Assembly: GCA_963730435.1 (NCBI GenBank)
Contig: CAVSRT010000013.1
Coordinates: 11,536-75,535, forward strand
Direction: 5' to 3'
DNA length: 64,000 nucleotides
Source: an uncultured Actinomycetota bacterium
GTDB taxonomy: Bacteria; Actinomycetota; Actinomycetes; Streptosporangiales; Streptosporangiaceae
In this document: positions 1-64,000 of the stretch, piece by piece
Layout: every line of letters starts with the position of its first letter
How positions within the stretch are numbered: position 1 is the first letter of the stretch
Notes under the pieces: model-generated
The model's input: the letters and a program-made list of their open reading frames with translations, nothing else
Told to the model about the DNA's origin: nothing
Databases searched by the model: none
Made by a program: the position numbers and the translations under genes

Positions 1-2
1 TC

Positions 3-128
3 CTCCGGGAACAGACCGACGGCGCCGCAGGCATTGACGGCGATTCCGCGGTCGCGACCTGGCTGCACCGTATCGTGGTGAATGCCGCCGTTGCTAACCC
101 GAACATGCACGGAGCCACCTGACGCCCT
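3..128 (+). CDS. 3'-partial ORF at window edge; translation (...GIDGDSAVATWLHRIVVNAAVANPNMHGAT*) resembles ECF sigma factor region 2.2 but stops prematurely; possible truncated fragment
   Basis: Frame-3 translation from the window start gives a motif like FDGxSxxxTWLYRIxxNxAxD of ECF sigma factors. There is no N-terminus in the window and a stop about 15 aa after the motif. Confidence 0.2.
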
Positions 129-221
129 CGTGCCCGCTGCGTGCCCATCGAGGCCTGGCCGCCTTCTTCCGGGCGCCCGCTAGAGCACTGCCCGTAGCGG
201 CGTCGTCGGTAGTGTGAATCC

Positions 222-770
222 ATGACGCGGAGCGAGCGACTAGCGGAGCAACTGGACTGGCACTGGCGCGAGCACCTGCGGCCGCGGATGGACGGTCTTA
301 CCGATGAGGAGTACTTCTGGGAGCCGGTCCGCGGCTGCTGGAGCATCCGGCAGCGCGGCACCTCGACCGCGCCGATGTCGGGGGGCTCGGCGGAGTGGAC
401 GGCGGATTTCGAGTCCCCCGACCCGGTGCCAGCGCCGGTGACGACGATTGCCTGGCGGCTGGCGCACATCATCGTCTCGTGCCTGGGCTATCGGGTCGCG
501 TGGTACTTCGGCGGCCCGGAAGTCGACTTCCACACGTTCGCCTACGCGGGGACCGCTGACGAGGCGCTTATGCAGCTCGACGAGACATACAAGAAATGGA
601 ACGCGGGGGTCCGCGGGCTTTCGGACATTGACCTGGACAAACCGGTCGGGCCCACGGAGGGGCCCGACCGGTTTCCATTCGAGGGTCTCGTCCTGCACAT
701 CAACAAGGAGCTAATCCATCACGGCGCCGAGATCTCCCTGATGCGCGACCTGTACCGCTGGAGGGACTGA
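222..770 (+). CDS. DinB/YfiT-like (DinB_2, mycothiol-maleylpyruvate-isomerase N-terminal-like) metal-dependent protein
   Basis: 182-aa ORF starting at an ATG; pattern of His residues and WRLAHI...HH(G)AE typical of the DinB_2 superfamily. Confidence 0.55.
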   Translation: MTRSERLAEQLDWHWREHLRPRMDGLTDEEYFWEPVRGCWSIRQRGTSTAPMSGGSAEWTADFESPDPVPAPVTTIAWRLAHIIVSCLGYRVAWYFGGPEVDFHTFAYAGTADEALMQLDETYKKWNAGVRGLSDIDLDKPVGPTEGPDRFPFEGLVLHINKELIHHGAEISLMRDLYRWRD

Positions 771-1657
771 GCTGTCGGCGCGGAATACTCCGTGCGGAAG
801 GACCAGGCTCCACGCGTGCTGTATCGCATCGGTCCACCAGTGATCGGGACAACAAGACTGCTGGACGCTGCCGAACCCCCGTCCATTGACTGGCTAGGGA
901 CGGTGAATCCGCTTCGAGTAATTACTCCTGCGAGCAGCCAATTGAACTTATCAAGCAGAGCCTGACCGCGGGCTCAAGCGACGCCTGAGCCGCTCTGCAT
1001 GAGTACCGGACGGACACGGGCTCTGCCTGAGCGGCTGATTGCGCCCGCTCCAACCCGAACTCCCAGCTCCAGGAGCGTTCGCGGTTGAGGCCAGATTCCC
1101 GCCGACATGCCGGAGGTCTTGACAGTGCAGTCCGGGGATGCCGACTTTCTCGGGGTGGTCGAGCATGCCACCACAGCTTTAGCATGGCCGATGACGGTCT
1201 CGCCATGGATAGGCTGGAGCATGCCCAATGTCGCGTGACGGCGAGGAATCCAACAGGGTCTTCGGAATGGTTCGCCGCGACATAGGTGCGCATGCCAGGC
1301 GAGATGAAGAGTCGCAGCGCGTCCTCGGCGTTCCGGTGGACTGGTACGGCCCGGTCGACGGGGTTCCGCTCCGGTCACTCAGACATCCCGTCAAGGCGTA
1401 CAAGCGTTGGACATTGAGGCGTCGCCTCGGTCCGTATGCACCAGACGACGAAGAAAACCCAAAGTCGACGGGCTAGCCCGTTCCGAAGGCGCGGCCATCG
1501 CAGCTCGTGGTGACCGACGTGAGTGCCCGAGCCGGGTCACCCGCTCCTTGAGCTCGCGGCACCAGTCCCCCGCGGCCCAGTGTGGTGGTGGCACGAGGAC
1601 TTCCTGAAGGGATAGCTGCCTGGCCCAACCGCGCTCAATCGGGGAGTATGTCCTCCT

Positions 1658-4150
1658 ATGGGGATGAGTCCGTCAGCGTCGCGGGTCGCGTGGTACCGAT
1701 TCCGCTGCACGCTGCGCTCGCGGTGGGGTGGTTACCTGGCGCTCACGCTGCTGCTCGGCCTTATTGGCGGCCTAGCCATCGGCTCGGTGGCCGCAGCCCG
1801 ACGTACTCAGGGCGCATACCCTGCCTACCTGGCCGCCACCAACCCGTCTGACATTACGGTGCTGACTGGTGTGTCCAGAAAACCGCACGAATCCGGCTAC
1901 GACCCCGCCGTGATCGCCAAGATCGCCACCCTGCCCGGTGTCCGGCACGTCGCCAGTTATGCGAACGTAAACGTCGCCATCCTGGGGATTGGCGGGGCGC
2001 CGGTGGCGGCCCCGCTGGTCGCCGGCCCGCTGCCAGGTAGCGTCGACGGCGAGTACTTCACAACTGACCGGGTCACGGTCGTCCAGGGACGGCTGCCCGA
2101 CCCGTCCCGCCCCGACGAGATCGCCATCGACGCCAAGGGCACGCCGGCGCAGGTTCATGTCGGCACTGTCGCCGAGCTCGGCTTCTACACCAATACGCAG
2201 CTCATGGAGCTGTACGCGGGCAAGCCCGAAAAGCCGGCCTTCCAGCAAAAGGTCACGGTCGTCGGCACTGTCATCTACAGCGCCGAGCAAACGCAAGACG
2301 ACATCGACAGCCAGCACGACGGCGGCGCGCTGTTTACCCCGGCACTGACCAGGAAGCTGCTGAGCTGCTGCGTTAGCGCCACCGAGACCGCCGTCCAGCT
2401 CACCGCCGACGGCTCAGGCCCAGGCGGGACCGCCGGCCCCGGCGCGATAGCCGCGGCCGAAACTCGCATCCAGCAGGCGCTCCCGCGCGGCTTCCCGATC
2501 GAGTTCTATGTCACCGCCGACACCGCGGGCAAGGCGCAGCGGGCAATCGCCCCCACCTCGATCACGCTGGCGGTTTTCGGTCTCATCGCGGCGCTCGCCG
2601 CCCTCGTGATCGGCGGCCAGGTGATCGGCCGGCAGCAGCGGCTCGGCGCAAGCGAACGCGCGGTGCTGCGGGCCCTTGGCGCGAGCCGCGCCGCCATCGT
2701 CGCCGATGGCCTGCCCGGCATCTGCGCGGCCATCGTGGCCGGGACACTGCTGGCCAGCGTTGTAGCCGTCGTGCTCTCCCCGCTGGCGCCGCTCGGCACG
2801 GTACGGCAGGTCTACCCGAACCGTGGCGTCGCGTTCGACTGGCCGGTGCTTGGTGCGGGCGCGGGGCTGCTCGTCGTGGTGTTCTGTCTGCTGGCGGTGA
2901 CGCTCGCCTGGCAGCAGGCGCGGCGGCTCGGGGCCTCTGCGGCGGGCCAGGCGCCACCGGGCCTCGGGGCGTCAATGGCACGGGCGGCGCGGACAGCTGG
3001 CCTGCCGACTGCGGCGGGCGAGGGCATCCGGCTCGCCTTGGACCCCGGCGCCGAGCCCGGCTCGATTCCGCTCCGTTCCGTCATCATTGGCACCGGGCTC
3101 GCGGTCATCGTGGCCGTCGCGACCGTGACGTTCGGCGCGAGCCTGACCCAGCTCGTCTCGCGCCCGGCCCTCTACGGTTGGAACTGGACCTTTGACCTGA
3201 GCTCAGGCCAGACGGTCATCGCCAGGGAGCAGGCCGCCCACGTTCTCGACTCCGATCCGGCGGTCGCTGCGTGGACGGGCATCTGGTACGGGACGGCCAG
3301 CATCGACGGGCAAGCCGTCCCCGTTCTCGGCATGATCCCGGGCGCGGCCATCGCGCCCCCGGTGCTGTCCGGCCACGGCCTGGCGGGCCCGGATCAGGTT
3401 GTGCTCGGCGCCGCCACGCTGGCGGCGCTGCACAAGCACGTGGGCGACTGGGTCACCGTGTCCAACGGCGGGCCGCGACCATTCCCCTTGCGCATCGCCG
3501 GCACCGCCACCCTGCCCGCGCTCGGCGTCCAGGCCACCCTGCACACCGAGATGGGCACCGGCGCGGTTCTGGACTACCAGCACATCCCTGGCGACATGGC
3601 GAGCGACCCGAACGAGATCCTGGTCACCCTCCGGCCAGGAGTGGACGTCGCTGCTGCCCGCACCCGGCTGCAGCGCCTCGTCCCCGTCGCCAACGGCGGG
3701 GTCGTCAACGGCGTGCAGCGGCCCGCCGAGATCACCGACTACCAGGCCATGGGCGTCGCACCGGCAGTGCTGGCGGGTACGCTCGCGCTCGGCGCGCTCG
3801 CCTCGCTATGGCTGACGCTTATGGCCTCGGTGCGCCGTCGCCGCCGGGCGATGGCCCTGCTGAAGACGCTCGGCTTCACAAGGCGCCAGCTCGCCGCCAC
3901 CGTGGCCTGGCAGTCCACTACGGCGGTCCTGGTCGGGCTCATTCCAGGCATCCCGCTGGGCATAGCGCTTGGTCGGCTGCTCTGGGATACGTTCGCACGG
4001 CAGATCGGCTTCGTGCCCGCCCCGGCGGTGCCCGCCCTGACAGTCGCGCTGATCGCGGTCGGCGCGCTCGCCTTCGCGAACCTCGTGGCCGTCTGGCCGG
4101 GGCGACTGGCCGGTCGTGTCCCGGTCGCGACCCTGCTGCGCGCCGAGTGA
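1658..4150 (+). CDS. ABC transporter permease, FtsX/MacB family (two FtsX domains, about 830 aa)
   Basis: Long ORF with an N-terminal TM segment, a large periplasmic MacB-like region, and two hydrophobic FtsX-type 4-TM blocks (residues about 300-420 and about 700-830). GGGAG lies 13 nt upstream of the ATG. Confidence 0.8.
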   Translation: MGMSPSASRVAWYRFRCTLRSRWGGYLALTLLLGLIGGLAIGSVAAARRTQGAYPAYLAATNPSDITVLTGVSRKPHESGYDPAVIAKIATLPGVRHVASYANVNVAILGIGGAPVAAPLVAGPLPGSVDGEYFTTDRVTVVQGRLPDPSRPDEIAIDAKGTPAQVHVGTVAELGFYTNTQLMELYAGKPEKPAFQQKVTVVGTVIYSAEQTQDDIDSQHDGGALFTPALTRKLLSCCVSATETAVQLTADGSGPGGTAGPGAIAAAETRIQQALPRGFPIEFYVTADTAGKAQRAIAPTSITLAVFGLIAALAALVIGGQVIGRQQRLGASERAVLRALGASRAAIVADGLPGICAAIVAGTLLASVVAVVLSPLAPLGTVRQVYPNRGVAFDWPVLGAGAGLLVVVFCLLAVTLAWQQARRLGASAAGQAPPGLGASMARAARTAGLPTAAGEGIRLALDPGAEPGSIPLRSVIIGTGLAVIVAVATVTFGASLTQLVSRPALYGWNWTFDLSSGQTVIAREQAAHVLDSDPAVAAWTGIWYGTASIDGQAVPVLGMIPGAAIAPPVLSGHGLAGPDQVVLGAATLAALHKHVGDWVTVSNGGPRPFPLRIAGTATLPALGVQATLHTEMGTGAVLDYQHIPGDMASDPNEILVTLRPGVDVAAARTRLQRLVPVANGGVVNGVQRPAEITDYQAMGVAPAVLAGTLALGALASLWLTLMASVRRRRRAMALLKTLGFTRRQLAATVAWQSTTAVLVGLIPGIPLGIALGRLLWDTFARQIGFVPAPAVPALTVALIAVGALAFANLVAVWPGRLAGRVPVATLLRAE

Positions 4151-4239
4151 GCCGCTCAGCCACCCGGATCATGCAATCGTGTAGCGCATGAATCGGCTTC
4201 CGCGAGCCTGCCAAGAGCTACGGAACAGGGAGAGCTGCT

Positions 4240-4770
4240 GTGACGCCTAGTAGGCACGGATCGGCACACATCGAGTTCCCGAACGAGCTCGAGATTCTCA
4301 TCTCACGAGAGTTCGACGCTCCGATCGCTCTCGTCTTCGAGGTATTGACGAAGCCCGAGCATGTGAGCAAATGGGGCGCTTACCCCTCGGACCCGATGAC
4401 GGAGTGCTCGATCGACCTGCGCGTCGGCGGGAACTACCACTACTCCTTCGTGACGGAGGACGGAGCCGTGTGCTCATTCCGCGGAACCTACCTCGAGGTC
4501 GAGCCGCCGACCCGGACGGTGGAGACGTGGCTGTTCGACGGCTGGCCGGATGCGGAAGCGGTCGAGACCTGGCAGCTGCACGAAGCTAACGGAGTGACGA
4601 CGCTGACGATGCGGCTGGCGTTCCGCGACAAGGCTGGCCGTGACCACTATCCCGCCGGCGGTGAGGAAGCTGGCGAAATGACCAGCTCCGACGGCCCGCC
4701 AGCCAGCTTCGACGCGATGGAAGATATCCTCAGGTCACTACGCGACCTGAAGGAAACGTCGCCGTCTTAA
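4240..4770 (+). CDS. SRPBCC family protein (Activator of Hsp90 ATPase homolog 1-like, AHSA1 domain)
   Basis: GTG start preceded by GGGAGAG. Sequence FEVLTKPEHVSKWG...GGNYHYSF...TLTMRLAF is typical of the AHSA1/SRPBCC family. Confidence 0.7.
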   Translation: MTPSRHGSAHIEFPNELEILISREFDAPIALVFEVLTKPEHVSKWGAYPSDPMTECSIDLRVGGNYHYSFVTEDGAVCSFRGTYLEVEPPTRTVETWLFDGWPDAEAVETWQLHEANGVTTLTMRLAFRDKAGRDHYPAGGEEAGEMTSSDGPPASFDAMEDILRSLRDLKETSPS

Positions 4771-5049
4771 GAAGCCCGGTTATTCCCTCGTGATAGGCGC
4801 AGCCTTGGTAACAACTGCGGCAGAGCGCCAACCACCGGCTTGAGCAGGTCGCCAATGCTGCTGCTGGCGTCAGTCCCGTTCCGGCGACTTTCCGCCGCCC
4901 CAATCATGATCAGGTCGCCCGTCAAGCCGCCCGCCTGTGGTCCGGATCGCCACGCGGCAGCGGAAAGAGATCGAATGCTTACCCGTGGTAACGTCGGCGG
5001 CAGATTCCGTCGTGAACCGGGTGTGAGACCTAACCTGTGGAGGTGCCGG

Positions 5050-5502
5050 ATGGCCGAGCTCCCGCCGCCCCCGGAGGGAATTGTGCTGACCCACTTCATC
5101 GTCTCCGACGATGTCGAGCGCTCTCGGCGCTTTTACACCGAAGTACTCGGCGGCAGGGTGGCCTTCCCCGGCGAGCCGGTTAATGTTGCGCTATCCAACA
5201 GCTGGATCGTCATCAATTCCGGCGGCGGCCCGACCGACGACAAGCCGACGGTCACCCTGGAGACGCCGCGCGATCCCGACCGGGTCAGCAGCTTCCTCAA
5301 TATCCGGGTCAAGGACATCGAGGCCGTCTACGCCGAATGGAGCGCCCGCGGTGCTCAGTTCCTCACGCCGCCGAAACAGCACCAGTACGAGAAGCGCTGC
5401 TACATCCGCGATCCTGACGGTCACCTGATCGAAGTGGGGCAAACCACGGACCCAGACGGGGATTGGTCGCCCGCTCACTGGCCAGCGAGTAAGCCCGTTT
5501 AG
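5050..5502 (+). CDS. VOC family protein (glyoxalase/bleomycin resistance/dioxygenase fold)
   Basis: The track ORF 4840..5502 has an internal ATG at codon 71 (MAELPPPPEG) preceded by GGAGG. The 150-aa product has a glyoxalase-like bab-bbb pattern (THFIVSDD...FYTEVLGG...HLIEV). Confidence 0.65.
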   Translation: MAELPPPPEGIVLTHFIVSDDVERSRRFYTEVLGGRVAFPGEPVNVALSNSWIVINSGGGPTDDKPTVTLETPRDPDRVSSFLNIRVKDIEAVYAEWSARGAQFLTPPKQHQYEKRCYIRDPDGHLIEVGQTTDPDGDWSPAHWPASKPV

Positions 5503-5511
5503 AAGTCTCCG

Positions 5512-5878
5512 TTAAGAAGTCTCCGGAACTTGCATGGGGATCCGGAAACGTCGCACCTCCTGCGGCCAACCGCAGGCCACCGCGACTCTTCCCCGCCCAC
5601 AGCCGCGCCGCCTTCTCGTCGGCCACATCCACCACAGCGAAGCCGCCGAGGTGCTCCTTGGTTTCGGTGAACGGACCGTCGGTGAACAGCGGCGTGCCGC
5701 TCGACGCGTCGACACTGAACACCGGTGCAGTGTCGTCCAGGCCGCCGGTGAAGATGAAGACACCGGCAGCCTTCATCTCTGCCACCAACGCCCTGACAGC
5801 CTTGGACTTCTCGCGCAACTCCTCGACTGTGTGGTCGGGCACCCACTCGCCATTGAAGGCGATGAGGTACTCGGTCAT
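5512..5878 (-). CDS. YciI-like (DGPF/YCII-related) protein, interrupted by an apparent 1-nt insertion near 5590 (frameshift; possible pseudogene or sequencing indel)
   Basis: The ATG at 5878 is preceded by AAAGGAGGAG. The N-terminal 96 aa are in the frame of track ORF 5363..5911 (MTEYLIAFNGEW...ARLWAGK). The conserved C-terminus ..VAVACGWPQEVRRF is in the frame of track ORF 5512..5763. Deleting one G in 'aagagtcgcg' restores GKIAVACGWPQEVRRF. Confidence 0.55.
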
Positions 5879-6302
5879 GTCTCCTCCTTTGCCGGGTGGC
5901 CCTGCGGCCACCCTCCACCTTCTCTACGAACACGGCGGCCCTATTCGACACCAGGTCAGGATCTTCGGGCGTCTCCGACCGCCCCTCACACCGGGCACGG
6001 ACTGCAGGCAACTGCACCGTCTGCCAGACTGCGGCACCTCCACATTCGAGCGAGAAGGCCTGAACCCCTCGATGTTCCGGTTCGCCACCCACCATGCCCG
6101 CGCTCACCCGGTTGACAGCCTGGATGAATTTGGCGACGATGGCCGATGCCCCCGGCCGAGGTCGAGCAAGTCCGGGCAATGCTCCCCCAACATCAGCATG
6201 GACTGACCGGCCTGCCAGCGCTGCCACGCGGTCCGACCAGCCATGTCCACGCAGCCACTGTAGGCGTGAAATTACTGAGTGTTCAAGCTTCCGGCGCCGC
6301 GG

Positions 6303-7526
6303 TCAGTCGTCGATCGCCTGGTAGGCGGCCGTCCAGAAGTCGAAGAGGATCGGTAGCCCGGGCGGCGCGGGCGCCCGCTGGATCATGAGGATCGTCATCA
6401 TGTCCTCGGCGGGGTCGTTATACCAGCCGGTGCCGTATATGCCGGGCCATCCGTAGCTGCCAACCGAGGCCAGCGGAGGGTATGAGACTGGCCATGGTCC
6501 GAGGTGTGCGCGCTGGGTGCGGACCGACATCCCGAATCCCCAGCCGATGTCGTCAAAGTATCCCGGCTGGAACCCGGAGACTGCCTTCTGCGCGGGCGTC
6601 AGGTGGTCGGTCGTCATTAGTGTCACTGACGGCCGCGACAGCACCCGCTCGCCGTGGCGCGTACCGCCGGCCAGCAGGGCCGAGGCGAAGGCGAGGTAGT
6701 CACTGGCGGTCGAGACGAGCCCGCCGCCTCCTGATTCAAATGCCGGCGGCTGGCTCCAGTACCCGTCGGGGCCGTCTTCGACAACGATGTCGCCGGTTGC
6801 GTCGTCGCGCTGATAGGCGGTCGCCAGCCGGCTGATGTTCTCGCCGGCCACGCTGAAGGCGGTGTCCTTCATTCCGAGTGGCTCGCAGATCCGCTCGCGC
6901 ACAGCGTCCCCGAAGGACATGCCAGTGGCGCGGGCGATGAGCACTCCGGTCACGTCGGCGGCGGTGTGGTACATCCACCGCTCGCCCGGCTGGCAGACGA
7001 GCGGAAGCGTGCCGAGCTGGCGAATCCACTCATCCGCCGACGTCCGGGACTCCACGCTCGGGAGCGCGCTCAGCGCGTCAGCGATCGGTATCGTTCCCGG
7101 TTTGGCGACCACGATGCCGGTGCCGAAGGTGAAGGTGAGCAGATCCCGCAGCGTCACCGGGCGCTCCGCCGGGACGGTGTTGTCCAGCGGCCCGTCCGGA
7201 TCGGCGAGCACCCTCATGTCCGCCAGCTCCGGCAGGAACTCATCGACCGGATCGTCGAGGCGCAGCGTGCAGTCCTCGACCATCGTCATCGCGCAGGCGG
7301 CGACGACCGGCTTGGTCATCGAGCCGGTGCGGCAGATCGTGTCGGCTGCCATCGGCGTCCTCGAGCCCTCGCCCTCGAAAGCCAGATTGCCCATTGCCTC
7401 GATGTGAACCTCGCCGTGGCGGGCGACGACAGCGACCGCACCTGGCACGTAGCCGGCGTCCAGGTAACGAGCGAGCACGTCTCGCACGCGGGCCAGCCGT
7501 TTCGACGAGAAGCCACCGGCGGTCAC
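6303..7526 (-). CDS. serine hydrolase, beta-lactamase/esterase family (class C beta-lactamase-related)
   Basis: S-x-x-K motif (GSMTKPVVAA) near the N-terminus. Probable GTG start 15 codons inside the track ORF, preceded by GAGGAGGAG. About 408 aa. Confidence 0.8.
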   Translation of the reverse strand: MTAGGFSSKRLARVRDVLARYLDAGYVPGAVAVVARHGEVHIEAMGNLAFEGEGSRTPMAADTICRTGSMTKPVVAACAMTMVEDCTLRLDDPVDEFLPELADMRVLADPDGPLDNTVPAERPVTLRDLLTFTFGTGIVVAKPGTIPIADALSALPSVESRTSADEWIRQLGTLPLVCQPGERWMYHTAADVTGVLIARATGMSFGDAVRERICEPLGMKDTAFSVAGENISRLATAYQRDDATGDIVVEDGPDGYWSQPPAFESGGGGLVSTASDYLAFASALLAGGTRHGERVLSRPSVTLMTTDHLTPAQKAVSGFQPGYFDDIGWGFGMSVRTQRAHLGPWPVSYPPLASVGSYGWPGIYGTGWYNDPAEDMMTILMIQRAPAPPGLPILFDFWTAAYQAIDD

Positions 7527-7859
7527 TCTCTCCTCCTCAATTGTCCGCGTTCGTTGCGGCGCGATCTGCACGTAAGCTCCCCGAAACGAGCACTCGGTTC
7601 CATCAATACGTCGAAGACGAGCTGGATCGGAGCGTCGAAGTCACGGGTGAAGACGAGGTTAGCGTCGTAACGCCAGTCTCGAACCGCCCGTCCGAGGGTC
7701 GGCCTGACTTCGGTTGTGAGGAGAGGCGCAAGTGACGCCGCTGCGGCCTCGCCGGCGGTGACGCGCCACCCAGCGAGCCTAGCCGCTGCCGGAATTCGCC
7801 GACGGCGCCGCCGCGAGACGCTAAGGCCGTGCAGCCAAGTCTGCTGCTACTTTCGAGAG

Positions 7860-8399
7860 ATGCCGATGCCCACACCAGTCACAACGTTCGACGAGCAATA
7901 CAGCGATCCGGCCGCGACGGCCACCAGCTGGGAGGAAACCTGCGCGGTGCTCGAAACCGCCGAATTGTTCTGGATCTCCTCTGTCAGGGCCGACGGCCGG
8001 CCGCACGTTACCCCCGTCGTGGCTGCTTGGGCCGAAGGAGCCATCTGGTTCTCGACCGGCGCCGTGGAGCAGAAGTTCGCCAATCTGCGCGCCAACCCGC
8101 ACGTGGTGCTGACCACCGGCTGCAACACGTGGGACCGGGGACTGGACGTCGTGGTCGAAGGCGATGCGGTGCAAGTCACCGATGACACGGTGCTCGAGCG
8201 CATCGCCGGGGTGTTCGCTACCAAGTGGGACGGACGATGGCAGTTCGCCGCTCGCAACGGCGCCTTCCGCGACCCCGCCGACGGCGGCGGCGAGGCGCTG
8301 GTGTTCTCGGTCACGCCGGTCAAGGTCTTCGCCCATGCCAAGGGCGATCCGTTTGGTGCGACTGCGCACAGGTTCCGGCGGGACGGAATGGACCGCTGA
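7860..8399 (+). CDS. pyridoxamine 5'-phosphate oxidase family protein (PPOX class, probably F420/FMN-binding split-barrel)
   Basis: The internal ATG (MPMPTPVTT) gives a 179-aa product. Sequence LETAELFWISSVRADGRPHVTPV...AIWFST is typical of the PNPOx-like split barrel. Confidence 0.7.
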   Translation: MPMPTPVTTFDEQYSDPAATATSWEETCAVLETAELFWISSVRADGRPHVTPVVAAWAEGAIWFSTGAVEQKFANLRANPHVVLTTGCNTWDRGLDVVVEGDAVQVTDDTVLERIAGVFATKWDGRWQFAARNGAFRDPADGGGEALVFSVTPVKVFAHAKGDPFGATAHRFRRDGMDR

Positions 8400-8438
8400 G
8401 GCTGAGGACCGTCGCGATCACCGGCGGCTGCTGCTGAA

Positions 8439-8912
8439 CTACGACACTGACTGGCACTTGCTGGGCCGGCAGCTCGCGCACACGGCGTCCTTGCAGTGGC
8501 GAGGCAAGCCATCGATGCGGATATCCCAGATCGTCTTCGGGTTAGCGACAATGCGTAGCCTCAGGCGCTCGACGGGCTGGAGCCGCAGGTGCGACCAGTA
8601 GTACGCGCCGAAGGTACCTCGGCCAAGGCTAGCGCCCGAGCACAGCACCGCCCCGGCAGACAGCGGGCCGAGAACGATCAGCGTGCCCTTCCCGATGCAT
8701 CCCATCGTGAGCGACATCGAGCGGCTCGCCGTGACCGTGAGTGTCCTGGGTCCTGTCCCGGTCACCGGGCCAAGGACGGCCGTCAGGTTGTTCGGGTCTA
8801 CCGGCATCGGATCGAAGGTCGGGGCGCGTGCCGGGCTGCTGCACCCACAGCAGAAAATCGCGAATGCGCCCACGACAGCCACACGCCACTGCCAGCGAGC
8901 CTTCCCCGTCAT
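8439..8912 (-). CDS. hypothetical lipoprotein (signal peptide plus lipobox ...AIFCCGCSS)
   Basis: ORF on minus strand with a basic N-terminus, hydrophobic core and Cys-rich lipobox. No recognisable catalytic domain. Confidence 0.35.
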   Translation of the reverse strand: MTGKARWQWRVAVVGAFAIFCCGCSSPARAPTFDPMPVDPNNLTAVLGPVTGTGPRTLTVTASRSMSLTMGCIGKGTLIVLGPLSAGAVLCSGASLGRGTFGAYYWSHLRLQPVERLRLRIVANPKTIWDIRIDGLPRHCKDAVCASCRPSKCQSVS

Positions 8913-8977
8913 ATGGCGGATTTTCCAGAGCTTCCTGCCTGCCGTCAATCGAGGGTCGCTCACCGGTGAGCGCCGGG

Positions 8978-9466
8978 TTAGTCGGCAGCCAGATCACGCT
9001 GGTACCAGGTGCCTGGGCGGCCGCCAGGTTCGGCCGGGCCGGCCGGAACAAATCCGGCCTTGGTTAGCACCTTCTGGGACGCGACGTTGTCATGGGTGGT
9101 GGCGGCTCTGAGCGTGCGCAGCCCGTATTGCGCGGCCGCGAGCCGGCACAGCTCCTGCACCGTCGTGGTCGCCAGGCCGCGGCCCGCGGCTTGCTGCGCG
9201 ACCCGGTACCCGAGCTCGGCCGTGCCGTCCTCAATCTCCACCAGGTTGAACCGGCCGAGCACCGTGCCATCCTCGCTGACGAGCACGTGGAAGACGCAGG
9301 TCCCAGCCTCCTGCTCAGCCAGCCAGAGGTTGTACTGCTCGGTGAAGTGATCGAAGAACGCATCGCCGCGGTCGGAGATATGGGCAGCAAAGTAGGCGCG
9401 GTTCGCCAGTTCGAAGACCAGGACCGCCGGGGCGTGGTCGGCGCGCAGGCGCTGCAACTCGGGCAC
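8978..9466 (-). CDS. GNAT family N-acetyltransferase
   Basis: 162 aa. Acetyl-CoA-binding motif A (..VAQQAAGRGLAT..) and GNAT beta-bulge region (LRTLRAATTHDNVASQKVLTKAGF). Confidence 0.75.
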   Translation of the reverse strand: MPELQRLRADHAPAVLVFELANRAYFAAHISDRGDAFFDHFTEQYNLWLAEQEAGTCVFHVLVSEDGTVLGRFNLVEIEDGTAELGYRVAQQAAGRGLATTTVQELCRLAAAQYGLRTLRAATTHDNVASQKVLTKAGFVPAGPAEPGGRPGTWYQRDLAAD

Positions 9467-9516
9467 CGGACAACCCTACTCAGATGGCGCGATGAGGTCG
9501 CCTCAGATTCATGCGC

Positions 9517-9966
9517 TCACGACCGCGGCGGGTGTGTGAGCCTGTGGCGTAGCCACCGGATTGCCCTGACAACCGCGAGTATGGCGAGGGTCTCGCTGAC
9601 CCCGCCGATCGCGACGTACAGATAACTCCACGAGCCGTTTAGCGGGTATGTATCACTGACCTGAGCGCCAGCTATCCAGATGACGATGGCAGCGGCCGCC
9701 AGGATAACTCCGCGGGGAAGCCGGGACTGGCGAGCCTGGCCGTCGGCCCGGAGCAGGAGGCGAGCGCTCGTGCCGGTTCCAGCGGCATACCGCAGCGCGC
9801 GCGCCGTGCGCAGTGGCGCGAGCCGGATATCTGGATCTTCCAGGATCGCGGGCAGTTCGGCCGCCCATTCCCGGCAGCGCTCATCGCGGGCGTCCTCCGG
9901 CAGGCCGCGGCACGCGCGCCGGATCAGGTACTCGGCCAGGCGCTGGCCGCGGGCGGCTCCAGTCAC
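9517..9966 (-). CDS. hypothetical membrane protein co-transcribed with the PadR regulator
   Basis: GTG start overlaps the PadR stop in a GTGA junction. There are two predicted TM helices in the C-terminal half (VILAAAAIVIWIAGA, YVAIGGVSETLAILAVV). Confidence 0.5.
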   Translation of the reverse strand: MTGAARGQRLAEYLIRRACRGLPEDARDERCREWAAELPAILEDPDIRLAPLRTARALRYAAGTGTSARLLLRADGQARQSRLPRGVILAAAAIVIWIAGAQVSDTYPLNGSWSYLYVAIGGVSETLAILAVVRAIRWLRHRLTHPPRS

Positions 9967-10328
9967 CGGGCGCTGCCCCGCGCCGTCCGCGCCGCCCGCG
10001 GCGTGCCCCCGGAAGCGCGCGGGGCGGACCTCGAGGCACGGGCGAGCTCGAGCCGCGCGACGCGGCTGCCCTCACCAGTGAGCTGATAGTACTTGCGGGG
10101 CGGCCTGCCGCCAGGCTCGTCGGCCGGAGGTTCCCACGCTGCGGCGAGCAGTCCCTCGTGCTGCAGGCGCGCCAGCATCGGGTAAAGCGTGCCGCTGGAC
10201 AAGCTGGCCGCCTTCATTAGGTTATAGCCGTGATGACGCGCTGCAGGGTCGGCCAGGAACACGCGCAGCACGCGCTCCAGTGGTCCGGTCAGCTTCACGA
10301 TGCCCAACACTACATATGTAGCCGACAT
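9963..10328 (-). CDS. PadR family transcriptional regulator
   Basis: Winged-helix signature GYNLMKA...SSGTLYPMLARLQHEGLL...RKYYQLTGEG. The ATG chosen lies 29 codons inside the track ORF, and the start is embedded in an ACATATGT repeat. Confidence 0.7.
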   Translation of the reverse strand: MSATYVVLGIVKLTGPLERVLRVFLADPAARHHGYNLMKAASLSSGTLYPMLARLQHEGLLAAAWEPPADEPGGRPPRKYYQLTGEGSRVARLELARASRSAPRASGGTPRAARTARGSAR

Positions 10329-10445
10329 ATGTCGAGAACAGATCCGCGCCGACCCGACCGCGCCCGTGGCGTGTCCGATCGCCGGGGCCAACGACGAAGT
10401 TTCAGGTGCGCTCACGGCATCTGCCAGGGTTGATCGGCCCGACAG

Positions 10446-10949
10446 TCACGAACCGGTCGACGCTGGCGGCAGGTCGGCATCGGGCCGCGGATTCCAGCGG
10501 AGCTTGCACTCATCTTCGCTCTCGTCTACCTGGACAAATCCCAGACGGTCGTACAGCTTGCGCGCTTCCGGGTTATCTTTCTCGACCGCAAGGTCGAGGG
10601 GAATGCCGACCGCCGCGGCTTCAGCCTTGAGGTCTTCGATGATGGCCGTGCCTATGCCGTGCCGCTGGATATAGGGAAGCAGTTGAATGCCCGACAGTTC
10701 CAAGCCGTCGGCAGTGCGGGTGACTCGCAATCTGCCGGCGGCCGCGTCATTGACTTCGACAACGCTGGTCGTGCTGTTGGGGATCTCGCCCCGGACTTGC
10801 TCCATGGTCCACTCGCAGAAGCCCTGGCGCCATTGCCGCTCGTCGAAGTCGCTCGGCAGGCGGTCCTGAGCCCGTGTGGCCTTAATGACCACGTCGGCGA
10901 GGAACCCGACATCTTCCGGAGTAGCTGGCCTTATGCGGTAACTGAGCAC
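10446..10949 (-). CDS. GNAT family N-acetyltransferase
   Basis: 167 aa, GTG start. Motif QRHGIGTAII...ARKLYDRLGF is typical of GNAT. Confidence 0.75.
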   Translation of the reverse strand: MLSYRIRPATPEDVGFLADVVIKATRAQDRLPSDFDERQWRQGFCEWTMEQVRGEIPNSTTSVVEVNDAAAGRLRVTRTADGLELSGIQLLPYIQRHGIGTAIIEDLKAEAAAVGIPLDLAVEKDNPEARKLYDRLGFVQVDESEDECKLRWNPRPDADLPPASTGS

Positions 10950-11079
10950 GCGAGCATGCTCTCACCGTCAATCGTTGGCGCTCGCGCCAATTTCGAGTGC
11001 AGGCACGCGGATGCGTGATCGTTTCACGTCTTCGTGGCGGTGACCCGGCGCCGCGAGGGTAACGGGGCGCGCCTGGCAG

Positions 11080-12417
11080 CTAGCCGGCCGGATGCCAAGG
11101 CAGGAGGTAGGCGCGGTAGGAACGGTAGCCAGCCGGGAGCTCGGCGTTGAACAGCAGCCGACCGGACGGGCTGAACTCGGAGATGTAGGGCAGGGAGCCC
11201 CAGCCGACGAACAGGTCCCCGTTGCGTGTGGTCTGCGCGTTCCCCTCAGCCGTGGCCACCAGTCCCTCGGGCTGGTCAACGGACTTCACCAGGGTGGCCA
11301 CCCTAGTCGTGAGATCCAGCTTCACGGTGACGACCCGGCTATGGGGCAGCAGCGAGCCGGAGCCGTCTGACTCATCGTCGAAGAATGTGTACTCGCCGTT
11401 GCCGATGGCCTCGGGGTCGTGCTGGAAGGCGAAGATCTCGCCCGCGCTGTCGAGGACCTGCTCGGGGGCGGCCCTGAGCTTGAACGTGCTCTGCTTGCCG
11501 CCAAGCTCCCAGATGATCTTCCCGGTGCGGAGGCTCACCTTGTAGGTCGTCCAGGTGTAGCGGGAGTTGATCAGGAGGTTCCCGTCAGAGTCGAGGTGGA
11601 CGGCGTTGATGTGGAACCAGTCCCACGGCGTGGTCGCCGACCCAGGCCGTGGGTTGTGGCTGTCGCGGTAAGGAACGTGGTCCGCGCTGTTCCACTGGAA
11701 AAGCACCTTGCCGGTGCGGATATCGATCTCCTGGACGATGCCGTCGAAGACTTTCTGGTCGGCGGGACCGCCGATCGAGGTCAGGTTCGCGGTCCCGAAG
11801 GTGTCTGCGAGGATCAGCGCCGTGTTCCAGGGCGTGATGAGGAACTCGTGAAAGTCGGTGAGATAGCCGTGACCGGCTCTCACCGCGGCGATCTGCTGGT
11901 AGCGGTCGTTGTAGACGTAGTCGGTTCCGGTCAGGCCCGCGCCCTGGAACCACGTGAGCACAGGTCTGCCCTGATAGGTCTGGGTCCGGAAGTCAGTGGC
12001 CATTTCCCCGCCCGGCATGGCGTGGAACCAGATCACCTTGCCCGTATCGGTGAGGATCTCGGGGCCGCTTGCGTTCGGGCACCCCTGCGGGGCGATGAAG
12101 ATATCGCCGCTGGCATTGCCGGCGGCCCGCGTCAGCACCTTGACCGGCGCAGCATGATCAGCAGCCCCCGAAGACGGTGCCTGACAATCAGCCGCGCCTC
12201 CGGGCGTCGCCGCGCCGCAGGCCGAGGCGGCCAGAGCGATGGCCACGCTGACCACGATCGCGGCGCACGCAGATCGCGAACGGACCCGGCGTGAGCGAGT
12301 AGCACGGCCTGAGCGAGTAGCACGGCCTAAGAGCACCCTGCGTGCGGTGAAGGCACGCAGCGCCATCAGCCCGGAGCCGGCACGCCTTAGCATGAGCGCC
12401 CTCCTTCGAGGTAACAA
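11080..12417 (-). CDS. arylsulfotransferase (ASST) family protein, secreted (RR-containing signal, possibly Tat)
   Basis: 445 aa. Beta-propeller-like repeats and the C-terminal region (DSDGNLLINSRYTWTTYKVSLRTGKIIWELGG...) match the PF05935 ASST family. The N-terminus is RRRALML plus a hydrophobic stretch. Confidence 0.7.
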   Translation of the reverse strand: MLPRRRALMLRRAGSGLMALRAFTARRVLLGRATRSGRATRSRRVRSRSACAAIVVSVAIALAASACGAATPGGAADCQAPSSGAADHAAPVKVLTRAAGNASGDIFIAPQGCPNASGPEILTDTGKVIWFHAMPGGEMATDFRTQTYQGRPVLTWFQGAGLTGTDYVYNDRYQQIAAVRAGHGYLTDFHEFLITPWNTALILADTFGTANLTSIGGPADQKVFDGIVQEIDIRTGKVLFQWNSADHVPYRDSHNPRPGSATTPWDWFHINAVHLDSDGNLLINSRYTWTTYKVSLRTGKIIWELGGKQSTFKLRAAPEQVLDSAGEIFAFQHDPEAIGNGEYTFFDDESDGSGSLLPHSRVVTVKLDLTTRVATLVKSVDQPEGLVATAEGNAQTTRNGDLFVGWGSLPYISEFSPSGRLLFNAELPAGYRSYRAYLLPWHPAG

Positions 12418-12675
12418 ATCATCAGCGAATCCTCACCCAGACCCCCGGGCGAAACTGGCCAGCTGGCGGTGCCACGGAGGCAGGCTCCCACGAACCCACA
12501 ACGCCACAACTTGCCCGCGCGTGCCCGGCCGTACGAGTAACCCGCCCGCACGTATTACCGAGGCGCGCCAGCACTTCCCCGGCCCGCCTTGTCCTCGACG
12601 GTGAAACTGCTGGTCGCCTATATGCTCGGCTGCGTGTCCCGCCCGTAGCGGCCACCGAAGCTGGAGGTCCAGCCC

Positions 12676-14175
12676 ATGCCCGACCAGGCGCCAGACGATC
12701 AGGCCCGTGAGTTCGCGGTAGCGTTCCGCAGTTTTCTGAACTGGGTTCATTCAAGTGCCGCCGATGACGACAATGAGGTTTCGGCGCTCGTCCGGGACTA
12801 TCTCGGCCCTGATGGCGTGCACCAGTCCGTGGTGACACGTGAGCTAGCTCCGTTTGAGCACGTCAACCTGCAGACCGCCATCGACGCGTGGTCTGCAGGC
12901 GACGGACGGACGGTGGAGGTCCGTGGCATCGCGCTCCCGCCCCACTATGGCGGCCTGGTGCTGCAGCAGCTAGTCGCGGGCGAGTCGCTGCCTCCGCTGC
13001 GGCTGACGGCGCCCGCGCTGGCCGACCTGCCCAACGGCCCAGGTTCGACTCTCGGGTGCTTGCGTCTGGCTCTGCTGTTGGTCACCGACCAGGACGGCCG
13101 CTACGTCGTCATGATCCAGGCACCGAACGAGCACCAGCCGAGCCTGCAGATTGAGGTCGCCGGCCTCCCCGTTGACCTGGCCCAGCGCCTGCTCGCCGAA
13201 CTGGACCGTTTGCGCGCCGAACTTAACGTCTACCGCGGCCACCTGCTCGACGTGTCCCTGGATCCGATGGGCCGTGTCGTTCTCACCTTCGTCGGCCCGC
13301 CCGGCATCACCAGAGACGACGTCGTGTTGCCCTCCACCGTCCTGACGCGCGTCGAGCGGCATGCTCTCGGCGTAGCTGACCATCGGGAGGCCTTGCTAGC
13401 CGCGAGGCAGCACCTCAAGCGCGGCCTGCTGCTGTACGGCCCTCCCGGTACCGGTAAGACGCACACCACGCGGTACCTGCTGGGCCGCATGACCACCTAC
13501 ACGCGCCTAGTGCTCACAGGCCGCTCCCTGATCGCCGTGGGTGCGGTCACCGACCTGGCTCGAGCGCTGCTGCCCGCCATCGTGGTGCTTGAGGATGTCG
13601 ACCTGGTCGCCGAGGAGCGTTCGCTCGGCCCGGCGTCGAGCCCGGTCCTGTTCGACTTGCTCGACGCCATGGACGGGGCGGCCCCCGACGCCGACCTGCT
13701 ATTCCTGCTGACCACCAACCGCGCCGACCTGCTGGAACCCGCACTGGCCGCGCGGCCAGGGCGGGTCGACGTTGCAGTCGAGATCGCCCTGCCGGACGCC
13801 CCAGCCCGGGAACGTTTGCTCACGCTCTACGGCCAGAATGTGCCCTTGGCACTGACCGAGGAGGATGTGCAGCTTGCTGTCGAGCGCACCGACGGCACCA
13901 CGGCCTCCTTCCTCAAGGAACTGATCCGGCGCAGCGTGCTGGAGTCGCTGCACGACGACCCGGTGCTGACCGCGGTCACCGGAGAGCACCTGACTCGCGC
14001 ACTCGACGATCTACTCGACTCCGCACAGGCGGTGACCCGCACCCTGCTCGGGGTGGGCGTCGACCCTACCGACCTGCCAGTGGGCGGCGTACTGCCGCCG
14101 GTCCCGGGTCGCGGCGGCTGGACGGCCTACGGCCGCCGGGGTATGCCACGGCGCTTCACGTCGTACGGTGGCTGA
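12676..14175 (+). CDS. AAA+ family ATPase with about 250-aa N-terminal domain of unknown function
   Basis: Walker A (LLYGPPGTGKTHT), Walker B region (IVVLEDVDLV) and SRH with Arg finger (LLTTNRADLLEPALAARPGRVD). GGAGG lies 8 nt before the ATG. Confidence 0.8.
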   Translation: MPDQAPDDQAREFAVAFRSFLNWVHSSAADDDNEVSALVRDYLGPDGVHQSVVTRELAPFEHVNLQTAIDAWSAGDGRTVEVRGIALPPHYGGLVLQQLVAGESLPPLRLTAPALADLPNGPGSTLGCLRLALLLVTDQDGRYVVMIQAPNEHQPSLQIEVAGLPVDLAQRLLAELDRLRAELNVYRGHLLDVSLDPMGRVVLTFVGPPGITRDDVVLPSTVLTRVERHALGVADHREALLAARQHLKRGLLLYGPPGTGKTHTTRYLLGRMTTYTRLVLTGRSLIAVGAVTDLARALLPAIVVLEDVDLVAEERSLGPASSPVLFDLLDAMDGAAPDADLLFLLTTNRADLLEPALAARPGRVDVAVEIALPDAPARERLLTLYGQNVPLALTEEDVQLAVERTDGTTASFLKELIRRSVLESLHDDPVLTAVTGEHLTRALDDLLDSAQAVTRTLLGVGVDPTDLPVGGVLPPVPGRGGWTAYGRRGMPRRFTSYGG

Positions 14176-14182
14176 GGTCGGC

Positions 14183-14270
14183 CCTCGCGCCCCGACGGCC
14201 CTCGCCCGCCCGACGGCCCTCGCCCGCCCGACGGCCCTCGCCCGCCCGACGGCCCTCGCACGCCCGACCG
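14183..14270. repeat. tandem repeat, about 18-bp unit GCCCGCCCGACGGCCCTC x4.5 in convergent intergenic region
   Basis: Direct reading of 14186-14270: (cgacggccctcgcccgcc)n. Confidence 0.8.
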
Positions 14271-16667
14271 CTAGCTGAGTGGAGCCTCGTCGCCAGAGCC
14301 CGCGGCGAGCCATTGATCTTCCAGGCTGGCCGGGCGGACCCGGCTTCCGTCGCCCTGAACGTCGCCATCGCTCCTGGGTACCAGGGTCGGCTTAGCCACG
14401 GCGACTCCGTCCAGCAGCCCTGCGGCTCGTTCGGGACTCGTCTCGTCCCTGGTCCGGCGCTGTGCCTTGTCGGCGCGGCCGTGCCTGGCCGATCTGGTCC
14501 CCGCGGACTTGCCGATCAGATGCATCAGCGACGTGCCTTCAACCCCCACCACCAGGAAGACCAGCGATATCACCAGCAGCATCACAGTCCCGGCCTGGTT
14601 CGAGGTGGCAAAGACGGCATAGCCTCCGCCCAGGCCGGTCAGTACGCCGATGCCGATGGCGCCCTGCCGCTCGCGTCGAGTCAGGAAATGCGTCCGTGAC
14701 CCGGCGGCAGCGGATTCGCGTCTGTCGTACTGATCTTCAAGGCTCATGGTCCTTACCTGTCTGTTCGCTTGCATTCGCAGGATCTGGTCGTGCGTGCGCT
14801 GGCGTGAAGTGGCCACCAGGTCGCTGAGGTAACGGGGCAGGGACTTCAGGTTCCGCTCGTGATGCTCGACGCCCCCCGCAGGGAGCATCGCTTCCTCGCC
14901 AGCCCCTGCTACCGGACGTGACGAGCGTGACGAGCGCGGCGCGATGATCTGCCGTGCCCGCGCCAGGACAACCCGGAGGTCGCCGTCGTCGAGGAAGTAC
15001 GCCACGGCGCCGAACGCGAGGATCGCGCAGCCGGATGCCACGATGCCAACAACGCCATATAGCAGCCTGTGACTGACCGGAAGCGCGAGGCTGATACCTG
15101 CGCCAACCACGGCGCCCGCGGTCCCGGCGGCCAGGCCGGCCAGCGCGGCACGGCCTACACCCTGTACGGCCGCCTTGCCGCGGATCCGGCGGGTAGCAAT
15201 CACGAGCGGGATCGCCGCGCCGGTTGCGCCGATGGTGTTGCCGAGGGCCAGCGCCCCGACCACCAGCCGGGCGGGCGCAAGCTCGGCCAGCACGACCTGT
15301 GCCAGGAGCACGAGCAGGCCGCTGCCAGCCAGCGCGATGGCGGCGGCCTTGAGCCGCCCGAGCGCGAGCATCGCCCTGGACAGGTTCGCAATGACGCCGA
15401 CGCCCGCCAGCCCGGGCGCGAACAGGGCGAACGCCAGTATCAGCTGTGAGACCTGACCTGGTTCTTTGGCCAGGACGTGCGCGGCCGGAACGGTGACCGC
15501 GCCGGTCACGGCCATGCCAAGGCACGACACCAGCAATACCGCCCGCGTCGATCCGGCAAGGGTCCGGTCGAACACCGATCCATCGCGGGCCGACAGCACC
15601 GGGAACGCGCTGAGCACGATCGACAGCGCCAGCACCGCGTTCAGGGAATTGAACACCTGTGATGCGTAGCCGAAGATAACCAGTGCGCCGGTCGATCCTC
15701 GGCCGTTAGCCAGGGCGATCACCGCAATGTTCGCTATCTCCTGCACGACCATCTCGGCGACGCCAACCATGACCAGGCCGCCAGCCCGGCGCGCGATGCC
15801 GGGCGGGAACGCCAGGGTGGGCCGGAGGCGCAGCCGCAGCCGCACGGTTGGCACCAGGCCGACAATCACCAGGGCTGCGATACCCAGCGTGGCGCCCGCC
15901 GACAGCACAAGCTGGGCCGAGGCCGGCAGGCGTCCAAGCGGGAGCCCTCGGCCAAGCGGAGCGAAGGCGAGGTACGAGGTGATCAGCACCAGGCTGGAGA
16001 TCAACGGCGCCAGCGCATATCCAGCGAACCGGCGGTAGGCCTGCAGCAGTCCGAACAGTACGACCGAGAGTCCGTACAGGACGGCCTGCGGCGCGAACAC
16101 CCGAAGCATGTTCGCGGTGGTGGCGACGACGTCAGCGTGCACGCAGTTGGCGCTCGCGTTGGCCGGGTTGAGAAGCGCCGCGATCGGGCCGGCTCCGACG
16201 ACGACGATGAGGGTGAGCGGGACAAGGAGGACCAGAGTCCAGGTCAGCAACGCCGAAACGATCTGACTGACCTCGGCCTTTGCCGCCGGGTCGGTAGCAG
16301 AGCGCTCAGCTGAGCGAGCCAGCACCGGCACCATGACACTGGCCAGTGCGCCGCCGAGTACCAGCTCGTAGACGAGGTTGGGTACCTGATTTGCGGTGGC
16401 GTACGCCGTGCCAAGGCAGGTCGCGCCGACGGTCTGGGAGAACACCAGCGTGCGCACGAGGCCGAGAATGCGCGCCAGCATGGTCAGGCCCGCTAGGACA
16501 CCAGCGCCGCGGGCAATGCCCGCGGCGTGCGAGTGGCGGGTGTCCGTATCGCGGACTGAACCCAGGTCAGTCACGCGCATCACTCGCGCTAGTCCGCACG
16601 CGCATTCCCAGATCTCCGCTGCTCGTGTGGTAGCCGGTGCCGCCGACCGACGGCCCTGAGCCGACAA
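14271..16667 (-). CDS. murJ: lipid II flippase MurJ (MviN) with about 280-aa C-terminal extension containing an extra TM segment
   Basis: N-terminal signature ..TANQVPNLVYELVLGGALASVMVPVLAR.. and about 14 TM helices. The real start may be an internal ATG (MRVTDLG) about 29 codons downstream. Confidence 0.75.
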   Translation of the reverse strand: MSAQGRRSAAPATTRAAEIWECACGLARVMRVTDLGSVRDTDTRHSHAAGIARGAGVLAGLTMLARILGLVRTLVFSQTVGATCLGTAYATANQVPNLVYELVLGGALASVMVPVLARSAERSATDPAAKAEVSQIVSALLTWTLVLLVPLTLIVVVGAGPIAALLNPANASANCVHADVVATTANMLRVFAPQAVLYGLSVVLFGLLQAYRRFAGYALAPLISSLVLITSYLAFAPLGRGLPLGRLPASAQLVLSAGATLGIAALVIVGLVPTVRLRLRLRPTLAFPPGIARRAGGLVMVGVAEMVVQEIANIAVIALANGRGSTGALVIFGYASQVFNSLNAVLALSIVLSAFPVLSARDGSVFDRTLAGSTRAVLLVSCLGMAVTGAVTVPAAHVLAKEPGQVSQLILAFALFAPGLAGVGVIANLSRAMLALGRLKAAAIALAGSGLLVLLAQVVLAELAPARLVVGALALGNTIGATGAAIPLVIATRRIRGKAAVQGVGRAALAGLAAGTAGAVVGAGISLALPVSHRLLYGVVGIVASGCAILAFGAVAYFLDDGDLRVVLARARQIIAPRSSRSSRPVAGAGEEAMLPAGGVEHHERNLKSLPRYLSDLVATSRQRTHDQILRMQANRQVRTMSLEDQYDRRESAAAGSRTHFLTRRERQGAIGIGVLTGLGGGYAVFATSNQAGTVMLLVISLVFLVVGVEGTSLMHLIGKSAGTRSARHGRADKAQRRTRDETSPERAAGLLDGVAVAKPTLVPRSDGDVQGDGSRVRPASLEDQWLAAGSGDEAPLS

Positions 16668-16946
16668 GCCGACAGGTACAAGACGGCATGGAGCCAGGTC
16701 CTGCGGACCGGTTCAATGAACGCCCGTACAACTTAAGCATTCCGCGGCTGCCGCTCACGGAGTTATGTCCGATCTTCCCGGACAGATTCTCTGTGCACGC
16801 AGCGGCAGATGCGCCGATTGCCATGCCTTGGAACGGTATCGGCAGGGCGGTGGTCATGAAAAGCCCAATCCGGAACGGAACGGGGCCGACCTAGCCCGCC
16901 TGCCACGCCCCCTCGGGCCCGACCATCTCAAGTGCAGCCCGCGCCT

Positions 16947-17035
16947 ACCTGGCCACCCAGCTCCGGGCCACCCAGCTCCGGGCCGCCCAGCTCCGGGCCG
17001 CCCAGCTCCGGGCCGCGAAGCTCCGACCGCCCGCA
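16947..17035. repeat. tandem repeat, 15-bp unit CCAGCTCCGGGCCRC x5 in divergent intergenic region between murJ and a GNAT gene
   Basis: Direct reading: ccacccagctccgggccacccagctccgggccgcccagctccgggccgcccagctccgggccgcgaagctccg. Confidence 0.8.
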
Positions 17036-17099
17036 ATACTTGTCGCATGAGCCGATCACGGGCACCCACGTTCCCTGACGACACAGGCTGCGTGGGTTG

Positions 17100-17972
17100 A
17101 TGTCGCTCACGGACGGGCTAGTAACCGTCCGCGCGACCCAGGTCCTCCTGGCCGGGGACGTGATAGCGGGCTGGGTCGACTACGACACAGACCGAGACTG
17201 GCTCGGGGCTGGCGAGGTGTACGTGCGTTACGACGTACTCCCCCTCGAGGGCGACATTGCTCTGCGGGCGCTCAAGCTGGTCCTGCACCACCTCGCGACG
17301 CGCACGGCCTTCAGCGCCGCAACACTAAAGGTCCCCGCCGGTGACACCGACTCGGCGGCCGTCGCAGCTGCGGCCGGATTCAGCTACCGTGCCGACCTTC
17401 AGGGCGACCAGCTGTTCGCCCGGCAAGTCCCGCCCCTCACCTACACAGACGGGGTAGTCACCATCCGGCGGCAGCGCATCGAGGACATCGGCCAGCATCT
17501 GGCGGCCATCGATGACGAGCAGATCGACTGGCTCTGGGAGCCCGGCGACCGCGAGAAGTGGGAGGCGCTGACGCCAGCCCAGCAGCGTGCCGGGAATCTG
17601 GAGTACCTGCGCGCCTGCCACGACTCGTTTGGCATCGGGCCGAAGTGGACGTTCTCCGTGGACAGCGCCGATGCGACCTACGTCGCCTACGTCGACTGCG
17701 ACCTGGCTAACAACCTTGTGCCGCCCGGCGAGGCCAACATCGCCTACACAGCGCACCCGGCCTACCGCGGGCGCGGCCACGTCAGCCGCGCGGTCCGACT
17801 AGTCCTGCAGTTCCTCCGCGACCACACTGGCGCCCAGTCGGCGCACATCATCGTCGATGCAAGGAACACGGCATCACTCCGAGTGGCCCGTGCCGTCGGG
17901 GCGACGGAGACGGAGCGGTGGCAGGACGAGCATGGCCGGACCATGATCAGGCACGTGGTGAGCATCCGCTAA
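17100..17972 (+). CDS. GNAT family N-acetyltransferase (two-domain/RimJ-like, about 290 aa)
   Basis: Second half contains a GNAT motif (AHPAYRGRGHVSRAVRLVLQF). The ATG is immediately after the TTG used by the ORF track. Confidence 0.65.
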   Translation: MSLTDGLVTVRATQVLLAGDVIAGWVDYDTDRDWLGAGEVYVRYDVLPLEGDIALRALKLVLHHLATRTAFSAATLKVPAGDTDSAAVAAAAGFSYRADLQGDQLFARQVPPLTYTDGVVTIRRQRIEDIGQHLAAIDDEQIDWLWEPGDREKWEALTPAQQRAGNLEYLRACHDSFGIGPKWTFSVDSADATYVAYVDCDLANNLVPPGEANIAYTAHPAYRGRGHVSRAVRLVLQFLRDHTGAQSAHIIVDARNTASLRVARAVGATETERWQDEHGRTMIRHVVSIR

Positions 17973-18079
17973 TCGGACTTTCGGGTGGCAACTGGCCGCG
18001 GCCGGCCGCCGCGGCGGCTAGACCTTATGGCCCAGCGTGTCGCCTTGGTACCTTGGTCTGCCCGGCGGAGGAGGTCGAC

Positions 18080-19279
18080 GTGAAGGCGCTCGTATTCCGG
18101 CACAGTCTTGCCCGCGAGGCGGCCTCGACCATCGGCGGGAGAATCGACCACCGCGCGTTCGTTTCCCGGTTCGCGCCGGTCCGCATCGAGGACGTCGACG
18201 AGCTCCCGCTTCCGGCCAAGGACTGGGTCCACGTGGAGACGACTTTCTCTGGCCTGTGCGGCTCCGACGTCAAGCAGATCCTGCTGAACGGCAGGCGCGA
18301 CAACCCGCTCACTGCTCTGGTGTCGTTCCCGCACGTACTCGGGCACGAAGCAGTCGGGCGCCGCGCGGACACAGGCGAGCGCGTCGTGCTCAATCCGTGG
18401 CTGTCATGCGGCCCTCGCGGCATCGACCCGCCGTGCCCGGCCTGCCAGACCGGACGCTATCCGTGGTGCCGCAATTTCCGCTCGGGTGACCTGCCAGTGT
18501 CCATCCACCTGGGCAATTGCGCGGCGGCCGTCGGCGCGCACGCCGAGCGATTCGGCGCGCACCTGTCCCAGCTCTTCGCCATTCCCGACAACGTCACCGA
18601 CGACGCCGCCGTGCTCGCAGACCCGGTCAGCGTGTCACTGCGCTCGATCCTGCTCGCGCCGCCCCCCGACGGCCAGCCTGTCCTCGTCTACGGGTCGGGC
18701 ACTCTGGCGTTCGCCGCTGTCGCGCTGATCCGTCACCTCTACCCTGCGACGCCAGTGTGGGCCGCGACCCGCTCCGGCGCGCGGGCCGCGCTTGCGGATC
18801 GAATGGGCGCCCACGCGGTGCTGTCGTCCTCCCCGGACGAGCTCGTCGCGCAGGTGGCCCGCCGCGTCGGCACTACGCCGCTCGAACCATGGAGCAAGCG
18901 GGACTGGCTGCAGGACGGCCCTGCCGTCGTGTACGACACGATCGGCTCGACCGAGACGGTCGAGACCTCGCTCCGGCTGCTCGCGACGGGCGGCACGCTC
19001 ATCGTGTCCGGCGTCGAACCGCCGAAGCGCTTCGAGTGGACGCCGCTGTACTTCAAGGAGCTCCGGGTCATCGGCTCGAATGGCTTCGGCATCGAGGAAG
19101 TGGACGGCGTCGCCAAGCACGCGATGCAGCACTACTTCGACTTCATCGCGGACGGCTTCGACCTGACGCCGGTCATCACGCACCGGTTCCCGCTTGAGCG
19201 CTGGGACGCCGCAGTCCTGACGGTGAAAGAATCACGACGCACCGGCGCCGTCAAGGTGCTGCTCGAGCCCACCCGGTGA
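18080..19279 (+). CDS. zinc-dependent alcohol dehydrogenase family protein (MDR superfamily; threonine/sorbitol dehydrogenase-like)
   Basis: GTG start after GGAGGAGG. Zn-binding pattern GSDVKQ...GHEAVG...C-x2-C-x2-C-x7-C (CPACQTGRYPWC) and a Rossmann GxGxxG (VYGSGTLA). Confidence 0.8.
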   Translation: MKALVFRHSLAREAASTIGGRIDHRAFVSRFAPVRIEDVDELPLPAKDWVHVETTFSGLCGSDVKQILLNGRRDNPLTALVSFPHVLGHEAVGRRADTGERVVLNPWLSCGPRGIDPPCPACQTGRYPWCRNFRSGDLPVSIHLGNCAAAVGAHAERFGAHLSQLFAIPDNVTDDAAVLADPVSVSLRSILLAPPPDGQPVLVYGSGTLAFAAVALIRHLYPATPVWAATRSGARAALADRMGAHAVLSSSPDELVAQVARRVGTTPLEPWSKRDWLQDGPAVVYDTIGSTETVETSLRLLATGGTLIVSGVEPPKRFEWTPLYFKELRVIGSNGFGIEEVDGVAKHAMQHYFDFIADGFDLTPVITHRFPLERWDAAVLTVKESRRTGAVKVLLEPTR

Positions 19280-19419
19280 TCGGGAGGAGCCATGCAGATC
19301 AAGATGGGCAACCCAACCTGCTCCGCCGGACGTCCGCCGACGATCGAATGGTCGGCCGGCTGAGCCAGCGCGCACGAGCTTCGACGCATTCCCGGGCGCC
19401 GTCGGGCAGCAGGAGCAGC

Positions 19420-20571
19420 TCAGCCTGCGAGGCCGGCGAAGCGCTCGTCGACCTGCTCAGCGGTCAGCCCGAAATCGGCCAGCGCATACTGATGCGCAGG
19501 CCTGCGGTCGCCGTGCGACGCCTCGGCGTGCAGCGCCCGCACGGCGTCCGCGGCCGCGTCGCTGTAGGGCAGGCCGAAGCGGTCGTAGACCGATTCGACG
19601 GTGCCGACCGGATCCGCGGTGAAGTCGGCATAGTCGACGTCCATGAACTGCGCCTGGTCATACCGCGCCCTGGCCGCCGCGAACTCCGCCAGCCCGCGCG
19701 CCCACAACTCGAGCTGATCGCTGCCGATGACACCGCCACGGAACGTGGCCGACCAGCCCGCGGCCGCATGCGCAGCGAGGCTGCACATGGAGCCGATGAC
19801 GGCGCGCGGCTCCCGGTGGGTCTGGATGATCAGCGCGTCCGGGTACACGGCGAGGATGGCGTCCAGCGCGAACAGGTGACTGGGGTTCTTCAGCACCCAC
19901 CGGCGGCCAGGCTCGTTCAGCCCGACGAGCTGGAGATTGCGCCGGTGCCTGCGGTAAGACCCCGTCCAGTCCTGGCCGTGGAGCCAGGCCGAATACGTCG
20001 GCAGGTGCGCCAGGCACTCATACGACACCGACCTCAGCGTCTGCCGCAGCAGCTGCCAGCACTCCTCCACCGTGTCGGCCGCCATGTAGTGCACGCCCAT
20101 GAACTCGGGATGCTCGACGTGATGCCGCTGGTACGCGGCGTGGATGTGCTGGAAGACCGGGTTGGCCGCCCAGGTGTCACGCGGCGGGCGCGGCTGCGGC
20201 ATCTCGGCCAGCCACAGCTCGAGGCCCTGATGATCGGGGTCCGCTGTCAGCAGCCGGTGCAGCGCGGTCGTCCCGCTCCGCGGCAGTCCGGTGACGAAGA
20301 TAGGCCGTTCGATCGGCACGTCGGCGTGCTCCGGATGGGCCGCCCACCCGGCCTCGCTGAGCAGCCGGGCGCCGAGGGCGCCGCGCAGCCCGACCCTGGC
20401 TGCCTTCTGGCCTAGCTGCGTGAGATCGGCGTCGCGCGCATAGGACTCCAGGATCACGGCCAGGCCGTCGCTGTAGTCGTCAACTCCGAAGTCGGTCAGC
20501 CCCGTCATCCTGCTGGCCGACTCGCGCAGGTCGTCGACCGTGCCGACGCTCTCCCGGTCGGTGGTCGTCAT
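19420..20571 (-). CDS. sulfotransferase family protein (PAPS-dependent, Sulfotransfer_3-like)
   Basis: 5'-PSB loop TGLPRSGTTALHRLL near the N-terminus of the conserved region. Start taken at the internal ATG (MTTTDRES), so about 383 aa. Confidence 0.7.
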   Translation of the reverse strand: MTTTDRESVGTVDDLRESASRMTGLTDFGVDDYSDGLAVILESYARDADLTQLGQKAARVGLRGALGARLLSEAGWAAHPEHADVPIERPIFVTGLPRSGTTALHRLLTADPDHQGLELWLAEMPQPRPPRDTWAANPVFQHIHAAYQRHHVEHPEFMGVHYMAADTVEECWQLLRQTLRSVSYECLAHLPTYSAWLHGQDWTGSYRRHRRNLQLVGLNEPGRRWVLKNPSHLFALDAILAVYPDALIIQTHREPRAVIGSMCSLAAHAAAGWSATFRGGVIGSDQLELWARGLAEFAAARARYDQAQFMDVDYADFTADPVGTVESVYDRFGLPYSDAAADAVRALHAEASHGDRRPAHQYALADFGLTAEQVDERFAGLAG

Positions 20572-20596
20572 CGCTGTCTGGTGATCATGAAGGCTC

Positions 20597-21373
20597 TCAG
20601 TGGTGGTACTCGCCGCAGTTGACGTCGAGGCACTGACCGGTGATGGCGCGCGCCAGCGGCGACGCCAGGAAGAGGATTGCGTCGGCGATCTCATCCGGCT
20701 CTGGCAGCCTGCCCAGGTCGATGTTCTGCGCCGTCTCGGCGTAGATCTCGTCCGGGTCGACGCCACGCTTCTTGGCCAGGTAGTTGAAGTACCACTTCAG
20801 CGACTCGCCCCAGATGTGGCCGGGGGCGACCGAGTTGACGCGGATGCCTTGCGGCCCGAGCTCGGTGGCCAGACTCTGCGCCATGGCCAGCAGGGACGCC
20901 TTGGCCATCTTGTAAGGGCCCATGGTGCGCTGCGAAAAGCGGACGACCATGGAGTTGACCATGACCACTGAGCCGGACGTCGCCGCGAGCGCCGGGATGA
21001 ACAGCCTGGTCATCCGCAGCGCGGAGATGACGTTGTTGCTGAACCCGGCTTCCACCGCAGCCAGGTCGACCTTGCCGAGGTCGGCGATCGGCGGCATGAC
21101 CAGGGCGTTGTGCACCAGCGCATCGACCCTGCCGAACTCGTCCAAGGACGCGGCGGCGAGCCGCTCGGCATCTGCCTCCACGGTCATGTCCGTTGGCACG
21201 ACCAGCGCCCGCCGGCCAAGCTCCTTGATCTCCGCCGCGACGTCCTCGAGCCGGGACACGGTGCGGGCGGCCAGCACCACGTCAGCGCCGGCCGCGGCGC
21301 CGCGGACCGCGATCTGCCGGCCAAGGTCCGGGCCGACGCCGGAGACGACAAGCACCTTGTCCTGGAGATACAT
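20597..21373 (-). CDS. SDR family oxidoreductase
   Basis: TGxxxGxG (VSGVGPDLGRQIA), NAG-like (HNALV) and catalytic YxxxK (GPYKMAK) motifs. Confidence 0.85.
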   Translation of the reverse strand: MYLQDKVLVVSGVGPDLGRQIAVRGAAAGADVVLAARTVSRLEDVAAEIKELGRRALVVPTDMTVEADAERLAAASLDEFGRVDALVHNALVMPPIADLGKVDLAAVEAGFSNNVISALRMTRLFIPALAATSGSVVMVNSMVVRFSQRTMGPYKMAKASLLAMAQSLATELGPQGIRVNSVAPGHIWGESLKWYFNYLAKKRGVDPDEIYAETAQNIDLGRLPEPDEIADAILFLASPLARAITGQCLDVNCGEYHH

Positions 21374-21392
21374 CAGCCCAGCTCCCTCTGCA

Positions 21393-22571
21393 CTAGCCCA
21401 CCATCCGGTTCGCGACTGCGGCCTGCCGCGCGGCGATTCGCGCGCGGTACTCCTCCGGCGTGATCCGCGCCTGCTCGTAGTCCGGCAGCACCTGCGGCAC
21501 GCTGGCGAACGGGACGACCTCCACCTGCGGGCCGTCGGCGACCTCCAGGTCCCTCGTCAGCCGCTGCCAGCGGATCTGCACGTAACCGCGCGTCCGCCCG
21601 GTGAGCTCGAGCCAGTTAGCGACGCCGGGATCTCGCTCGCTGATCACGAACCGCAGCATGCCGTCGGCACTCGCGCGTGCCTGGTCCACGGTGAGGCTGG
21701 TCTGGTGATTGATGTAGTCGAGCGAGATGTACCACAGGCTGCCGAGCTGAATGCCCTGGTAAGGCGCGACGTCCTTACTCGCCGCCGGCACCGTCACGAT
21801 CATCGCCTGGTCCGCGCCAAGGTCGAAATGCCCGGCCGAGGAGAACTGCGTCGCCAGGCCGCCCGGCGTGCGGCGCGGCGGCGTCATCGTGTTTACCGGC
21901 TCCCTGAGATAGAACCACTCGGGAAAGGCAAGGAACGTCCTGATCCGCGACAGCAGCATCTTGCCCGCGACGCCGTAGCGCTTGGCTAGCAGCGCCTCGT
22001 CCGGGGGCTGCGGCGCGGCCCCGATCTTGTCTGCGCGCTGGATCCGCAAGGTGCCGCGCCGCTCCCCCGCCCAGTCGCTATAGACCTCGCGGACGACGAG
22101 CATCGCCGAACCCGGCCCGAGCGGCACGTAGCCAGCGGGCGCGTCTGACCTCGGCGGCCCGAACCGCAGCTCGAACGTGCCGTCCGGCCCGATGTCGAGG
22201 CGCCGGTCGTCAAAGGCAGTGAGGCTGTCCGGCACGTCGACGGGTGAGTAGTCGCCATTCAGCACCTGGAAGCTGAGGTCCGCCGTCGTGCCGCGCTGCC
22301 CGGTGACGATGTACTCGGCGTCGTCCCGCACGTACGCATGCAGGTAGAGGGTGTCCGGGTTGTCCAGGCCCAGCTTGGTATACGGGCCCGTCGACTGCAC
22401 GAAGGCCGGGAAGTCGCGATCGAAGGCCCAGGCCATATGCAGCGACGCCTGGATGCTGCCGGCCAGGTAGTCGTATCCCTCGGCCAGGTCCTGGTCAGTC
22501 TGCACGTGCGGCGCCGACGCGATGATCTTCTCGGCTTCGAGCACCGCGTCCGCGAACGACTGGGTGAGCAC
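21393..22571 (-). CDS. DUF1254/DUF1214 domain-containing protein (conserved actinobacterial hypothetical)
   Basis: 392 aa with the characteristic two-domain arrangement. Sits between the NTF2 and SDR genes in the same operon. Confidence 0.55.
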   Translation of the reverse strand: MLTQSFADAVLEAEKIIASAPHVQTDQDLAEGYDYLAGSIQASLHMAWAFDRDFPAFVQSTGPYTKLGLDNPDTLYLHAYVRDDAEYIVTGQRGTTADLSFQVLNGDYSPVDVPDSLTAFDDRRLDIGPDGTFELRFGPPRSDAPAGYVPLGPGSAMLVVREVYSDWAGERRGTLRIQRADKIGAAPQPPDEALLAKRYGVAGKMLLSRIRTFLAFPEWFYLREPVNTMTPPRRTPGGLATQFSSAGHFDLGADQAMIVTVPAASKDVAPYQGIQLGSLWYISLDYINHQTSLTVDQARASADGMLRFVISERDPGVANWLELTGRTRGYVQIRWQRLTRDLEVADGPQVEVVPFASVPQVLPDYEQARITPEEYRARIAARQAAVANRMVG

Positions 22572-22751
22572 GGCAACCTTTCATTCCGCGTCGGGACCGG
22601 CCTAGGCGGCAGGCCGGCACGGCAGGCCAGGCAGCCGCGCGCCCGGCGGCGCCGGGTCGGCGTCACTGGCGACCCGGCATCAGAACCGGCCCGACCAAGG
22701 TAGAACACGTTCTAAATCCTCGTCAATGGCCGGGCCAGCGCGCGCGACTAG

Positions 22752-23234
22752 TCAGCTGGCCTTCTTGGGCGCCCACATGTTGTCGATGAACTTCAGCGAG
22801 GGGGTGTCGTCCAGCGAGCTCGTGGTCTCGTAGATCCGCTGGTAGCCGATGTGCGAGATTCGCCACTGCCCGTCATCGCCGCGCTCGTAGGTGTCCTCGT
22901 AAAACGCGGCCCCCTTGATGACGACGCGGTATTCCATGGCAATGACGGTGTCCTCAAACGACCACGTTCCCGTTGCCTTATCGCCGTTGACTGTGATCTC
23001 AGGCTGCCCGCAGCGATGCACGGTGATGATCTCCGGGCCTAGGTTCTCGCGCAGGTAGGAGACGATCTCGTCGCGGCCGCGCAGGCTGAGCGGACGGCTG
23101 ACCGCGTGGGTTCCGTAGTCGGCGCTGGCACCGGCGGTGAAGACGTCGCCGATCTCGTCCCAGAGCTTCAGGTCGACGCAGCGCAGGTACCGGTACTTGA
23201 CCTGGCGGATCTCTTCCAGCGCGACTAGGTCCAT
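22752..23234 (-). CDS. nuclear transport factor 2 (NTF2/SnoaL-like) family protein
   Basis: 160 aa. EIRQVKYRYLRCVD...FTAGASADYG pattern of the SnoaL-like/ketosteroid-isomerase-like fold. Confidence 0.65.
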   Translation of the reverse strand: MDLVALEEIRQVKYRYLRCVDLKLWDEIGDVFTAGASADYGTHAVSRPLSLRGRDEIVSYLRENLGPEIITVHRCGQPEITVNGDKATGTWSFEDTVIAMEYRVVIKGAAFYEDTYERGDDGQWRISHIGYQRIYETTSSLDDTPSLKFIDNMWAPKKAS

Positions 23235-23275
23235 GTCATCCAGCTTTCAGATCTGATTGACTTCCAACTGCAAAC

Positions 23276-23289
23276 AAGAACATGTTCTA
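23276..23289. promoter_or_regulatory. perfect palindrome AGAACATGTTCT (within AAGAACATGTTCTA) in the divergent promoter region; TetR/KstR-type operator-like (TnnAACnnGTTnnA)
   Basis: Read directly from the sequence: ...caaacaagaacatgttctactcc... between the NTF2 gene (minus) and the LLM oxidoreductase (plus). Confidence 0.4.
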
Positions 23290-23359
23290 CTCCACCTGGT
23301 CAACCTGCACCCGCGACATGACCGGGCGACCAAGGCCCGATGGCTCAGCCGGAGGTACC

Positions 23360-24241
23360 GTGCGCTTCTGCTACGCCGAGTCGATGACCGACCCGTCCTT
23401 CTACTCGCCACTCGCCCGCGCGGCCGAGGAGGCAGGCTATGACTCGATGGTGATCCCGGACAGCATCTGCTACCCGGCGCAGTCCGACAGCGTCTACCCC
23501 TTCAACCCCGATGGCACCCGCGAGTTCCTGGAGGACAAGCCGTTCCTCGAGCCGTTCTCGCTGATCCCGTTCCTCGGCGCCGTCACGAGTCGTCTGCGGT
23601 TCATCACGTTCGTGCTCAAGCTGCCGGTCCGCCACCCGGTCCTGGTCGCCAAGCAGGCCATGTCGACCGCGGTCCTGACGGGCAACAGGCTCGTCCTCGG
23701 CGTCGGGACTAGCCCGTGGCGGGAGGACTACGACGTGCTCGGCGTGCCCTGGGCGCGGCGCGGCCAGCGGATGGACGAGGCACTCGCGATCGTGCGCGGC
23801 CTGACATCGGGCGGCTACTTCGAGTACCACGGCGAGATCTTCGACGTCCCCGCGATCAAGATGTCGCCGGTGCCGACACAGCCGGTGCCGGTCCTGGTCG
23901 GCGGCCACGGGGAGGCCGCCCTGCGCCGGGCCGCGTCGGCCGGCGACGGCTGGCTGCACGGCGGCGGCAACCCGGCTGACCTGCCCGGCCTGCTCGCCCG
24001 GCTCGCGCAGCTGCGCACCGAGTGCGGGACCGCCGACCGGCCGTTCGAGGTCCACGTCATTTCGCTGGACGCCTACTCGGTGGACGGCATCCGCCGGCTG
24101 GAAGACAGCGGCGTGACGGAGGTCATCGTCGGATTCCGCTGGCCGTACCACGTCGGCCCCGACACCGAGGACCTGCAGCCCAAGCTCGACAAGCTGCGCA
24201 AGTACGCCGACGACGTCATCGCGAAGACGGCTTCTCCATGA
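23360..24241 (+). CDS. LLM class F420-dependent oxidoreductase (luciferase-like monooxygenase family)
   Basis: GTG start (VRFCYAE..) 6 nt after GGAGG. TIM-barrel LLM pattern ..SMVIPDS...RLRFITFVLKLPVRHP...VGGHGEAALRRAA... Confidence 0.8.
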   Translation: MRFCYAESMTDPSFYSPLARAAEEAGYDSMVIPDSICYPAQSDSVYPFNPDGTREFLEDKPFLEPFSLIPFLGAVTSRLRFITFVLKLPVRHPVLVAKQAMSTAVLTGNRLVLGVGTSPWREDYDVLGVPWARRGQRMDEALAIVRGLTSGGYFEYHGEIFDVPAIKMSPVPTQPVPVLVGGHGEAALRRAASAGDGWLHGGGNPADLPGLLARLAQLRTECGTADRPFEVHVISLDAYSVDGIRRLEDSGVTEVIVGFRWPYHVGPDTEDLQPKLDKLRKYADDVIAKTASP

Positions 24242-24295
24242 TCCCGAAGACTTTGCGTCCGTGGCACACGCAAACTCTCCTGGATCATGGAAAAG
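24239..24295 (+). promoter_or_regulatory. copy A of a conserved about 55-nt nested-palindrome element (CATGATCCCGAAGACTTTGCGTCCGTGGCACACGCAAACTCTCCTGGATCATGG) immediately upstream of the cupin gene
   Basis: Outer arms CATGATCC/GGATCATG, inner arms TTTGCGT/ACGCAAA. A second copy lies at about 58008-58065. Confidence 0.5.
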
Positions 24296-24302
24296 TCGCA
24301 TC

Positions 24303-24695
24303 ATGGACGCCAAGCCAGTCAACCTGCACGCAGCCCTGAGCTCCTTCGACGAGATCTACAGCCCGCGAATCGTCACCCGGATGAACGACTACGACGTCCG
24401 GATCGCCCACGCCAAGGGCGAGCACGTCTGGCACGCGCACGCCGACACCGACGAGTTTTTCCTGGTCATCGACGGCCAGTTCGACATCGCGCTGCGTGAC
24501 GCCGACGGCGCCGAGCACGCGGTCAGCCTCCGCGAGGGCGACGTCTTCGTCGTCCCGAAGGGCACCGAGCACAAGCCGTCCTCCCCTGGCGGCTCGATCC
24601 TCATGTTCGAGCCGTCGCAGACGCTGTCCACCGGCGACTGGCACGAGGGCGAGATCCCCGACCACGTGCACAGCACGACCGGCCAGGAGCTCTAG
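24303..24695 (+). CDS. cupin domain-containing protein
   Basis: Cupin motifs G(X)5HXH(X)3,4E(X)6G-like: GEHVWHAHADTDEFFLVIDG and GDVFVVPKGTEHKP. Confidence 0.7.
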   Translation: MDAKPVNLHAALSSFDEIYSPRIVTRMNDYDVRIAHAKGEHVWHAHADTDEFFLVIDGQFDIALRDADGAEHAVSLREGDVFVVPKGTEHKPSSPGGSILMFEPSQTLSTGDWHEGEIPDHVHSTTGQEL

Positions 24696-24721
24696 CGCCG
24701 CCCGGCCGCCGCGAGCGATCA

Positions 24722-25960
24722 CTAGCCGGCCTCCCGCAGCTCCCCTGCCAGCTCGCTGACCAGCTCACGCGGCAGGCCGTGCGTGTCGTGGAGGAACGCG
24801 TAGTCGTCCTCGCTCAGCTCGCCCGCCGGGTACAGCCGCTGCAGCAGCGACCGGCCGCGCGTCAGCAGTTCGCCGAACTTGCGCTCTTCCGTGAGCAGCA
24901 CCTCGCGCACGATGGAGGGCTCGACCGACAGGCCAAATCGCGAAGCCGTGTCCAGGACGAGCTCCGGCGGCAGCTCGCCCAGCGTCGGCTCACCGCGACC
25001 GGGCGCGCCGCGACCGGGCTCACCGCGACCGGGCTCACCGCGACCGGGCTCACCGTCCCACAACGATGTCAGCGCCCGCCGCAGCAGCCGCCGCAGCACG
25101 TATCCGCGCCCCGTGTTCGACGGCCGCACTCCATCGCCGATGATGACGATCGAGGATCGCAGGTGATCGGTGATGATTCGCAGCGACCGCTCGTCCGGCT
25201 GCCACAAGCCCGGCAGCACCGAGAGCCACGGCGCGAACAGGTCCGTGTCGAACACCGACGACACTCCCTGCGACACCATGAGCAGCCGCTCGAGGCCCAT
25301 GCCGGTGTCGACGCTCGGCTGTGACAGCGGGGACAGGCTCCCGTCGGGATGGCGCTCGTATCGCATCGTGACGTGGTTCCATAGCTCGAGCCACCGCGAA
25401 TCTGTGGCCGGGCTCCCTTGCGGCGGGCCCGTTCCCGTCCAGACGAAGATCTCCGAATCGGGCCCGCACGGTCCCGTCGGCCCGTTGGACCACCAGTTAT
25501 CGTCGGCGCCGAGCAGCTCGACCGGCAGCCCGAGGTCCGACCAGGTCGACAGCGCCGCGGTATCCGGTCCGACCTGGTCGTCTCCGGCGAACGCCGTCGC
25601 ATACAGCAGCCCCGGCTTCAGCCCGAAGTGGTCGCAGATCAGCTCGAGTCCCCACCGCAGGCTCTGCGGGCCGCCGTAATCACCCAGCGACCACGAGCCG
25701 AGCATCTGGAAGACGGTCAGGTGCGAGCTGTCGCCGACCTCCTCCAGGTCGGTAGTCCGCAGGCAGCGCTGGATCCCGGTCAGCCGCCGCCCAAGCGGAT
25801 GCGGCTCGCCCGCGAGATAGGGCGTCAGCGGATGCATGCCCGAGGTCGTGTAGAGGACCGGATCGCCAGGGCGCGGCAGGAGCGAGCTGCCGCTGATCTG
25901 GTGGTGTCCCCGGCTTCGGAAGAACTCAGTGAACGTTGAGATCGTCTGGCTGGTGTTCAT
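24722..25960 (-). CDS. alanine--tRNA ligase-like protein: aminoacylation plus tRNA-recognition domains only (no editing or C-Ala domains), with in-frame (GEPGR)4 insertion
   Basis: Class II motifs are conserved: FxxFF..GH, TVFQMLGSWSLGDYGG (motif 2 region), LWNHVTMRYERHPDGSLSPLSQPSVDTGMGLERL (motif 3/Ala pocket), VRPSNTGRGYVLRRLLRRA. The ORF ends at a position equivalent to about residue 450-460 of E. coli AlaRS. Confidence 0.75.
   Translation of the reverse strand: MNTSQTISTFTEFFRSRGHHQISGSSLLPRPGDPVLYTTSGMHPLTPYLAGEPHPLGRRLTGIQRCLRTTDLEEVGDSSHLTVFQMLGSWSLGDYGGPQSLRWGLELICDHFGLKPGLLYATAFAGDDQVGPDTAALSTWSDLGLPVELLGADDNWWSNGPTGPCGPDSEIFVWTGTGPPQGSPATDSRWLELWNHVTMRYERHPDGSLSPLSQPSVDTGMGLERLLMVSQGVSSVFDTDLFAPWLSVLPGLWQPDERSLRIITDHLRSSIVIIGDGVRPSNTGRGYVLRRLLRRALTSLWDGEPGRGEPGRGEPGRGAPGRGEPTLGELPPELVLDTASRFGLSVEPSIVREVLLTEERKFGELLTRGRSLLQRLYPAGELSEDDYAFLHDTHGLPRELVSELAGELREAG
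24955..25045. repeat. 15-bp tandem repeat (gctcaccgcgaccgg)n inside the AlaRS-like gene, encoding GEPGRGEPGRGEPGRGAPGRGEP
   Basis: Direct reading of the plus strand 24960-25040. Confidence 0.8.
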
Positions 25961-26415
25961 GGCGTGTGCGCCTCTCGGATTCGGGCGCCGGAAACTAGGC
26001 CGCGAGCGCAGCCATCAACCTGGGCGGAGAAAGGAGGCGCCGGCGAGCCGTTCCCGGTCGCCAGCAGGTGTGTGAGGTCAGGCAGCGGCAACCGGCGAGC
26101 ACGTAGCTCGCGCGGCGGCGACGACGATGCGTGGGCAACTGGACCTCATACGCATCACTGTACCCAGCACGCCGTCCAAGATCACAACCCATTAAACCGG
26201 AACGGGGCCGCCCGACCCGGTCCCGGCCCACCCAGGCGCCGTGAGCCCCGCGCACGCGAGCCGACCCGCGGCAAACTCGGCAATAACTCCCAGACCGCTC
26301 GGGATTCCCGCAAGATATCTGTTGGTCCCAGGGTTGCTGGCGACTCCCACTAGTGCACCGGCCCTGACCTACCGGCCCAGACCTGCCGGCACTGACCCGA
26401 AGGGATCCACCAGCC

Positions 26416-27024
26416 ATGAAGCCGTTCCTCGTCGCGACCCTCGCCGCCGCGGGCCTTACCTTGTGCGCCTGCTCCGGCGGCTCGGGCGGGACCGCTCAGC
26501 CCACGAATACCGTCACGGTCACTGCGCCCGCGTCCGCTCCGGCCGCCAGCCAGTCGACCAGCCCCACGACCGCCGCCCCGACCTCGTCAGCTGCGGCCGC
26601 TGGCTGCCTGACCCGGTACCTGAACGGCTCGGTCGGGCTTACTCAGGGCACCTCCGGCGCGGTCGAGGTTGTGATCGTCTTCAAGAACCTCAACAACGTC
26701 CCGTGCACGCTCTATGGCTTCCCCGGCGTCGCCCAGGCGGCCGGCACGCCGGTGACCGACATCGGGAATCCGTCGACCGAGAATCACTCCACATCGCGTG
26801 AGCTGGTCACGCTTCAGCCTGGCGGCTTCGCCAACGCGACTCTGCAGATCTCCGACGCGGGCAACTTCCCGGCCTCGGCCTGCACGCAGGTGCGAGCGCC
26901 GTGGCTCGCGGTCATCCCGCCGAACCAGACGATCCCGCTCTACGTCCACTACAGCTCGACCGCCTGCAAGGGCTCGGCGAAGCTAATGTCGGTCACCGCG
27001 GTCCGGCCCGGCAACGGCGGCTGA
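26416..27024 (+). CDS. DUF4232 domain-containing lipoprotein
   Basis: Signal peptide plus lipobox (LTLCAC). Ser/Thr/Pro/Ala-rich linker, then Cys-containing DUF4232 core (AAGCLTRYLNGS...VPCTLYGFPGV...ACTQV...). Confidence 0.7.
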   Translation: MKPFLVATLAAAGLTLCACSGGSGGTAQPTNTVTVTAPASAPAASQSTSPTTAAPTSSAAAAGCLTRYLNGSVGLTQGTSGAVEVVIVFKNLNNVPCTLYGFPGVAQAAGTPVTDIGNPSTENHSTSRELVTLQPGGFANATLQISDAGNFPASACTQVRAPWLAVIPPNQTIPLYVHYSSTACKGSAKLMSVTAVRPGNGG

Positions 27025-27068
27025 CCAACGGCTGCCGGCCTTCACGCGCGGTCGTTTATGAGGCCGCG

Positions 27069-27878
27069 CTAGAAAAGCGCGAGCAGTCTCTCGGCCTGGT
27101 AGCGCAGCGTGCCGGGCGGATTGCGCGCGCTCGCGGGGCCGCCGGGCCGCAGCAAGAGCAGCCAGTGCAGCCCGGCCAGACGGCGGCAGTCCGCGAGTCT
27201 GGCTCGCTCCGCGGGTGTCAGGTCGAACGCCTGGATGAACTGCTGGGCATTCAGCCCCGCGCCGAGCCAGGCGGAGATGTGCTCGATGAGCACGGCCAGC
27301 TCGAAGGCGCGGTCGCTCAGGCCGGAGTCCTCGAAGTCGACCATCCGCACGCGCTCGCCATCCCACAGGAAGTTCGCGAGGTTGGCGTCGCCTTGACCGA
27401 ACACTGGCTGCCGCCCGGCCGGATCGCCGGTGACCGTCACGGCCCACGTCAGCCAGTCCACCCCGGCCGCGTAGGCGGCCTGCACCAGCGGATCGCCGCC
27501 GAGGTCAGGCCCCTGGTCGACAAGCTGCCGGACCTCGTGCACCAGCTGTGCCTCATTGCCGCGCTCGCCTGGCACCGGGATGATCCGATCCACCGGGACC
27601 GACTGCCAGAGCTGACCGATCGCGCGCACCAGCGCTGACTCCTCCTGCTGCGTCAGCGGAGCGCCGCCGAGCGGCTCGCCGGGCAGCAGCGACATCTCGA
27701 TGACTGGCTCGGCGGCATCCAGCTCAGCCCGCAGCGGCTCCGGAGCGAGGCCAGGCGCGTGCTCGGCGAGCAGCCGCAGCGCTCGCCACTCCCTGGCAGG
27801 CTCCCCGCGGTCGTGCTGTCCGTAGCGCTTGACCACGATCTCGCGCTCCGGATCAAGGCTGACCTGGTGGGTCAGCAC
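27069..27878 (-). CDS. phosphotransferase family protein (aminoglycoside/choline kinase-like, APH fold)
   Basis: Brenner motif-like HGDANLANFLWDG and D-F-E (MVDFEDSG) catalytic/Mg-binding motifs. Confidence 0.7.
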   Translation of the reverse strand: MLTHQVSLDPEREIVVKRYGQHDRGEPAREWRALRLLAEHAPGLAPEPLRAELDAAEPVIEMSLLPGEPLGGAPLTQQEESALVRAIGQLWQSVPVDRIIPVPGERGNEAQLVHEVRQLVDQGPDLGGDPLVQAAYAAGVDWLTWAVTVTGDPAGRQPVFGQGDANLANFLWDGERVRMVDFEDSGLSDRAFELAVLIEHISAWLGAGLNAQQFIQAFDLTPAERARLADCRRLAGLHWLLLLRPGGPASARNPPGTLRYQAERLLALF

Positions 27879-27885
27879 CCTGATC

Positions 27886-29162
27886 TCAACGCAGCTGCTC
27901 CGATCCGTCCGGCCACGGCACGTCGACCTCGACCGGCTGGCTGTAGTCGACGCCTGGCACGTCGAAGCCGTATAGCTGCCAGATCTGACGCCGGAACCAG
28001 TCCAGGTCCGCCAGGCCTCCCATGAGCTCCGCTGTGCCGGCGCTCCACCGCGCCCTCAGCTCGTCCTGGACCTCGGGCGCGAGCTCGAAGTCGTCGAGGC
28101 GCAGTCTGCCCTGGCTGTCGGTCGACCCGCCGCCCCTCGCGGTGAGGTAGTCCCACAGGCGCACGGACTGGCGGACGGGCGACTGCGACGCGTCCCCGAC
28201 CACGTTGCGCAGCAGGCTCAGGTACAGGGAGATGCCCGGAATGGCCAGTGACGACAGCGTGACGGCCGCGCAGTGCGCCGACGTCAGGGCCGTCCCGCCG
28301 CCCGGCGCCAGCACCCCGGCAGGCGCCAGCACTCCGGCGCGGAGCTCAGCCGCCGTCGCCTCCAGGTGATCCTTGGCCCGGCCGATCGTGCCCTGGCGGT
28401 AGATCGGCGCCGTCAGATCGGAGCCGACATACGTCAGCGCCACGGTCTGGAAGCCGGGCGCCAGCATGCCGCGCGCGGCCAGCTCCGTCACCCAGCTGGT
28501 CCAGTCCTCGCCACCCATTACCTTGACGGTGGCCTCGATTTCCGCGTCAGTGGCCGGCTCGTGGACTGCCTCGCGCAGCACTACGCCATCGGCGAAGGCG
28601 ACCGTCCTCGCTGTGTACGCGGCGCCGATCGGCTTGACGGCCGAGTGATAGACCGTGCCGGTCAGCGGGTCGGTCCGGCGCGGCGCGGCGACGCTGTAGA
28701 TCAGCACGTCGATCGATCCAAGCCGGGCAGCCGCGCGGTCCAGCACCGCGGCCCGGACCGCCGGATCGAAGCAATCCCCGATCATGGGCTCGAACGTAAG
28801 CCCGGCATCGGTCGCCCGGCTCGCCAGCGCCGCGGTGCGGTACCAGCCGGCCGACGCGGACCGGCGCGCAGTGGCCGGCCGCTCGTAGCACAGGCTGACT
28901 ACCTCGGCGCCGTACCCGAACAGCCCGGCCACGGCCGCGGCGAGCCCGTACCCCGCGCTGCAGCCGAGTATCAGCGTCCTTCGCCCAGCCAGCCCGGCTA
29001 GCGCGGCTGCGCCCGGCCGGCCCGCAGCCGCGGCCCGGCCGCACCGGCGCGCTGCGCCGCAACCTCGCTGATCATCGTGTCGACCGTCGCCGTGCAGCCA
29101 GTCGGATGCGAGTCAAGGAAAATAAAGCCCTTGCCCTCGGGGCGGAGCACCCTGGCGACCAT
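27886..29162 (-). pseudogene. fabV: enoyl-[ACP] reductase FabV (trans-2-enoyl-CoA reductase family), reading frame interrupted near 28990-29040
   Basis: C-terminal 348 aa (track ORF 27886..28932) align to FabV (GYGLA...VKVMGGEDW...TYVGSDLTAPIYRQGTIGRAKDHLEATA). The N-terminal 54 aa (MVARVLRPEGKGFIFLDSHPTGCTATVDTMISEV...) are in another frame, starting at about 29162 after GGAAGGA and ending at a TAG at about 28998. About 46 extra nt of GC-repetitive sequence separate the two frames. Confidence 0.6.
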
Positions 29163-29293
29163 GCCTGCTGTCAGTCCTTCCAGCTTGCTGCTGATACGGC
29201 GAGAGCATATTGCGGCTGCTCGCGAATGGCACTGGCAGGATCACGGCTATGGACGAAACGCGTAGTCAGCGAGGCTGCCGACCGGTGAGCGTC

Positions 29294-29701
29294 ATGGCGC
29301 AGTTGTCGGTGCGGCGGGGCCGGCAAGCCGTCGAGTTTTACAAGAGCGCCTTCGGCGCGGTGGAGGACTACCGGGTGGGCGGCACCGACGAGAATGAGGC
29401 TGTCGTGTCTCAGCTCTCGATCGGCGAGGCGACCTTCTGGGTTGCTGACGAATCCCCTGCGCACCTCAACTTCAGTCCGGAGACGCTCGGCGGCGGCAGC
29501 ACGCGTCTGCTGCTGATCGTCGAAGACCCCGACGCCGCGATCGCCGCGGCCGTCGCAGCCGGTGCCCGCGAGGTCTACCCGGCCGCCAACGAGCACGGCT
29601 GGCGTCTCGGACGGATCGAGGACCCGTTCGGGCATCACTGGGAGATCGGCAAGCCGGTCAGGCCGTGGCCGCCCGACTGCCAGGCCGAGATTGGCAGTTA
29701 A
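29294..29701 (+). CDS. VOC family protein (glyoxalase/PhnB-like)
   Basis: Internal ATG of track ORF 29210..29701. The 135-aa product has paired bab-bbb modules (QLSVRRGRQAVEFYKSAFGA...HHWEIG). Confidence 0.55.
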   Translation: MAQLSVRRGRQAVEFYKSAFGAVEDYRVGGTDENEAVVSQLSIGEATFWVADESPAHLNFSPETLGGGSTRLLLIVEDPDAAIAAAVAAGAREVYPAANEHGWRLGRIEDPFGHHWEIGKPVRPWPPDCQAEIGS

Positions 29702-30427
29702 GCCGACACGCGAAACGCCGGAATCCCTGCAAACTCGGGAATACATAATATCTGGGATAGCCCGGCTGATGCCATGAATTAAGGGTTACCTGCGAATTGT
29801 GCGGTATCCGATGCCTAAACGACCGGTGACTTAGACATTAGCCAGATCTGACCCGTATTTGGTGACCAAGCATAGGGAGATTAGCGCGGCCTGCGGCGGC
29901 CTCGACAGCCTTTCTCAGGACGTTCGCTACGGATGTCGGCGCACCGGATACGGCTTGCTGACCTGCGAGACCACCGCGACTGCACGGACATTGGCCGATA
30001 TTCCGTGGTCTGGACTATGGCGTCAAAGACTTCTGCGCGTCGTTTTCGAGAACACTTAGCGTGGCCTGAGGATTACTCATGGTAATGTGCAGCTGTCTGG
30101 CTGGGCGGGATAACAGATTGGCAGCTAAAGGCCAGCGGAATCGTACATTCGGAGCCGACCCGAGCTTGACCGCCCAAAGCAATGTCGGCCCCGGCACCAC
30201 GCGAAAGCGGCTTTGTCACGGGGCAGTTCTGATAACCGCCATGCGCTCGCCAAGGACCGGATCGGGCCAACTCAGGTAGTGGGGTCACCGCTAGACCTGC
30301 AAGCGAGATCCGGGAGTTGCGGCATTGGCGGCACCGCGAGCCCCGAGTGACAGGCGCCCGCTTCACGTCCCGCGACCGGGAGGGGCCCGGCACGGGGTCA
30401 GAAGAACAGGAAAGGAACGCATCGAGA

Positions 30428-31318
30428 ATGCGCAAGCCCATCCTCGTACTGCCGGCGCTGGCCGCAGTGCTCATGTTCGGCGCCACGGCCGCCAACGCGG
30501 CCACCGCCGCGATCCCACACCCGAACGCTGTCGTGGGCTCGTTGTCTAACAGCAACGGGACAGCCGGTTACTACACCAACCAGTTCGGCGACACCTACAC
30601 CCAGGTGAATGGCTCGTTCTCGCTGAACAAGCCGAGTCTGTTCGCAAACGGGGCAATCGGCATCCAGCTGTGCAACGCCAGCACCGGCTACGCCGCCCAG
30701 CTCGGCGCCATCGCTAACTTCAGCGGCGGCTGGATCGTCGGTTACTTCACCGGCTACCTGAACCCGGCCACCGGGATCAACGGCGACCCGTGCGATGGCA
30801 ACGTGTTCCTGGACCACGTCACCGGAGCCGGCTTTACCGCTCTCGGCACGGTCGCCGCCGGCACTACGGTGCAGGCGCAGATCAAGGAAGTGCACCACGG
30901 CCTGGTCTTCACTGTTGCAGACGGCCCGACCGCGAACTTCAGCTACTTCCTTCCGTCCTTCCCTGGCTACTTCAACGAGGCAGCCGCGGGCATCACCGAG
31001 AACCTGTCGCTGATCTCGGCTCCGGCCACCAATGACCTGAGCGACTTCTTTGGCGTTACCGCCACCGATGTCAACGGCGTCACTGGCGGACTGGCCACCT
31101 GGAACGCGGTCATGGTCTCGAGCGGGTTCCCGGGCTATGCACCGCTGGTCACCCCCACGGCGATCACGCCGGCCACCGGTCAGGTGTGCACCTGGGTGAA
31201 CGGCCACTGGAGCCCGTGGAGGCACCACCACCACCACTGGGTCAAGGGTCACTGGTCCTGCACTGGCGGCGGACCGTCGTCGTTCTCGATCTACGCCGGA
31301 TCGCCAGTTCAGATCTAG
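30428..31318 (+). CDS. secreted hypothetical protein, Gly/Thr/Asn-rich with C-terminal His-rich tail (WRHHHHHWVKGHW)
   Basis: The ATG is preceded by GAAAGGAAC. Signal peptide MRKPILVLPALAAVLMFGATAANAATA. No recognisable catalytic motif. The gene and its 0.7-kb leader have lower GC than the surroundings. Confidence 0.55.
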   Translation: MRKPILVLPALAAVLMFGATAANAATAAIPHPNAVVGSLSNSNGTAGYYTNQFGDTYTQVNGSFSLNKPSLFANGAIGIQLCNASTGYAAQLGAIANFSGGWIVGYFTGYLNPATGINGDPCDGNVFLDHVTGAGFTALGTVAAGTTVQAQIKEVHHGLVFTVADGPTANFSYFLPSFPGYFNEAAAGITENLSLISAPATNDLSDFFGVTATDVNGVTGGLATWNAVMVSSGFPGYAPLVTPTAITPATGQVCTWVNGHWSPWRHHHHHWVKGHWSCTGGGPSSFSIYAGSPVQI

Positions 31319-31360
31319 TCCTGATCAGGTAGCAACTTCCTGATCAGATAGCAAGGCAAG

Positions 31361-31405
31361 GCCGCGCGCCTCGGGTCAACGCCCGAGGCGCGCGGCTTTT
31401 GCGTT
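31361..31405. terminator. intrinsic (rho-independent) terminator, bidirectional position between convergent genes
   Basis: GCCGCGCGCCTCGGG-TCAAC-GCCCGAGGCGCGCGGC followed by TTTTGCGTT. It is preceded by the direct repeat CTGATCAGRTAGCAA x2. Confidence 0.55.
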
Positions 31406-31412
31406 GAGCCCT

Positions 31413-32588
31413 CTAGGCCTGCTGGCCGCCGTTGGACTCCGTGAGCTGGGCCGAATTGGCCGTCGCCGAGTTGGCCGTCCCGTCGAGCAGCGCGACTTCC
31501 TTGCTTGGCGGCACGGACAGGCTCCGCTTCACCGACTCCAGGATGGTTAGGCCCTGGCTGACCAGGCCAGCGGCGATCTCGCTGAGTCCGTCGGCTCCGT
31601 TGAGCACGCTGACATTAGCGCCGGCAAGTCCGGCCGCCGCCTCCTTGACGATCATCGGCAGCTGCTCGATCAGCATCCGGTCCAGCGCCACCCTGTTGTT
31701 GGACGCGGCCGCCGCTGCCTGGAGCCTGGTCCGCTGCGCGTCGGCCTCGGCGAGGATCCTGACCTTCTCCGCCTCGGCCTCGGCCGGCTTGACCACCTCG
31801 GCCACCAGCTGCCGCTGCCGGAGCTCGGCCTGCCTGTGCGCCAGGTCCGTCTGCGCCGAGAGCACGCTCATCTGCGCCTGGGCCTGCGCGAGCGGTCCGG
31901 ACTGGGCGGCTTCCGCCTGGGCCTTGTCCACCTCAGCCTTGTACTGCGCCTGCACGACCATGGTCTGCCGCTGGTACTCGGCCTGCGCGCGCTGCGACTG
32001 CTGCTGGGCCTCAGCGGATGCCTGATTGGCCTGCGCCTGCGCGATCTGGGCCTGGCGCTGGATGGCGGCGTTGTGCGGCGCGGCCATCGCGTCGATGTAG
32101 CCGCTGTTCATGTCGTCGATGGACTGGATCTGGAGCGAGTCCACCGTCAGCCCGATCTTGGCCATCTCGGCCTTCGAGCCGTCGAGCACCTCGGTGGCCA
32201 GCTTCTGCCGCTCGGTGACGATCTCCTCGACGGTCATCGAGCCGATGATGGAGCGCAGGTGCCCGGCGAAGATCCGGCCGGTCAGCGTCGACATCTGGTC
32301 CTGGTCGGACAGGAACCGCTGCCCGGCGTTGACGATGCTCTCGTCGTCGTTGCCCACCTTGAACGCGATGACGGCGCGGACGTTGAGCGAGATGCCCTGC
32401 TTAGTCACGCAGGTCTCGGAGACCTCGGACTCGCACATCGACAGCGTGAGGTAACGGGCCTTGCGGAAGAACGGGGCGACGAAGGTACCGTGCCCGACAA
32501 CGACTTTGAATGGTGCCCCGCTCCGGCGCGAACGGCCACCCGAAATCAGCATGGCCTGGTCTGGCGCAGGCACCCGGTAACCCAACAT
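31413..32588 (-). CDS. flotillin family protein (SPFH/band 7 domain, FloT-like)
   Basis: N-terminus MLGYRVPAPDQAMLISGG...APFFRKARYLTLSM is the typical actinobacterial flotillin start. A long Ala/Gln-rich coiled-coil (flotillin repeats) follows. The ATG is 9 nt after GGAG. Confidence 0.8.
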   Translation of the reverse strand: MLGYRVPAPDQAMLISGGRSRRSGAPFKVVVGHGTFVAPFFRKARYLTLSMCESEVSETCVTKQGISLNVRAVIAFKVGNDDESIVNAGQRFLSDQDQMSTLTGRIFAGHLRSIIGSMTVEEIVTERQKLATEVLDGSKAEMAKIGLTVDSLQIQSIDDMNSGYIDAMAAPHNAAIQRQAQIAQAQANQASAEAQQQSQRAQAEYQRQTMVVQAQYKAEVDKAQAEAAQSGPLAQAQAQMSVLSAQTDLAHRQAELRQRQLVAEVVKPAEAEAEKVRILAEADAQRTRLQAAAAASNNRVALDRMLIEQLPMIVKEAAAGLAGANVSVLNGADGLSEIAAGLVSQGLTILESVKRSLSVPPSKEVALLDGTANSATANSAQLTESNGGQQA

Positions 32589-32660
32589 CTCTCTCATCTC
32601 CAGTTGTGACCCCGTGCCGGTCACTATGCCGGCTTATCCCAGTATGTTCCTTGCGCCGGG

Positions 32661-32903
32661 CTACTCGGAGCTAGCTTCGCCGAATTCGCCAAGCGGATCG
32701 GTCCACGCGCTCACGTCGACGACTCGGTGGCCACGGGATTCGATGACCAGCACTGTGGCGCCCTTCGGCAAGGGCTCCGCTGACCAGGCAATAAAGGCCT
32801 CCCGGCCGCCGCGCACGCTGACCACGACCTCGCCGGGGCCGGCCGGGCCGCGACAGGCCACGGTGAGCTTGCCGATGCAGCCGATGAGAGCCTCGTCAAC
32901 CAT
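32661..32903 (-). CDS. NfeD-like C-terminal OB-fold domain protein (flotillin partner)
   Basis: 80-aa product with the beta-barrel pattern G.L.V......G.V.V.G....A.S.E.L..G..V.V. It lies immediately upstream of and co-oriented with the flotillin gene. Confidence 0.5.
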   Translation of the reverse strand: MVDEALIGCIGKLTVACRGPAGPGEVVVSVRGGREAFIAWSAEPLPKGATVLVIESRGHRVVDVSAWTDPLGEFGEASSE

Positions 32904-33181
32904 CGCCAGCCATCCTCACGACGTCATCTGCCTGATGCTCATTATCGCCGCGGGAATAGCCTGGACGGCCTGCCCGTTGTAGCCCTCGTCGGTGCGCTGT
33001 GTCCCCCGGGCCGCAACTACCGCCTTCGCGGAATACCGTCTGGCTGGAGCCGCGTCGTGCCACTCGCCGAGAGGCGACCTCGCACCGACACCGGCACGCC
33101 CTCGTGAGCTGACGCTCTCGGGGGCGTCGTCATGTCCGGCGCCACCCTGGGGCGGCCGCGGGGTGACCGTAGTCGCGGCCG

Positions 33182-34033
33182 TCAGCGGACCCTGGCAGCG
33201 GCGAGCTGGCGGCACAGCAACGCGGGCGCCTCGGTCAGAGATGGTCCGTACCACGTCAGATGGCGGCCGCTGACCAGCGCGGTCCGGCTGCCGGGGAATG
33301 CCTCCGGCCCGTCGGAGGCGGTGAAGCGGTACGGCTCGTCTGGCAGCACGACCAGGTCAGCGGCCGCGTTTCGCAGCTCGCCGATGCCGATGCGTGGGTA
33401 GCGGTCCGGGTGGGCGGCGTACAGGTTCGTGACGCCGAGCCTGGCCAGCAGGTCCCCCGCGAAGGTGTCGCTGCCGAGAACCATCCACGGCCGCCGCCAG
33501 ATCGGCACCACGGCGGCAAGGCTCCCGCCGGGCAGTGGCTGTCGCCAGGCTGACTCGGCAGCATCCAGCCAGGCCGGGCCGGGCTGCCTGCACGCCAGCG
33601 TGATCATCCGGCGGAGCGAGGCGAACGCCTCGGGCAGGTCGCGGATCCTGGTGACCCAGACCGCCACTCCCGCCGAGCGCAGCGCATCCAGGTCGGGCTG
33701 CCGGTTCTCCTCCTCGTTGGCCAGTACGACGTCCGGCCGTAGCGCGACCGTCTGGCTGATGTCCGGGTTCTTGGTCCCGCCAATGCGCGCGACCGTCAGA
33801 TCGGCCGGATGCGTGCACCAGTTAGTGGCACCGACAAGCAGGCCGGGTGCGCAAGAGGCCACGGTCTCGGTGAGCGACGGCACAAGTGACACCACGCGCC
33901 TGATGACCGGCGGCAGCGGGACGAGCAAGCCAGTGTCGTCGATGGCCGCGTCGACGATGGCGGTGTCGTCGACGATGGCGGTCGCGTCCATGCCCGGCGT
34001 CGAGGCGCTCGCCGGTCCCATAACCTCGCCCAT
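33182..34033 (-). CDS. periplasmic-binding-protein-like (class III, helical-backbone) cobalamin/siderophore-binding family protein, no obvious signal peptide
   Basis: Pattern RVVSLVPSLTETVAS...GGTKNPDISQTVALRPDVVLANEEEN... is typical of TroA/BtuF-like PBPs. It is divergent from the siderophore-interacting protein gene. Confidence 0.6.
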   Translation of the reverse strand: MGEVMGPASASTPGMDATAIVDDTAIVDAAIDDTGLLVPLPPVIRRVVSLVPSLTETVASCAPGLLVGATNWCTHPADLTVARIGGTKNPDISQTVALRPDVVLANEEENRQPDLDALRSAGVAVWVTRIRDLPEAFASLRRMITLACRQPGPAWLDAAESAWRQPLPGGSLAAVVPIWRRPWMVLGSDTFAGDLLARLGVTNLYAAHPDRYPRIGIGELRNAAADLVVLPDEPYRFTASDGPEAFPGSRTALVSGRHLTWYGPSLTEAPALLCRQLAAARVR

Positions 34034-34221
34034 CGTGCGCCCCCAGACACGGCGATCCCCGTTGACCGCCGCCGATCGCCACCATTGTGGCCGGATTCGA
34101 GGGCCGATACCAGCCTCAAGTTCGGCCCGGGCTCTCGCATACGCTGAGTGCTCGGCCGCCGGCCACGCGCGCCGCGCCCGCCGACCGGCTGCGGCCCCTG
34201 CTGAGGAAGAGGCTTAACCCG

Positions 34222-35022
34222 ATGACTGACGCCGTACCGCAGCCCGTCATTGCTGACCTGGACGACCCCTTCGCCCAGCTCACCGGCTCGCTCGCGGACA
34301 CCAGGAAGCTGCACTTCGAAGTGGTGAGCAGCACCGTGCTCACGCCGCACATGCAGCGCCTCGAGCTGACAGCCGCCGAGCTCGATGGCTTTACCTACAT
34401 GCCCGGCCAGGACGTCATGCTCCTAGTCGCCGCCGAGGGCCGCAGGCCGGTCAGGCGCCGCTACACCATCCGGTCCTTCGACCGGGCGCGCCTGCAGCTC
34501 ACGATCGACGTCGTCCTGCACGGCGATGGCCCGGGCGAGCGCTGGATTCGCGCGGCGCAGCCTGGCGACCGGATCGAGGGCATCGGGCCGCGGGGCAAGG
34601 TGTTTCCTTCGGTCTCGGCGGACTGGCATCTGTTCATGGGTGACGAGGCCGCGATGCCGGCGATCCTGGCGATGACGGAGTCACTGCCGGGGGACGCCGA
34701 CGCCACGCTGGTGCTCGAGGTCCCGGACCCGGACGACGAGCAGGAAGTGCTGGCGCCGGCCAGGACCCGGGTCAGCTGGCTGCACCGGCTCGGCCGCCCC
34801 GTCGGCGATCCCGCGTCGTCCTTGCTCGCGGCCGAGGCCGCCGAGGTGGAGCTGCCATCGGGCAGCGGTCACGCCTACCTGCTCGGCGAGGCCTCCGTTG
34901 TGCTGGCGCTGCGCGAGCGGCTGGCCGCACGCGGCCTGCCGCAGGACCAGATGTCACCCAAGGCCTACTGGGGCCGCGGTCGCGCAAACGGCGGGCACGG
35001 CGAGCCGGCCAAGGACGCCTGA
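34222..35022 (+). CDS. siderophore-interacting protein (SIP/ViuB-type ferric-siderophore reductase, FAD_binding_9 plus SIP)
   Basis: RRYTIRS flavin-binding motif, GPRGK, and C-terminal NAD(P)-binding region (YLLGEASVVLALRERL). The ATG is preceded by GAGGAAGAGG. Confidence 0.75.
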   Translation: MTDAVPQPVIADLDDPFAQLTGSLADTRKLHFEVVSSTVLTPHMQRLELTAAELDGFTYMPGQDVMLLVAAEGRRPVRRRYTIRSFDRARLQLTIDVVLHGDGPGERWIRAAQPGDRIEGIGPRGKVFPSVSADWHLFMGDEAAMPAILAMTESLPGDADATLVLEVPDPDDEQEVLAPARTRVSWLHRLGRPVGDPASSLLAAEAAEVELPSGSGHAYLLGEASVVLALRERLAARGLPQDQMSPKAYWGRGRANGGHGEPAKDA

Positions 35023-35100
35023 CCGGGCCTGCTGACCGGGCCCGCTGACCTGGCCCGCTGGCACGGGCTTGCTGACCGGGCCTGCGGCCCTCGGCAGGGG
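35023..35100. repeat. degenerate about 12-bp tandem repeat (GCTGACCGGGCC)n downstream of SIP gene
   Basis: ccgggcctgctgaccgggcccgctgacctggcccgctggcacgggcttgctgaccgggcctgcggccc. Confidence 0.6.
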
Positions 35101-35201
35101 CAGATTCCAGGCACGACTTCGCCGCGAATACCATCCGGGCCAGCCATTAAATGGCTAATCAAACAACTGTTCTTTCTCAATAGGCATGAACCTGCCTCAT
35201 A

Positions 35202-37310
35202 ATGAAGGGAATCCAGCCGTGGCCCGCTCTGCCGGAAAGGAGCGCTTCGGTGGCATCCGCAGTGGCGGCAGAGGTCTCCGCCGTGCTGGCCAACACCTCG
35301 ACCCGGACGCTCATACTCGGGATCGATAAGACTGGCCAGATCCGGCAGCACGACCGTGGCGCCGGTGACGTTCTGGCTGTGGAGCCGGGCGCGCTGATCG
35401 GGACCGACCTAGGTTCGTTGCTGGCCGTGCCCGACGGGCCGTCGGCCAAGGTTCTCCAGTCGCTGATCGATAGCGCGTGCTCCGACCGCGAGGGCACGAC
35501 GGTGCTGGCATTCCGCACGGCCAACGGCGCTACGGCCGAAGCGGTGGTCACGGTACAGCCGATCCGTTCGGCGGACCCCGAGCTGGCCGCGCAGGTCATC
35601 ATGCGGATCGCGCCGCCGGTGCAGGAGCGATTCCTGGACCCCGCGGTCATGCGACGGGTCATGGTGGACGGCGCCGTGCGGCGTATCGCCGGCGCGCTCG
35701 ACATCGACCAGATGGCGCCAGACCTGATCAACATCATCGTCCCGCACTTCTGCAACGCGGCCGGCCTGGTCGTACTGGAGAGCCTTGTCGGCGAGGACGA
35801 GTTCCCATCCGAGTCGCTCGACGGCACGGAGCTGATCCGCCGTCTCGCCGTCGCCCACGACGACGGCGATGCAGCCTGGGACGCCGCGTTCCCGACTGGC
35901 GAGATCCTGCGCTACCCGCCCGATACCCCGTACACCCAGTGCATGGAGTCCGGCCTTCCGGTGTGCCAGGTCGTGAACCGCGACAGCGCCGACTCGATGG
36001 CGGCCGCGTGGATCCGCCGACCGGTCGCCGAGTTGCTGTCCGGCGTCTCCATGCTGCTGCTGCCCCTCATCGCGCGCGACGTGATGCTCGGCTTCTTCAT
36101 CTGCGTCCGTCAGGTGGGCTACCGGCGGTTCGATGCCTACGACATCGAGATCGGGATGGAATTCGCGTCCCGTGCCGCGATCTTCATGGACAACGCTCAG
36201 CGGTACAGCCGCGAGCGCGCCACCGCCCTGACGCTGCAGCGCAGCATGCTGCCGACCGGCCTGTCGGCCCCGTCCTCCGTTGAGGTGCGGCACCGCTACC
36301 TGCCCGGCAGCAAGCTAATCGAGGTCGGCGGTGACTGGTATGAGTCGATCGCGCTGCCCGGCGGCCGGGTGGCGCTAGTCGTTGGCGACGTGGCCGGTCA
36401 CGGCGTCCGCGCCGCGGTGACCATGGGGCGGCTGCGCACCGCAATCCACACCTTGGCCATGCTGGAGCTGCCGCCTGCGGAGACGCTCCAGCACCTGAAC
36501 GAGCTGATGCAAGAGCTAGGGGTTCGCGAGCCGCACTTCGCGACCTGCGTGTACGCGGTCTTCGATGCGGTGAGCGGGACCTGCGAGGTCGCCTCGGCCG
36601 GCCACCTGCCACCGCTGCTGGTCCGGCCGGACGGGACCAACGAGTTCCTTGACGTCAATCCGGCCCCGCCGCTCGGCGTCGGTACCGGCCTGATTCAGAG
36701 CCGGACGCTCACCATCGAGGACGGCAGCCTGCTGGTGCTGTACACCGACGGGCTGGTGGAAAAGCGCAGCCGGGACATCGATGAGGGACTAGACCGGCTG
36801 CGCGAGATCTTCGGACCCGGGTCGGCGGACCAGCCGCTCGAGGACCTGTGCCGGGCCACGCTGGCCGGCGTCTACGCCGACGAGCACCGCGACGACATCG
36901 CCGTGCTGATGGCCAGGCTGCGGCGGATCCCGTCCGATCACGTGGTGAGCTGGACGCTGCCGTCCGAGCTCACCTCGGCGAGCCGCGCAAGGTCGCTGAT
37001 CCGGCGGCCGCTGCGGCGCTGGGGCCTGTCTGAGCTGCAGCCAACCGCGGAACTGCTCGTCTCCGAGCTCGTCACCAACGCGGTCCGCTATGCCCAGGGC
37101 AAGATCGGGCTCCGGCTGGTGCTGGAGGGCGGCCTGGTCTGCGAGGTGCTCGACGAATCAGCGGCGCTGCCGCGACTGCGCCACCCGGACGACTCCGACG
37201 AGCGCGGCCGCGGCCTTCAGGTCGTGAGTCAGCTCGCGCAACGCTGGGGTGCCAGGAGAGCGGCGTCCGGCAAGGTCGTCTGGTGCGAGCTGCCCCTGCC
37301 GTACTCGTGA
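35202..37310 (+). CDS. GAF domain-containing PP2C (SpoIIE) family protein-serine/threonine phosphatase fused to a C-terminal HATPase_c (RsbW-like anti-sigma-factor kinase) domain
   Basis: PP2C motifs (VGGDWYE, VGDVAGHGVRAA, LYTDGLVE) follow a GAF-like region. C-terminal ELVTNAVRYAQG...DESAALPRL...ERGRGLQVVSQLAQRWG kinase-like ATPase fold. Confidence 0.8.
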   Translation: MKGIQPWPALPERSASVASAVAAEVSAVLANTSTRTLILGIDKTGQIRQHDRGAGDVLAVEPGALIGTDLGSLLAVPDGPSAKVLQSLIDSACSDREGTTVLAFRTANGATAEAVVTVQPIRSADPELAAQVIMRIAPPVQERFLDPAVMRRVMVDGAVRRIAGALDIDQMAPDLINIIVPHFCNAAGLVVLESLVGEDEFPSESLDGTELIRRLAVAHDDGDAAWDAAFPTGEILRYPPDTPYTQCMESGLPVCQVVNRDSADSMAAAWIRRPVAELLSGVSMLLLPLIARDVMLGFFICVRQVGYRRFDAYDIEIGMEFASRAAIFMDNAQRYSRERATALTLQRSMLPTGLSAPSSVEVRHRYLPGSKLIEVGGDWYESIALPGGRVALVVGDVAGHGVRAAVTMGRLRTAIHTLAMLELPPAETLQHLNELMQELGVREPHFATCVYAVFDAVSGTCEVASAGHLPPLLVRPDGTNEFLDVNPAPPLGVGTGLIQSRTLTIEDGSLLVLYTDGLVEKRSRDIDEGLDRLREIFGPGSADQPLEDLCRATLAGVYADEHRDDIAVLMARLRRIPSDHVVSWTLPSELTSASRARSLIRRPLRRWGLSELQPTAELLVSELVTNAVRYAQGKIGLRLVLEGGLVCEVLDESAALPRLRHPDDSDERGRGLQVVSQLAQRWGARRAASGKVVWCELPLPYS

Positions 37311-37311
37311 C

Positions 37312-37420
37312 GCCCGCGGTATTCGCCACGACCGCAGTACTCGCGACGCCCGCGGTACTCGCGACGCCCGCGGTACTCGCGACGCCCGCGGTACTCGCGA
37401 TCCCCGAGTAGTGCTGACAG
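37312..37420. repeat. tandem repeat, 18-bp unit ACGCCCGCGGTACTCGCG x5 between convergent genes
   Basis: gacgcccgcggtactcgcgacgcccgcggtactcgcgacgcccgcggtactcgcga... read directly. Confidence 0.8.
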
Positions 37421-37444
37421 CTGCAGGCCCGGCTCGACGCTTGG

Positions 37445-38173
37445 TCAGGCGATGGTGGTGGGCTGTTGCGCCGTGTCGGCGCGCCTGGTGTCCTGCTTAA
37501 TGGACAGCTTCCCGTTCTCCATGATGCCAAGCCGCTGCGCGCGCCGCGCGATCATGCTGTCGTGCGTGACGAGCACGAGGGTAAGTTCCTGCTCGCGCCA
37601 GAGCTTCTCGAGCAGGCCGATGATCTCGTCCCTGGTGCCCTCGTCGAGGTTTCCGGTCGGCTCGTCAGCCAGCAGCACCTTCGGCTGCTTCACCAGGGCC
37701 CTGGCGATCGCGACACGCTGCTGCTGGCCGCCGGACAGCTCCGACGGCAGGTGCTTGGCCCGGTCGGCCAGCCCCACGTCGGCGAGCGCGCTGGCGGCGC
37801 GCCGCCGCCGCTCCGGTGCCGGGACGCCCAGCGGCACTAGCGCGGTCTCCACGTTCTCCTGCGCGCTCAGCGTCGGCACCAGGTTGAACGTCTGGAAGAT
37901 GAACCCGATCGACTCGGCCCTGACCTTGGTCACCTGACCCTCCCGGAGCTGGGCCAGGTCCACCACGCCTATCTCGTCGCCGAACTCGATGCTGCCCGAT
38001 GTCGGCCGGTCGAGGCCGCCCAGCATCTGCAGCAGCGTCGACTTCCCGTGACCGGTGGGACCCTGGATGGCGAGCCACTCGCCGTCCTCGATGTCCAGGT
38101 CGACGCCCTGGAGCGCCGCGATGACACCGCGGCCCTTGTAGTAGTCCTTCTTCACGGCAGTCAGCTTGTACAT
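37445..38173 (-). CDS. ABC transporter ATP-binding protein (MacB/LolD-type)
   Basis: Walker A GPTGHGKST, signature LSGGQQQRVAIARA, Walker B VLLADEPTGNLD, H-loop VTHD. The ATG (MYKLTAV) is after GGGAG. Confidence 0.85.
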   Translation of the reverse strand: MYKLTAVKKDYYKGRGVIAALQGVDLDIEDGEWLAIQGPTGHGKSTLLQMLGGLDRPTSGSIEFGDEIGVVDLAQLREGQVTKVRAESIGFIFQTFNLVPTLSAQENVETALVPLGVPAPERRRRAASALADVGLADRAKHLPSELSGGQQQRVAIARALVKQPKVLLADEPTGNLDEGTRDEIIGLLEKLWREQELTLVLVTHDSMIARRAQRLGIMENGKLSIKQDTRRADTAQQPTTIA

Positions 38174-38234
38174 GACGCTCCCTGGATGGCCGCAGATCCC
38201 GCAGTTCTGAGTCGACTCGATGGCGCGTGGCTGC

Positions 38235-39761
38235 TCACTCGACCCTCGCCAGGGCTGCAGCCGGACGCAGCCGGGCCGCGCGCCAGCCACCGAATCCGCC
38301 GGCGATCAGGCCGCCCGCGATCGCCAGCACCACGGCCGCCACGATGGCGCTGGCCGTGACCGGCGCGCTGAGGTGCACCAGCGTCGTGTGCGGCGCGGCC
38401 GCTGAAAGCGCGGGGAACCGGCTGGCGCCGGTTCCGGTCCCGCCGCCTGGGAACCCGCCGCCTCCGCCAGCGAAGCCGCCGCCGCCTGATCCGAAGAATC
38501 TCGCGCCGCCCGGCGTGGCGCTGCCCGTGGCCTGGCCAAGCGAAGCCGTTAGCGTCGATGAGAAGTGGCCAACCAGCGCAGAGCCGAGGAAGCCGAGGCC
38601 GACCCCGATGACGCCGCCGACGATGCCGATGACGATCGCCTCGCCGACCACCTGGCCGACGACCCGCCGGCTGTTCCAGCCGAGCGCCTTGAGCGTGCCG
38701 AACTCACGGACGCGCCGCGACACTGCCGACATCGTCAGCAAGCTCGCCAGCAGGAACGCCGCCACGAGCACCGCGATAGCGAGCCACTTGCCGAGATTAT
38801 TGGCAAGGCTCGAGGCGCTGGCGACCGAGCCGGTCAGCTGACTAGCCAGATCCGAGGAGTTCTCCACGGTCGACTTGGGCAGTGCGGCAGAGATCGACTT
38901 CGACACCGAGGTGATGTCCGCCGCGCTGTCGGCCGCCACGTAGATCGTGTTGACGTCGTTCTTCATGCCCGCAAGCGCCTGCGCGCGGCCGAGCGGAATG
39001 TAGTAGTCGAAGGAGGTGGCACTCGCCGGAACACTGACGATGCCGACCACCTTGAAGCTGGTCTTCGCGATGGTGGCAGTGGCGCCTACCGCGATCTTGT
39101 TGGACTTGGCGTAGTTGGCATCGACCAGCGCCACGTCGGCCGCATTGTCCGTGCCCGTCAAGGTGCGGCCCGCCGTGAGCTTGCCGAGGCTCAGCGGGCC
39201 GAGCCCGGCCGCGCTGCTCGCGAGGTCGACGCCGTCCACGCTGAACGAGGTCGGCGTGAACGAGCCGCGGAAGCCCCCGCCGCCGCTCCCACCCCCACCC
39301 CCGCCGCCGAAGCCGCCGGAGCCGCTGCCGCCGACATTAATCGCCGGGATTTTGCCGGTGATCCTGGTGTCGGTCAGCGTCAGCCCGCCCGCGGCCGCTG
39401 CGACGTTCTTCAGCTTCGACACCGATGTGAGATTGGCCGCGGTCATGGTGCCCAGGCCGCCACTACGCAGCGTGTCAATATCGATCTTGGTGCCGGCCGC
39501 GGGCCTCTTGCCAGTGCCGAACGCGCCCCGGAAGCCGAACGAGCCAGGAGCGAACGAGCCCGCCGTCGGTGCCTTGGTGACGGTGATGTCGGTGTCCTGG
39601 CCATACAGCGAGTGCAGCACTTCGCCTTGCGCGTTCTTCACGCCGCTGGACAAGGCCGTCACCGTGATGACCAGCCCGATTCCGAGCGCCAGGCCGAGGA
39701 CGATGATGCTGGCCTGCCGGGCGCGCCGGCGCAGCTCACGCCTCAGGTAGGTAAGAAACAT
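38235..39761 (-). CDS. ABC transporter permease, FtsX family, with Gly-rich periplasmic insert
   Basis: N-terminal TM, large periplasmic domain with (G)n tracts, and a C-terminal 3-TM FtsX block. The ATG (MFLTYL) is 6 nt after AAGGAG. Confidence 0.8.
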   Translation of the reverse strand: MFLTYLRRELRRRARQASIIVLGLALGIGLVITVTALSSGVKNAQGEVLHSLYGQDTDITVTKAPTAGSFAPGSFGFRGAFGTGKRPAAGTKIDIDTLRSGGLGTMTAANLTSVSKLKNVAAAAGGLTLTDTRITGKIPAINVGGSGSGGFGGGGGGGSGGGGFRGSFTPTSFSVDGVDLASSAAGLGPLSLGKLTAGRTLTGTDNAADVALVDANYAKSNKIAVGATATIAKTSFKVVGIVSVPASATSFDYYIPLGRAQALAGMKNDVNTIYVAADSAADITSVSKSISAALPKSTVENSSDLASQLTGSVASASSLANNLGKWLAIAVLVAAFLLASLLTMSAVSRRVREFGTLKALGWNSRRVVGQVVGEAIVIGIVGGVIGVGLGFLGSALVGHFSSTLTASLGQATGSATPGGARFFGSGGGGFAGGGGGFPGGGTGTGASRFPALSAAAPHTTLVHLSAPVTASAIVAAVVLAIAGGLIAGGFGGWRAARLRPAAALARVE

Positions 39762-39928
39762 CCGCACTCCTTGCAGCAAGTGTTCGTCGCTGGAGCCGAG
39801 ATCAGTTCCTGCCGCTCCGTCGCGGCCCTATCGGACTCCCGCCGCATGCAATGGTCCGCGGCGATACCGATGATGGGCGTGCTTCCTGGGCGGACCCTGA
39901 ATGCACTCTGCGAGGTAGCAGGACGCCG

Positions 39929-41869
39929 TTAGTCCGAGGCTGGCAGCGGCTCGTCTATGCGCATGCGGTCTGCCAGCGCGTCATCCGCGCGCAGGCTGGC
40001 GGCCAGCGCCGCTTCGTCGTCGCCGCTGTCGGTCTGACCCGCAGCGACATAACGACCGAGCGCGCCGAGTGGCAGCAGCAGCCCGGGCACGAGCGGACCG
40101 CGACGACGCGCCGAGCTGCGTCCCGCCGGCCGACCGTTCGCGTTGGCCCGCTCGCCGGCGTCTGCCTCGTCGCTGAGACCGCTCCGGTAACTGCGGCCAG
40201 GGCCGTCGCTCCAGCCGCCGTCTGGCTGCTGAGCGCGGACCAGCCAGTCTGCCGCGAGGTCGACGCCGTCGATCGTCTCGGCGCCGCCGGCCACGAGCAG
40301 CGCGGTGACAGCGCGGGCAGTCGACGCCGCCTCGGACGCGCCGCCATGTACGCCCATGGCCCAGCCGGCATCCAGGTTCTGCTGGCTCAGCAGCCAGTCG
40401 ACCGCCGCCCGGATGGGCGACTTGCCCGGCAGGACGCCGGCGACGAGAAGCGCGTGCAGCACCGTCGCGGTCGTGGCCAGGCCATCGGCGCCGCGCCACG
40501 AACCGTCCGGCAACTGCTCGCGCAGCAGCCAGATCACGCCGCGACGCAGGACGCGCGAGTCGGGCGCACCCTGAGTCGCTAGCGCCCGCACGACATGTGC
40601 GGTCACAGCGACCGAGCCGCTCCAGCTGCCATCGCGGCTCTGGACGCCGGTCAGCCATCGGATCGCGTTGCGGATCGCGGGCCTGCCGGTCAGGCCAGGC
40701 AGCTCGACCCGGCTCAGGGCGAGCAGCACTCTGGCCGTGTCGGCGACCACGGGGTAACCGTCCCGGCCGAACGACCAGCCTGACGGCTCGGGCCCGGATG
40801 CGACGCCAGCCCAGTCGGCCGGACCCTCGATCCGCTGGAGGAGCAACCAGCGTCCGGCAGTCACGAGCGCGGGGTGATCCGCCGCTACGGGCGAGTCGGC
40901 AAGCGCCTCGATGGCCAGCGTGGTGTCCAGGACTGGCGGCTGGCGAACGGCCGGCGGCTTTGCAGACCCGGCAGCATGCCGCGGCTGGGCCGTAGCCGCG
41001 TCGAGCCAGGACAGGCCCTTGGCCAGCACAGGATGGTCGGGCGGGTACCCAAGGAGGTGAAGCGCCACCAGCGAGCATGGCCAGCAAGGGCGGCGTGAGG
41101 CGGGCAGACCGGAGCGGTGCTGCCAGCCGATGAGCCACTGTCCGCACTTGCGCAGGGCAGCTGACTGCGCGAGGGTCAGCGCCGGCCTCCGCGTGCGTGC
41201 CCGGCGATCCGCGGCTGGAGGGCCGCCCGGTTCGCCAGTATGCAATTCGCTGAGCTCGATCGGGAGCGGCCGGGCCGGCCGCAACGTCGCGATTATGGTC
41301 AGCGCAACGCCCGCGGGCCGACCCCAGACGGCGCGATCCGGGCGGCTTGCGGCGTAGCGACCCGGCAGGTAGATGAGCTCAGGGGCGGGAACGTGGATGC
41401 CCTCCCACCCGGCAAGCCCGAAGGTCGCGAGCCACGTCCGGGCGAGGACTCCGGCACCGGCGACGCCGCCTGCATCCCTGATCCACCCCGCGGCCACGGC
41501 CATGTGGTAGGCGTCTGCCGAATCGCCCGCGAGGCGCAGGGCGAGATAGGCGAGCACCGATGCCGACAAGTCACCGGCGGCCGCCGGTCCTTCGCCTTCG
41601 GCCGCGGACTCGCCGCTGCCCGTCCACCGGCCGTCAGCCTGCTGAAGCGACCTAATCTGCTGCGCGGTCGCGTTCGTCTTCTCGGCGGTCCTGATCCCGA
41701 GGACCTCCCTGACGAGGAGGGCTTCGGCTTCCAGCGTCACATCGCCGACGGAGCGCCCGGACCACCAGCCCTGGCTGTCCTGGCGCGCAAGCAGGATCCG
41801 GCTTGCCCGCCGCACCGCAGCCCCAGCCGCACCGCGCGGGCCGGTCACGTCCTCATCTGCGGCGCTCAT
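39929..41869 (-). CDS. squalene-hopene cyclase (class II terpene cyclase) homolog with degenerate catalytic motif (VVADTA instead of DxDDTA)
   Basis: Aligns end to end with SHC: N-terminal QDSQGWWSG...TLEAEALLV, multiple QW motifs, and the C-terminal ...LLPLGALGRY. The DXDD region reads GYPVVADTARVLLAL. Confidence 0.75.
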   Translation of the reverse strand: MSAADEDVTGPRGAAGAAVRRASRILLARQDSQGWWSGRSVGDVTLEAEALLVREVLGIRTAEKTNATAQQIRSLQQADGRWTGSGESAAEGEGPAAAGDLSASVLAYLALRLAGDSADAYHMAVAAGWIRDAGGVAGAGVLARTWLATFGLAGWEGIHVPAPELIYLPGRYAASRPDRAVWGRPAGVALTIIATLRPARPLPIELSELHTGEPGGPPAADRRARTRRPALTLAQSAALRKCGQWLIGWQHRSGLPASRRPCWPCSLVALHLLGYPPDHPVLAKGLSWLDAATAQPRHAAGSAKPPAVRQPPVLDTTLAIEALADSPVAADHPALVTAGRWLLLQRIEGPADWAGVASGPEPSGWSFGRDGYPVVADTARVLLALSRVELPGLTGRPAIRNAIRWLTGVQSRDGSWSGSVAVTAHVVRALATQGAPDSRVLRRGVIWLLREQLPDGSWRGADGLATTATVLHALLVAGVLPGKSPIRAAVDWLLSQQNLDAGWAMGVHGGASEAASTARAVTALLVAGGAETIDGVDLAADWLVRAQQPDGGWSDGPGRSYRSGLSDEADAGERANANGRPAGRSSARRRGPLVPGLLLPLGALGRYVAAGQTDSGDDEAALAASLRADDALADRMRIDEPLPASD

Positions 41870-43854
41870 GCCGAGCTGCTCACGTGCTGTGTGGCGGCCG
41901 TGGAGGTGGTGGCCGTGGACGTGGTGGCCGGAACGTCCGGCCCGCCGCGGGCGCGTCTGGCCTTTGCGCGCGCAGGATCCCCGACAACGTCAGGACCCTC
42001 CGCAGCCACCTGGCCGTTGGCGCCTTCCGGATCGCCGGCAGGCCCAGGACCCGCCGCATCGACCGCGTCCGTCTCGCCTGCGCCGATGCCGGCCTGCGAC
42101 GCACTAGGCTCCGCCGTGCTCGTCTCCGCCGCACTGACCTCCGCCGCACTGACCTCCGCCGCACTGACCTCCGCCGCACTGACCTCCGCCGCACTGACCT
42201 CCGCCGCACTGACCTCCGCCGCACTGACCTCCGCCGCACTGGCCTCCGCCGTGCTGGCCGGAGCGGTGCTCGTGGGCGCGGGCGGCGTGCTCTCGGGCGC
42301 AGCCGGAGCCGGAGCCGGTGCCGGCCCCGGTCCCGGTGCGACCGACCCTCTGATGGCCAGCGCCGTGACGGCCGGCACTGTGCTGGCGGGAAGCGTGGTC
42401 GCCCGGACTCGCGCCGCCGGGACCCCGGCCGCCGGGACTCTGGCCGCCGGCACCTTCGCGCGGGCTGGCAGCTCCGCCATGAGCTTCTGCGCGGCGGCCT
42501 GACCGCTTCGGACAGCGCCCTCCATCGTGTCCGGCCAGCCGGTGTCGGTCCATGCTCCTGCCATCGCGAAGCCGGCGGGTCCGGCCTGCGCTAGTCGCAG
42601 TCGCTGCGAGCCAGGGACGTGCGCGATAGTGGCGCGGCGTTCCCTGGTGACGAAGAAGTCCTCCACACTTGCCTCAGCCGCGGCCGGGAACAGTCGCTCC
42701 ATTGCGGGCAGGAACTCTGCCCGCAACTGGGCTGCCGGGGTATCCAGGTACGCACCGGCAGCGCGCACCGAGGCGGCCAGGTACTGCCCGGCGTGCAGGC
42801 CGGACGGCGCTGTCTTGTCCATGACCCAGTGCACCGGGGAGCCGGCAGCGGCCGCGAATGGCAGCCGCGTCACGCGGCTGCCGTAGATGACGTGGATGCT
42901 CATCACCGGCGACGGCTCAAGCTGAGCCCACCGGGGCGCGTCGCCAGCAAGGCTGTCTGGAGCTAGGACGGCCGCCTCCCAGGCAGGCACCGCGAGGACG
43001 ACTCCGGCCGCGTGGATCCGTGCCGGCCCGTTCTCGAAGAGGGTTCCCTGCCGGATGTCGACTCCCTGCGCAGTACCGGTGTGCTCCCCGTAGGCGAGCC
43101 CGATGTCCCAGCCACCAGCGGCGCCAGCCCGCAGGGACGACACGCGGACGCCGAGACGGACCATCACCCTGAGCTGGCGCAGCAGCTCCGCGGCCGGATT
43201 ACCGTGCAGGTGGCTGAGCGGCACCGATGGCACGCCGAGATCGGCGCTGTCGCGCCTGGAAAGCACGGCGGTCCTGATCGCGCTGGCCGCCATGGCCAGA
43301 TCAGCGCTCTCGCTGTTGACGTTGAGCGCCGATAGCGACAGCTGATCCCAGAACAGCCGGCGAGCGCGCTCGTCCTGGCCGTGCCGGGCAAGCCAGTCAT
43401 CGAGGCTGCGGTCCTCTCGCCCGGCGATGTCGACGAACTGCAGAGCCAGCGCAGCGGTCGCGACCTTCGCCCGCTCGAGCCGAGACAGCAGGCGGTACCC
43501 GGCCAGCGACCGGGCCAGATGCCAGGGTGCGGGCAGCCCCGACCGCCGTACCCGTGCCAGCGCGTCGGGACCAAGCACAGTGAGATCGAGCTCGTCCTGC
43601 ACCGGGCCGCAGCCCGCGACCCCGAGCCTGGCCAGCAGCTCCCGGTATGCCAGGCAGCAGCGAAGGAAGACGTGCTGGCCGTTGTCGATGGTGAGCCCGC
43701 GCCTGGCGAATGACCACGTCGCGCCGCCTAGCCACGGCCTGGCCTCCAGCAGCGTGACCTGCAGGCCAGCGTCCGCCAGGTCAATGGCAGCACTAATCCC
43801 GGCTAATCCCCCGCCGATGACGACGACGCTCGCGCGACCTCCGGCCAGCGTCAT
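41866..43854 (-). CDS. HpnE-like FAD-dependent oxidoreductase (hydroxysqualene dehydroxylase/amine-oxidase fold) with about 200-aa low-complexity C-terminal tail containing (EVSAA)7-8
   Basis: GxGxxG VVVIGGGLAGISAA...LLEAR...GG...DNGQHVFL is typical of HpnE/phytoene-desaturase-like enzymes. The stop overlaps the SHC-like start in an ATGA junction. The internal ATG (MTLAGG) after GGGGGA is chosen as the start. Confidence 0.7.
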   Translation of the reverse strand: MTLAGGRASVVVIGGGLAGISAAIDLADAGLQVTLLEARPWLGGATWSFARRGLTIDNGQHVFLRCCLAYRELLARLGVAGCGPVQDELDLTVLGPDALARVRRSGLPAPWHLARSLAGYRLLSRLERAKVATAALALQFVDIAGREDRSLDDWLARHGQDERARRLFWDQLSLSALNVNSESADLAMAASAIRTAVLSRRDSADLGVPSVPLSHLHGNPAAELLRQLRVMVRLGVRVSSLRAGAAGGWDIGLAYGEHTGTAQGVDIRQGTLFENGPARIHAAGVVLAVPAWEAAVLAPDSLAGDAPRWAQLEPSPVMSIHVIYGSRVTRLPFAAAAGSPVHWVMDKTAPSGLHAGQYLAASVRAAGAYLDTPAAQLRAEFLPAMERLFPAAAEASVEDFFVTRERRATIAHVPGSQRLRLAQAGPAGFAMAGAWTDTGWPDTMEGAVRSGQAAAQKLMAELPARAKVPAARVPAAGVPAARVRATTLPASTVPAVTALAIRGSVAPGPGPAPAPAPAAPESTPPAPTSTAPASTAEASAAEVSAAEVSAAEVSAAEVSAAEVSAAEVSAAEVSAAETSTAEPSASQAGIGAGETDAVDAAGPGPAGDPEGANGQVAAEGPDVVGDPARAKARRARGGPDVPATTSTATTSTAATQHVSSSA
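42110..42245. repeat. 15-bp tandem repeat (CCGCACTGACCTCCG) x8 inside the HpnE-like gene tail
   Basis: Direct reading; encodes EVSAA repeats on the minus strand. Confidence 0.8.
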
Positions 43855-44272
43855 ACCCGATCCCCCGTCATGCCCCGACCCCCATCGGTTGACCCACCGC
43901 ATTGCTGCAGGCACGCGGATTCTAGCGAACCTCAGCGCCCGGCTCACCGTTCGCGCAAGTACTGGCCAGCCATGAATACGCGACCGGACTGCGCCAGGCA
44001 GTCCCGCGCCGGAGTGCCCCCGCGCCTCGCGGCTCAGCCCTTGCCGGATCAGTCATGCAGGGACCGGCCGGACGCCAGCTTCAGAGCCTGGCCCTGCGAC
44101 TGCACGATGCAACTCACACGTCGCATTTCGCAGAAACGTCTTCAGAATTCGGACCGCTCATCCGGTTTCATCTTTCTCCAGCGCATTCGGATGTTACGCT
44201 CCGATATCGTCTGCCAGGGATTTTGCCCTGACGGCGAGCTCCGCAAAAACCTCTCAGACTGGGGCCTCAGCC

Positions 44273-47200
44273 ATGGGATTGCGTCATAGGTCCATCCGAC
44301 TGAGGGTTGGCATCCTCATCGTCGTGCCGGTGCTCTGCCTGATAGGGCTGTATGCATTCGCTGCCAGCATCACTCTCGGTAGCGCCCTGACGCAGTCGCA
44401 GGCCAAGACGGTCCGCAGTGACCTGCTCACGCCCGTCGGCAACTTCCAGGCGGCCCTCGCCGCGGAGCGGCACCTCGCGGTCCTGAGCCTCTCCAATCCC
44501 ACGAGCACGCAGTTCGCGTCCGAAGTCGGCATGCAGGAAAACAACACTCGCAAGGCGTTCGACGCACTTCAGCTGGCGGTCAAGGCGCCGCAAGTCGCCG
44601 ACCATGCCTCGGCCGGCGAGCAAAAGGCGATCAAGAGCCTGCTGGCCTACGCGGGCACCCTGACAGCAATCCGCAGCAACGTCGCCGCCGGCGCGATCGG
44701 CATGAGCACGACCGTGGCTGACTACAACGGAATCATCAGCGCCGGCTACACGGTGCTCGACGAGGCCATCGACTCCCAGTCGAACGTCCCCGTAGTGACG
44801 CAAGCACTGGATGTCATCAACCTGGACCGCGGCTTGCAGGCGATGCTCGCCGAGAGCGACCTGCTGACCGGGGACATGACACAGCTCAAGTTCCCGCCGA
44901 GCGACAGGATCATGTTCGCCGAGCTGGCGGCGCAGCGGCAGCAGCTCGTCGCCACTGGTACGGCTGAGCTGCTGCCGGACTACGCGGCATTGATCAATCG
45001 CAACGTCACACCGGCCGTCGGCAAGTCATTGACGACGCTGGAAGACCAGGTCATCGCCACGCCGTGGCGGAAGGGGCAGCCGCCAGCCGACCTCGTCGCC
45101 AACACAGCGGCGTTCGGTCCCTACGCCAAGTCAATGGCGACGGCGCTCAGCGAGGCAGGCACCAAGCTGCAGGACCAGACGTCGCACCAGGCCAACGTCG
45201 TCTTCATCGAGCTCATCCTCGCGGCCGGGCTCGGCCTGCTCGGCACTATTGCATCGATCGCTCTCTCACTGGTCATCGGCCGCGGCCTAGTACGGCAGCT
45301 GCGTGAGCTCCGCGAGTCGGCGCTCAGCCTGGCGCACGACAAGCTGCCGGCGGTCATCGGCCAGCTTCGCGCCGGCCAGCAGGTCGATCCGAGCGACTAC
45401 GAGCCAGGCGAGGCGTCAGCGGGCAACGAGATCGCGCAGGTCCAGCACGCCTTCAACGTCGTGCAGCAGACCGCGGTCCAGACCGCCATCGACGAAGCGC
45501 GGCTGCGCCGTGGCATCAGCGATGTGTTCAGGAACCTGGCCGGCCGCAGCCAGTCTCTGCTGCACCGGCAGCTCACCCTGCTGGACGGCATGGAACGCCG
45601 GGCCACCGAGCCGGATGAGCTCGAGGACCTGTTCCGGATCGACCACCTCACCACCCGCATGCGGCGGCATGCTGAGGGCCTGATCATCCTCTCCGGCGAG
45701 GCGCCGGCCCGTGGCTGGCGCCAGCCAGTCCCCCTTGTCGACGTCCTGCGCGCGGCAGTAGCCGAGGTCGAGGACTACACCAGGATCAGGGTGCTGTGCC
45801 GGACGAATGCGGCTGTGGCCGGCCATGCCGTGGCCGACGTCATTCACCTCGTGGCCGAGCTGGCCGAGAACGCGACGGTCTTCTCGCCGCCGAACACCCC
45901 CGTGCGCATCCAGGGCGACATCGTCGGGCGGGGGTTCGCGGTCGAGATCGAGGACCGCGGTCTGGGCATCTCCCAGGTCCGCATGGACGAGATCAACGCG
46001 AACCTCGCTAGCCCGCCGCAGTTTGACCTGTCGGGCAGTGACCGGCTCGGCTTGTTCATCGCCGGTCAGCTGGCGCAGCGGCACGAGATCAAGATCACCT
46101 TGCGGCCCTCAGTCTACGGCGGCACGACCGCGATCGTGCTGATCCCCACCAGCCTGGTAGTCGAGGAAGACACTTACGAGCGCGACCCCGCGCTGCCTGC
46201 CGGGAGCGACGAGTCAGGCCCGCTGCCCGACCGCATCGCCGGGCGCCACGCTGCGCTCGCGCAGGTGAGCGGCCGGCTTGCCGCCGGCACCGCCGCGATC
46301 AACGGGGCTAACGGGACGAACGGCTATGGGCACGCGCGGCCCGACAGCGACGTTGACGGCGACCTCGACCGGCCGGGGCTGCCGTTGCGCAGCCAGCCGA
46401 CGCCGGCCAACGGTGCCGACTTCGGCGGCGTCAGCGAGCCCGACCCGGTCAGAGTGCCATGGGCTGACGACGGCGCTGTGCCGAGCGAGCCGGAGCCGGT
46501 CAGGCTCGCGTGGTCCGGGGAGAGCCAGAGTCCAGGTCAGCCCGAGCCAGTGAGGCTGTCCTGGTCCGACAACACGGTCAGCCCGAGCCAGCCGGATCCC
46601 GCCGGCGATCCAGAACCGGTCAAGCTGTCCTGGTCCGACGAGAGCGCGCGTGCCAGCGAGCGCGAGCCCGTCAGGATGTCCTGGGCCGATGACAGCGCGG
46701 GTACCGGCGAGCGCGAGCCCGTCAGGATGTCCTGGGCCGATGACAGCGCGGGAACGGGCGAGCGCGAGCCCGTCCGGCTCGCATGGTCCGACGACAGCGC
46801 CGCGACTGGCCAGCCCGAGCCCGCGCGGTTCTCCTGGTCAGACAACGGCAGCGCGGCGAGCCCGGCTGGGCCTGCCAGCTCCCCCAGCCAGCCGGACCCT
46901 GATGCTGACGCCAGGACGAGCACCTCCGAGCTTGGACTGCCGATCCGGGTGCGCCAGGCGAGCCTCGCGCCGCAGCTGCGTAACTCGGCGCCGCGCCCGG
47001 CGCCTGAGCCCATCGCCGGCAACGGCTTCTTCAGTCCGGCCACGCCCGCCGGGGGCAGGCGCTTCATGCCGCGGGAGTCCGCTACCGGCAGCTTCACGCC
47101 GCGCCAGCCCGCGGCGGCCGACTCGAGCCCGACCATGGCTTCGCCCGAAGCCGCCCGCAACACGATGAGCGCACTGCAGCGCGGCTGGCAGCTGGGCCGG

Positions 47201-47386
47201 GTCGAAGCGGAGCAGGACGCCACTTCGACGTCCGGCAGCTACGTGCCCGGAGAATCGGGACCGCACCAGTTCCCCACGACACCGAGTACATCCACAGCTG
47301 GCCAGGAACGCGGTCCGTACGCCGCTGGCACTCCAACCTCAGGGCCTGACCTGGCCGACAGCGCTGACCAGCGCGACGAAGAATAA
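44273..47386 (+). CDS. cvnA: conservon sensor-kinase-like protein (CvnA-type: N-terminal TM, NIT-like sensing domain, HAMP, HATPase_c) with about 330-aa Pro/Ser-rich C-terminal tail carrying about 8 EPVRxSWSD repeats
   Basis: Architecture and gene order (followed by roadblock, DUF742, GTPase) match Streptomyces conservons. HATPase motifs (..ELAENATVFSPPNT..DRGLGIS..). Confidence 0.8.
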   Translation: MGLRHRSIRLRVGILIVVPVLCLIGLYAFAASITLGSALTQSQAKTVRSDLLTPVGNFQAALAAERHLAVLSLSNPTSTQFASEVGMQENNTRKAFDALQLAVKAPQVADHASAGEQKAIKSLLAYAGTLTAIRSNVAAGAIGMSTTVADYNGIISAGYTVLDEAIDSQSNVPVVTQALDVINLDRGLQAMLAESDLLTGDMTQLKFPPSDRIMFAELAAQRQQLVATGTAELLPDYAALINRNVTPAVGKSLTTLEDQVIATPWRKGQPPADLVANTAAFGPYAKSMATALSEAGTKLQDQTSHQANVVFIELILAAGLGLLGTIASIALSLVIGRGLVRQLRELRESALSLAHDKLPAVIGQLRAGQQVDPSDYEPGEASAGNEIAQVQHAFNVVQQTAVQTAIDEARLRRGISDVFRNLAGRSQSLLHRQLTLLDGMERRATEPDELEDLFRIDHLTTRMRRHAEGLIILSGEAPARGWRQPVPLVDVLRAAVAEVEDYTRIRVLCRTNAAVAGHAVADVIHLVAELAENATVFSPPNTPVRIQGDIVGRGFAVEIEDRGLGISQVRMDEINANLASPPQFDLSGSDRLGLFIAGQLAQRHEIKITLRPSVYGGTTAIVLIPTSLVVEEDTYERDPALPAGSDESGPLPDRIAGRHAALAQVSGRLAAGTAAINGANGTNGYGHARPDSDVDGDLDRPGLPLRSQPTPANGADFGGVSEPDPVRVPWADDGAVPSEPEPVRLAWSGESQSPGQPEPVRLSWSDNTVSPSQPDPAGDPEPVKLSWSDESARASEREPVRMSWADDSAGTGEREPVRMSWADDSAGTGEREPVRLAWSDDSAATGQPEPARFSWSDNGSAASPAGPASSPSQPDPDADARTSTSELGLPIRVRQASLAPQLRNSAPRPAPEPIAGNGFFSPATPAGGRRFMPRESATGSFTPRQPAAADSSPTMASPEAARNTMSALQRGWQLGRVEAEQDATSTSGSYVPGESGPHQFPTTPSTSTAGQERGPYAAGTPTSGPDLADSADQRDEE

Positions 47387-47416
47387 GCGAAAGATCGACG
47401 GCAAGGGGAGGCCGAC

Positions 47417-47830
47417 ATGAGTCGCAGCGGGGCGCTTGACTGGCTGCTTGATGATCTGGTCACGCGAGTTGCCCAGATCGACAAGGCGGTGATCCTGTCA
47501 CGGGACGGGCTCGCAATCGGCGCGTCGGCCGGACTGAGCCGTGACGATGCCGAGCACTTGTCGGCGGTAGCGGCCGGCTTCCAGAGCCTGGCCAGAGGCG
47601 TCGGCCATCATTTCGGCGGAGGCCTGCCACGGCAGACGATTGTCGAGATGGAATCGGCCTTCCTGTTCGTGACCGCCGCCGGCGAAGGCAGCTGCCTGGC
47701 CGTGCTGGCGGCCGCCGACGCGGATGCCGCCGGGCACATCGCGTACGAGATGGCTGTGCTCGTCCGCCGGGTCGGCGAGCACATGGCGGTCAATGCGCGG
47801 CCGCCGGCCAGTACCGCCGAAGCGGTGTGA
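47417..47830 (+). CDS. cvnB: roadblock/LC7 domain protein (conservon CvnB-type)
   Basis: 137 aa. The ATG is after AAGGGGAGG. Typical Robl pattern (AVILSRDGLAIGAS...). Confidence 0.8.
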   Translation: MSRSGALDWLLDDLVTRVAQIDKAVILSRDGLAIGASAGLSRDDAEHLSAVAAGFQSLARGVGHHFGGGLPRQTIVEMESAFLFVTAAGEGSCLAVLAAADADAAGHIAYEMAVLVRRVGEHMAVNARPPASTAEAV

Positions 47831-47836
47831 CCTTAG

Positions 47837-48202
47837 GTGCGCGACGATCAGTGGCTCGACCGAGACGCGGGTCCCGTCGTCCGGCCGTATGCGCTTACTG
47901 GCGGCCGCACCCGCCCGCGGGGCGAGATCATCGACCTGCTCTCGATGGTCACATCGACGCGCCTCGGCTCCTCCAGCGACATGATGCTCGAGCCTGAGTA
48001 CATGGCGGTGGTCAGGCAGTGCCGCCGGCCGAAGTCGGTCGCCGACCTTGCCTCCGACCTTGACCTGCCGCTCGGCGTGGTCCGGATCTTGCTATCGGAC
48101 ATGCGCGAGAACGGACTGATCATGATTCGTCAACCAGCGCGGAGCCGGCTCACCGACCCGCAATTGCTCAAGGATGTCGCTGATGCTCTCCGCAGGCTCT
48201 GA
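47837..48202 (+). CDS. cvnC: DUF742 domain protein (conservon CvnC-type)
   Basis: GPVVRPYALTGGRTRP motif of DUF742. GTG start 7 nt after the cvnB stop. Confidence 0.7.
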   Translation: MRDDQWLDRDAGPVVRPYALTGGRTRPRGEIIDLLSMVTSTRLGSSSDMMLEPEYMAVVRQCRRPKSVADLASDLDLPLGVVRILLSDMRENGLIMIRQPARSRLTDPQLLKDVADALRRL

Positions 48203-48788
48203 CCGGGAGGTTGACACCGACGGACCGGTGTCAATCAAGATCCTCATCGCTGGCGGGTTCGGCGCTGGCAAGACCACGCTGGTGAGCTCGGTTAGCGAGA
48301 TCAAGCCGCTGCGAACTGAGGAAATGCTGAGCGAGCCGAGCGTCCTGGTCGACGCGCTCGACGGCGTCGAGCAGAAGACCACCACGACCGTGGCCATGGA
48401 CTTCGGCCGGATCACGGTGCGCGACGATCTGGTCGTTTACTTGTTCGGCACGCCGGGCCAGCATCGGTTCTGGTTCATGTGGGACGAGCTTGCGCTCGGC
48501 GCTCTTGGCGCCGTGGTGATGGCCGACACCCGCCGGCTGGCTGACAGCTTCCCCTCCGTGGACTACTTCGAGCGCCGCGGCCTGCCTTTCGTCGTCGCGG
48601 TGAACTGCTTCGATGGCGCCAAGCGATTCCGTCCCGATGTGGTCAGGACGGCGCTCGACCTCAGCAGCGAAGTGCCCGTGGTGCTGTGCGATGCGCGCCA
48701 GCGAGCGTCCAGCCGTGATGTGCTGGTGACTCTCGTCGAGTACGCCATCAAGCTGATCAGCGACAGCGAAGTCATGACGCCGAGCTAG
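48174..48788 (+). CDS. cvnD: Ras-like ATP/GTP-binding protein (conservon CvnD-type)
   Basis: P-loop AGGFGAGKTT, switch/DxxG-like LFGTPGQ and NCFD guanine-specificity-like motif. Overlaps the cvnC end. Confidence 0.75.
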   Translation: MSLMLSAGSDREVDTDGPVSIKILIAGGFGAGKTTLVSSVSEIKPLRTEEMLSEPSVLVDALDGVEQKTTTTVAMDFGRITVRDDLVVYLFGTPGQHRFWFMWDELALGALGAVVMADTRRLADSFPSVDYFERRGLPFVVAVNCFDGAKRFRPDVVRTALDLSSEVPVVLCDARQRASSRDVLVTLVEYAIKLISDSEVMTPS

Positions 48789-48834
48789 CCGGACCGCTCA
48801 CTACCGTCGGTCATCACGCTGCCGCCAGCAGCAG

Positions 48835-49959
48835 TCAGACTCGCCAGATCAGCGCGAGCGCGCAGTCGTCAGAGTTGCGCCCGCCGCCTTGCATGGTCTG
48901 CACGAGACGGGCCGCCCCAGCACCGAACCCGCTAGTTACGAGCCGGTCGGCTTCCCCGAGCAGCCGGTCGATGCCCGCGTCTATGTCTCGGCCGGGGACC
49001 TCGACAAGCCCGTCGGTGTACAGCATGAGGGCGTCACCGGGTCGCAGATGGCCGTTCTCGGGCCGGGTACGCAGATCGGGTACTACGCCCAGGACGATCC
49101 CGCGCGCCTTGGTCAGCCGCCATCGCCCGCTGCCGCCCTCGAACTGGGCGGCGGGCGGGTGGCCGCCTGAGGAGATGAGGTAGTCGCCGGTGACCAGATC
49201 AAGCGTGAGGTGGACCGCCGTGACGAATCCCTCCGGCGGGCCGCCACGCTGCAGGTACGCGTTGCAAGCCTGCAGGTAGTCAGCATGCGGGACAGACCCG
49301 AGCAAGCCGCCGAAGGCGCCCGATAGCAGGAGCGCCCTGGTACCTGCGTCGATCCCCTTGCCGGCCACATCCACCAGCGCGAGTTCCAGCACCTTGCCGT
49401 CACACGCCGACACCAGGAAGTCACCGCCGAAGGACGAGCCGCCCGCCGGCCGCAGCACCGACACCGCATGCCAGCCATCGGGCAACTCGGGCATCTTGCC
49501 CTGCGCCCGGATCCTGTCCCGGAGCTCGATCAGCATCTGATCGCCGCGCAGGCCCGGCATCCCGAGCCTGGCCCTGGTCCGCGCGAGCACATCGGCAAAG
49601 AGCGCCGTGATGCCAATTGTCGCGGCTATGCCGAGTCCAGCCCGCTTGTACACAATGTCGTAGGCGAGCATCGCGGCCACGAACGCGATCAGGATTCGCA
49701 GCGCCCGCGGCCACAGCAGCAGGCCGCCGGCGAGGATTGGCAAGATCATGACACCGGGCGACAGCCACTCCCCAGAGACCTTGACGGCTCCGATGCCGAT
49801 CCCGGCGACGACGGCAGCCAGGCCAAGCGCCATCCGGCGGTTCCGCGTGATGAGCTGGCGGCTGAACCACGCGCGCTGACGTCGCGCCGCGGACGCAGCC
49901 ACGGACCAGAGCCGGCGGCAGACCTGGGCAACCATCTTCCCGGCACTGTATCGGTACAA
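48835..49959 (-). CDS. membrane-anchored PP2C (SpoIIE) family protein-serine/threonine phosphatase
   Basis: N-terminal about 120 aa with 3-4 TM helices, then PP2C motifs (FGGDFL, VDVAGKGIDAG, LYTDGLVE). The exact start is uncertain (TTG in track; ATG 8 codons in). Confidence 0.7.
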   Translation of the reverse strand: MYRYSAGKMVAQVCRRLWSVAASAARRQRAWFSRQLITRNRRMALGLAAVVAGIGIGAVKVSGEWLSPGVMILPILAGGLLLWPRALRILIAFVAAMLAYDIVYKRAGLGIAATIGITALFADVLARTRARLGMPGLRGDQMLIELRDRIRAQGKMPELPDGWHAVSVLRPAGGSSFGGDFLVSACDGKVLELALVDVAGKGIDAGTRALLLSGAFGGLLGSVPHADYLQACNAYLQRGGPPEGFVTAVHLTLDLVTGDYLISSGGHPPAAQFEGGSGRWRLTKARGIVLGVVPDLRTRPENGHLRPGDALMLYTDGLVEVPGRDIDAGIDRLLGEADRLVTSGFGAGAARLVQTMQGGGRNSDDCALALIWRV

Positions 49960-50107
49960 GCCATGCGAGCGTCAGTGCCAGTACCTGTGAACTGGGTGGG
50001 AAGTCAGTCAACGTCTCCTGCGCTGTCCCAGTCCGGGGTTCATCAGCTCGCTGGTCACGCCGGAAATGTGGTGGCTGGGCGCCGGCCGGCCGGGTAGAAA
50101 GGCCGGT

Positions 50108-51358
50108 ATGAATTCGCGCTATCCGATCCGCGTCATCGCCGCCGACGAGTTCGAGGCGTTCGCCGGCGTACCTGGGCAGGCTTTCCTCGAGGAGTGGACG
50201 CCTGAGGCCATCGAGATCGAGCGCCCGATCACCGAGTTTGATCGCACCATCGCGGCGTTCGACGGAGCCCGGATGGTAGGCACGGCCAGCGCTTACACCT
50301 TCCGCCTGACCGTCCCCGGCGGCGCCGCCGACGCGGCCGGCATCACACTCGTGAGCGTCCTTCCGAGCCATCGGCGCCGGGGCATCCTGACGGACATGAT
50401 GCGGCACGAGATCACCGATGCGCACGAGCGCGGTGAGGCGCTCGCGATTCTGTACGCCTCGGAGTCAGGAATCTACGGCCGATACGGGTTCGGGCTGGCG
50501 AGCTGGCATCAGCGGATGCGGATCGGCCGCGGCGACGGGCAGCTCGCGATCGGTGCCGCTCTCGGCGCATCCGAGCAGGTTCGCCTGCGCTTCGACCCGC
50601 CTGGCGAGGTCCGGGCTGAGATGGTCAAGCTCTTCGACGCCGCGGTGCCCGGCCGGCCAGGCATGCTGGCCAGGGATGACCGCTGGTGGGACGTGATCCT
50701 CTCCGACGATCCGACGCGCCGTGGCGGCATGTCGCCACTGCGCTGCCTCCTGGCCGAGGACGAGACAGGCCCGCGCGGCTACGCGCTGTACCGCACGCAG
50801 GCTGCCTGGGACGAGGGCATCGCTGACGGCACGATCCGCGTCCGCGAGCTGATCGCTGCCGATGGTGCCGCAACGGCAGCATTGTGGGGGGATCTCCTCA
50901 GCCGGGACCTCGTCGGCGAGGTCGTCGCACGAAACCAGCCCATCGACGATCCTCTGCTCGCCATGCTCGGAGATCAGCGGCGGGCGCAGCCCATGGTGAG
51001 CGACGCACTCTGGGTCCGGCTCATCGACCTGCCCGCTGCCCTGTGCCAGCGCACGTATGCGAGCGCCACCGACGTCGTCCTGGACGTCATCGACCCGTTC
51101 CTGCCTGCGAACGCCGGTCGCTGGCGGCTGACGACCACTGGACGGGACGACAGCGCCGGGGCACAGTGCCAGCGCACCAGCGCACCGGCTGACGTCCTCG
51201 TATCGGTGCACGCGCTCGGGGCCGGCTACCTGGGCGGCGCCAGCTTCGGTCAGCTCGCCGCGGCTGGCCACGTCCGGGAGCTCACGCCAGGATCGCTGGC
51301 GCGACTGGCAGCGGCGATGTCGTGGGATCCCCGACCTTGGTGCAGCATGATGTTCTGA
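50108..51358 (+). CDS. GNAT family N-acetyltransferase, Eis-like (GNAT plus second GNAT-like plus SCP2-like C-terminal domain)
   Basis: The internal ATG (MNSRYPIRV) gives about 416 aa. HRRRGILTDMM acetyl-CoA motif, and the three-domain length is typical of Eis. Confidence 0.7.
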   Translation: MNSRYPIRVIAADEFEAFAGVPGQAFLEEWTPEAIEIERPITEFDRTIAAFDGARMVGTASAYTFRLTVPGGAADAAGITLVSVLPSHRRRGILTDMMRHEITDAHERGEALAILYASESGIYGRYGFGLASWHQRMRIGRGDGQLAIGAALGASEQVRLRFDPPGEVRAEMVKLFDAAVPGRPGMLARDDRWWDVILSDDPTRRGGMSPLRCLLAEDETGPRGYALYRTQAAWDEGIADGTIRVRELIAADGAATAALWGDLLSRDLVGEVVARNQPIDDPLLAMLGDQRRAQPMVSDALWVRLIDLPAALCQRTYASATDVVLDVIDPFLPANAGRWRLTTTGRDDSAGAQCQRTSAPADVLVSVHALGAGYLGGASFGQLAAAGHVRELTPGSLARLAAAMSWDPRPWCSMMF

Positions 51359-51397
51359 GATACCCACTAGACCAGGACGGGCTGGCTCTTGGCCGGG

Positions 51398-51616
51398 ATG
51401 AAGATTACCCTCGACGCCGCAATGCGAGCACGGGACGTCTCTGCGCCGAGAGCGGCTGACGATCTCGCTGCCGACGAAGTTGTCGTCGAGCCCATCACCG
51501 CGGGCGCCGATGACGAGTCCGTCAGCGACCAGGCGATTGGCGACAACCGCGCGGTGAGCGACCGCACCGCGGACCGCCCGCGTACACGGCGGCGCGCGCG
51601 GTTACGGCGCGGCTAG
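51398..51616 (+). CDS. possible small acidic protein with Arg-rich C-terminus (hypothetical)
   Basis: 72-aa ORF in the intergenic gap between the eis-like and rpiB genes. Weak RBS and no homology recognised. Confidence 0.2.
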   Translation: MKITLDAAMRARDVSAPRAADDLAADEVVVEPITAGADDESVSDQAIGDNRAVSDRTADRPRTRRRARLRRG

Positions 51617-51636
51617 CCTCCGGCCGTACGCGACGG

Positions 51637-52104
51637 CTACGGAAGCGGCGGCAGCTCGCCGGTCTGCTCGTAGGCCGCGATCATATTCAGCCGCCGGACG
51701 TGTCGTGGCTCCTGCGAGAATGCAGTCTCGACGAACACCTTCGCGAACCCGACGGCTGCCTCGATGGAGTACTCGCGCGCGCCGAGGCTGAGCACGTTGG
51801 CGTTGTTGTGCAGCCGCGCTAGCCGCGCGGTCTCGTCACTCCAGGCGAGCGCCGCCCGTACGCCTCGAACCTTGTTTGAGGCCATCTGCTCGCCGTTGCC
51901 TGACCCGCCGATCACGATGCCCAGGCTGCCCGGATCGCCAACTGCAGCAGTAGCGGCCCGCATGACGTAGACCGGATAGTCGTCGTCGGGCTGATAGCTC
52001 GACGGGCCGCAGTCGACCGGCTCGTGACCTGCCTGCGTCAGCCATTCCACCAGGCTGGCCTTCAGCTCGAAGCCCGCGTGGTCAGATCCCAGGTATACGC
52101 GCAC
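51637..52104 (-). CDS. rpiB: ribose-5-phosphate isomerase B
   Basis: MRVYLGSDHAGFELK...GIVIGGSGNGEQMASNK (active-site Cys replaced by the Glu typical of actinobacterial RpiB), about 155 aa. Confidence 0.85.
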   Translation of the reverse strand: MRVYLGSDHAGFELKASLVEWLTQAGHEPVDCGPSSYQPDDDYPVYVMRAATAAVGDPGSLGIVIGGSGNGEQMASNKVRGVRAALAWSDETARLARLHNNANVLSLGAREYSIEAAVGFAKVFVETAFSQEPRHVRRLNMIAAYEQTGELPPLP

Positions 52105-52356
52105 AGCGCAAGTCTGACACGGAGCCAGGGGGGCCGGCCCGTCACACCCGGATCACCCGGCCGGGTGGCGCCGCCGCACGGCAGTGGCGGTCGGCATGCT
52201 CCCCGGGCCACGCCTGCTAGCAGCCCGAAACCCTCATAAGATCCAGGCGTCACTTCATTCCGTGATACAACGCTCTCTGAGAGTAACGAGGCTCGATTGC
52301 CGAAAGTTACGGGTAACCGCTCGACTAACCGGGGGCGTCAAGGTGGTGCAACAGGC

Positions 52357-52746
52357 ATGGGATCGCTGACCACGCCGGGGGACCTGGCTGGCCTGGTGCT
52401 GCTCGCGGTCGCGGTCTTGATAGCCGCTGGGCGCCTCGCGGCGGGCCGGCTGGCGGCGAATCACGCGGCGGAGCATGCGCGCCGATTCAGGCTCGCACGC
52501 ACGGCCGAGCAACAGCCTCCAGCCGGGCAGCCACATACGGCTAACGGCCAGCCCGAGCCGCCGGCGCTGGCGTTGCATGTGATCGCGCCGAGCCAGCCAC
52601 CGAGGCCGGCGCAGCCTAACCTCGTCATACCGTCGCAGTCGACCTGGCAGTCCCGCGCCAGTCAGCCAGCCGGCCTAATCGAAGATCGGGTCCCTGGTCC
52701 GGCTGCGCTTCAGCTCGAAGAAGCCGTCGGTTCCCGAGACCAGTAG
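52357..52746 (+). CDS. possible small membrane protein (hypothetical; one TM, Pro/Gln-rich tail)
   Basis: The ATG is 10 nt after AAGGTGG. Overlaps the 3' end of the convergent DsbA-like gene. No homology recognised. Confidence 0.2.
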   Translation: MGSLTTPGDLAGLVLLAVAVLIAAGRLAAGRLAANHAAEHARRFRLARTAEQQPPAGQPHTANGQPEPPALALHVIAPSQPPRPAQPNLVIPSQSTWQSRASQPAGLIEDRVPGPAALQLEEAVGSRDQ

Positions 52747-53292
52747 CACACCGTCCCACAGCCGGCCAGCGGCCTCGCCGCGCGGGATCGGCGACACGAC
52801 GGGTCCGAAGAACGAGGATCCGTTGACCGAGATGACCGGGGTGCCAACCTCATAGCCGACGCGGTCCATGCCGTCCTTGTGTGAGGCGCGCAGAGCGTCG
52901 TCGTAGGACTCGTCGTCCATGGCGTCGGCGAGCTCGGCAGGCAGGCCAGCCTCGGCTAGCGCGGCTTCGATCAGAGCCCGGTTACGATCGGCCTTCTCAT
53001 CGTGGAACCGCCTGCCGATCGCCGTGTACAGGGGCAGCAGGACGTCCGGCCCGAACTTCTGCTCAGCAGCGATGCAGACCCGGACCGGGCCCCACGCCTG
53101 ACGCATGGCCTCCTTGTACCGCTCCGGCATGTCCTCCTTGGCCTCGTTCAGTACCGCGAGGCTCATGACGTGCCAGCGGGCCGTCACCGGGCGTACCTTC
53201 TCGACCTCGAGCACCCACCGGCTCGTGATCCAGGCCCATGGACATAGCGGATCAAACCAGAAATCCAGCTCGGTTGGCTCATGCGCAGGCAT
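52675..53292 (-). CDS. DsbA-family thioredoxin-fold protein (DsbA/HCCA-isomerase-like; single-Cys CPWA motif)
   Basis: FDPLCPWAW near the N-terminus with an inserted helical domain. 205 aa. Confidence 0.6.
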   Translation of the reverse strand: MPAHEPTELDFWFDPLCPWAWITSRWVLEVEKVRPVTARWHVMSLAVLNEAKEDMPERYKEAMRQAWGPVRVCIAAEQKFGPDVLLPLYTAIGRRFHDEKADRNRALIEAALAEAGLPAELADAMDDESYDDALRASHKDGMDRVGYEVGTPVISVNGSSFFGPVVSPIPRGEAAGRLWDGVLLVSGTDGFFELKRSRTRDPIFD

Positions 53293-53406
53293 TCATACTC
53301 CTTGGCTGTGTCGGTTGCTTGCGGCAACCAAGAAACGGCGTTGCACATTCCGGCCGGGGGCATGAACATGGCGAGCGGACACCGTCGAGCCGAAGGGAAC
53401 CGAGCA

Positions 53407-55951
53407 GTGGCGAGCAACCTCACGCGCGACGAGGCGCGAGACCGGGCGCAGCTGATCAAGGTCGAGTCCTATGACGTGGAGCTGGAGCTAACAGGCTCGG
53501 ACACGACATTCCAGTCGGCTACTACGGTCCGGTTCGGTTGCGACCGGCCCGGCGCGGATACCTTCATCGAGCTGACCGCGCCTGCCGTGACGCAGATCAC
53601 GCTCAACGGCGTGCCTGTCGACCTGGCGGCTTTCGACGGCGACCGGATAACGCTGGCTGGCCTGGCCGCGCGTAACGAGCTCCGGGTCGTCGCGACGTGC
53701 GCTTACTCGCGCACCGGCGAGGGCCTGCACCGGTTCACCGATCCGGCCGACAAGGACGTGTACCTCTACAGCGACCTGGAGACGTTCGACGCGCACCGCA
53801 TCTACGCGTGCTTCGACCAGCCTGATCTCAAGGCGACTTTCGAGTTCACCGTGACCGGCCAGGACGACTGGAAGGTCATTTCGAACATGGCGCCGGACAT
53901 CAGCGCCGAACCAGCCGGTCCCGGCGTGACGCGCTGGCACTTCCCCCCGACGCCGGTCATGTCGACCTATATCACGTGCATCGCGGCTGGTCCCTACTTC
54001 GAGGTGAGGCAGGAGCACGACGGCATCCCGCTCGGCCTGTACTGCCGGCAATCGCTGGCCAGCTACCTGGATCAGGACGAGATCTTCGAGATCACCAGGC
54101 AGGGCTTCGACTACTACCACCAGGCCTTCGGCGTCCGGTACCCGTTCGGGAAGTACGACCAGCTGTTCGTGCCCGAGTTCAAGGCCGGGGCGATGGAGAA
54201 CGCCGGCGCCGTGACCTTCCTCGAGGACTACATCTTCCGGTCCAGGGTCACCGACACGATGCGCGAGGCCAGGGCACAGACGATCCTGCACGAGATGGCC
54301 CACATGTGGTTCGGTGACCTGGTCACCATGCTGTGGTGGGACGACCTGTGGCTGAACGAGTCGTTCGCCAGCTGGGCCGAGATGGTCTCGAGCACCGAGG
54401 CCACCCGCTGGACCAACGGTTGGACGGGCTTCGCCCAGGGTTACAAGGCCTGGGCCTACCGCCAGGACCAGCTGCCGTCAACGCACCCGATCGCCGCCGA
54501 CATCCCAGACATCGAGGCCGTCGAGGTGAACTTCGACGGGATCACCTACGCCAAGGGCGCCGCCGTCCTGAAGCAGCTCGTCGCCTACGTTGGCCGGGAC
54601 AACTTCCTCGCCGGCGTGCGCGACTACTTCGGCAGGCACGCGTGGGGCAACGCCACGCTGGCCGATCTGCTCGAAGCGCTCGAGCAGGCCTCCGGCCGAG
54701 ATCTCACCTCCTGGTCCAAGTCCTGGCTGGAGACGGCGGGCGTCAACACGCTGCGTCCGTCTTATGAGCTAGATGGCGAGGGCCGGTTCAGCTCCTTCAC
54801 CGTGGTCCAGGAAGCCCCGGCCGAGCACCCGGAGCTGCGCCCGCACCGGATCGCGATCGGCCTGTACGATCGCTCCGGCGACGGCCAGGCGGGGACTCAG
54901 CTCCGCCGGCGGCGCCAGGTCGAACTGGATATCGCCGGCGCCGAGACCGAGGTGGGCGAGCTTATCGGCGAGCACCGGCCGGATCTGGTACTGGTCAACG
55001 ACGACGACCTGACCTACGCCAAGATCAGGCTGGACGAGCACTCCCTGGGCACTCTCATCGGCTCGATCAGCGAGCTCGCCGATCCGCTTGCGGCCGCACT
55101 CTGCTGGGCGGCCGCCTGGGATATGACCAGGGACGCCGAGATGCGGACGCGGGACTTCCTGGCCCTGATCGCCTCCGGCGCGCCAGCCATCACCGAGCTG
55201 TCCGTGCTCGAGCGGGCGCTGCTGATGACAAGCCTCGCTGTCCGCCGCTACGCCGCGCCGGACTGGCGGGCCACCGGCCTGGCGCAGCTGGAGACCGCGT
55301 TGCGGGACTGGCTGCTCGCGGCGGCGGCGGGGTCTGATCACCAGCTCGCTTACGCCAAGGCCCTGGCGCGCGTCGCGACCTCGCAGACCAGCCTCGACTT
55401 GCTCGCCGGGCTGCTCGCGGGCACCGAGTCGATCGAGGGGCTTGCCGTCGACACCGACCTGCGCTGGCAACTGCTGCACCGGCTGGTCAGCCGCGGCCTG
55501 GCCGGACCTGCCGAGATCGAGGCCGAACTCGACCGCGACCGCACCGACGCCGGCGAGCGGCACGCACAGAGCTGCCTGGCCGCGATCCCGACGCCCGAGG
55601 CCAAGGCCGCCGCCTGGGCCAAGATCACCGGGCGGGGAGCTGCCGAATGCGACCTTCAGGTCGGTGCTGCGCGGCTTCCGCGATCCGGACCAGGATGACC
55701 TGCTCACGCCCTATGCGGACAAGTTCTATGACGCACTCGCCGCGATGTGGCAGGACGGCGCATCGGACATGGCGCAGTTCTTCGCCGAGGTTGGCTACCC
55801 CGACAGCGTCAGCCAGGAGACGATCGACGCCACCGACGCCTACATCGCGGCCGCCCGACCAGTCCCGGCCCTGAACCGGCTGCTCAATGAGCGCCGCGAC
55901 GACGTCGCGCGGGCCCTTCGCTGCCAGCAGCGGGACGCCCAGCCGAGCTGA
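53407..55951 (+). CDS. pepN: aminopeptidase N (M1 family), with an apparent 1-nt frameshift near 55633
   Basis: GAMEN and HEMAHMWFGDLVT...WLNESFA zinc motifs. GTG start (VASNLTRDEA) 8 nt after GAAGGGA. The main frame stops at 55698, but the conserved C-terminal about 105 aa (ELPNATFRSVLRGFRDPDQDDLLTPYADKFYDALAAMWQ...) continues in the frame of track ORF 55442..55951. Confidence 0.8.
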
Positions 55952-56017
55952 CACAGCCCAGCTGACACAGCCGACCTAACACAGCCCAGCTAACACAGGC
56001 GAGACAGCACGGGCGAG

Positions 56018-57949
56018 CTAGCGCGGATCGCCGGGGCTGACCGCCGCGCAGACCGCGCGCAGCAGGTCGATGTCTGGCAGTTCGTCGAGCAGGACCGGGC
56101 GGCCGCTGTCGTCGCAGAGCGGCAGCCGCCAGTTGGGGTACTCGTCGCGCGTGCCGGGGATGTTCTGCGTCCGCCGGTCGCCGACGGCATCGGCCAGCGA
56201 CACCCCGAGGAGCAACGCCGGCGTCTTGCGCAGGTAGCCATAGAGAGCGACCGTGTACTCGGCGGGGTCGGGCTCATGATCGGCGGCCAGTAGTCCTTCC
56301 GCGACAAGGGCCGCGCGCCAGCGAGCCAACATCGCGTCGGAATCAGCCCGTTCCTGGTCCTCAGAGGTTTTCAGCAATCCCAGCCGCGCTCGCACGGTCA
56401 CCTGCTCGCCGGTGACGAAGCCGAAGACCGGTGGCACGTCGTGAGTACCGACGGTCGCCATGCAGCCACGTCGCCACTGCGCCGGTTGCAGCGGCGTCGT
56501 GCCATCGCCGGTGTGCGCGAACCAGAGCATCATCGTGCCGAGGATGCCGTTTTCGGCCATGTAGTCGCGAACCCAAGGGTCGACCGTGCCGAGGTCCTCG
56601 CCGATGGCGACGGCATCAGCGCGGGCTGCCGCGGCAACGAGCGCCCCAACCGATGACTGGTGGCGGTAGTAGACATAGGCGCCACGGTCGGGCAGCTGAC
56701 CGGATGGCACCCACCACAGCCGCGTCAGGCCCATGAAGTGATCGACGCGCAGTCCGCCGCCGTGCCGCAGTGCCGCGGCGAACATCTCGGCAAGCGGGCG
56801 GTAGCCGGCCTCGGCGAGGGCGCGCGGGTTCCACGGCGGCTGTCCCCAGTCCTGGCCGAGCTGGTTGAAACCATCGGGCGGCGCACCGACGCTGAATCCC
56901 GCGGCCAGGAACCGGCCGTACGCCCAGGCGTCGGCGCCGCCAGGGTGCGAGCCCACAGCAAGATCGTGGATGATGCCGTGCGCCATGCCCGCCGCCTTGG
57001 CCGCGTCCTCTGCCATCGCGAGCTGCTCGTCCGCGTGCCACTGCAGCCAGGCGTGGAACGCGGCGGCAGCGCTCAGCTTGGTATCGCCGGCCACGACCTC
57101 CGCGGCCCGGCCCGGATCAGTTAGCTCCTCGGGCCAGCTCCGCGAGTCCGGACCGTGTGCCTCCGCCAGGGCGCACCAGACGGACCAGCGCTCAAGGTCA
57201 CGGCCGCGTTCGGCCCGGAAGTCCTCATAGGCGCGCTGCCGGGACTCGGTCAGCGGGACCTTGCTGATCAGCTCGAGGGCCGCGCGCTTGGCCGTCCAGA
57301 CCGCGTCCCTGTCGATGAGGTCGGCGGTATGGTTCGCGGCGCGCAGCGGGGCGGCGAGCAGGTCGATCGCGCGCTTGTCCTGCGCCGGGAGCGCACCGTA
57401 CTCCAGGATGTCCTCCACCCTGAGATATAGCGGGCTAGTGAACAAGCGCGTCATCGGCAGGTACGGCGAGGGGCTGACCGGCGGCAGCGGCTCGGCCGCG
57501 TGCAGCGGGTTGATGAGCACGAACCCGGCGCCCAGCTCGGCCGCGCTCCACCTCGCCAGGCTTGCCAGGTCATGCAGGTCGCCGTGGCCCCAGGAGTCCC
57601 TCGACCGGATCGAGTACAGCTGAACGGCGAAGCCCCACTGCCGCTCGGCAGGCAAGCTGAGGCGCGGCGGACTTTTGTGCTGAGCGTCGGGCCCGGACTT
57701 TCCAGGCGCGGATTGGCCGGGCGCCGACTGGCCGGGCCCGGACTGGCCGGGCCCGGATCGGCTGGCCTGGTATCCGCGGTCCGCCGGTCCGTCGAGCTCC
57801 GCGCCATCCAGCGGGGGCGTCTGCTCGAGAACCTCGAGAATCGCCGCCAGAGTCTCGGACGGCACCTCCACATGCTGGCCGCGCCAGTTGTAGTAATCCG
57901 TCGCAATTCCGGCATCTCGCGCGGACTCGATGAGCTCTGGGTCGGTCAC
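56018..57949 (-). CDS. malQ: 4-alpha-glucanotransferase (amylomaltase, GH77) with an in-frame (GQSGP)n insertion
   Basis: GH77 catalytic regions (..HFMGLTRLWWVP.., ..IGEDLGTV.., ..GTHD..). The N-terminus MTDPELIESARDAGIATDYYNWRGQHVEV matches the amylomaltase start, so the GTG 31 codons inside the track ORF is chosen. Confidence 0.85.
   Translation of the reverse strand: MTDPELIESARDAGIATDYYNWRGQHVEVPSETLAAILEVLEQTPPLDGAELDGPADRGYQASRSGPGQSGPGQSAPGQSAPGKSGPDAQHKSPPRLSLPAERQWGFAVQLYSIRSRDSWGHGDLHDLASLARWSAAELGAGFVLINPLHAAEPLPPVSPSPYLPMTRLFTSPLYLRVEDILEYGALPAQDKRAIDLLAAPLRAANHTADLIDRDAVWTAKRAALELISKVPLTESRQRAYEDFRAERGRDLERWSVWCALAEAHGPDSRSWPEELTDPGRAAEVVAGDTKLSAAAAFHAWLQWHADEQLAMAEDAAKAAGMAHGIIHDLAVGSHPGGADAWAYGRFLAAGFSVGAPPDGFNQLGQDWGQPPWNPRALAEAGYRPLAEMFAAALRHGGGLRVDHFMGLTRLWWVPSGQLPDRGAYVYYRHQSSVGALVAAAARADAVAIGEDLGTVDPWVRDYMAENGILGTMMLWFAHTGDGTTPLQPAQWRRGCMATVGTHDVPPVFGFVTGEQVTVRARLGLLKTSEDQERADSDAMLARWRAALVAEGLLAADHEPDPAEYTVALYGYLRKTPALLLGVSLADAVGDRRTQNIPGTRDEYPNWRLPLCDDSGRPVLLDELPDIDLLRAVCAAVSPGDPR
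57655..57790. repeat. 15-bp tandem repeat (GGCCGGGCCCGGACT)n inside malQ, encoding SGPGQSGPGQSAPGQSAPGKSGP
   Basis: Direct reading of the plus strand 57660-57790. Confidence 0.75.
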
Positions 57950-58007
57950 ACAGTGATGATTGACCCGCTGGCCATCACTTAATCGGGCCGGCCCACCCTC
58001 CGCATCA

Positions 58008-58065
58008 TGATCCTGAAGACTTTGCGTGCGCCACGGACGCAAACGCTACGTCCTGAGGTGCGGAG
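58008..58065 (+). promoter_or_regulatory. copy B of the about 55-nt nested-palindrome element (CATGATCCTGAAGACTTTGCGTGCGCCACGGACGCAAACGCTACGTCCTGAGGTG) in the malQ/DUF559 divergent region
   Basis: Shares CATGATCCYGAAGACTTTGCGT...ACGCAAAC with copy A at 24239-24295. The central 9 nt are the reverse complement of copy A, and the outer arms co-vary. Confidence 0.5.
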
Positions 58066-58071
58066 CCCGAT

Positions 58072-59082
58072 TTGTCAGACCTTACGGGCACGCTACGTGC
58101 CATGGCTGAGCAGTTATCCGACGAATTACGCGACCTGGCCGAGCAGCAGCGCGGCATTTTGACCAGCCAGCAGCTCAGGCGCGCCGGCGTATCCAGGAAC
58201 ACGATCAGCGCGAAACTTCGGCTGGGCCGCTGGCAGCGGATGCACCACGGTGTCTACGCAACCTTCACCGGGGAACCAGGCAGGCTAGCCGTCTTGTGGG
58301 CCGCAGCGCTGAGCGCTGGTCCGGGCGCCGTGCTCAGCCATCAGACGGCCGCGGAGTTAGCGGGACTGAGTGCAAAGCCGAGCGAGCTCATTCACATCAC
58401 TGTTCCGAGTCACCGGCGCGTGCGCCGGACGCTGGGCATCGTCATCCACCTCTCGGCCAGGGCTCTCGAAGCCAGGCATCCGGCTAAGCTGCCGCCGCAG
58501 ACTCGCATCGAGGAGACTGTGCTGGACCTGGTCGACGGCGCTCGCACCATCGACGTAGCGGGTGCGTGGCTCACTCGCGGGCTCGGCAGCCGACTGACGA
58601 CGCAGGCCAAATTACGTCAGGCCCTGGAGCTGCGAGCCAGGATTCGCTGGCGGTCAGAGCTGACCGAACTGCTGACTCCGGATGCAGCTGGATTGCACTC
58701 CATCCTGGAGCGGCGATATCAGCGCGACGTCGAGCGACCGCATGGGCTGCCGGGGGCGGCGCGCCAGGTCCAGTTTCGCAACGGCGACCACAACGAGTAC
58801 CGCGATGTTCTGTACGAGGCCTATCTGACGGCGGTCGAGCTCGACGGAGATGCTACGCACGCCGGGGACAGTCGCTGGTGGGATATTCGGCGCGACAATG
58901 CGGCGGCTGCGACCGGAATCGTAACCATGCGATACGGCTGGTTCGACGTCACCCAAAAGCCATGCCTGGTCGCGGCACAGGTCGCACGGGTACTCGCCGA
59001 GCGCGGATTCGCTGGAGCACGTCCTTGCTCGGCTGGCTGTCCCGTCGGGGAGGTCAGCCAGCAGCGTCGGCCGCCCGCATAG
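58072..59082 (+). CDS. DUF559 (PD-(D/E)xK-like) domain protein with AbiEi_4-like N-terminal wHTH
   Basis: The N-terminus QQRGILTSQQLRRAGVSRNTISAKLRLGRWQRMHHGVYA is typical of the AbiEi/DUF559 family. C-terminal motifs ..DVLYE..VELDG..H. The real start is possibly ATG 10 codons in. Confidence 0.55.
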   Translation: MSDLTGTLRAMAEQLSDELRDLAEQQRGILTSQQLRRAGVSRNTISAKLRLGRWQRMHHGVYATFTGEPGRLAVLWAAALSAGPGAVLSHQTAAELAGLSAKPSELIHITVPSHRRVRRTLGIVIHLSARALEARHPAKLPPQTRIEETVLDLVDGARTIDVAGAWLTRGLGSRLTTQAKLRQALELRARIRWRSELTELLTPDAAGLHSILERRYQRDVERPHGLPGAARQVQFRNGDHNEYRDVLYEAYLTAVELDGDATHAGDSRWWDIRRDNAAAATGIVTMRYGWFDVTQKPCLVAAQVARVLAERGFAGARPCSAGCPVGEVSQQRRPPA

Positions 59083-59175
59083 CCGAATCTGCGTCGCCCT
59101 CGACGGAATCTGAGTTGCCCCTGGGCCCGAATGGTGCGCCAGGCTCGGCCGGTGACCCAGCGGCGCAGCTCCAGC

Positions 59176-59682
59176 TCAGTCCTTAACTGGGCGCGGCGTC
59201 ACGGCGCGCCCAGCCCAGTAACCGGTCAGGGCCAGGACAACGCTGACGAGCACGGTCACGGCCATGCCGGCAGCGGCGTAACCAGGCAGCCCGAGCAGCG
59301 CGGCGATCACCCGCGCGACCGCCCCGTACGGCTGGCCGCGGAGCACGCCGTACCACAGCGGCACGGCCCAGCCGGCCGCGGCCATGACCGCGACCGCAAA
59401 GACCGCGACATGCGTGCGCCAGGCACCGACCCAGTTCGCCAGGCCGGCCAGCACCCCGACGAAGAACGGGACGAACCACCAGCCCGCGAAGGCCGTCGCC
59501 ATGATGATCAGCGCGCCGGCCAGCAGCGCGAGCAGCCAGGTCGACGTCGGCCAGCGATGGTCAGGCCGGATGAACTTTGGCTGGAACGGGGCGGGCGGCA
59601 GCTGACGCTTAATCCCCTTCGCGCGAAGCTGCCCGAGCCGGTAAGCCCCGTTCTTGCCGAGCCGCCTGAATTCAGTGGTCAC
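59176..59682 (-). CDS. hypothetical membrane protein (4 TM helices)
   Basis: Start overlaps the stop of the upstream penicillin-acylase gene. Hydrophobic segments WLLALLAGALIIMATAFAGWWFVPFFVGVLAGL etc. Confidence 0.5.
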   Translation of the reverse strand: MTTEFRRLGKNGAYRLGQLRAKGIKRQLPPAPFQPKFIRPDHRWPTSTWLLALLAGALIIMATAFAGWWFVPFFVGVLAGLANWVGAWRTHVAVFAVAVMAAAGWAVPLWYGVLRGQPYGAVARVIAALLGLPGYAAAGMAVTVLVSVVLALTGYWAGRAVTPRPVKD

Positions 59683-62404
59683 GGTCGCAGCTCCCAGACG
59701 GCGGTTCCGTTGACTGGGCCGGGGGCAGCCGCGGCATCGGCAGGTAAGTACCTGCCCACCAGTCCCCGACGAAGTTGGCGTACCACGGCGAAGCCGGATC
59801 CTCGCTCTGACCGCCCGGATAGACAGCCTCGGCGATCGGCTGGCCGGACTTGGACCATCCGGCGATCATCCGCCAGCTCGGCCCGATGTCGGAGGTCATC
59901 CCGCCCGCCGCAGCGTCCACCGTCCACAGGTCCCCGCTTGCCGGCCGCGGGCCATATCCGAGCGCCACCGCCCGGGCCAGCGACGGGAACTGCCGAGTGT
60001 GCAGCCTGCCCCACTGCCACCGGCCAGGGCCACCGCCCAGCATGAGCGAGAGTTGCTGCACAGCAGACAAGAAGGCCCTGACCATGACGACCTGAGCGGG
60101 CGTCGCGGCCGGCAGTGTCTTGCGAGCTCGCGGCGACGTAGCTGGCGCCGCTTTGGAAGCCTGGGGCGTGGCGGACGCCGATGCCCAGTCCGGTGGTGCG
60201 GGCGAGGTCGGGGTCACCGGCGGCGCAGAGAACACGGCGTTCTGCTGGTCACCGAGCGTCAACGTCTCGAGCACCTCGTCGAGGCTGAACTGACCAGGCC
60301 CGATCGCCAATCCCGCCGGGTCCAGGCGCACCGGCACCTTCGCCGCGGTCCACCATGGCCGGAACACATCCGTCAGGTAGTCGGTCCAGAACGTCCACCA
60401 GATCGAGGCCGCGCCCGAGGTGACGTCCATCTGCCCGTTCCACGACGCGAGCGACTGCTGCGCCATCTGCTGGAGCGGTGTCAGCTTCAGGCTCCGCTGC
60501 TGCCCGAGCTTGAGCGCCGCGAGCAGCTTCGGCACGATCTCCTGGGCCAGGCGATCACCGAGACCACCCTGGAGCGACGCGAAGCTGGCCGGCCCCATCG
60601 ACCAGTGCCTGCTGAGGAAGGCGTACTCCTCGTCAGCCCGGTACCCGGGGTCAAAAAAGCTGGCGGTCGTCCCGAGGTAGTACGGATAGGAGCGGGCAAC
60701 CGGCCGCTGATTCGCCGTCGCGATCACGTGCGAGGACGGGTCGTAGACCTGCGGCACGGCCGCGTACGGGATGACGCCGGCGATGTCGTCGGTGCCCGTT
60801 CCCGGTAGAGGCAGCCACGGGTCACCCTCGCGGACCTGCGGGTAGTAGCCGGCCGAGATCGCGCCGATGTTGCCGTGATCGTCGGCGTAGACGAAGTTCA
60901 GCGCCGGTGCCCGCCAGTTCGCCAGGGCGGCCCGGAACTGGCTGAAGTCCCCGGCCGACTCGATTCCGAGCAGTACCTGGAGATCCGGCGAGCCAACCGC
61001 GCCCATCCAGTCGACCGCGACCGTCTGGCCCGCTCGCGTCAGCACGGGCCCGTGCACCGTCTCCTCGACGTAGACCTGCCTGGCCGTGCCGCCACGTACC
61101 GGGACCGTGTAGTGCAGGACCTGCATCTGCCGCCACTGACCGCGCCAGAAGTACTGCCGTGGCCGCGCGCGGCTGGTCTGCTCGGCGTAGAACAGCGTGG
61201 CCTGGCTCTGCGTATCGGTCAGCGACCAGGCGATGTGCGCGTTGTGGCCGATCAGGATGCCGGGCAGGCCAGGCACGCTGACGCCCGAAACCGCCAGGCC
61301 TGGCGCCGACAGCGCGACCTGGTACCAGACTGACGGCAGTGTCTGCGGCAGGTGCGGATCGCCGGCCAGCAGAGCACCGCCCCCGGCGACCTTCGGGCCG
61401 TTCGCCGCCCACGCGTTGCTGGCAGGCGCGGTGTATAGCTGACCGGCCGGCAGTCCGCTCGTCTGGGCGAGTACCGCCGCCGCGGCCTTCGCCAGGCTGG
61501 CCGGGACGCCGGCTGGCTGACCACCGCGCGCACCGCGCCGCAGCCACGCCCGCAGCCGCACCGCCCGCGTAGCTGCACCGCCGGCGGCCGGGCTTGCCGC
61601 GACCGCCTGCACGCCGGCGATCGGCGCGAGGCCCAGATTGCGATACGGGCCCGGGTCATACGGGCTCTGCTGGTTCGGCGGCAGGACGCCGAACCACTGC
61701 ATGGTCTGCTGCCGGCCGAGCGACCGGACAAGCAGCGCGTAGTCGAGCGGCGTCGTGGTGAAGTCCAGCTCCTGCGTCAGGTCACCCTGCACGGCCAGGC
61801 TGTCGACCGGGGTCCAGTTCGCCGGGTACACGCCGGCCAGCGAGAACTCCGCGGGCCAGTGCCCGCTAGCCCGAACCTGCGCCAGGTAGTCGTTCACGCC
61901 ACGCGAGTAGGCAAGCAGCGCCCGGGCGGCCGGGCTCGATGGCGGCATGGCCGCCCATTCCCGCTGCGCCGTGCGCAGCAGCCCGAGCCGCAGCTCGAAC
62001 GTATCGGAGGCGACGGCGGTCGAGCCTTCGAGCTGAGCGAGGCGGCCTTCGGCGAGTCGGCGTTCGAGGTCCATCTCGGTGAGCCGGAACTCCGCATGCA
62101 CGTACCCGAGGGCGAGGTAGGCGTCCTCGTCGGAGCGCGCCGTGACGGAGGCGAGCCCCTGCTTGGTGAAGGCGACTCGGACCGGTCCCGTCAAGCCGGC
62201 CAGCGTTAGCGTCTGCGACCTGGGCAGCCTGGCGCTGGCTGCCGAGGTCCAGGCGCCATGTCCCGGCACCAGGGCGCGGCCGAGCGCAGGCACGGCGGCG
62301 AAGCCCGCGCCGAGCAGCCCGAGCAGGCAGGCCGACACCGTGAGCGCCGCTAGCCCGTTGCCGATCTGAAGCGCCTGCCGGACGCGGCGCGCATCGGCCT
62401 TCAA
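59672..62404 (-). CDS. penicillin acylase (penicillin amidase, Ntn-hydrolase) family protein
   Basis: 910 aa. The N-terminal signal/TM, alpha-subunit region (GYVHAEFRLTEMD) and the autoproteolytic Ser-Asn (..APASNAWAANG..) are typical of PF01804. Confidence 0.8.
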   Translation of the reverse strand: MKADARRVRQALQIGNGLAALTVSACLLGLLGAGFAAVPALGRALVPGHGAWTSAASARLPRSQTLTLAGLTGPVRVAFTKQGLASVTARSDEDAYLALGYVHAEFRLTEMDLERRLAEGRLAQLEGSTAVASDTFELRLGLLRTAQREWAAMPPSSPAARALLAYSRGVNDYLAQVRASGHWPAEFSLAGVYPANWTPVDSLAVQGDLTQELDFTTTPLDYALLVRSLGRQQTMQWFGVLPPNQQSPYDPGPYRNLGLAPIAGVQAVAASPAAGGAATRAVRLRAWLRRGARGGQPAGVPASLAKAAAAVLAQTSGLPAGQLYTAPASNAWAANGPKVAGGGALLAGDPHLPQTLPSVWYQVALSAPGLAVSGVSVPGLPGILIGHNAHIAWSLTDTQSQATLFYAEQTSRARPRQYFWRGQWRQMQVLHYTVPVRGGTARQVYVEETVHGPVLTRAGQTVAVDWMGAVGSPDLQVLLGIESAGDFSQFRAALANWRAPALNFVYADDHGNIGAISAGYYPQVREGDPWLPLPGTGTDDIAGVIPYAAVPQVYDPSSHVIATANQRPVARSYPYYLGTTASFFDPGYRADEEYAFLSRHWSMGPASFASLQGGLGDRLAQEIVPKLLAALKLGQQRSLKLTPLQQMAQQSLASWNGQMDVTSGAASIWWTFWTDYLTDVFRPWWTAAKVPVRLDPAGLAIGPGQFSLDEVLETLTLGDQQNAVFSAPPVTPTSPAPPDWASASATPQASKAAPATSPRARKTLPAATPAQVVMVRAFLSAVQQLSLMLGGGPGRWQWGRLHTRQFPSLARAVALGYGPRPASGDLWTVDAAAGGMTSDIGPSWRMIAGWSKSGQPIAEAVYPGGQSEDPASPWYANFVGDWWAGTYLPMPRLPPAQSTEPPSGSCDRDH

Positions 62405-62565
62405 CCGGTCATCCCGTGCCCCCGCATCCTGAGGTGACCTACCGGCAGTTATCGCCGGTACACCGAATGTTAAGAGGGGCGAGCGCAGGGGCCGTGGGCG
62501 CCCGGTGGTTGTTTACCTGCGGCAGAAGGTCTGACTGCGTGAACCGGAAAGACCTCGGCCGGTGG

Positions 62566-64000
62566 TCACTCCCCGGACTGGTGCAGCAGGTCGAGGAACC
62601 TCGCGACGATCGGACCGTCAGTCGGGCCGCCCTCACCGCCATCAACCGTGACCATGGCAAATGCGATATCGGTGCTGACAACGTCATTGTTGAAGCCGAC
62701 GAGCCAGGCATCGGTGGGCAGCGGACTCCCATGCCCGTACTGCGCGGTGCCGGTCTTGGCGTACGTACCTGGCGGCAGGCCCTTGCCCGCGGCGGTGCCC
62801 GACGCGACGACCCGGGCCATCATCTCGTGCAGGCCCGTGACAACGGCGGATGGCAGCGGGGCGGGCAGCGCACCGTTGCTGGCCGCACTCGCCACGAGCG
62901 AGGCAGCTCGCACCTGGCCGGTATCGACGGCGGCCGCGACGATCGCCATGTTCAGCGGTGACACCAGCACGCGGCCCTGGCCGATCGCGGTCGCGGCGAG
63001 GTCCGCGAGATCTGACGGCGCCGGGACCGAGCCGGCGAACGCCGGCAGCCCGATCGAAGGCGTTATGCCGATCAGATACCGTGCGGCCGTCCTGGTGAAG
63101 TCGGCAGCGATCAGGTCCCGCGTGGCCAGCCTGATGAAGGCTGTGTTGCAAGACTCGGCGAACGCATGCAGCAGGTCGCTGACCTGGCCCTCACCCTCGG
63201 CGTTGTGGAAGATCTCGCCGTCGATGTCGAGCTGTGTCGGGCACGAAGCCGGCGAGGACGGCGTCAGCCCGTGCTCGAGCAGCGCCGTGGACGTCAGCAC
63301 TTTGAACGAGGAACCTGGCGGGAACGAGCCATCCAGCGCCAGGTTGAATCCACCGCCCGCCGGCACGCTGACCGAGGCGAGTACCTGTCCGGTGCTCGCG
63401 TTGACGGCGACCAGGGCCGCCTGCTTGTGCATGCCCGACAGGGCCTTCTCGGCGTCCGCCTGCACCGCCGGGTCGATGCTCGTCTGCACCGGGGTGCCAG
63501 GGCGCGGGCTCAGCTCTGCCACCGTGCCGACGGTCGCGCCGGCCGGGCTGACCGCCGTGATCGTGGCGCCCGGCCGACCAGCGAGCTCACGCTGGTAGGC
63601 GAGCTCCAGGCCAGTCTGGCCGACCACGCTAGCCGCGGTGTACGGCGTGCCCAGCGTCTGCAGCTGCTGCGCAGTGACCGGGCCCACGGACCCGACCACG
63701 TAGGTCAGGTCCGGCGTGAGCGGTGCGCGCTGGTGAATCGTCTGGAACACAGTGCCGGGAACGGGGTAGATCGTCGGCGCCAGCTTCTGATAGTGCGCCA
63801 GGCTCACCGTCACGACCGGCTCGAACCAGCTCGGCTCCTTCTTCGCGCCGGCCAGCGCGGAGTCGATGGCCTGGGTCGTCGCGCCAGCCGTCAGCAGCGC
63901 GGCGCGCACCACGGACTCCTTCTTGATGCGCTGGCCCTCGACGCCGACCGTCACCATCGCCGCCTGCGTCGTGAGCGGCGCGCCGCCCGCGCCCAGTATC
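62566..64000 (-). CDS. penicillin-binding protein (transpeptidase domain), 5'-partial at window end
   Basis: SxxK (GSSFKV), SxN (SCN) and KTG(T) motifs. The frame stays open upstream of the first Met to the window edge. Confidence 0.75.
   Translation of the reverse strand, partial: ILGAGGAPLTTQAAMVTVGVEGQRIKKESVVRAALLTAGATTQAIDSALAGAKKEPSWFEPVVTVSLAHYQKLAPTIYPVPGTVFQTIHQRAPLTPDLTYVVGSVGPVTAQQLQTLGTPYTAASVVGQTGLELAYQRELAGRPGATITAVSPAGATVGTVAELSPRPGTPVQTSIDPAVQADAEKALSGMHKQAALVAVNASTGQVLASVSVPAGGGFNLALDGSFPPGSSFKVLTSTALLEHGLTPSSPASCPTQLDIDGEIFHNAEGEGQVSDLLHAFAESCNTAFIRLATRDLIAADFTRTAARYLIGITPSIGLPAFAGSVPAPSDLADLAATAIGQGRVLVSPLNMAIVAAAVDTGQVRAASLVASAASNGALPAPLPSAVVTGLHEMMARVVASGTAAGKGLPPGTYAKTGTAQYGHGSPLPTDAWLVGFNNDVVSTDIAFAMVTVDGGEGGPTDGPIVARFLDLLHQSGE

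Follow-up and report, generated by a model that had tools for sequence, protein, structure and literature searches.

MIRUs of Mycobacterium are actinobacterial intercistronic repeats with ends overlapping the flanking stop and start codons. They are tandem direct repeats of 46–100 bp, not palindromes. The binding site of AbiEi consists of two inverted repeats of 23 bp with 3 bp between them, that of Rv2827c of four 23-bp repeats spaced by 13 bp (PMC7319586). The window analysed here, the whole stretch of 64,000 nucleotides from an uncultured Actinomycetota bacterium, carries two elements with a shared core, copy A and copy B. Repeat layout of the AbiEi operator is present in copy A (arms of 22–31 nt around a 9-nt centre). 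Position in the promoter region of an AbiEi gene is characteristic of copy B and its relatives, but not of copy A. Copy A is a member of a real family of DNA palindromes of about 60 bases, scattered through the intergenic DNA of soil Actinomycetota. Literature searched on the motif, on REP/RAYT in Actinobacteria, on AbiEi with DUF559, and on palindromic repeats and MITEs of Streptomyces gave no account of such a family. The palindromes are a new family within a known kind, that of short interspersed bacterial palindromes and operator-type inverted repeats.

Copy A fills the junction between an oxidoreductase gene and a cupin gene. The features of this locus are:

24228–24298, no strand: copy A, palindrome of 71 nt (inverted-repeat search, fold z, covariance-model match of 64.3 bits), with left arm 24228–24258, centre 24259–24267 and right arm 24268–24298
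24252–24274, no strand: core of copy A, TTTGCGT - CCGTGGCAC - ACGCAAA (pattern search of the window)
23282–24241, plus strand: ORF of an F420-dependent LLM-class oxidoreductase (TIGR03619 5.8e-55, Bac_luciferase 9.6e-41)
24303–24695, plus strand: gene of a Cupin_2 protein, 130 aa (Pfam Cupin_2 3.7e-10; 100%-identical 130-aa database protein P0121)

The likely true start of the LLM ORF is at about 23384; the cupin start is fixed at 24303 because the homologues are 130 aa long. No AbiEi gene is present near copy A, the neighbours being the LLM and cupin genes. Arms are 31 nt each, 84% complementary, around the 9-nt centre, with the strongest pairing at 24236–24290. Copy A is the longest inverted repeat of the window. 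The string quoted in the sequence-only reading is present at 24237–24290, and the 8-bp outer and 7-bp inner arms named there exist, as parts of the longer palindrome with 31-nt arms. Its long hairpin potential is borne out by predicted single-strand folds of −25.4 kcal/mol on the plus strand (z = −4.9 against shuffles) and −34.0 kcal/mol on the minus strand (z = −6.6). Of the bounds given there, the LLM stop codon is correctly assigned to the element, its TGA (24239–24241) falling within the left arm (CCATGATCC); the other end is displaced, the cupin ATG (24303) lying 12 nt, not 8 nt, beyond the strongly paired part. The right arm overlaps a GGAAAAG stretch 9–15 nt before the cupin ATG. Sequence downstream of the arms of both copies is A-rich or mixed. 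The pattern TTTGCGT-N9-ACGCAAA has exactly two matches in the window (24252 and 58021) against 0.05 expected, and two matches are obtained in 0 of 100 shuffled windows.

Copy B is located between two divergent genes. The features are:

57997–58067, no strand: copy B, 'B-type' (covariance-model match of 60.1 bits; aligned with L152, L119, L125 and L139), with left arm CATGATCCTGAAGAC at 58006–58020, core at 58021–58043 and right flank CGCTACGTCCTGAGG at 58044–58058
56018–57949, minus strand: malQ, 4-alpha-glucanotransferase, GH77 (ORF list; Glyco_hydro_77 in syntenic relatives)
58073–58094, plus strand: PafBC-type promoter-like motif TGTCAG-N10-CACGCT (by-eye match to the consensus)
58102–59082, plus strand: gene of a 326-aa AbiEi-fold protein (winged helix and AbiEi C-domain, fused to a Vsr/DUF559-like nuclease)

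The outer short inverted repeat of copy B is CTCCGCA/TGCGGAG. The right flank is non-palindromic and not homologous to the right arm of copy A. Its asymmetric sequence is a variant conserved at four other loci (L152, L119, L125, L139). The whole of copy B folds no better than shuffles (z = −0.7 and −1.6). The details of the earlier comparison of the two copies need correction. The first 22 nt, described as identical, agree at 21 positions (C vs T at position 9). The centre, described as the exact reverse complement of that of copy A, is so at 8 of 9 positions (GTGCCACGG vs GCGCCACGG). The compensation seen between outer arms GATCC/GGATC and CCTGAAGAC/GTCCTGAGG came from comparing non-homologous positions, the right flank of copy B being unpaired. 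malQ is divergent from the AbiEi-like gene, and its GTG start, set by comparison with L154, is about 50 nt from copy B. Gene callers run the malQ and AbiEi ORFs into the element.

The promoter-like motif ends 7 nt before the ATG of the AbiEi-like gene and begins 29 nt past the core of copy B; the TTTGTCAGAC box begins 27 nt past the core. The PafBC promoter consensus is tGTCgg(N10)tA(N3)T (PMC8635444). The motif of site B, tGTCrg-N10-cAnnnT-N7-ATG, fits this consensus when matched by eye, and its spacing to the ATG also fits a leaderless transcript. A PafBC-like leaderless promoter upstream of the AbiEi-like gene is a lead from this by-eye match. The same layout is found in L152, L153, L154, L028, L123 and L150. 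Distance from palindrome to the TTGTCrGAC box is 27 nt in five malQ-site orthologues (window, L152, L153, L123, L150). Consensus scans for promoters and terminators detect nothing at copy A or copy B.

The AbiEi fold of the 326-aa protein was confirmed in this analysis. Invariant residues are D235, E246-x-D248-G and H253. The protein belongs to a large family: of 8,000 candidates scored, at least 1,978 database proteins match it at E < 1e-5. No AbiEii (DUF1814) toxin gene follows the AbiEi-like gene, the next ORF of the window being convergent. Relatives carry a DUF4037 gene, not DUF1814, in this place; no DUF4037 is detected in the window by tblastn. A tblastn search of plasmids with the AbiEi-like protein gives one weak Mycobacterium match only. 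No transposase is found among the called genes of the fetched loci.

The arrangement of malQ and the AbiEi-like gene diverging from a palindrome is kept in L152, L153, L163, L131, L123 and L150, at 62–91% protein identity. Homologues at other loci have a palindrome upstream as well: that of L028, 54% identical, and that of L044 (Solirubrobacterales MAG), 33% identical, where the distance is 27 nt. In L034 (Svornostia) and L163 palindromes flank the homologue gene on both sides. The paralogues of L158 and L161, from the M48 peptidase/UvrD-like locus, were picked by protein alone and also have an upstream palindrome, CATGATCAGGTAGCG-TTTGTCA-N9-TGACAAG-..GATCATG in L158 and TAGGTTTTGACGG-N7-CCGTCAAAACCTA in L161. 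Such differing cores are as expected for cognate operator/protein pairs. The linkage of the palindrome to AbiEi-nuclease genes is suggestive; six of the gene-linked loci came through the motif, so the association is in part biased, and only L152–L154 and L158–L163 came through the protein.

The family comprises at least about 40 distinct copies, obtained by the genome-wide pattern search that had been proposed for the core, by a metagenome scan and by a covariance model. The model and the alignment are built from 31 copies. The genome pattern scan covers one genome per species, and copy numbers are lower bounds. Relatives compared are ENA MAG assemblies. Sources of copies are uncultured Actinomycetota MAGs, two Streptosporangiaceae MAGs, soil and peat metagenomes, and Solirubrobacterales including Svornostia abyssi. 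At least five loci are present in MFD03399.bin.1.15 and at least four copies in another MAG. Copies inside one genome have genome-specific arms and loops in common. With the covariance model, nothing beyond the known copies is detected in the window or across some 200 kb of flanks chosen by protein, and the density of copies therefore seems low. A gene's stop codon adjoins many copies according to a heuristic neighbour-gene classification, which is noisy (shadow ORFs, high-GC DNA) and is used for this proximity trend only. Neither BLAST searches of plasmids and phages with the element nor a pattern scan of viral contigs gives a match, and a phage or plasmid origin is rejected on this ground. 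Likenesses of the outer ends to parS (GTTTCA...TGAAAC) and of CTCTTCG to ISL3 were dropped as coincidental.

The family consensus is (T)CATGATCnCGAAGAS-TTTGCGT-N9-ACGCAAA-STCTTCGnGATCATG(A). Inner heptamers TTTGCGT/ACGCAAA are almost invariant; the centre varies and flips orientation. The heptamer sequence persists from Actinomycetes to Thermoleophilia despite changes in the outer stems, which are different and GC-rich in the copies of Solirubrobacterales including Svornostia abyssi; this points to sequence-specific recognition, not to structure alone. Outer arms vary from locus to locus with complementarity held within each locus (arm pairs GATCACGAAGAC/GTCTTCGTGATC, GATCGCGAAGAG/CTCTTCGCGATC, GATCGTGGTGAC/GCCACCACGATC). 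In the 31 copies, pairing is found in 71.9% of cells, against 34–43% with partners slid by 1–3 columns; changes on both sides occur in 24 of 33 pairs, and none of 500 shuffles matches the observed covariation score. Two positions of the 'loop' usually pair too (AC...GT or GC...GC), leaving 5 unpaired bases. G.T mismatches (13) are about as frequent as A.C mismatches (10), a count uninformative on selection at the RNA level. Palindromy is equal on the two strands, and copies are found in either orientation. Extra half-sites with a fixed period of 18 nt are present in L075, L088, L100, L123, L124 and L150. Selection on structure, as first proposed, is partly supported: palindromy is maintained and covariation is family-wide; the compensatory changes between copies A and B cited for it are not real. 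The covariation could be compatible with neutral arm homogenisation at the DNA level as well as with selection.

Sites A and B both have orthologous copies in relatives, with compensatory cores in L153 and L156. Site A is filled in the window, L137 and L156/L157, and empty in L155. L137 is close to the window (LLM 92% identical, DNA of the whole region 89%), and its copy differs from copy A at 2 of 46 nt of arms and core and at 4 of 9 nt of the centre. In L156 and L157 the palindrome is diverged, with the core changed on both sides (CTGGCGT...ACGCCAG). In L155 the cupin is 91% identical, the LLM protein ends ...KTH*, and 7 nt then precede the cupin ATG. Where the site is filled, the LLM ORF runs into the element and stops at the element's TGA. 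No direct repeat or target-site duplication is present around copy A by comparison with the empty site. As judged from close relatives with the site filled and another with it empty, copy A is an orphan copy that was inserted or lost.

Synteny of site B (pepN, malQ, AbiEi-like gene, penicillin amidase) extends to L152, L153, L154, L163, L131, L123 and L150. In L153 the palindrome is perfect, and a change in one half of the core is compensated in the other (TTTGCAT...ATGCAAA). The right flank of the B-type subfamily, CGCTACATCCTGAGC, recurs at three unrelated loci (L119, L125, L139), and about 40 further nt of left flank are common to L119 and site B. Asymmetric flanks shared by unrelated loci indicate that these copies arose by copying rather than by convergence. 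A right arm, missing from copy B, was sought downstream of the AbiEi gene and is absent there; insertion of the gene into a palindrome is rejected for this reason. At two orthologous loci, L025b and L107, the arms are the same and the centres opposite (of 9 positions, 7 match in flipped and 3 in direct alignment), which shows that the inversion of the centre seen between A and B also occurs in place. Flips of the centre are typical of DNA hairpins, by template switching or by recombination between arms.

The reading preferred is that the palindrome is a DNA-level binding site of the linked AbiEi-nuclease, dispersed in a REP/MITE-like manner, with a probability of roughly 0.45. Of the two options left open by the sequence-only reading, the protein-binding palindrome fits best, on AbiEi-gene linkage and an operator-like layout of arms and spacer. 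A recognised double-stranded site is suggested by arms of about 22 nt with a short spacer, half-sites at 18 nt, paralogue-specific cores and the conserved heptamer. Copy A would be an orphan of a lineage-specific family of double-stranded DNA palindromes, in which arms of about 22–28 nt with inner heptamers flank a 9-nt centre, often paired down to a 5-nt loop. Copy B would be the anchor of the family, its distance to the conserved chromosomal AbiEi-nuclease gene downstream being fixed. Two AbiEi-nuclease protomers may bind the two arms, as AbiEi and Rv2827c do on pairs of 23-bp inverted repeats, and at site B such binding would result in autoregulation of the gene. Orphan copies, copy A included, may be duplicates of the binding site that reached other places between genes in a REP/MITE-like manner. 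Family membership, covariation, the filled and empty states of site A, linkage to AbiEi-nuclease genes and the protein fold are shown by the loci compared; binding, regulation and the mobiliser of the copies are inferred. Insertion at site A would have replaced the original LLM stop, the element now filling the LLM–cupin junction. There the element could hide the weak ribosome-binding region of cupin or have the protein bound to it. Arm complementarity would be kept at the DNA level by symmetric recognition together with intrastrand template switching or cruciform-mediated events, and the same processes may flip the central loop.

Several observations count against the operator reading. Most copies (more than 25) are orphans, which a simple operator does not explain. 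In L154 the palindrome of site B is decayed with the gene still present. The centre of the palindrome is about 80 nt upstream of the start codon, off the putative promoter. A position adjacent to stop codons is more typical of REP-like elements or 3'-end hairpins than of operators. Pairing is kept where a dimeric protein need not read, including the two loop-closing pairs, which suggests a role of the hairpin or cruciform itself or neutral homogenisation of the arms.

Part of these observations would be accounted for by a selfish non-autonomous palindrome, MITE- or REP-like and devoid of a cellular role, spread by recombination or by some transposase, in which case the copy that precedes the AbiEi gene would be one old insertion. 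The filled and empty states of site A, identical asymmetric flanks at unrelated loci, the likeness of copies within a genome, an element consisting entirely of two inverted repeats, the many copies filling short intergenic gaps beside stop codons and the decay of the site-B copy in L154 are all consistent with it. It is nevertheless doubtful: site A has no target-site duplication, no transposase or longer element with these ends is found in about 800 kb of related loci, and density is low. The site-B copy has, moreover, kept its 27-nt promoter spacing over about 35% protein divergence, unrelated paralogues of the gene have an upstream palindrome too, and the heptamer is kept across two classes.

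A transcribed RNA hairpin, intercistronic or at a 3' end, could stabilise mRNA, be cut by RNase III, terminate transcription without a U-tract, or mask the ribosome-binding site of the cupin gene. The strong predicted fold (−25 to −34 kcal/mol), covarying pairing, the location of many copies between co-directional genes or a few nt from a stop codon, and the overlap of the right arm at site A with GGAAAAG agree with such a role. The structured 5'-UTR RNA proposed earlier nevertheless gains no specific support, and an RNA function is unlikely. The Rfam scan suggested for it gives no match: Rfam 15 has 0 matches in the window at gathering thresholds, and a lax threshold adds, at the locus, nothing but spurious miRNA matches (E > 2). 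There is no U-tract and no terminator call. Copies are symmetric and lie in both orientations, the heptamer is conserved in sequence beyond what pairing alone demands, and wobble pairs are not in excess. The plus strand, on which LLM and cupin are transcribed, is the weaker folder at site A; copy B and its orthologues are in a divergent promoter region, copy B folding no better than shuffles. Nor does a single hairpin account for half-sites repeated directly every 18 nt.

An improbable further reading is a REP/RAYT-like partnership of the palindromes with the AbiEi-Vsr/DUF559 nuclease, an enzyme of another kind than RAYT. This winged-helix protein, inducible by DNA damage (PafBC promoter), would recognise the hairpin or cruciform of TTTGCGT-N9-ACGCAAA and nick or process it, thereby keeping up and spreading the repeats, or resolving them where they stall replication. 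If true, it would give the very large actinobacterial family of uncharacterised 'AbiEi antitoxin-like' DUF559 proteins a role unrelated to toxin–antitoxin systems. Chance likeness of two intergenic palindromes, for which only the shortness of the shared core could speak, is refuted, as the sequence-only reading had expected, by the core counts, by dozens of related copies with shared arms elsewhere and by orthologous copies of both sites in relatives.

Proteins of the AbiEi_4/Vsr-like nuclease type are annotated as antitoxins by default; here the protein is without a toxin partner. The paralogue-specific upstream palindrome provides a concrete candidate DNA target for them. The dispersed copies provide a simple system for multiplication of a binding site and for the upkeep of perfect long palindromes, in which arm-to-arm correction and loop flipping are visible at orthologous loci. 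The element also alters gene ends, the LLM stop codon coming from copy A.

In comparison with known systems, the palindromes differ from intrinsic terminators, no terminator-like site being present at copy A or B. They resemble MIRUs in that copy A provides the TGA of the LLM gene. Like MITEs made of terminal inverted repeats (Correia, Nezha-type), they have two inverted arms, filled/empty polymorphism, and subfamilies with shared private changes; unlike MITEs, they have no target-site duplication and no parent insertion sequence among the loci searched, and at 55–70 bp are smaller than most. Like REP/BIME-RAYT, they are short intergenic palindromes dispersed on the chromosome, often beside 3' ends of genes, with a vertically inherited gene of DNA-binding nuclease type beside copies, on both sides in L034 and L163. 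Unlike REP/BIME, they lack the GTAG (or CGTC) 5' tetranucleotide, the arms beginning (T)CATGATC...; the conserved part is the inner stem TTTGCGT, apparent copy number is low, and the linked protein is not a Y1 (IS200/IS605-like) transposase. Unlike in type IV AbiE toxin–antitoxin systems, there is no bicistronic abiEi-abiEii (DUF1814 nucleotidyltransferase toxin) operon. From AbiEi/Rv2827c and their operators the system differs in the extra Vsr/DUF559-like nuclease domain of the linked protein, in many orphan copies away from the gene, and in a promoter that looks PafBC-type. Shared with these operators are paired inverted repeats, near 23 bp in length and separated by a short spacer, which in copy B and its relatives lie upstream of a gene of an AbiEi-fold winged-helix protein; repeats of the known operators can form arrays (PMC7319586), and series of half-sites are found here.

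The duplicated unit exceeds the palindrome in length, as judged from shared flanks. An orphan B-type copy (L119 1107-1214), located away from any AbiEi-like gene and carrying the asymmetric right flank of copy B (57997-58067), has approximately 40 nt of additional left flank in common with the gene-linked site B of a malQ-site orthologue (L152 9873-9966). The unit is therefore estimated at about 85 nt. A distinct perfect palindrome, ATCGTGGTGAGCTGGCAGCAA-TA-TTGCTGCCAGCTCACCACGAT, is present at L012 2525-2574. Its outer arm, GATCGTGGTGA, is common to family copies in L068 and L080; its core differs. This combination suggests a wider palindrome superfamily with exchangeable cores.

Just 5' of copy A (24228-24298), the LLM coding sequence contains GCGAAGACGG (24205-24220, vs 24243-24251), similar to the CGAAGAC arm motif of the element itself. 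The likeness may be fortuitous, or it may reflect microhomology where the element inserted. Two further strong hairpins occur in the window, at 31353-31404 and 639-674. One resembles a terminator, with TTTT after GC-rich arms of 18 nt that are 94% complementary; the arms of the other, AAACCGGTCGGGCCC/GGGCCCGACCGGTTT, are 15 nt long and pair perfectly. Low-complexity peptides are added to the products of two unrelated window genes by in-frame 15-nt tandem repeats:

In-frame 15-nt tandem repeats in the window
~57688-57756, malQ, SGPGQSGPGQSAPGQS
~24860-24930, - strand, tRNA-synt_2c/AlaX-like gene, GEPGRGEPGRGEPGRG

In relatives, a DUF4037 gene lies directly 3' of the AbiEi-like gene (L152 11166-12263, L154 11335-12453). 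It is entirely missing from the window by tblastn, the corresponding stretch being 59083-59175, which implies a deletion. Short tandem repeats with periods of ~14-26 nt immediately follow the AbiEi-like genes of several relatives, unlike that of the window, which has none there:

Tandem repeats 3' of AbiEi-like genes
L152 10990-11150
L153 10970-11060
L158 (paralogue locus) 10990-11190

The AbiEi-DUF559 homologue of Svornostia abyssi (L034 966-1925) is seemingly frameshifted in its C-terminal half. No stop precedes the frame of the downstream ABC-F gene, into which it reads, so this may be a pseudogene, or else the assembly may be at fault.

The putative promoter region of the AbiEi-nuclease gene (58102-59082, +) overlaps with a small palindrome, GGCACGCTACGTGCC (58087-58101). 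The gene is preceded by tGTCrg-N10-cAnnnT-N7-ATG (58073-58104), found also in L152, L153, L154, L028, L123 and L150. By eye, the motif fits the consensus of PafBC promoters, which respond to DNA damage independently of RecA, and its distance to the ATG fits a leaderless mRNA; the gene may therefore be damage-inducible.

Follow-up and report, generated by a model that had tools for sequence, protein, structure and literature searches.

The window, the whole 64-kb stretch of DNA that was analyzed, comes from a Streptosporangiaceae-like MAG. On its minus strand lies a gene for a truncated alanyl-tRNA synthetase (AlaRS) paralog, an AlaS2-like "alanine--tRNA ligase-related protein", with the following parts:

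24722..25960, minus strand: coding sequence of the 412-aa truncated AlaRS paralog (ATG start, stop included; ORF list)
Residues ~1-245 of the 412-aa protein: catalytic domain
Residues ~246-412 of the 412-aa protein: helical tRNA-recognition domain
25286..25759, minus strand: active-site span, R68 to R225 (alignment)
24785..25117, minus strand: G3:U70-reader span, N282 (25117-25115) to D392 (24787-24785) (alignment columns)
24987..25055, minus strand: 15-nt tandem repeat, 4.6 copies in frame, encoding GEPGRGEPGRGEPGRGAPGRGEP (residues 303-325; Tandem Repeats Finder)

The reading frame lies exactly where the first-pass annotation had placed it, and the AlaRS motifs quoted there (WNHVTMRYERHPDG, VDTGMGLERL, and PSNTGRGYVLRRLLRRA) are present in the protein. 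The gene is monocistronic and convergent with a cupin gene, also as first described; the neighbor is a Cupin_2 gene (24261..24695, plus strand) 26 bp away. Other neighbors in the window are an LLM oxidoreductase, SnoaL, DUF4232, APH-like, and FabV-like genes. ORF calling and clustering across 80 loci revealed no gene partner common across genera; synteny is confined to ~25 closely related loci, which rules out an operon partner or a conserved neighborhood.

A Pfam search of the protein returned PF01411 (tRNA-synt_2c; residues 8-298, E = 5.2e-84, 283 bits) and no other family, and its PDB sequence matches are AlaRS catalytic fragments (1e-58 to 1e-66). An AF2 model (pLDDT 93.7, pTM 0.91) finds its best Foldseek matches in the AlaRS fragments 9jdn, 5knn, 3hxu, and 1riq (E = 1e-34 to 1e-37, TM 0.80-0.85). 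The NCBIfam alaS equivalogs TIGR00344 and NF002436 match below their cut-offs (308.6 bits vs 529; 293.8 vs 457), and NF002436 is the best NCBIfam match. In tblastn searches, six full-length AlaRS sequences match only over their first ~420-430 residues, and neither editing nor C-Ala sequence turns up in any frame of the 64 kb or in 80 related loci, which bears out the description of a stand-alone paralog lacking both domains. It is a real and widely conserved gene for a half-size AlaRS without a proofreading or C-terminal domain.

The C-terminus aligns at about residue 419-420 of E. coli AlaRS, and the common C-terminus of the family falls directly after a DTHGLP motif. To our knowledge, the shortest E. 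coli AlaRS fragment known to aminoacylate is 461N; with its end at about E. coli residue 420, the window protein is shorter than this. It had been equated with the classical active fragment of about 460 residues and said to end where the editing domain would begin. Neither statement can stand, since the 461-residue fragment extends ~40 residues further and the editing domain starts well beyond the end of the protein.

As the first reading of the sequence had indicated, the alanine-binding pocket is kept. Nine ATP/alanine pocket residues (R68, W157, E170, E192, N195, V197, D218, G220, and R225, equivalent to E. coli R69, W170, E183, E209, N212, V214, D235, G237, and R242) are invariant in an alignment of 54 family members, 45 full-length AlaRS, and 33 short AlaRS. 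N282 and D392 are equivalent to E. coli Asn303 and Asp400, the pair by which AlaRS reads the G3:U70 identity pair of tRNA-Ala (PMC10036535, PMC12945691); within the family the first position is Asn in 47/54 members, and the second is Asp in 38/54 and Glu in 12/54. A basic RGYVLRRLLRRA helix is also conserved. Four replacements (E91Q, K103G, D187W, and F215T, E. coli numbering) run through the whole family, each at a position where full-length AlaRS show 93-100% conservation; strand periodicity suggests a back-face location in the sheet for three of the four, and E91 and K103 would be in contact. Two further apparent differences were rejected. A four-residue gap relative to E. coli AlaRS in the motif-2 loop (a "GGKH deletion") is no sign that tRNA 3'-end binding is lost, because almost all compared AlaRS share the short loop (QKC.RT.D..VG in 43/45 full-length and 33/33 short AlaRS), and an apparent D34G substitution is an alignment shift around a one-residue deletion, the DP motif being present.

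The in-frame 15-nt repeat (score 124, 92% matches) is made up of three identical units CGGTGAGCCCGGTCG, one variant, and one partial unit. Within the tRNA-recognition domain it occupies the loop that follows the RRLLRRA helix. The AF2 model predicts this loop to be disordered (pLDDT ~50-58 across residues 301-326), in keeping with the surface linker first suggested. In homologs the same loop holds other, independent repeats (GEPGH three times, SGGDRPALW three times, SGELG twice), and a basal 391-aa form of the family has no repeat there. We read the GEPGR repeat as having expanded recently, by slippage, within a putatively disordered surface loop.

The protein belongs to a family of ~390 aa (about 388-412 aa) found across the Actinomycetes and annotated as "alanine--tRNA ligase-related protein". 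The best 120 matches of the window protein are 390-446 aa long and 71-100% identical to it, at 95-100% query coverage; Streptomyces members are 60-63% identical to it, and members from Streptomyces, Micromonospora, and Dactylosporangium together 59-63%. Identity across genera is 60-87%, which indicates purifying selection, and the short length and C-terminus are kept in hundreds of genomes, including complete Streptomyces chromosomes of 7-11 Mb. The family is 41-51% identical to AlaRS. A neighbor-joining tree of the kind that the annotation had proposed recovers it as monophyletic (41/50 bootstraps), with a 581-aa AlaRS that has an editing domain (P0124) as its sister; P0124 shares the A107S and D187W replacements with the family, and its locus has no match to the leader model described below.

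PMC7157823 describes two AlaRS paralogs in S. coelicolor, alaS (SCO1501) and alaS2 (SCO7600). Only alaS2 depends on WblC and tetracycline (41.6-fold RNA change, ChIP enrichment 13.1), and the WblC regulon to which it belongs is enriched for tRNA aminoacylation functions; the searched text of that paper makes no mention of an alaS2 truncation, a missing editing domain, or a leader ORF. Members of the family in the S. violaceoruber group are 401-404 aa long. We infer, on grounds other than the SCO7600 sequence itself, that the S. coelicolor-clade member is most likely alaS2, and the window gene is apparently an ortholog of Streptomyces alaS2.

Upstream of the gene, outside the coordinates of the first-pass annotation, lies a leader that precedes every one of the family members examined. 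Its elements are as follows:

25971-26196, minus strand: leader as a whole
26157..26196, minus strand: putative WblC-type promoter, by architecture: AT-rich block TTTAAT (26196-26191), 3 nt, -35 TTGTGA (26187-26182), 19-nt spacer, -10 TACAGT (26162-26157)
26078..26149, minus strand: leaderless leader ORF, 23 codons plus TGA, MRSSCPRIVVAAARATCSPVAAA then stop, its ATG 7 nt after the -10
26030..26119, minus strand: match to covariance model R1, which runs from the end of the leader ORF through hairpin T (97.1 bits, E = 8e-18)
26095..26111, minus strand: hairpin H1 within the leader ORF, GCGAGC-UACGU-GCUCGC (pairing)
26086..26095, minus strand: candidate antiterminator arm CCGGUUGCCG, made up of the leader ORF's final codons and complementary in sequence to the 5' arm of hairpin T (pairing)
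26039..26065, minus strand: hairpin T, GCUGGCGACC-GGGAAC-GGCUCGCCGGC, terminator-like, G+C-rich, with a one-base bulge (pairing and covariation)
26026..26038, minus strand: pyrimidine-rich tail GCCUCCUUUCUCC directly after hairpin T, a weak U-tract, in the window clade complementary to the Shine-Dalgarno region
25998..26013, minus strand: small hairpin P1, GGCUGCGCUCGCGGCC, from MFE folds, its sequence and position conserved across loci
25971..25976, minus strand: Shine-Dalgarno site GAGAGG of the AlaRS-like gene, predicted from folds to be base-paired

By model R1, the leader stands upstream of the gene in 81/81 genome loci. Each of 80 genome loci has exactly one strong match (64-100 bits) upstream of the gene, with no match at locus L081 or elsewhere (next best, 25.5 bits), and all 110 informative metagenome contigs that carry the leader core have the gene downstream. 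This core of ~45 nt is almost invariant across genera. Rfam 15 yields nothing in the whole window at gathering thresholds and nothing at E <= 5 in 25800-26600. A known RNA, riboswitch, or T-box was rejected on this ground; the UGGN/specifier logic of T-boxes does not fit either, because the candidate "CUGGCG" is "CCGGCG" in many loci.

In the published WblC motif (PMC7157823), GAAAWY precedes the -35 by 3 nt, the spacer measures 16-19 bp, and transcription starts 7-8 bp after TANNNT. Alignment of 72 loci on the -10 brings out an AT-rich pentamer (54-93% A/T vs a background of ~20-30%), with a modal gap of 26-29 nt between it and the -10. The window block matches GAAAWY at 4/6 positions, at least 5/6 positions match in 40/72 loci, and Streptomyces members have a GAAATC-type block upstream of the -35 in front of the same leader. 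The geometry of the family promoter appears to be that of the WblC/WhiB7 motif, and the gene may depend on WblC in the window organism. A simple scan of 25900-26450 for sigma-70 promoters and terminators found no sites, the E. coli-style consensus being too strict for this G+C-rich leader.

The leader peptide has ~20 codons in the family and ends in AAARAxxSPVAAA before the stop; in the window, alanine codons occupy positions -13 to -11, -9, and -3 to -1 from the stop. A -10 followed by 6 or 7 nt and ATG or GTG is in frame with the conserved TGA in 185/187 combinations, spread over 12 length classes of 18-31 codons, with no internal stops. Alanine makes up 32% of the leader peptide and 2% of its variable N-terminal part. 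Positions -13 and -12 encode alanine in ~80% of loci with synonymous codon variation, all four alanine codons being used at -13. This pattern establishes the coding frame, and the ORF is probably translated.

For hairpin T, 97.1% of the cells in the alignment can pair. Two-sided changes are seen at three pairs (11 cells), a level of covariation reached by 0/500 shuffles, and a regex finds the motif in 78 loci. H1 pairs in 96.7% of cells, and its stem never covaries, so that its conservation is uninformative on structure. Pairing of the candidate antiterminator with hairpin T is possible in 95.8% of cells, vs 12-57% in controls that displace the partner by 1-3 columns, with covariation that does not rise above shuffles. 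The 10 nt after hairpin T contain on average 3.4 T (1.7 expected), and 20% of loci have at least five (1.7% expected); Dactylosporangium, Actinocrinis, and some MAGs have clear U-runs. In the MFE fold of the window leader, the GCCUCCUUUCUCC tract pairs with GAGAGGCGC. Outside the window clade, RNAalifold predicts an GGUCCUUUCC / GGAAAGGACC helix that takes up the Shine-Dalgarno site, with compensatory changes in 3/8 pairs.

With moderate confidence, we propose that the gene encodes an editing-free backup AlaRS induced by translation stress together with a shortage of Ala-tRNA. The conserved leader and the published alaS2 data point jointly to a stress-induced role in translation, and induction when Ala-tRNA is short would suit an enzyme that makes Ala-tRNA, not one that consumes it. 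Having kept a complete alanine/ATP site and the acceptor-stem reader of G3:U70, this mini-AlaRS (alaS2-type) would activate alanine and charge tRNA-Ala, possibly with other G3:U70 acceptors such as tmRNA, and would serve as an inducible backup or booster for the housekeeping AlaRS. A natural mini-AlaRS can take the place of the yeast AlaRS in living cells; C-Ala, the main tRNA-binding module of AlaRS, is missing from the window protein (PMC10036535).

Control may be exerted in three layers. The WblC/WhiB7-type promoter would be turned on under translation stress. The leaderless ORF of ~20 codons would then place alanine codons just before and within an RNA switch: when Ala-tRNA is short, ribosomes would stall at AAA-R-A, the 3' part of the ORF would pair with the 5' arm of hairpin T as an antiterminator, and transcription would read through, whereas ribosomes that reach the leader stop codon would allow hairpin T to form. 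In the third layer, the Shine-Dalgarno site would be held in a helix. The leader and its hairpin thus probably switch the gene on when charged alanine tRNA runs short. An Ala-rich uORF that senses alanine starvation is known from whiB7 (bioRxiv 10.1101/2023.06.02.543512).

The alanine-specific part of this scheme has a competitor that is possible, if doubtful: the leader may be a general sensor of ribosome stalling (by antibiotics), or act only on translation or mRNA stability, with the alanine codons as by-products of a G+C-rich structure. The best conserved of these codons (-11, -9, and -3 to -1) coincide in part with the arm of H1 or with that of the candidate antiterminator, many translation inhibitors as well as alanine elicit a response of the whiB7 uORF, many loci have no U-tract after hairpin T, and the Shine-Dalgarno site is predicted to be sequestered; after cold shock, moreover, the SCO7600 transcript is reportedly induced and its translation repressed (bioRxiv 10.1101/2025.04.11.648403). 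However, codons -13 and -12 are not part of the conserved helices and are still alanine in ~80% of loci, through all four codons, and alanine is nearly absent (2%) from the variable N-terminal part of the peptide. General and alanine-specific sensing are not mutually exclusive.

Truncated aaRS paralogs with other roles include AsnA, HisZ, and the SerRS-like amino acid:carrier-protein ligases, and they provide parallels for an unlikely alternative in which alanine is activated and no tRNA is charged. The protein would then form Ala-adenylate for another acceptor, or act as a sensor of alanine/ATP or of uncharged tRNA-Ala or tmRNA, for example through a signaling nucleotide or tRNA titration. 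Its active site is intact, four otherwise conserved positions are replaced family-wide, and it lacks the equivalents of E. coli residues ~421-461 as well as C-Ala, two parts that help tRNA binding (PMC10036535). Against this, the conserved G3:U70 Asn/Asp pair and basic helix are hard to explain without an acceptor-stem substrate, family genes have no conserved partner such as a carrier protein nearby, and alaS2 belongs to a regulon that PMC7157823 describes as enriched for tRNA aminoacylation.

We also consider it rather unlikely that the protein is a purpose-built, acceptor-stem-only emergency AlaRS, switched by WhiB7/WblC and the alanine leader at ribosome stalling, that mainly charges tmRNA and tRNA-Ala during heavy trans-translation and perhaps also, for want of proofreading, makes Ser- or Gly-tRNA-Ala, which would amount to regulated mistranslation during antibiotic stress. 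Charging of tmRNA and tRNA-Ala is suggested as its main task because the tmRNA tag is alanine-rich and smpB lies in the same regulon. Were this so, the leader would be the first attenuator specific for alanine that controls an aminoacyl-tRNA synthetase.

It is very improbable that the protein is an AcmF-like transferase, whose AlaRS-like fold would bind Ala-tRNA-Ala and move alanine to a small molecule, a peptide, or a cell-wall precursor. The shape is the same (AcmF, from an actinomycete, is a truncated AlaRS-like protein whose sole domains are those for aminoacylation and tRNA recognition; PMC12945691), and the window protein is without the domains needed for efficient canonical charging. 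However, AcmF lacks most residues for ATP/alanine activation (N219Q, D232E) and the Asn and Asp of the reader, whereas the family keeps all of them (N195, D218, N282, and D392 in the window); identity to AlaRS is 41-51% for the family, as against only 27% between AcmF and the AlaRS nearest to it; and the AlaRS-like gene has no conserved biosynthetic neighborhood and no adjacent second AlaRS or hydrolase. A leader that induces at Ala-tRNA scarcity would also be counterproductive for an enzyme that consumes Ala-tRNA. Of the roles offered by the first-pass annotation, that of an editing-free charging enzyme is left as the most plausible, and natural-product or cell-wall chemistry finds no link in a locus whose neighbors are conserved only in close relatives and whose protein differs from AcmF at every diagnostic residue.

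That the gene is what is left of a decaying housekeeping alaS, or an artifact of assembly or frameshift in one, is suggested by the equivalog scores below cut-off and has a vanishing likelihood, since it is ruled out, as the annotation had argued for a frameshift, by the length and C-terminus that hundreds of genomes share, the complete Streptomyces chromosomes among them, the absence of editing-domain sequence from every frame of the window and from 80 loci, the convergent cupin gene 26 bp after the stop, a confident AF2 fold, and a dedicated, conserved leader of its own.

AlaRS is usually described as a four-domain prototype throughout biology, with the Tupanvirus mini-AlaRS reported as an exception (PMC10036535). 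In soil Actinomycetes, including Streptomyces, bacterial mini-AlaRS whose active site and G3:U70 reader are intact are common, and they stand under a seemingly dedicated alanine-sensing leader and a WhiB7/WblC-type promoter. The locus makes testable whether a proofreading-free AlaRS is deployed deliberately in antibiotic or alanine stress, whether it aids trans-translation, and whether it adds to intrinsic resistance. Its leader is a compact, highly conserved, previously undescribed candidate riboregulator absent from Rfam; should the enzyme lack activity or act as a transferase, the family would add a new example of repurposed aaRS.

Among known ribosome-mediated attenuators, the leaders of trp, his, and pheST, the whiB7 uORF of mycobacteria, and poly-Cys sORFs (bioRxiv 10.1101/834739) likewise have a short ORF rich in cognate codons upstream, a stable hairpin, and alternative pairing at the ORF end (a candidate pairing in the AlaRS-like leader), and leaderless initiation is likewise found in mycobacterial sORFs (bioRxiv 10.1101/834739). 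Unlike these, the AlaRS-like leader would control an aaRS paralog through alanine codons, with a WblC-type promoter, a putatively sequestered Shine-Dalgarno site, and no Rfam family, and only a minority of its loci have a canonical U-tract.

Among proteins, the closest outside relatives (44-51% identity) are short AlaRS of ~580-610 aa with editing and without C-Ala (NF002436 / PRK01584 type), which keep the tRNA_SAD editing core, unlike the AlaRS-like family. AcmF, the ascamycin alanyl transferase, shares the two-domain truncation; it has 370 aa, takes Ala-tRNA as its donor, and is encoded in a cluster next to AcmD and AcmE (PMC12945691, citing ACS Catal 2024, 14:3533), whereas the window protein retains the reader residues and pocket and its gene lies in no biosynthetic cluster. 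S. coelicolor AlaS2 is likewise an AlaRS paralog distinct from the housekeeping alaS, of 401-404 aa to judge from S. violaceoruber-group members; the window protein differs in its lineage-specific GEPGR repeat, and PMC7157823 treats alaS2 as simply a second Ala-tRNA synthetase. The natural Tupanvirus mini-AlaRS, which also consists of catalytic and tRNA-recognition domains only, charges tRNA-Ala and microhelix-Ala and can replace yeast AlaRS; it is of the eukaryotic (host) type and has lost the Asn and Asp of the G3:U70 reader (PMC10036535). The actinobacterial family, in contrast, is of the bacterial type, keeps both residues, and probably occurs alongside a full-length AlaRS, putatively under stress regulation.

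The window encodes a 412-aa protein (24722..25960, minus strand, ATG start), which the ORF list places exactly where the first-pass annotation had it. PF01411, the class II AlaRS core, is its sole Pfam match (E = 5e-84), and the closest solved structures are bacterial and human AlaRS catalytic fragments (1e-58 to 1e-66); the two NCBIfam bacterial alaS equivalog models also match, with scores far short of their curated cut-offs (308.6 bits against 529 and 293.8 bits against 457). In tblastn searches with six full-length AlaRS, only the first ~420 residues align to the window (G+C 68.8%), at 25960-24740, and editing or C-Ala (C-terminal AlaRS domain) sequence was found neither elsewhere in the 64-kb window nor within ±10 kb of 80 related genes. 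As had been proposed, the gene is thus not a frameshifted alaS, and the reading as an artefact of a broken alaS is excluded. Classical AlaRS work used fragments of 441 and 461 residues; the window protein stops just past DTHGLP, level with about residue 419-420 of the E. coli enzyme, and so is shorter than either and does not equal the active fragment of about 460 residues to which it had been likened.

Relatives number in the thousands in a large protein collection; the best 120 have 390-446 aa, 71-100% identity and 95-100% query coverage, and NCBI names them, where a name is given, "alanine--tRNA ligase-related protein." With one genome scanned per species, the gene of this AlaS2-like family turned up at 59-84% identity in Streptosporangiaceae MAGs, Micromonospora, Dactylosporangium, Planosporangium, Actinocrinis, Nocardiopsis, and Streptomyces, and searches seeded with Streptomyces proteins showed it to be a common gene of Streptomyces and Kitasatospora, complete chromosomes of 7-11 Mb among them. 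The nearest proteins outside the family, in an exhaustive HMMER search of 50%-identity representatives, are AlaRS of ~580-610 aa (44-51% identity), followed by full-length AlaRS (~880 aa, 41-47%); the relatives of ~590 aa retain the tRNA_SAD editing core and lack C-Ala. Neighbour-joining of 132 N-terminal domains, without taxon labels, recovered the truncated family as monophyletic in 41/50 bootstraps, with a 581-aa protein (P0124) as its sister. Provisionally, this topology and this sister suggest that the family arose by further shortening among AlaRS that were short to begin with, and not by recent duplication of the host's housekeeping gene. The nearest outgroup (P0277/P0124 cluster) is encoded at L081:8001-9746; this 581-aa, high-G+C AlaRS has catalytic and tRNA_SAD domains without C-Ala and the substitutions A107S and D187W in common with the truncated family; its gene follows an Mrp-type antiporter operon.

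Residues were compared among 54 family members, 45 full-length AlaRS, and 33 short AlaRS. All alanine/ATP pocket residues are invariant in the 54 family members (E. coli R69, W170, E183, E209, N212, V214, D235, G237, and R242; in the same order, R68, W157, E170, E192, N195, V197, D218, G220, and R225 of the window protein). The residues that recognise the G3:U70 identity pair, N303 and D400 in E. coli (PMC10036535), correspond to N282 and D392 of the window protein, and across the family the two positions hold Asn in 47/54 and Asp in 38/54 or Glu in 12/54, respectively. Four replacements (E91Q, K103G, D187W, and F215T) are family-wide at positions 93-100% conserved in full-length AlaRS; D187W is present also in some short AlaRS that bear an editing domain, and from the strand alternation of invariant residues we infer that E91, K103, and F215 probably sit on the sheet's back face. 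A "GGKH" deletion relative to E. coli was ruled out as a peculiarity, the short loop being ordinary in most full-length Gram-positive-type AlaRS. An AlphaFold2 model from a 64-sequence alignment (pLDDT 93.7, pTM 0.91) can be overlaid on AlaRS catalytic fragments at TM 0.80-0.85; its low-confidence part (pLDDT ~50-58) is the repeat, residues ~301-326.

This repeat, reported earlier as an in-frame GEPGR array, was recovered by Tandem Repeats Finder as a 15-nt unit x4.6 (24987..25055, 92% matches) with three identical units, one variant, and one partial, encoding residues 303-325 (GEPGRGEPGRGEPGRGAPGRGEP). It occupies the loop after the RRLLRRA helix, a hot spot for insertions, which is short (LWQVDGALTVGDLP) in the commonest family form (391 aa) and elsewhere holds lineage-specific insertions: GEPGR x4 in the window protein, GEPGH x3, SGELG x2, SGGDRPALW x3, and glycine-rich runs. 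Unrelated repeats with units of 5, 8, and 9 residues are found in the loop of seven homologs from different lineages (P0004, P0007, P0018, P0031, P0056, P0063, and P0110). The loop equivalent to window residues 301-326 is a recurrent slippage hot spot. The three identical DNA units indicate that a recent slippage event made the repeat of the window gene, and there is no evidence of a function beyond length tolerance in a disordered loop.

The gene is convergent with a cupin gene, as previously described (Cupin_2, 24261..24695, plus strand; gap 26 bp). Other window neighbours encode a sulfotransferase, an SDR, a 392-aa protein, a SnoaL-like protein, a luciferase-like oxidoreductase, a DUF4232 protein, an APH-like kinase, a FabV-like enoyl reductase, and a glyoxalase. 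When the ORFs of 80 loci were called and clustered, these neighbours recurred in only about 25 closely related MAGs, and no gene family among the clustered ORFs accompanied the AlaS2-like gene across genera; no biosynthetic cluster, AlaX-like gene, or second AlaRS was found near it. The 392-aa ORF (21393-22571, minus strand) has coding-like composition, is kept in about 22 syntenic loci, and matches no Pfam family at E <= 0.001. Taken at its longest ORF, the Sulfotransfer_3 gene (19420-20766, minus strand) runs about 170 nt into the upstream SDR gene (20597-21373, minus strand); since Pfam matches the protein only from residue 155 on, a start site farther downstream is probable. The intergenic region between the divergent genes holds a 14-nt tandem repeat (ACCGGCCCTGACCT x2.9, 85% matches) at 26357-26397, just upstream of the start of the DUF4232 gene (26416).

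Alignment of upstream regions revealed a block common to non-syntenic loci of different genera. In the window this leader, in which no Rfam match was found, comprises the following elements.

Elements of the leader in the window
25971-26196 (-), whole leader: candidate WblC-type promoter, putative leaderless Ala-rich sORF (leader ORF), hairpin T, predicted sequestered Shine-Dalgarno
26196-26191 (-), AT-rich block TTTAAT
26187-26182 (-), -35 TTGTGA, 3 nt after the AT-rich block
26162-26157 (-), -10 TACAGT, 19 nt after the -35
26149-26078 (-), leader ORF of 23 codons (MRSSCPRIVVAAARATCSPVAAA, then stop), ATG 7 nt after the -10
26111-26095 (-), hairpin H1, inside the leader ORF
26065-26039 (-), hairpin T, G+C-rich
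26038-26026 (-), pyrimidine tract
26013-25998 (-), small hairpin P1
25976-25971 (-), Shine-Dalgarno GAGAGG; gene ATG at 25960

A covariance model of the leader core (R1), built from 50 sequences, gave one strong match per locus (64-100 bits), on the same strand and upstream of the gene, in the window and 80/80 genome loci, about 30 of which are absent from the seed alignment. It gave none at the locus of the 581-aa sister (L081) and no other match above 25.5 bits in the 1.46 Mb searched. An exact-pattern scan of metagenomes for the core yielded 120 contigs, 110 with an AlaRS-like gene immediately downstream and ten too short to tell (nine end <250 nt past the core and one at 275 nt). With 81/81 loci and 110/110 informative contigs, leader and gene are therefore a fixed pair. 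In one MAG (L064:9087-9183) the core lies ~820 nt upstream of the gene, as opposed to the usual ~120 nt, which suggests an insertion between the two. Two Streptomyces loci (L053:~9700-10000 and L061:~9800-10000) have Thr/Pro/His-rich repeats in the AlaRS-like N-terminus or leader region (...CAGACCCGCACC..., THTPPTT-like stretches), and their core is 156-187 nt from the annotated start, farther than in other genera.

When every TANNNT followed by 6 or 7 nt and ATG/GTG upstream of the core was taken, in any frame, 185/187 start combinations proved to be in frame with an invariant TGA; the in-frame ORFs have 12 lengths (18-31 codons) and zero internal stops. This spacing fits a putative leaderless initiation; in S. 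coelicolor, transcription starts 7-8 bp past TANNNT (PMC7157823). Counted from the stop, the peptide reads A(-13) A A R A [I/T] x S P V A A A, and alanine makes up 32% of it overall and 2% of its variable N-terminal part. All four alanine codons are used at -13 (GCG 87, GCC 11, GCA 10, and GCT 5, of 143), and position -12 has GCC 100, GCG 11, and ACC 21; this variety suggests that selection at these two positions, at the least, acts on the alanine codon and not on the RNA sequence. Codons farther on (CGA, GCT, GTT, and others) hardly vary, even at synonymous sites, which points to constraint at the RNA level.

Hairpin T pairs in 97.1% of cells (slid controls 31-41%), with three pairs changed on both sides (C-G to U-A, G-C to A-U) and 0/500 column shuffles reaching its covariation; covariation was never seen in H1, though H1 is conserved. 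Pairing between the ORF's 3' end (CCGGUUGCCG) and the 5' arm of T is possible in 95.8% of cells (slid controls 12-57%), with covariation not above that of shuffles. The 10 nt past T hold 3.4 T, compared with 1.7 expected; about 20% of loci have clear U-runs there, Dactylosporangium (GCCGGCTTTTTTG) among them, and the tail in the window is CGCCTCCTTTCT. The Shine-Dalgarno is predicted to pair locally in most genera (GGUCCUUUCC with GGAAAGGACC, compensatory changes in 3/8 pairs) and, in the window's clade, with the pyrimidine tract after T.

Loci aligned on the -10 share an AT-rich pentamer (54-93% A/T over a background of about 20-30%), then, after a gap of about 3 nt, a TTG-type -35; most often (50/72 loci) the block ends 26-29 nt upstream of the -10. 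Streptomyces family members have GAAATC or AAAATC at the position of the block, and the S. violaceoruber group, to which S. coelicolor A3(2) belongs, has a member of 401-404 aa. The family-wide arrangement is the one reported for WblC/WhiB7-activated promoters of S. coelicolor, in which GAAAWY lies 3 nt upstream of the -35 and a spacer of 16-19 bp leads to TANNNT (PMC7157823). Of the two AlaRS paralogues there, alaS (SCO1501) and alaS2 (SCO7600), only alaS2 is WblC- and tetracycline-dependent (PMC7157823); it is induced 41.6-fold, its ChIP enrichment is 13.1 (PMC7157823 supplement), and smpB shares this regulon. From the S. violaceoruber-group member we therefore infer that SCO7600 is the AlaS2-like truncated protein. 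After cold shock, SCO7600 is reported to rise in transcription while its translation is repressed (preprint, bioRxiv 10.1101/2025.04.11.648403), which agrees with the predicted sequestration of the Shine-Dalgarno.

The window protein would activate alanine and read tRNA-Ala at its acceptor stem, the residues needed being retained, and ribosome pausing at the leader alanine codons would raise expression of its gene. Such induction would be sensible for an enzyme that produces Ala-tRNA, and because the leader logic suits such an enzyme we favour, with moderate confidence, an inducible, editing-free backup AlaRS; enzyme activity, substrate (tRNA-Ala, tmRNA, or both), attenuation, and WblC control in the window organism are all putative. 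The protein is without proofreading and the C-Ala tRNA-binding module; full function in vivo is nonetheless within reach of a mini-AlaRS found in nature (PMC10036535). The main alternative, an alanine-activating enzyme or sensor that charges no tRNA, is possible but rather improbable. A transferase role is quite unlikely: AcmF, the AlaRS-like alanyl transferase of ascamycin biosynthesis, is the one characterised protein of the same shape and has lost exactly those residues (PMC12945691) that the AlaS2-like family keeps, and its gene sits in a biosynthetic cluster, whereas the window gene has no such cluster.

The gene family is already annotated, and its Streptomyces member is known to belong to a regulon; the truncated nature of the protein has gone largely unremarked, and the papers searched make no mention of the alaS2 truncation or of a leader ORF. 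As far as searched, an Ala-codon leaderless ORF and hairpin, fixed to the AlaS2-like gene across Actinomycetes and not in Rfam, is undescribed, and the leader would be a novel form of leader-peptide attenuation. In mycobacteria, an Ala-rich whiB7 uORF is a sensor of alanine starvation (bioRxiv 10.1101/2023.06.02.543512), with feedback from the consumption of alanine by trans-translation.

Follow-up and report, generated by a model that had tools for sequence, protein, structure and literature searches.

A squalene-hopene cyclase-like probable pseudoenzyme retained beside HpnE in a probably reduced hopanoid operon of an uncultured actinomycete

The locus described here is probably a reduced hopanoid operon, in which a descendant of squalene-hopene cyclase (SHC), termed SHCL in the following, has been retained as a pseudoenzyme, most plausibly as a partner of HpnE, and in which the adjacent transporter genes are an inherited neighbour. 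The SHCL coding sequence is under purifying selection. The locus lies in a stretch of 64,000 nucleotides (the window), where four co-oriented genes on the minus strand encode HpnE, the SHC homologue, an FtsX/MacB permease and an ABC ATPase (Table 1). A sequence-only reading of this DNA had proposed that the four genes are tightly spaced, that the hpnE stop overlaps the SHC-like start, and that the operon lacks hpnC and hpnD; the layout has been borne out by the ORF coordinates and the local sequence, and homologues of hpnC, hpnD, the polyprenyl synthase gene, ispH and hpnH have been found absent throughout the 64-kb window. The 4-nt overlap recurs in the related loci L053, L057 and L058, and one of 16 nt has been observed in L052. 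A scan for promoters and terminators has returned nothing convincing and gives no help in setting the operon boundaries, and an Rfam scan of the whole window has matched zero families.

Table 1. Features of the hpnE-SHCL locus, with positions counted along the window
Feature	Position	Strand	Remarks
hpnE	41866..43854	-	ORF 41866..43947; ATG 43854 behind GGGGGA
15-bp tandem repeat encoding (EVSAA)n, in the HpnE tail	42124..42251	-	TRF: 8.5 copies, 99% matches
hpnE stop / SHCL start overlap, ATGA	41866..41869	-	sequence gcATGAgc; translational coupling
SHC-like gene (product SHCL, 646 aa)	39929..41869	-	SHC-derived two-domain alpha/alpha-toroid class II cyclase fold
VVADTA (SHCL residues 374-379), at the SHC D374-V-D376-D377-T-A site	40733..40750	-	phmmer alignment to 2sqc
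Spacer between SHCL gene and ftsX, 167 bp	39762..39928	-	AAGGAG ribosome-binding site belongs to ftsX
ftsX, MacB/FtsX-type ABC permease	38235..39761	-	ORF 38235..39779; ATG 39761 behind AAGGAG
ABC transporter ATPase, LolD/MacB-like nucleotide-binding subunit	37445..38173	-	ORF 37445..38290; ATG 38173

HpnE is an FAD-dependent enzyme of amine-oxidase fold belonging to the hydroxysqualene dehydroxylase family, and its partners HpnC and HpnD, which supply hydroxysqualene, are usually encoded adjacently. The assignment of the first gene to this family, with an (EVSAA)n tail, has held up, as the product scores 351 bits against TIGR03467 (cut-off 283), matches Pfam Amino_oxidase at 1.8e-33, keeps the FAD-binding GxGxxG of the amine-oxidase fold intact (VVVIGGGLAG), and carries a repeat that has been recovered by TRF. 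The core spans approximately residues 1-490 (42385-43854) and is followed by a low-complexity C-terminal tail (41866-42384); the tails of orthologues have been found to range from 19 to 268 aa, each with different repeats, and the canonical Streptomyces HpnE stops 2-8 aa past the core. The enzyme has changed only mildly and has retained its FAD motif. Of the 90 columns that show no variation in canonical HpnE, the window protein keeps 66 and departs at 24, the consistent changes including R to A at 133, S to D at 185, D to G at 325 and Q to H or R at 342. A PDB search has returned no HpnE structure, the best match being a phytoene desaturase (E=4e-12). A search for SQS_PSY homologues has come up empty both in the 64-kb window and across the reduced loci, so that the usual adjacency of HpnC and HpnD is missing, and a search with hpnD has placed no SHCL-bearing genome among the matches listed, all of which have at least 68% identity.

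The relation of SHCL to SHC is seen in its Pfam domains (SQHop_cyclase_N, 219 bits; SQHop_cyclase_C, 144 bits), in its seven QW-like motifs and in its best sequence match among solved structures, which is SHC; its fold, a two-domain alpha/alpha-toroid (beta-gamma) that includes the QW repeats, has been confirmed. Its 258.5 bits against the SHC equivalog model TIGR01507 fall below the cut-off of 431.1. The general acid of SHC is D376, the central Asp of the DxDD motif. Against PDB 2sqc, phmmer aligns the SHCL segment YPVVADTA to YPDV[C376]DTA, which corresponds to D374V and D376A with D377 retained, and MAFFT agrees; the earlier claim of VVADTA in place of DVDDTA, with the acid Asp replaced by Ala and the preceding Asp by Val, is therefore correct, and no intact D.DD has been found elsewhere in the window protein. 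The further claim of an alignment along the full length of SHC has not survived, as about 10 residues (Aa 212-221, numbered after Alicyclobacillus acidocaldarius, Aa) and 25 residues (Aa 420-444) are deleted, and the C-terminal aromatic segment has been replaced by a basic, low-confidence loop.

The same losses extend over the family, which has been surveyed in 112 near-full-length relatives from uncultured Actinomycetota and Streptosporangiaceae MAGs and compared with 10 canonical SHC sequences. Position 376 is Ala in 94, Gly in 11, Thr in six and Ser in one of these relatives and Asp in none, and since D376 is lost in all 112, its absence is conserved among orthologues and cannot be put down to a sequencing error or to an isolated pseudogene. 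The D376 partners and cavity residues that we have tested (W312, F365, Y420, D447, H451, W489, Y495, F601, F605, Y609 and Y612) show no variation in the canonical enzymes beyond a conservative substitution (Y420F), and are replaced, variable or deleted in the SHCL family; all of them except H451 are lost, together with F434 and F437, and H451, although retained by the window protein, is shared by only 23 of the 112 relatives. Both deleted stretches show 0% occupancy in the 112 sequences, the first removing the start of the membrane-dipping, anchoring helix (Aa 212-231 region) and the second the channel loop (F434/C435). Altogether, 74 of 192 canonical-invariant columns have been kept (61% lost), compared with the 66 of 90 in HpnE. 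From these comparisons, we infer that SHCL is a non-cyclising pseudoenzyme.

The origin of the arrangement is seen in sister lineages, in which the same slot holds hpnC-hpnD-hpnE-polyprenyl synthase-shc-ispH-hpnH, with DIDDTA or DTDDTA in shc and sometimes followed by a GT-C glycosyltransferase gene, and is flanked on one side by a conservon sensor kinase gene that is transcribed divergently and on the other by the FtsX/ABC pair. The full cluster with FtsX-ABC directly downstream has been observed in L054-L056, and the genes from hpnC/hpnD through ABC are carried by L077, L080, L091, L093, L110, L114 and L121; three contigs that are cut upstream (L085, L107, L115) show the cluster from hpnE or polyprenyl synthase onward, and about 20 further partial contigs show ispH and/or hpnH at the end, then FtsX. 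In every SHCL family member examined (L001-L015, L052, L053, L057, L058, L060-L074 and others), the reduced state occurs with the same flanks, and the window lineage has only hpnE and the shc descendant left, without hpnC, hpnD, polyprenyl synthase, ispH and hpnH. A hopanoid gene cluster comprises a functional shc with hpnCDE or sqs, and usually hpnH; the window holds hpnE and a dead shc only. No remnant of the five missing genes has been detected by tblastn (E<1e-3) in the window or the reduced loci, a search that also covered the 420 bp of divergent intergenic DNA and the tail of HpnE. In a neighbour-joining tree of flanking genes, the full-cluster loci fall outside all reduced loci, and in the tree of SHC proteins the SHCLs form one long-branch clade. 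As FtsX-ABC lies directly 3' of a complete hopanoid operon in relatives, the window arrangement is the remainder after a five-gene deletion and the adjacency of the exporter is inherited; the earlier view of a newly assembled module of oxidase, dead cyclase and exporter is not supported. Two candidate relics have been rejected: the 2.2-2.4 kb insert between SHCL and FtsX in L025 and L027 is a PMT_2 GT-C glycosyltransferase and not decayed ispH/hpnH, and two large ORFs upstream of FtsX in L116 are duplicated polytopic membrane proteins and not degenerate HpnE/SHCL.

The course of events may thus be reconstructed as follows. An ancestral slot with the full hopanoid operon upstream of FtsX-ABC would have lost five genes in the window lineage, leaving hpnE and shc, which now overlap in ATGA. 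In the shc descendant, which has evolved fast and turned basic, both D376 and D374 are lost, as are the channel loop 420-444, the beginning of the membrane helix and the majority of the cavity aromatics; SHCL would no longer cyclise squalene and would have been retained in a non-catalytic capacity, the most plausible being that of a soluble binding or scaffold partner of HpnE, produced in fixed proportion with it.

A different role may be considered, in which HpnE and the SHC scaffold have been co-opted as a new two-protein module, with SHCL as a basic, arginine-lined, soluble toroid that binds an anionic ligand or macromolecule. Seventeen positions have become newly conserved (in at least 90% of the family and absent from canonical SHCs), among them Q262R, and arginine is now predominant at Q262, S307, F601, F605 and L607 (F601R, F605R, L607R). 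The predicted pI has shifted from acidic (5.2-5.5 in canonical SHC) to basic (7.8-10), and the F+W+Y content is 5% compared with 10-12.5%. The new conserved positions and the arginine-rich former cavity could mean a new ligand site and not a purely structural role, and such a module, with HpnE still active, might cooperate with the MacB-type transporter encoded downstream; overall, we consider this co-option unlikely. If true, SHCL would be the first pseudo-terpene-cyclase on record for which a function other than cyclisation has been under selection.

The transporter itself has been identified as proposed, since the permease carries MacB_PCD (6.7e-14, extracytoplasmic) and FtsX (2.7e-13) domains and the ATPase matches ABC_tran at 1.2e-34, with LolD as the best NCBIfam match (205 bits, below its cut-off); the pair thus combines a type VII MacB/FtsX permease with its cognate ABC ATPase. 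Glycine-rich inserts have been noted in the extracytoplasmic domain of the permease. Co-transcription of SHCL and ftsX and a functional link are possible, given the common strand, the 167-bp spacer and the lack of a clear terminator. On this ground one may postulate that SHCL, perhaps with HpnE, passes an isoprenoid or another lipid to the transporter, which would have been functionally tied to the ancestral hopanoid operon, SHCL surviving as a cytoplasmic adaptor. FtsX-ABC directly 3' of intact or reduced hopanoid genes in most informative related contigs, and the purifying selection on SHCL despite dead catalysis, agree with such a handover, but the arginines in the cavity, the deleted channel loop and membrane helix and the halved aromatics fit a hydrophobic lipid poorly. 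Moreover, relatives of FtsX-ABC (about 60-70% identity) also occur apart from hopanoid genes, beside two-component system or glycosyltransferase genes, a GT-C gene intervenes between SHCL and FtsX in L025, L027 and L079, and all loci belong to a single syntenic clade, in which the neighbourhood cannot tell function from inheritance. The handover is therefore rather improbable, and the earlier suggestion of polyprenoid binding and export has been weakened by the largely arginine cavity and the basic protein. We infer instead that FtsX-ABC is an inherited ancestral neighbour and not a dedicated exporter recruited for a product of HpnE and SHCL.

That SHCL has become a new enzyme, with a non-canonical acid such as D377 or an arginine-lined pocket acting on an anionic or phosphorylated isoprenoid whose substrate or product form is processed by HpnE, appears quite improbable. 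The near-invariance of D377 (107 of 112), T378 (112 of 112) and A379 (108 of 112) speaks for it, as do the five arginine positions and the 17 newly conserved ones. Unlike a catalytic centre, however, the surroundings of the former acid vary freely, with V, R, A, S or N at D374, R, L or A at W312, L, H or Y at H451, and at least five states each at W489 and Y495; the basic RRRG segment is predicted to be disordered (pLDDT 43-45), neither a conserved D.DD nor a DxD acid motif occurs elsewhere in SHCL, and the neighbourhood contains no gene that would supply a substrate. The suggestion of a cyclase with non-canonical initiation is likewise unlikely, as cavity, channel loop and membrane helix are gone and the positions of the former active site are free to vary.

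The rapid divergence of SHCL might also be read as decay. Tajima relative-rate tests against the canonical sister have given 167 versus 26 unique changes for SHCL (chi2 ~103), an approximately six-fold faster evolution, and 53 versus 35 for HpnE (chi2 3.7), a modest excess. With five of the seven operon genes deleted, 61% of canonical-invariant residues lost and an HpnE tail of repeat-prone filler of very variable length, hpnE and SHCL could be a non-functional relic whose long ORFs persist because stops are rare in 70% G+C DNA. The dN/dS values of 0.17-0.18 for SHCL (Fisher p ~1e-41 to 1e-46) and 0.25-0.37 for HpnE (1e-19 to 1e-46 over the tests of both genes) are, however, far below 1 and similar to those of the adjacent FtsX and sensor-kinase genes; more than 100 sequences, with identities reaching as low as about 45%, have preserved the frames, the QW motifs and the ATGA coupling, and new positions have become conserved. 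Decay is thus largely refuted and very improbable, and the loss of catalytic residues together with purifying selection on the coding sequence characterises SHCL as a pseudoenzyme. A sequencing or assembly artefact or misalignment at ~40.75 kb that masks a real DxDD has practically no probability left, as 112 independent sequences, drawn from many assemblies, share xx[A/G/T/S]DTA, HMMER and MAFFT agree, and D.DD is lacking; sequencing error, lone mutation, neutral pseudogene and hidden DxDD have all been rejected.

In genomes and metagenomes, shc is the standard marker for hopanoid producers. The SHCL family is almost certainly unable to make hopanoids, and it gives strong Pfam SHC matches and is labelled "squalene-hopene/tetraprenyl-beta-curcumene cyclase" in IMG, so that surveys of soils and peat may over-count producers unless DxDD is checked. 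These uncultured Streptosporangiaceae-like actinomycetes occur in soils and peat. Furthermore, a single slot presents the full cluster (ancestral), the reduced state with GT-C (intermediate) and the reduced state, i.e., an operon between intact and lost. That purifying selection acts on a dead class II cyclase and likewise on an orphan HpnE implies a function for both, which makes the pair a concrete target for pseudoenzyme biology and for the role of HpnE without HpnC and HpnD.

Compared with known systems, hpnE and the shc-derived gene of the window descend directly from the actinobacterial hopanoid operon of the Streptomyces hop cluster type, with the same order, strand and slot, but the window lacks five of its seven genes, its shc is catalytically stripped, hpnE and shc overlap in ATGA, and the former site of the polyprenyl synthase gene is taken by a low-complexity tail of hpnE that is variable. 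With A. acidocaldarius SHC (PDB 1gsz/2sqc), SHCL shares the toroid, seven QW-like repeats, YP..DTA..LAL and the GALGRY C-terminus; it differs in lacking D374/D376 and most cavity aromatics, in the deleted helix start, in being basic instead of acidic, and in its sub-cut-off score. Catalytically doubtful actinobacterial SHC homologues are already on record, as divergent SHC-like proteins have been described in Actinobacteria, Myxobacteria and Planctomycetes, with critical catalytic residues conserved only in the planctomycete ones (Santana-Molina et al., 2020; PMC7306690). Neither the SHCL family nor its origin by operon reduction in situ, the pairing with hpnE and the purifying selection on it are described in the main text of the study. 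Literature searches have returned no description of the family, the sole mention being a general statement about SHC-like proteins that lack catalytic residues. The window transporter resembles MacB/FtsX (type VII) systems in its MacB_PCD and FtsX permease with a separate LolD/MacB-like ATPase, and differs in its glycine-rich extracytoplasmic inserts and in the location of its genes beside the hopanoid operon in this clade. Pseudoenzymes are catalytically dead homologues that are retained for binding, scaffolding or regulation; SHCL has likewise lost its catalytic residues and kept its fold under purifying selection, the label denoting its evolutionary state rather than its mechanism.

Four co-oriented minus-strand genes (37445 to 43854, in DNA of ∼69% G+C) make up the locus, and the gene coordinates and start codon choices of the sequence-only reading have proved sound (see table). 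The stop codon of hpnE overlaps the start of the squalene-hopene cyclase (SHC)-like gene in ATGA, and a spacer of 167 bp separates the latter from ftsX. Against the SHC equivalog model the SHC-like (SHCL) protein scores 258.5 bits, well under the cut-off of 431.1.

Location of the four genes and neighbouring features in the window, and of selected genes on related contigs
Feature	Position	Strand	Remarks
hpnE, amine-oxidase-fold flavoprotein	41866..43854	-	NCBI HpnE equivalog model, 351 bits (cut-off 283)
HpnE low-complexity tail	41866-42384	-
SHC-like gene, 646 aa	39929..41869	-	both Pfam squalene-hopene cyclase domains matched
ftsX, MacB_PCD/FtsX permease	38235..39761	-	own ribosome-binding site AAGGAG
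ABC ATPase	37445..38173	-
Conservon-like four-gene set	44273-48788	+	NIT-domain sensor histidine kinase of 1037 aa
SpoIIE (PP2C) phosphatase	35202-37310	+	fused to GAF-like segment and HATPase_c_2 anti-sigma-kinase-like domain
SpoIIE (PP2C) phosphatase	48835-49959	-
Flotillin-like Band_7/SPFH gene	31413-32633	-	5 kb from transporter
430-aa ORF	24722-26014	-	tRNA-synt_2c profile positions 4-310 of 552 only
GT-C (PMT_2) gene, contig L027	11987-13588
GT-C (PMT_2) gene, contig L025	12288-14027
Tandem ORFs, contig L116	1248-5215		656 and 683 aa

The replacement of the SHC proton-donor motif by VVADTA, which had been claimed from the sequence, has been confirmed by HMMER alignment with PDB SHC: YPVVADTA of the query aligns with YPDV-D376-DTA (A. 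acidocaldarius numbering, D376 being the general acid), corresponding to D374V and D376A with D377 kept. A database search has returned 120 relatives with identities from 100% to about 45%, nearly all of them from soil metagenomes and MAGs labelled Streptosporangiaceae or uncultured Actinomycetota, and the loss, whose conservation in orthologues had been left as a check, extends to all 112 near-full-length sequences (A in 94, G in 11, T in 6, S in 1, D in none), while D377, T378 and A379 are close to invariant. Because of this alignment, the survey of 112 sequences and the absence of any D.DD motif elsewhere in the window protein, sequencing error, misalignment and a lone mutation have been excluded.

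The remodelling extends well past the acid, as has been observed by comparison with 10-11 canonical SHCs including that of A. acidocaldarius, whose sequence as used matches the PDB-SHC alignment over residues 13-419 and 446-593. In the family, E93, R127 and Q262 are replaced by L, G and R, W312 by R, L or A, D447 by A or V, H451 by L, H or Y, Y609 by S or P and Y612 by P; F601, F605 and L607 have become R, F365 is deleted, and W489 and Y495 have given way to many different residues. Both the channel loop 420-444 (Y420, F434, C435, F437) and the start of the membrane-dipping helix (residues 212-221) are deleted in 112 of 112 sequences, and the C-terminal aromatic segment now reads GRxxxRRRGxLVPG, with predicted disorder. 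Of 192 canonical-invariant columns, 74 survive at at least 90%; aromatic residues have fallen by half (5% vs 10-12.5%) and the pI lies at 7.8-10 vs 5.2-5.5, with seven QW-like repeats kept at their canonical positions. Seventeen positions are newly conserved, including E93L, R251W and Q262R, and arginine predominates at the old cavity positions 262, 307, 601, 605 and 607. As the aligned residues show, all the features needed for squalene cyclisation and membrane substrate access have been lost. One may consider a replacement catalytic centre at the old active site; the variability of active-site positions among family members argues against it.

With canonical SHCs, from Streptomyces or elsewhere, as the outgroup, 167 unique changes have been counted in the window SHCL protein vs 26 in the syntenic canonical sister (chi2 about 103), and 53 vs 35 for HpnE (chi2 3.7-8). 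Canonical SHCs of the sister loci share 65-82% identity mutually and with Streptomyces SHC and 42-51% with SHCL, flanking proteins across the same genomes sharing 80-92%. Compared with the two relatives nearest to it, at 85-86% identity, SHCL shows a dN/dS of 0.17-0.18 (Fisher p 5e-41 and 1e-46), and that of HpnE is 0.25-0.37, with comparable values of 0.13-0.18 for ftsX and 0.09-0.16 for the sensor kinase. In HpnE, 66 of the 90 columns invariant in canonical sequences are retained, the FAD motif is intact and a few substitutions are consistent. From the dN/dS values, the newly conserved positions and the retention of HpnE columns it follows that both genes are maintained by selection. The cyclase descendant, for which purifying selection, a retained fold and translational coupling to hpnE have been shown, is best described as a pseudoenzyme.

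Every family member that could be placed has been found in the same gene context, a slot in which hpnE, the SHC-like gene, ftsX and the ABC ATPase gene lie between a divergent conservon-like set (NIT sensor kinase, Roadblock/LC7, DUF742, ATP_bind_1 GTPase) and a convergent SpoIIE/HATPase gene. The same slot holds P0117, a 45% identical protein and the only one of the 120 relatives with an intact DIDDTA, and in the contigs L054-L056 it contains hpnC, hpnD, hpnE, a polyprenyl synthase gene, shc, ispH (LytB), hpnH, ftsX and the ABC gene. Scanning metagenomes with the FtsX protein as seed has yielded 80 related loci, which we have sorted by hand from their gene order: ∼32 with a complete or partial cluster upstream of FtsX, an SHC with DIDDTA or DTDDTA and often a PMT_2 GT-C glycosyltransferase gene before ftsX; ∼25 with hpnE-SHCL immediately upstream of FtsX; one with the order SHCL-GT-C-FtsX, as also seen in L025 and L027 of the genome-contig scan; and about 7, each with 3.7 kb or more upstream of FtsX, in which two-component system or glycosyltransferase genes stand in place of hopanoid genes. 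The upstream sequence of the rest is too short for classification. When the flanking SpoIIE and ABC proteins are placed in a neighbour-joining tree, the full-cluster loci L054 and L055 fall outside all reduced loci. The SHC-like proteins make up one long-branch clade.

The hpnE and SHC-like genes thus placed derive from the standard actinobacterial hopanoid operon, and origin of the locus by operon reduction, the simplest account of it, has been shown. The genes hpnC, hpnD, polyprenyl synthase, ispH and hpnH would have disappeared from an ancestral full operon, most descendants losing the GT-C gene too, which would have left hpnE joined to shc through the ATGA overlap; remnants of the five missing kinds of gene (hpnC, hpnD, polyprenyl synthase, ispH, hpnH) are not detectable. 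The GT-C gene, absent from the window, precedes ftsX in many relatives, with hpnH or the SHC-like gene on its other side (L025, L027, L077, L079, L080, L085, L091, L093, L107). Since GT-C enzymes use polyprenyl-phosphate-linked sugars as substrates, the gene may, in this clade, be part of a larger envelope-related block that also takes in the hopanoid operon and the FtsX/ABC pair.

Among the neighbours, the conservon-like set adjoins intact and reduced hopanoid loci alike, and two SpoIIE genes bracket the region; the one with the HATPase_c_2 domain shows 88-94% identity in most relatives (83% in L027), a conservation far above that of hpnE or the SHC-like gene. The flotillin-like gene is syntenic in all relatives. 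Farther away, the 430-aa ORF matches the catalytic N-terminal portion of class II alanyl-tRNA synthetase and may be a truncated AlaRS paralogue.

The final 170-200 residues of HpnE are of low complexity, and (EVSAA)n within them is encoded by a tandem repeat of 15 bp x 8.5. Tails of 19-268 aa have been found in the reduced lineage, with repeats differing by genome, namely (PEASTV)n in L025, (GNPVQP)n in L003, (TDGSAG)n in L013, (VPASP)n in L058 and (AAATE)n in L011; Streptomyces HpnE stops 2-8 aa past the core. This fits a fast-evolving filler that carries hpnE translation up to the shc start. HpnE itself probably still is an FAD oxidoreductase, at moderate to low confidence. Its partner would now be a soluble, basic alpha/alpha-toroid protein made stoichiometrically with it, and we infer, again with moderate to low confidence, a putative binding or scaffold partner and not a catalyst.

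As a neighbour of the hopanoid locus, the FtsX/ABC pair is inherited. A functional tie between the two is conceivable; the evidence all comes from one syntenic clade, and the arrangement can be explained without such a tie. The permease carries long glycine runs, e.g., GGFGGGGGGGSGGGGF, within its extracytoplasmic MacB_PCD domain and further ones ahead of the last transmembrane segment. On L116, two nearly identical tandem ORFs for polytopic membrane proteins, for which no Pfam match has been obtained, stand directly upstream of a related FtsX/ABC pair.

Divergent 'SHC-like' proteins without catalytic residues have been mentioned in passing for Actinobacteria (Santana-Molina et al., 2020; PMC7306690), and no description of the SHCL family, its pairing with hpnE or the selection on it has been found in the literature. 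The case is one of gene-cluster decay yielding a retained pseudoenzyme. Its practical consequence concerns annotation: the NCBI name, 'prenyltransferase/squalene oxidase repeat-containing protein', is neutral, and IMG (JGI) applies the label 'squalene-hopene/tetraprenyl-beta-curcumene cyclase', which likely makes soil metagenome surveys over-count shc. Four of the five defining SHC features tested are lacking in SHCL, and it should not be classed as a squalene-hopene cyclase.
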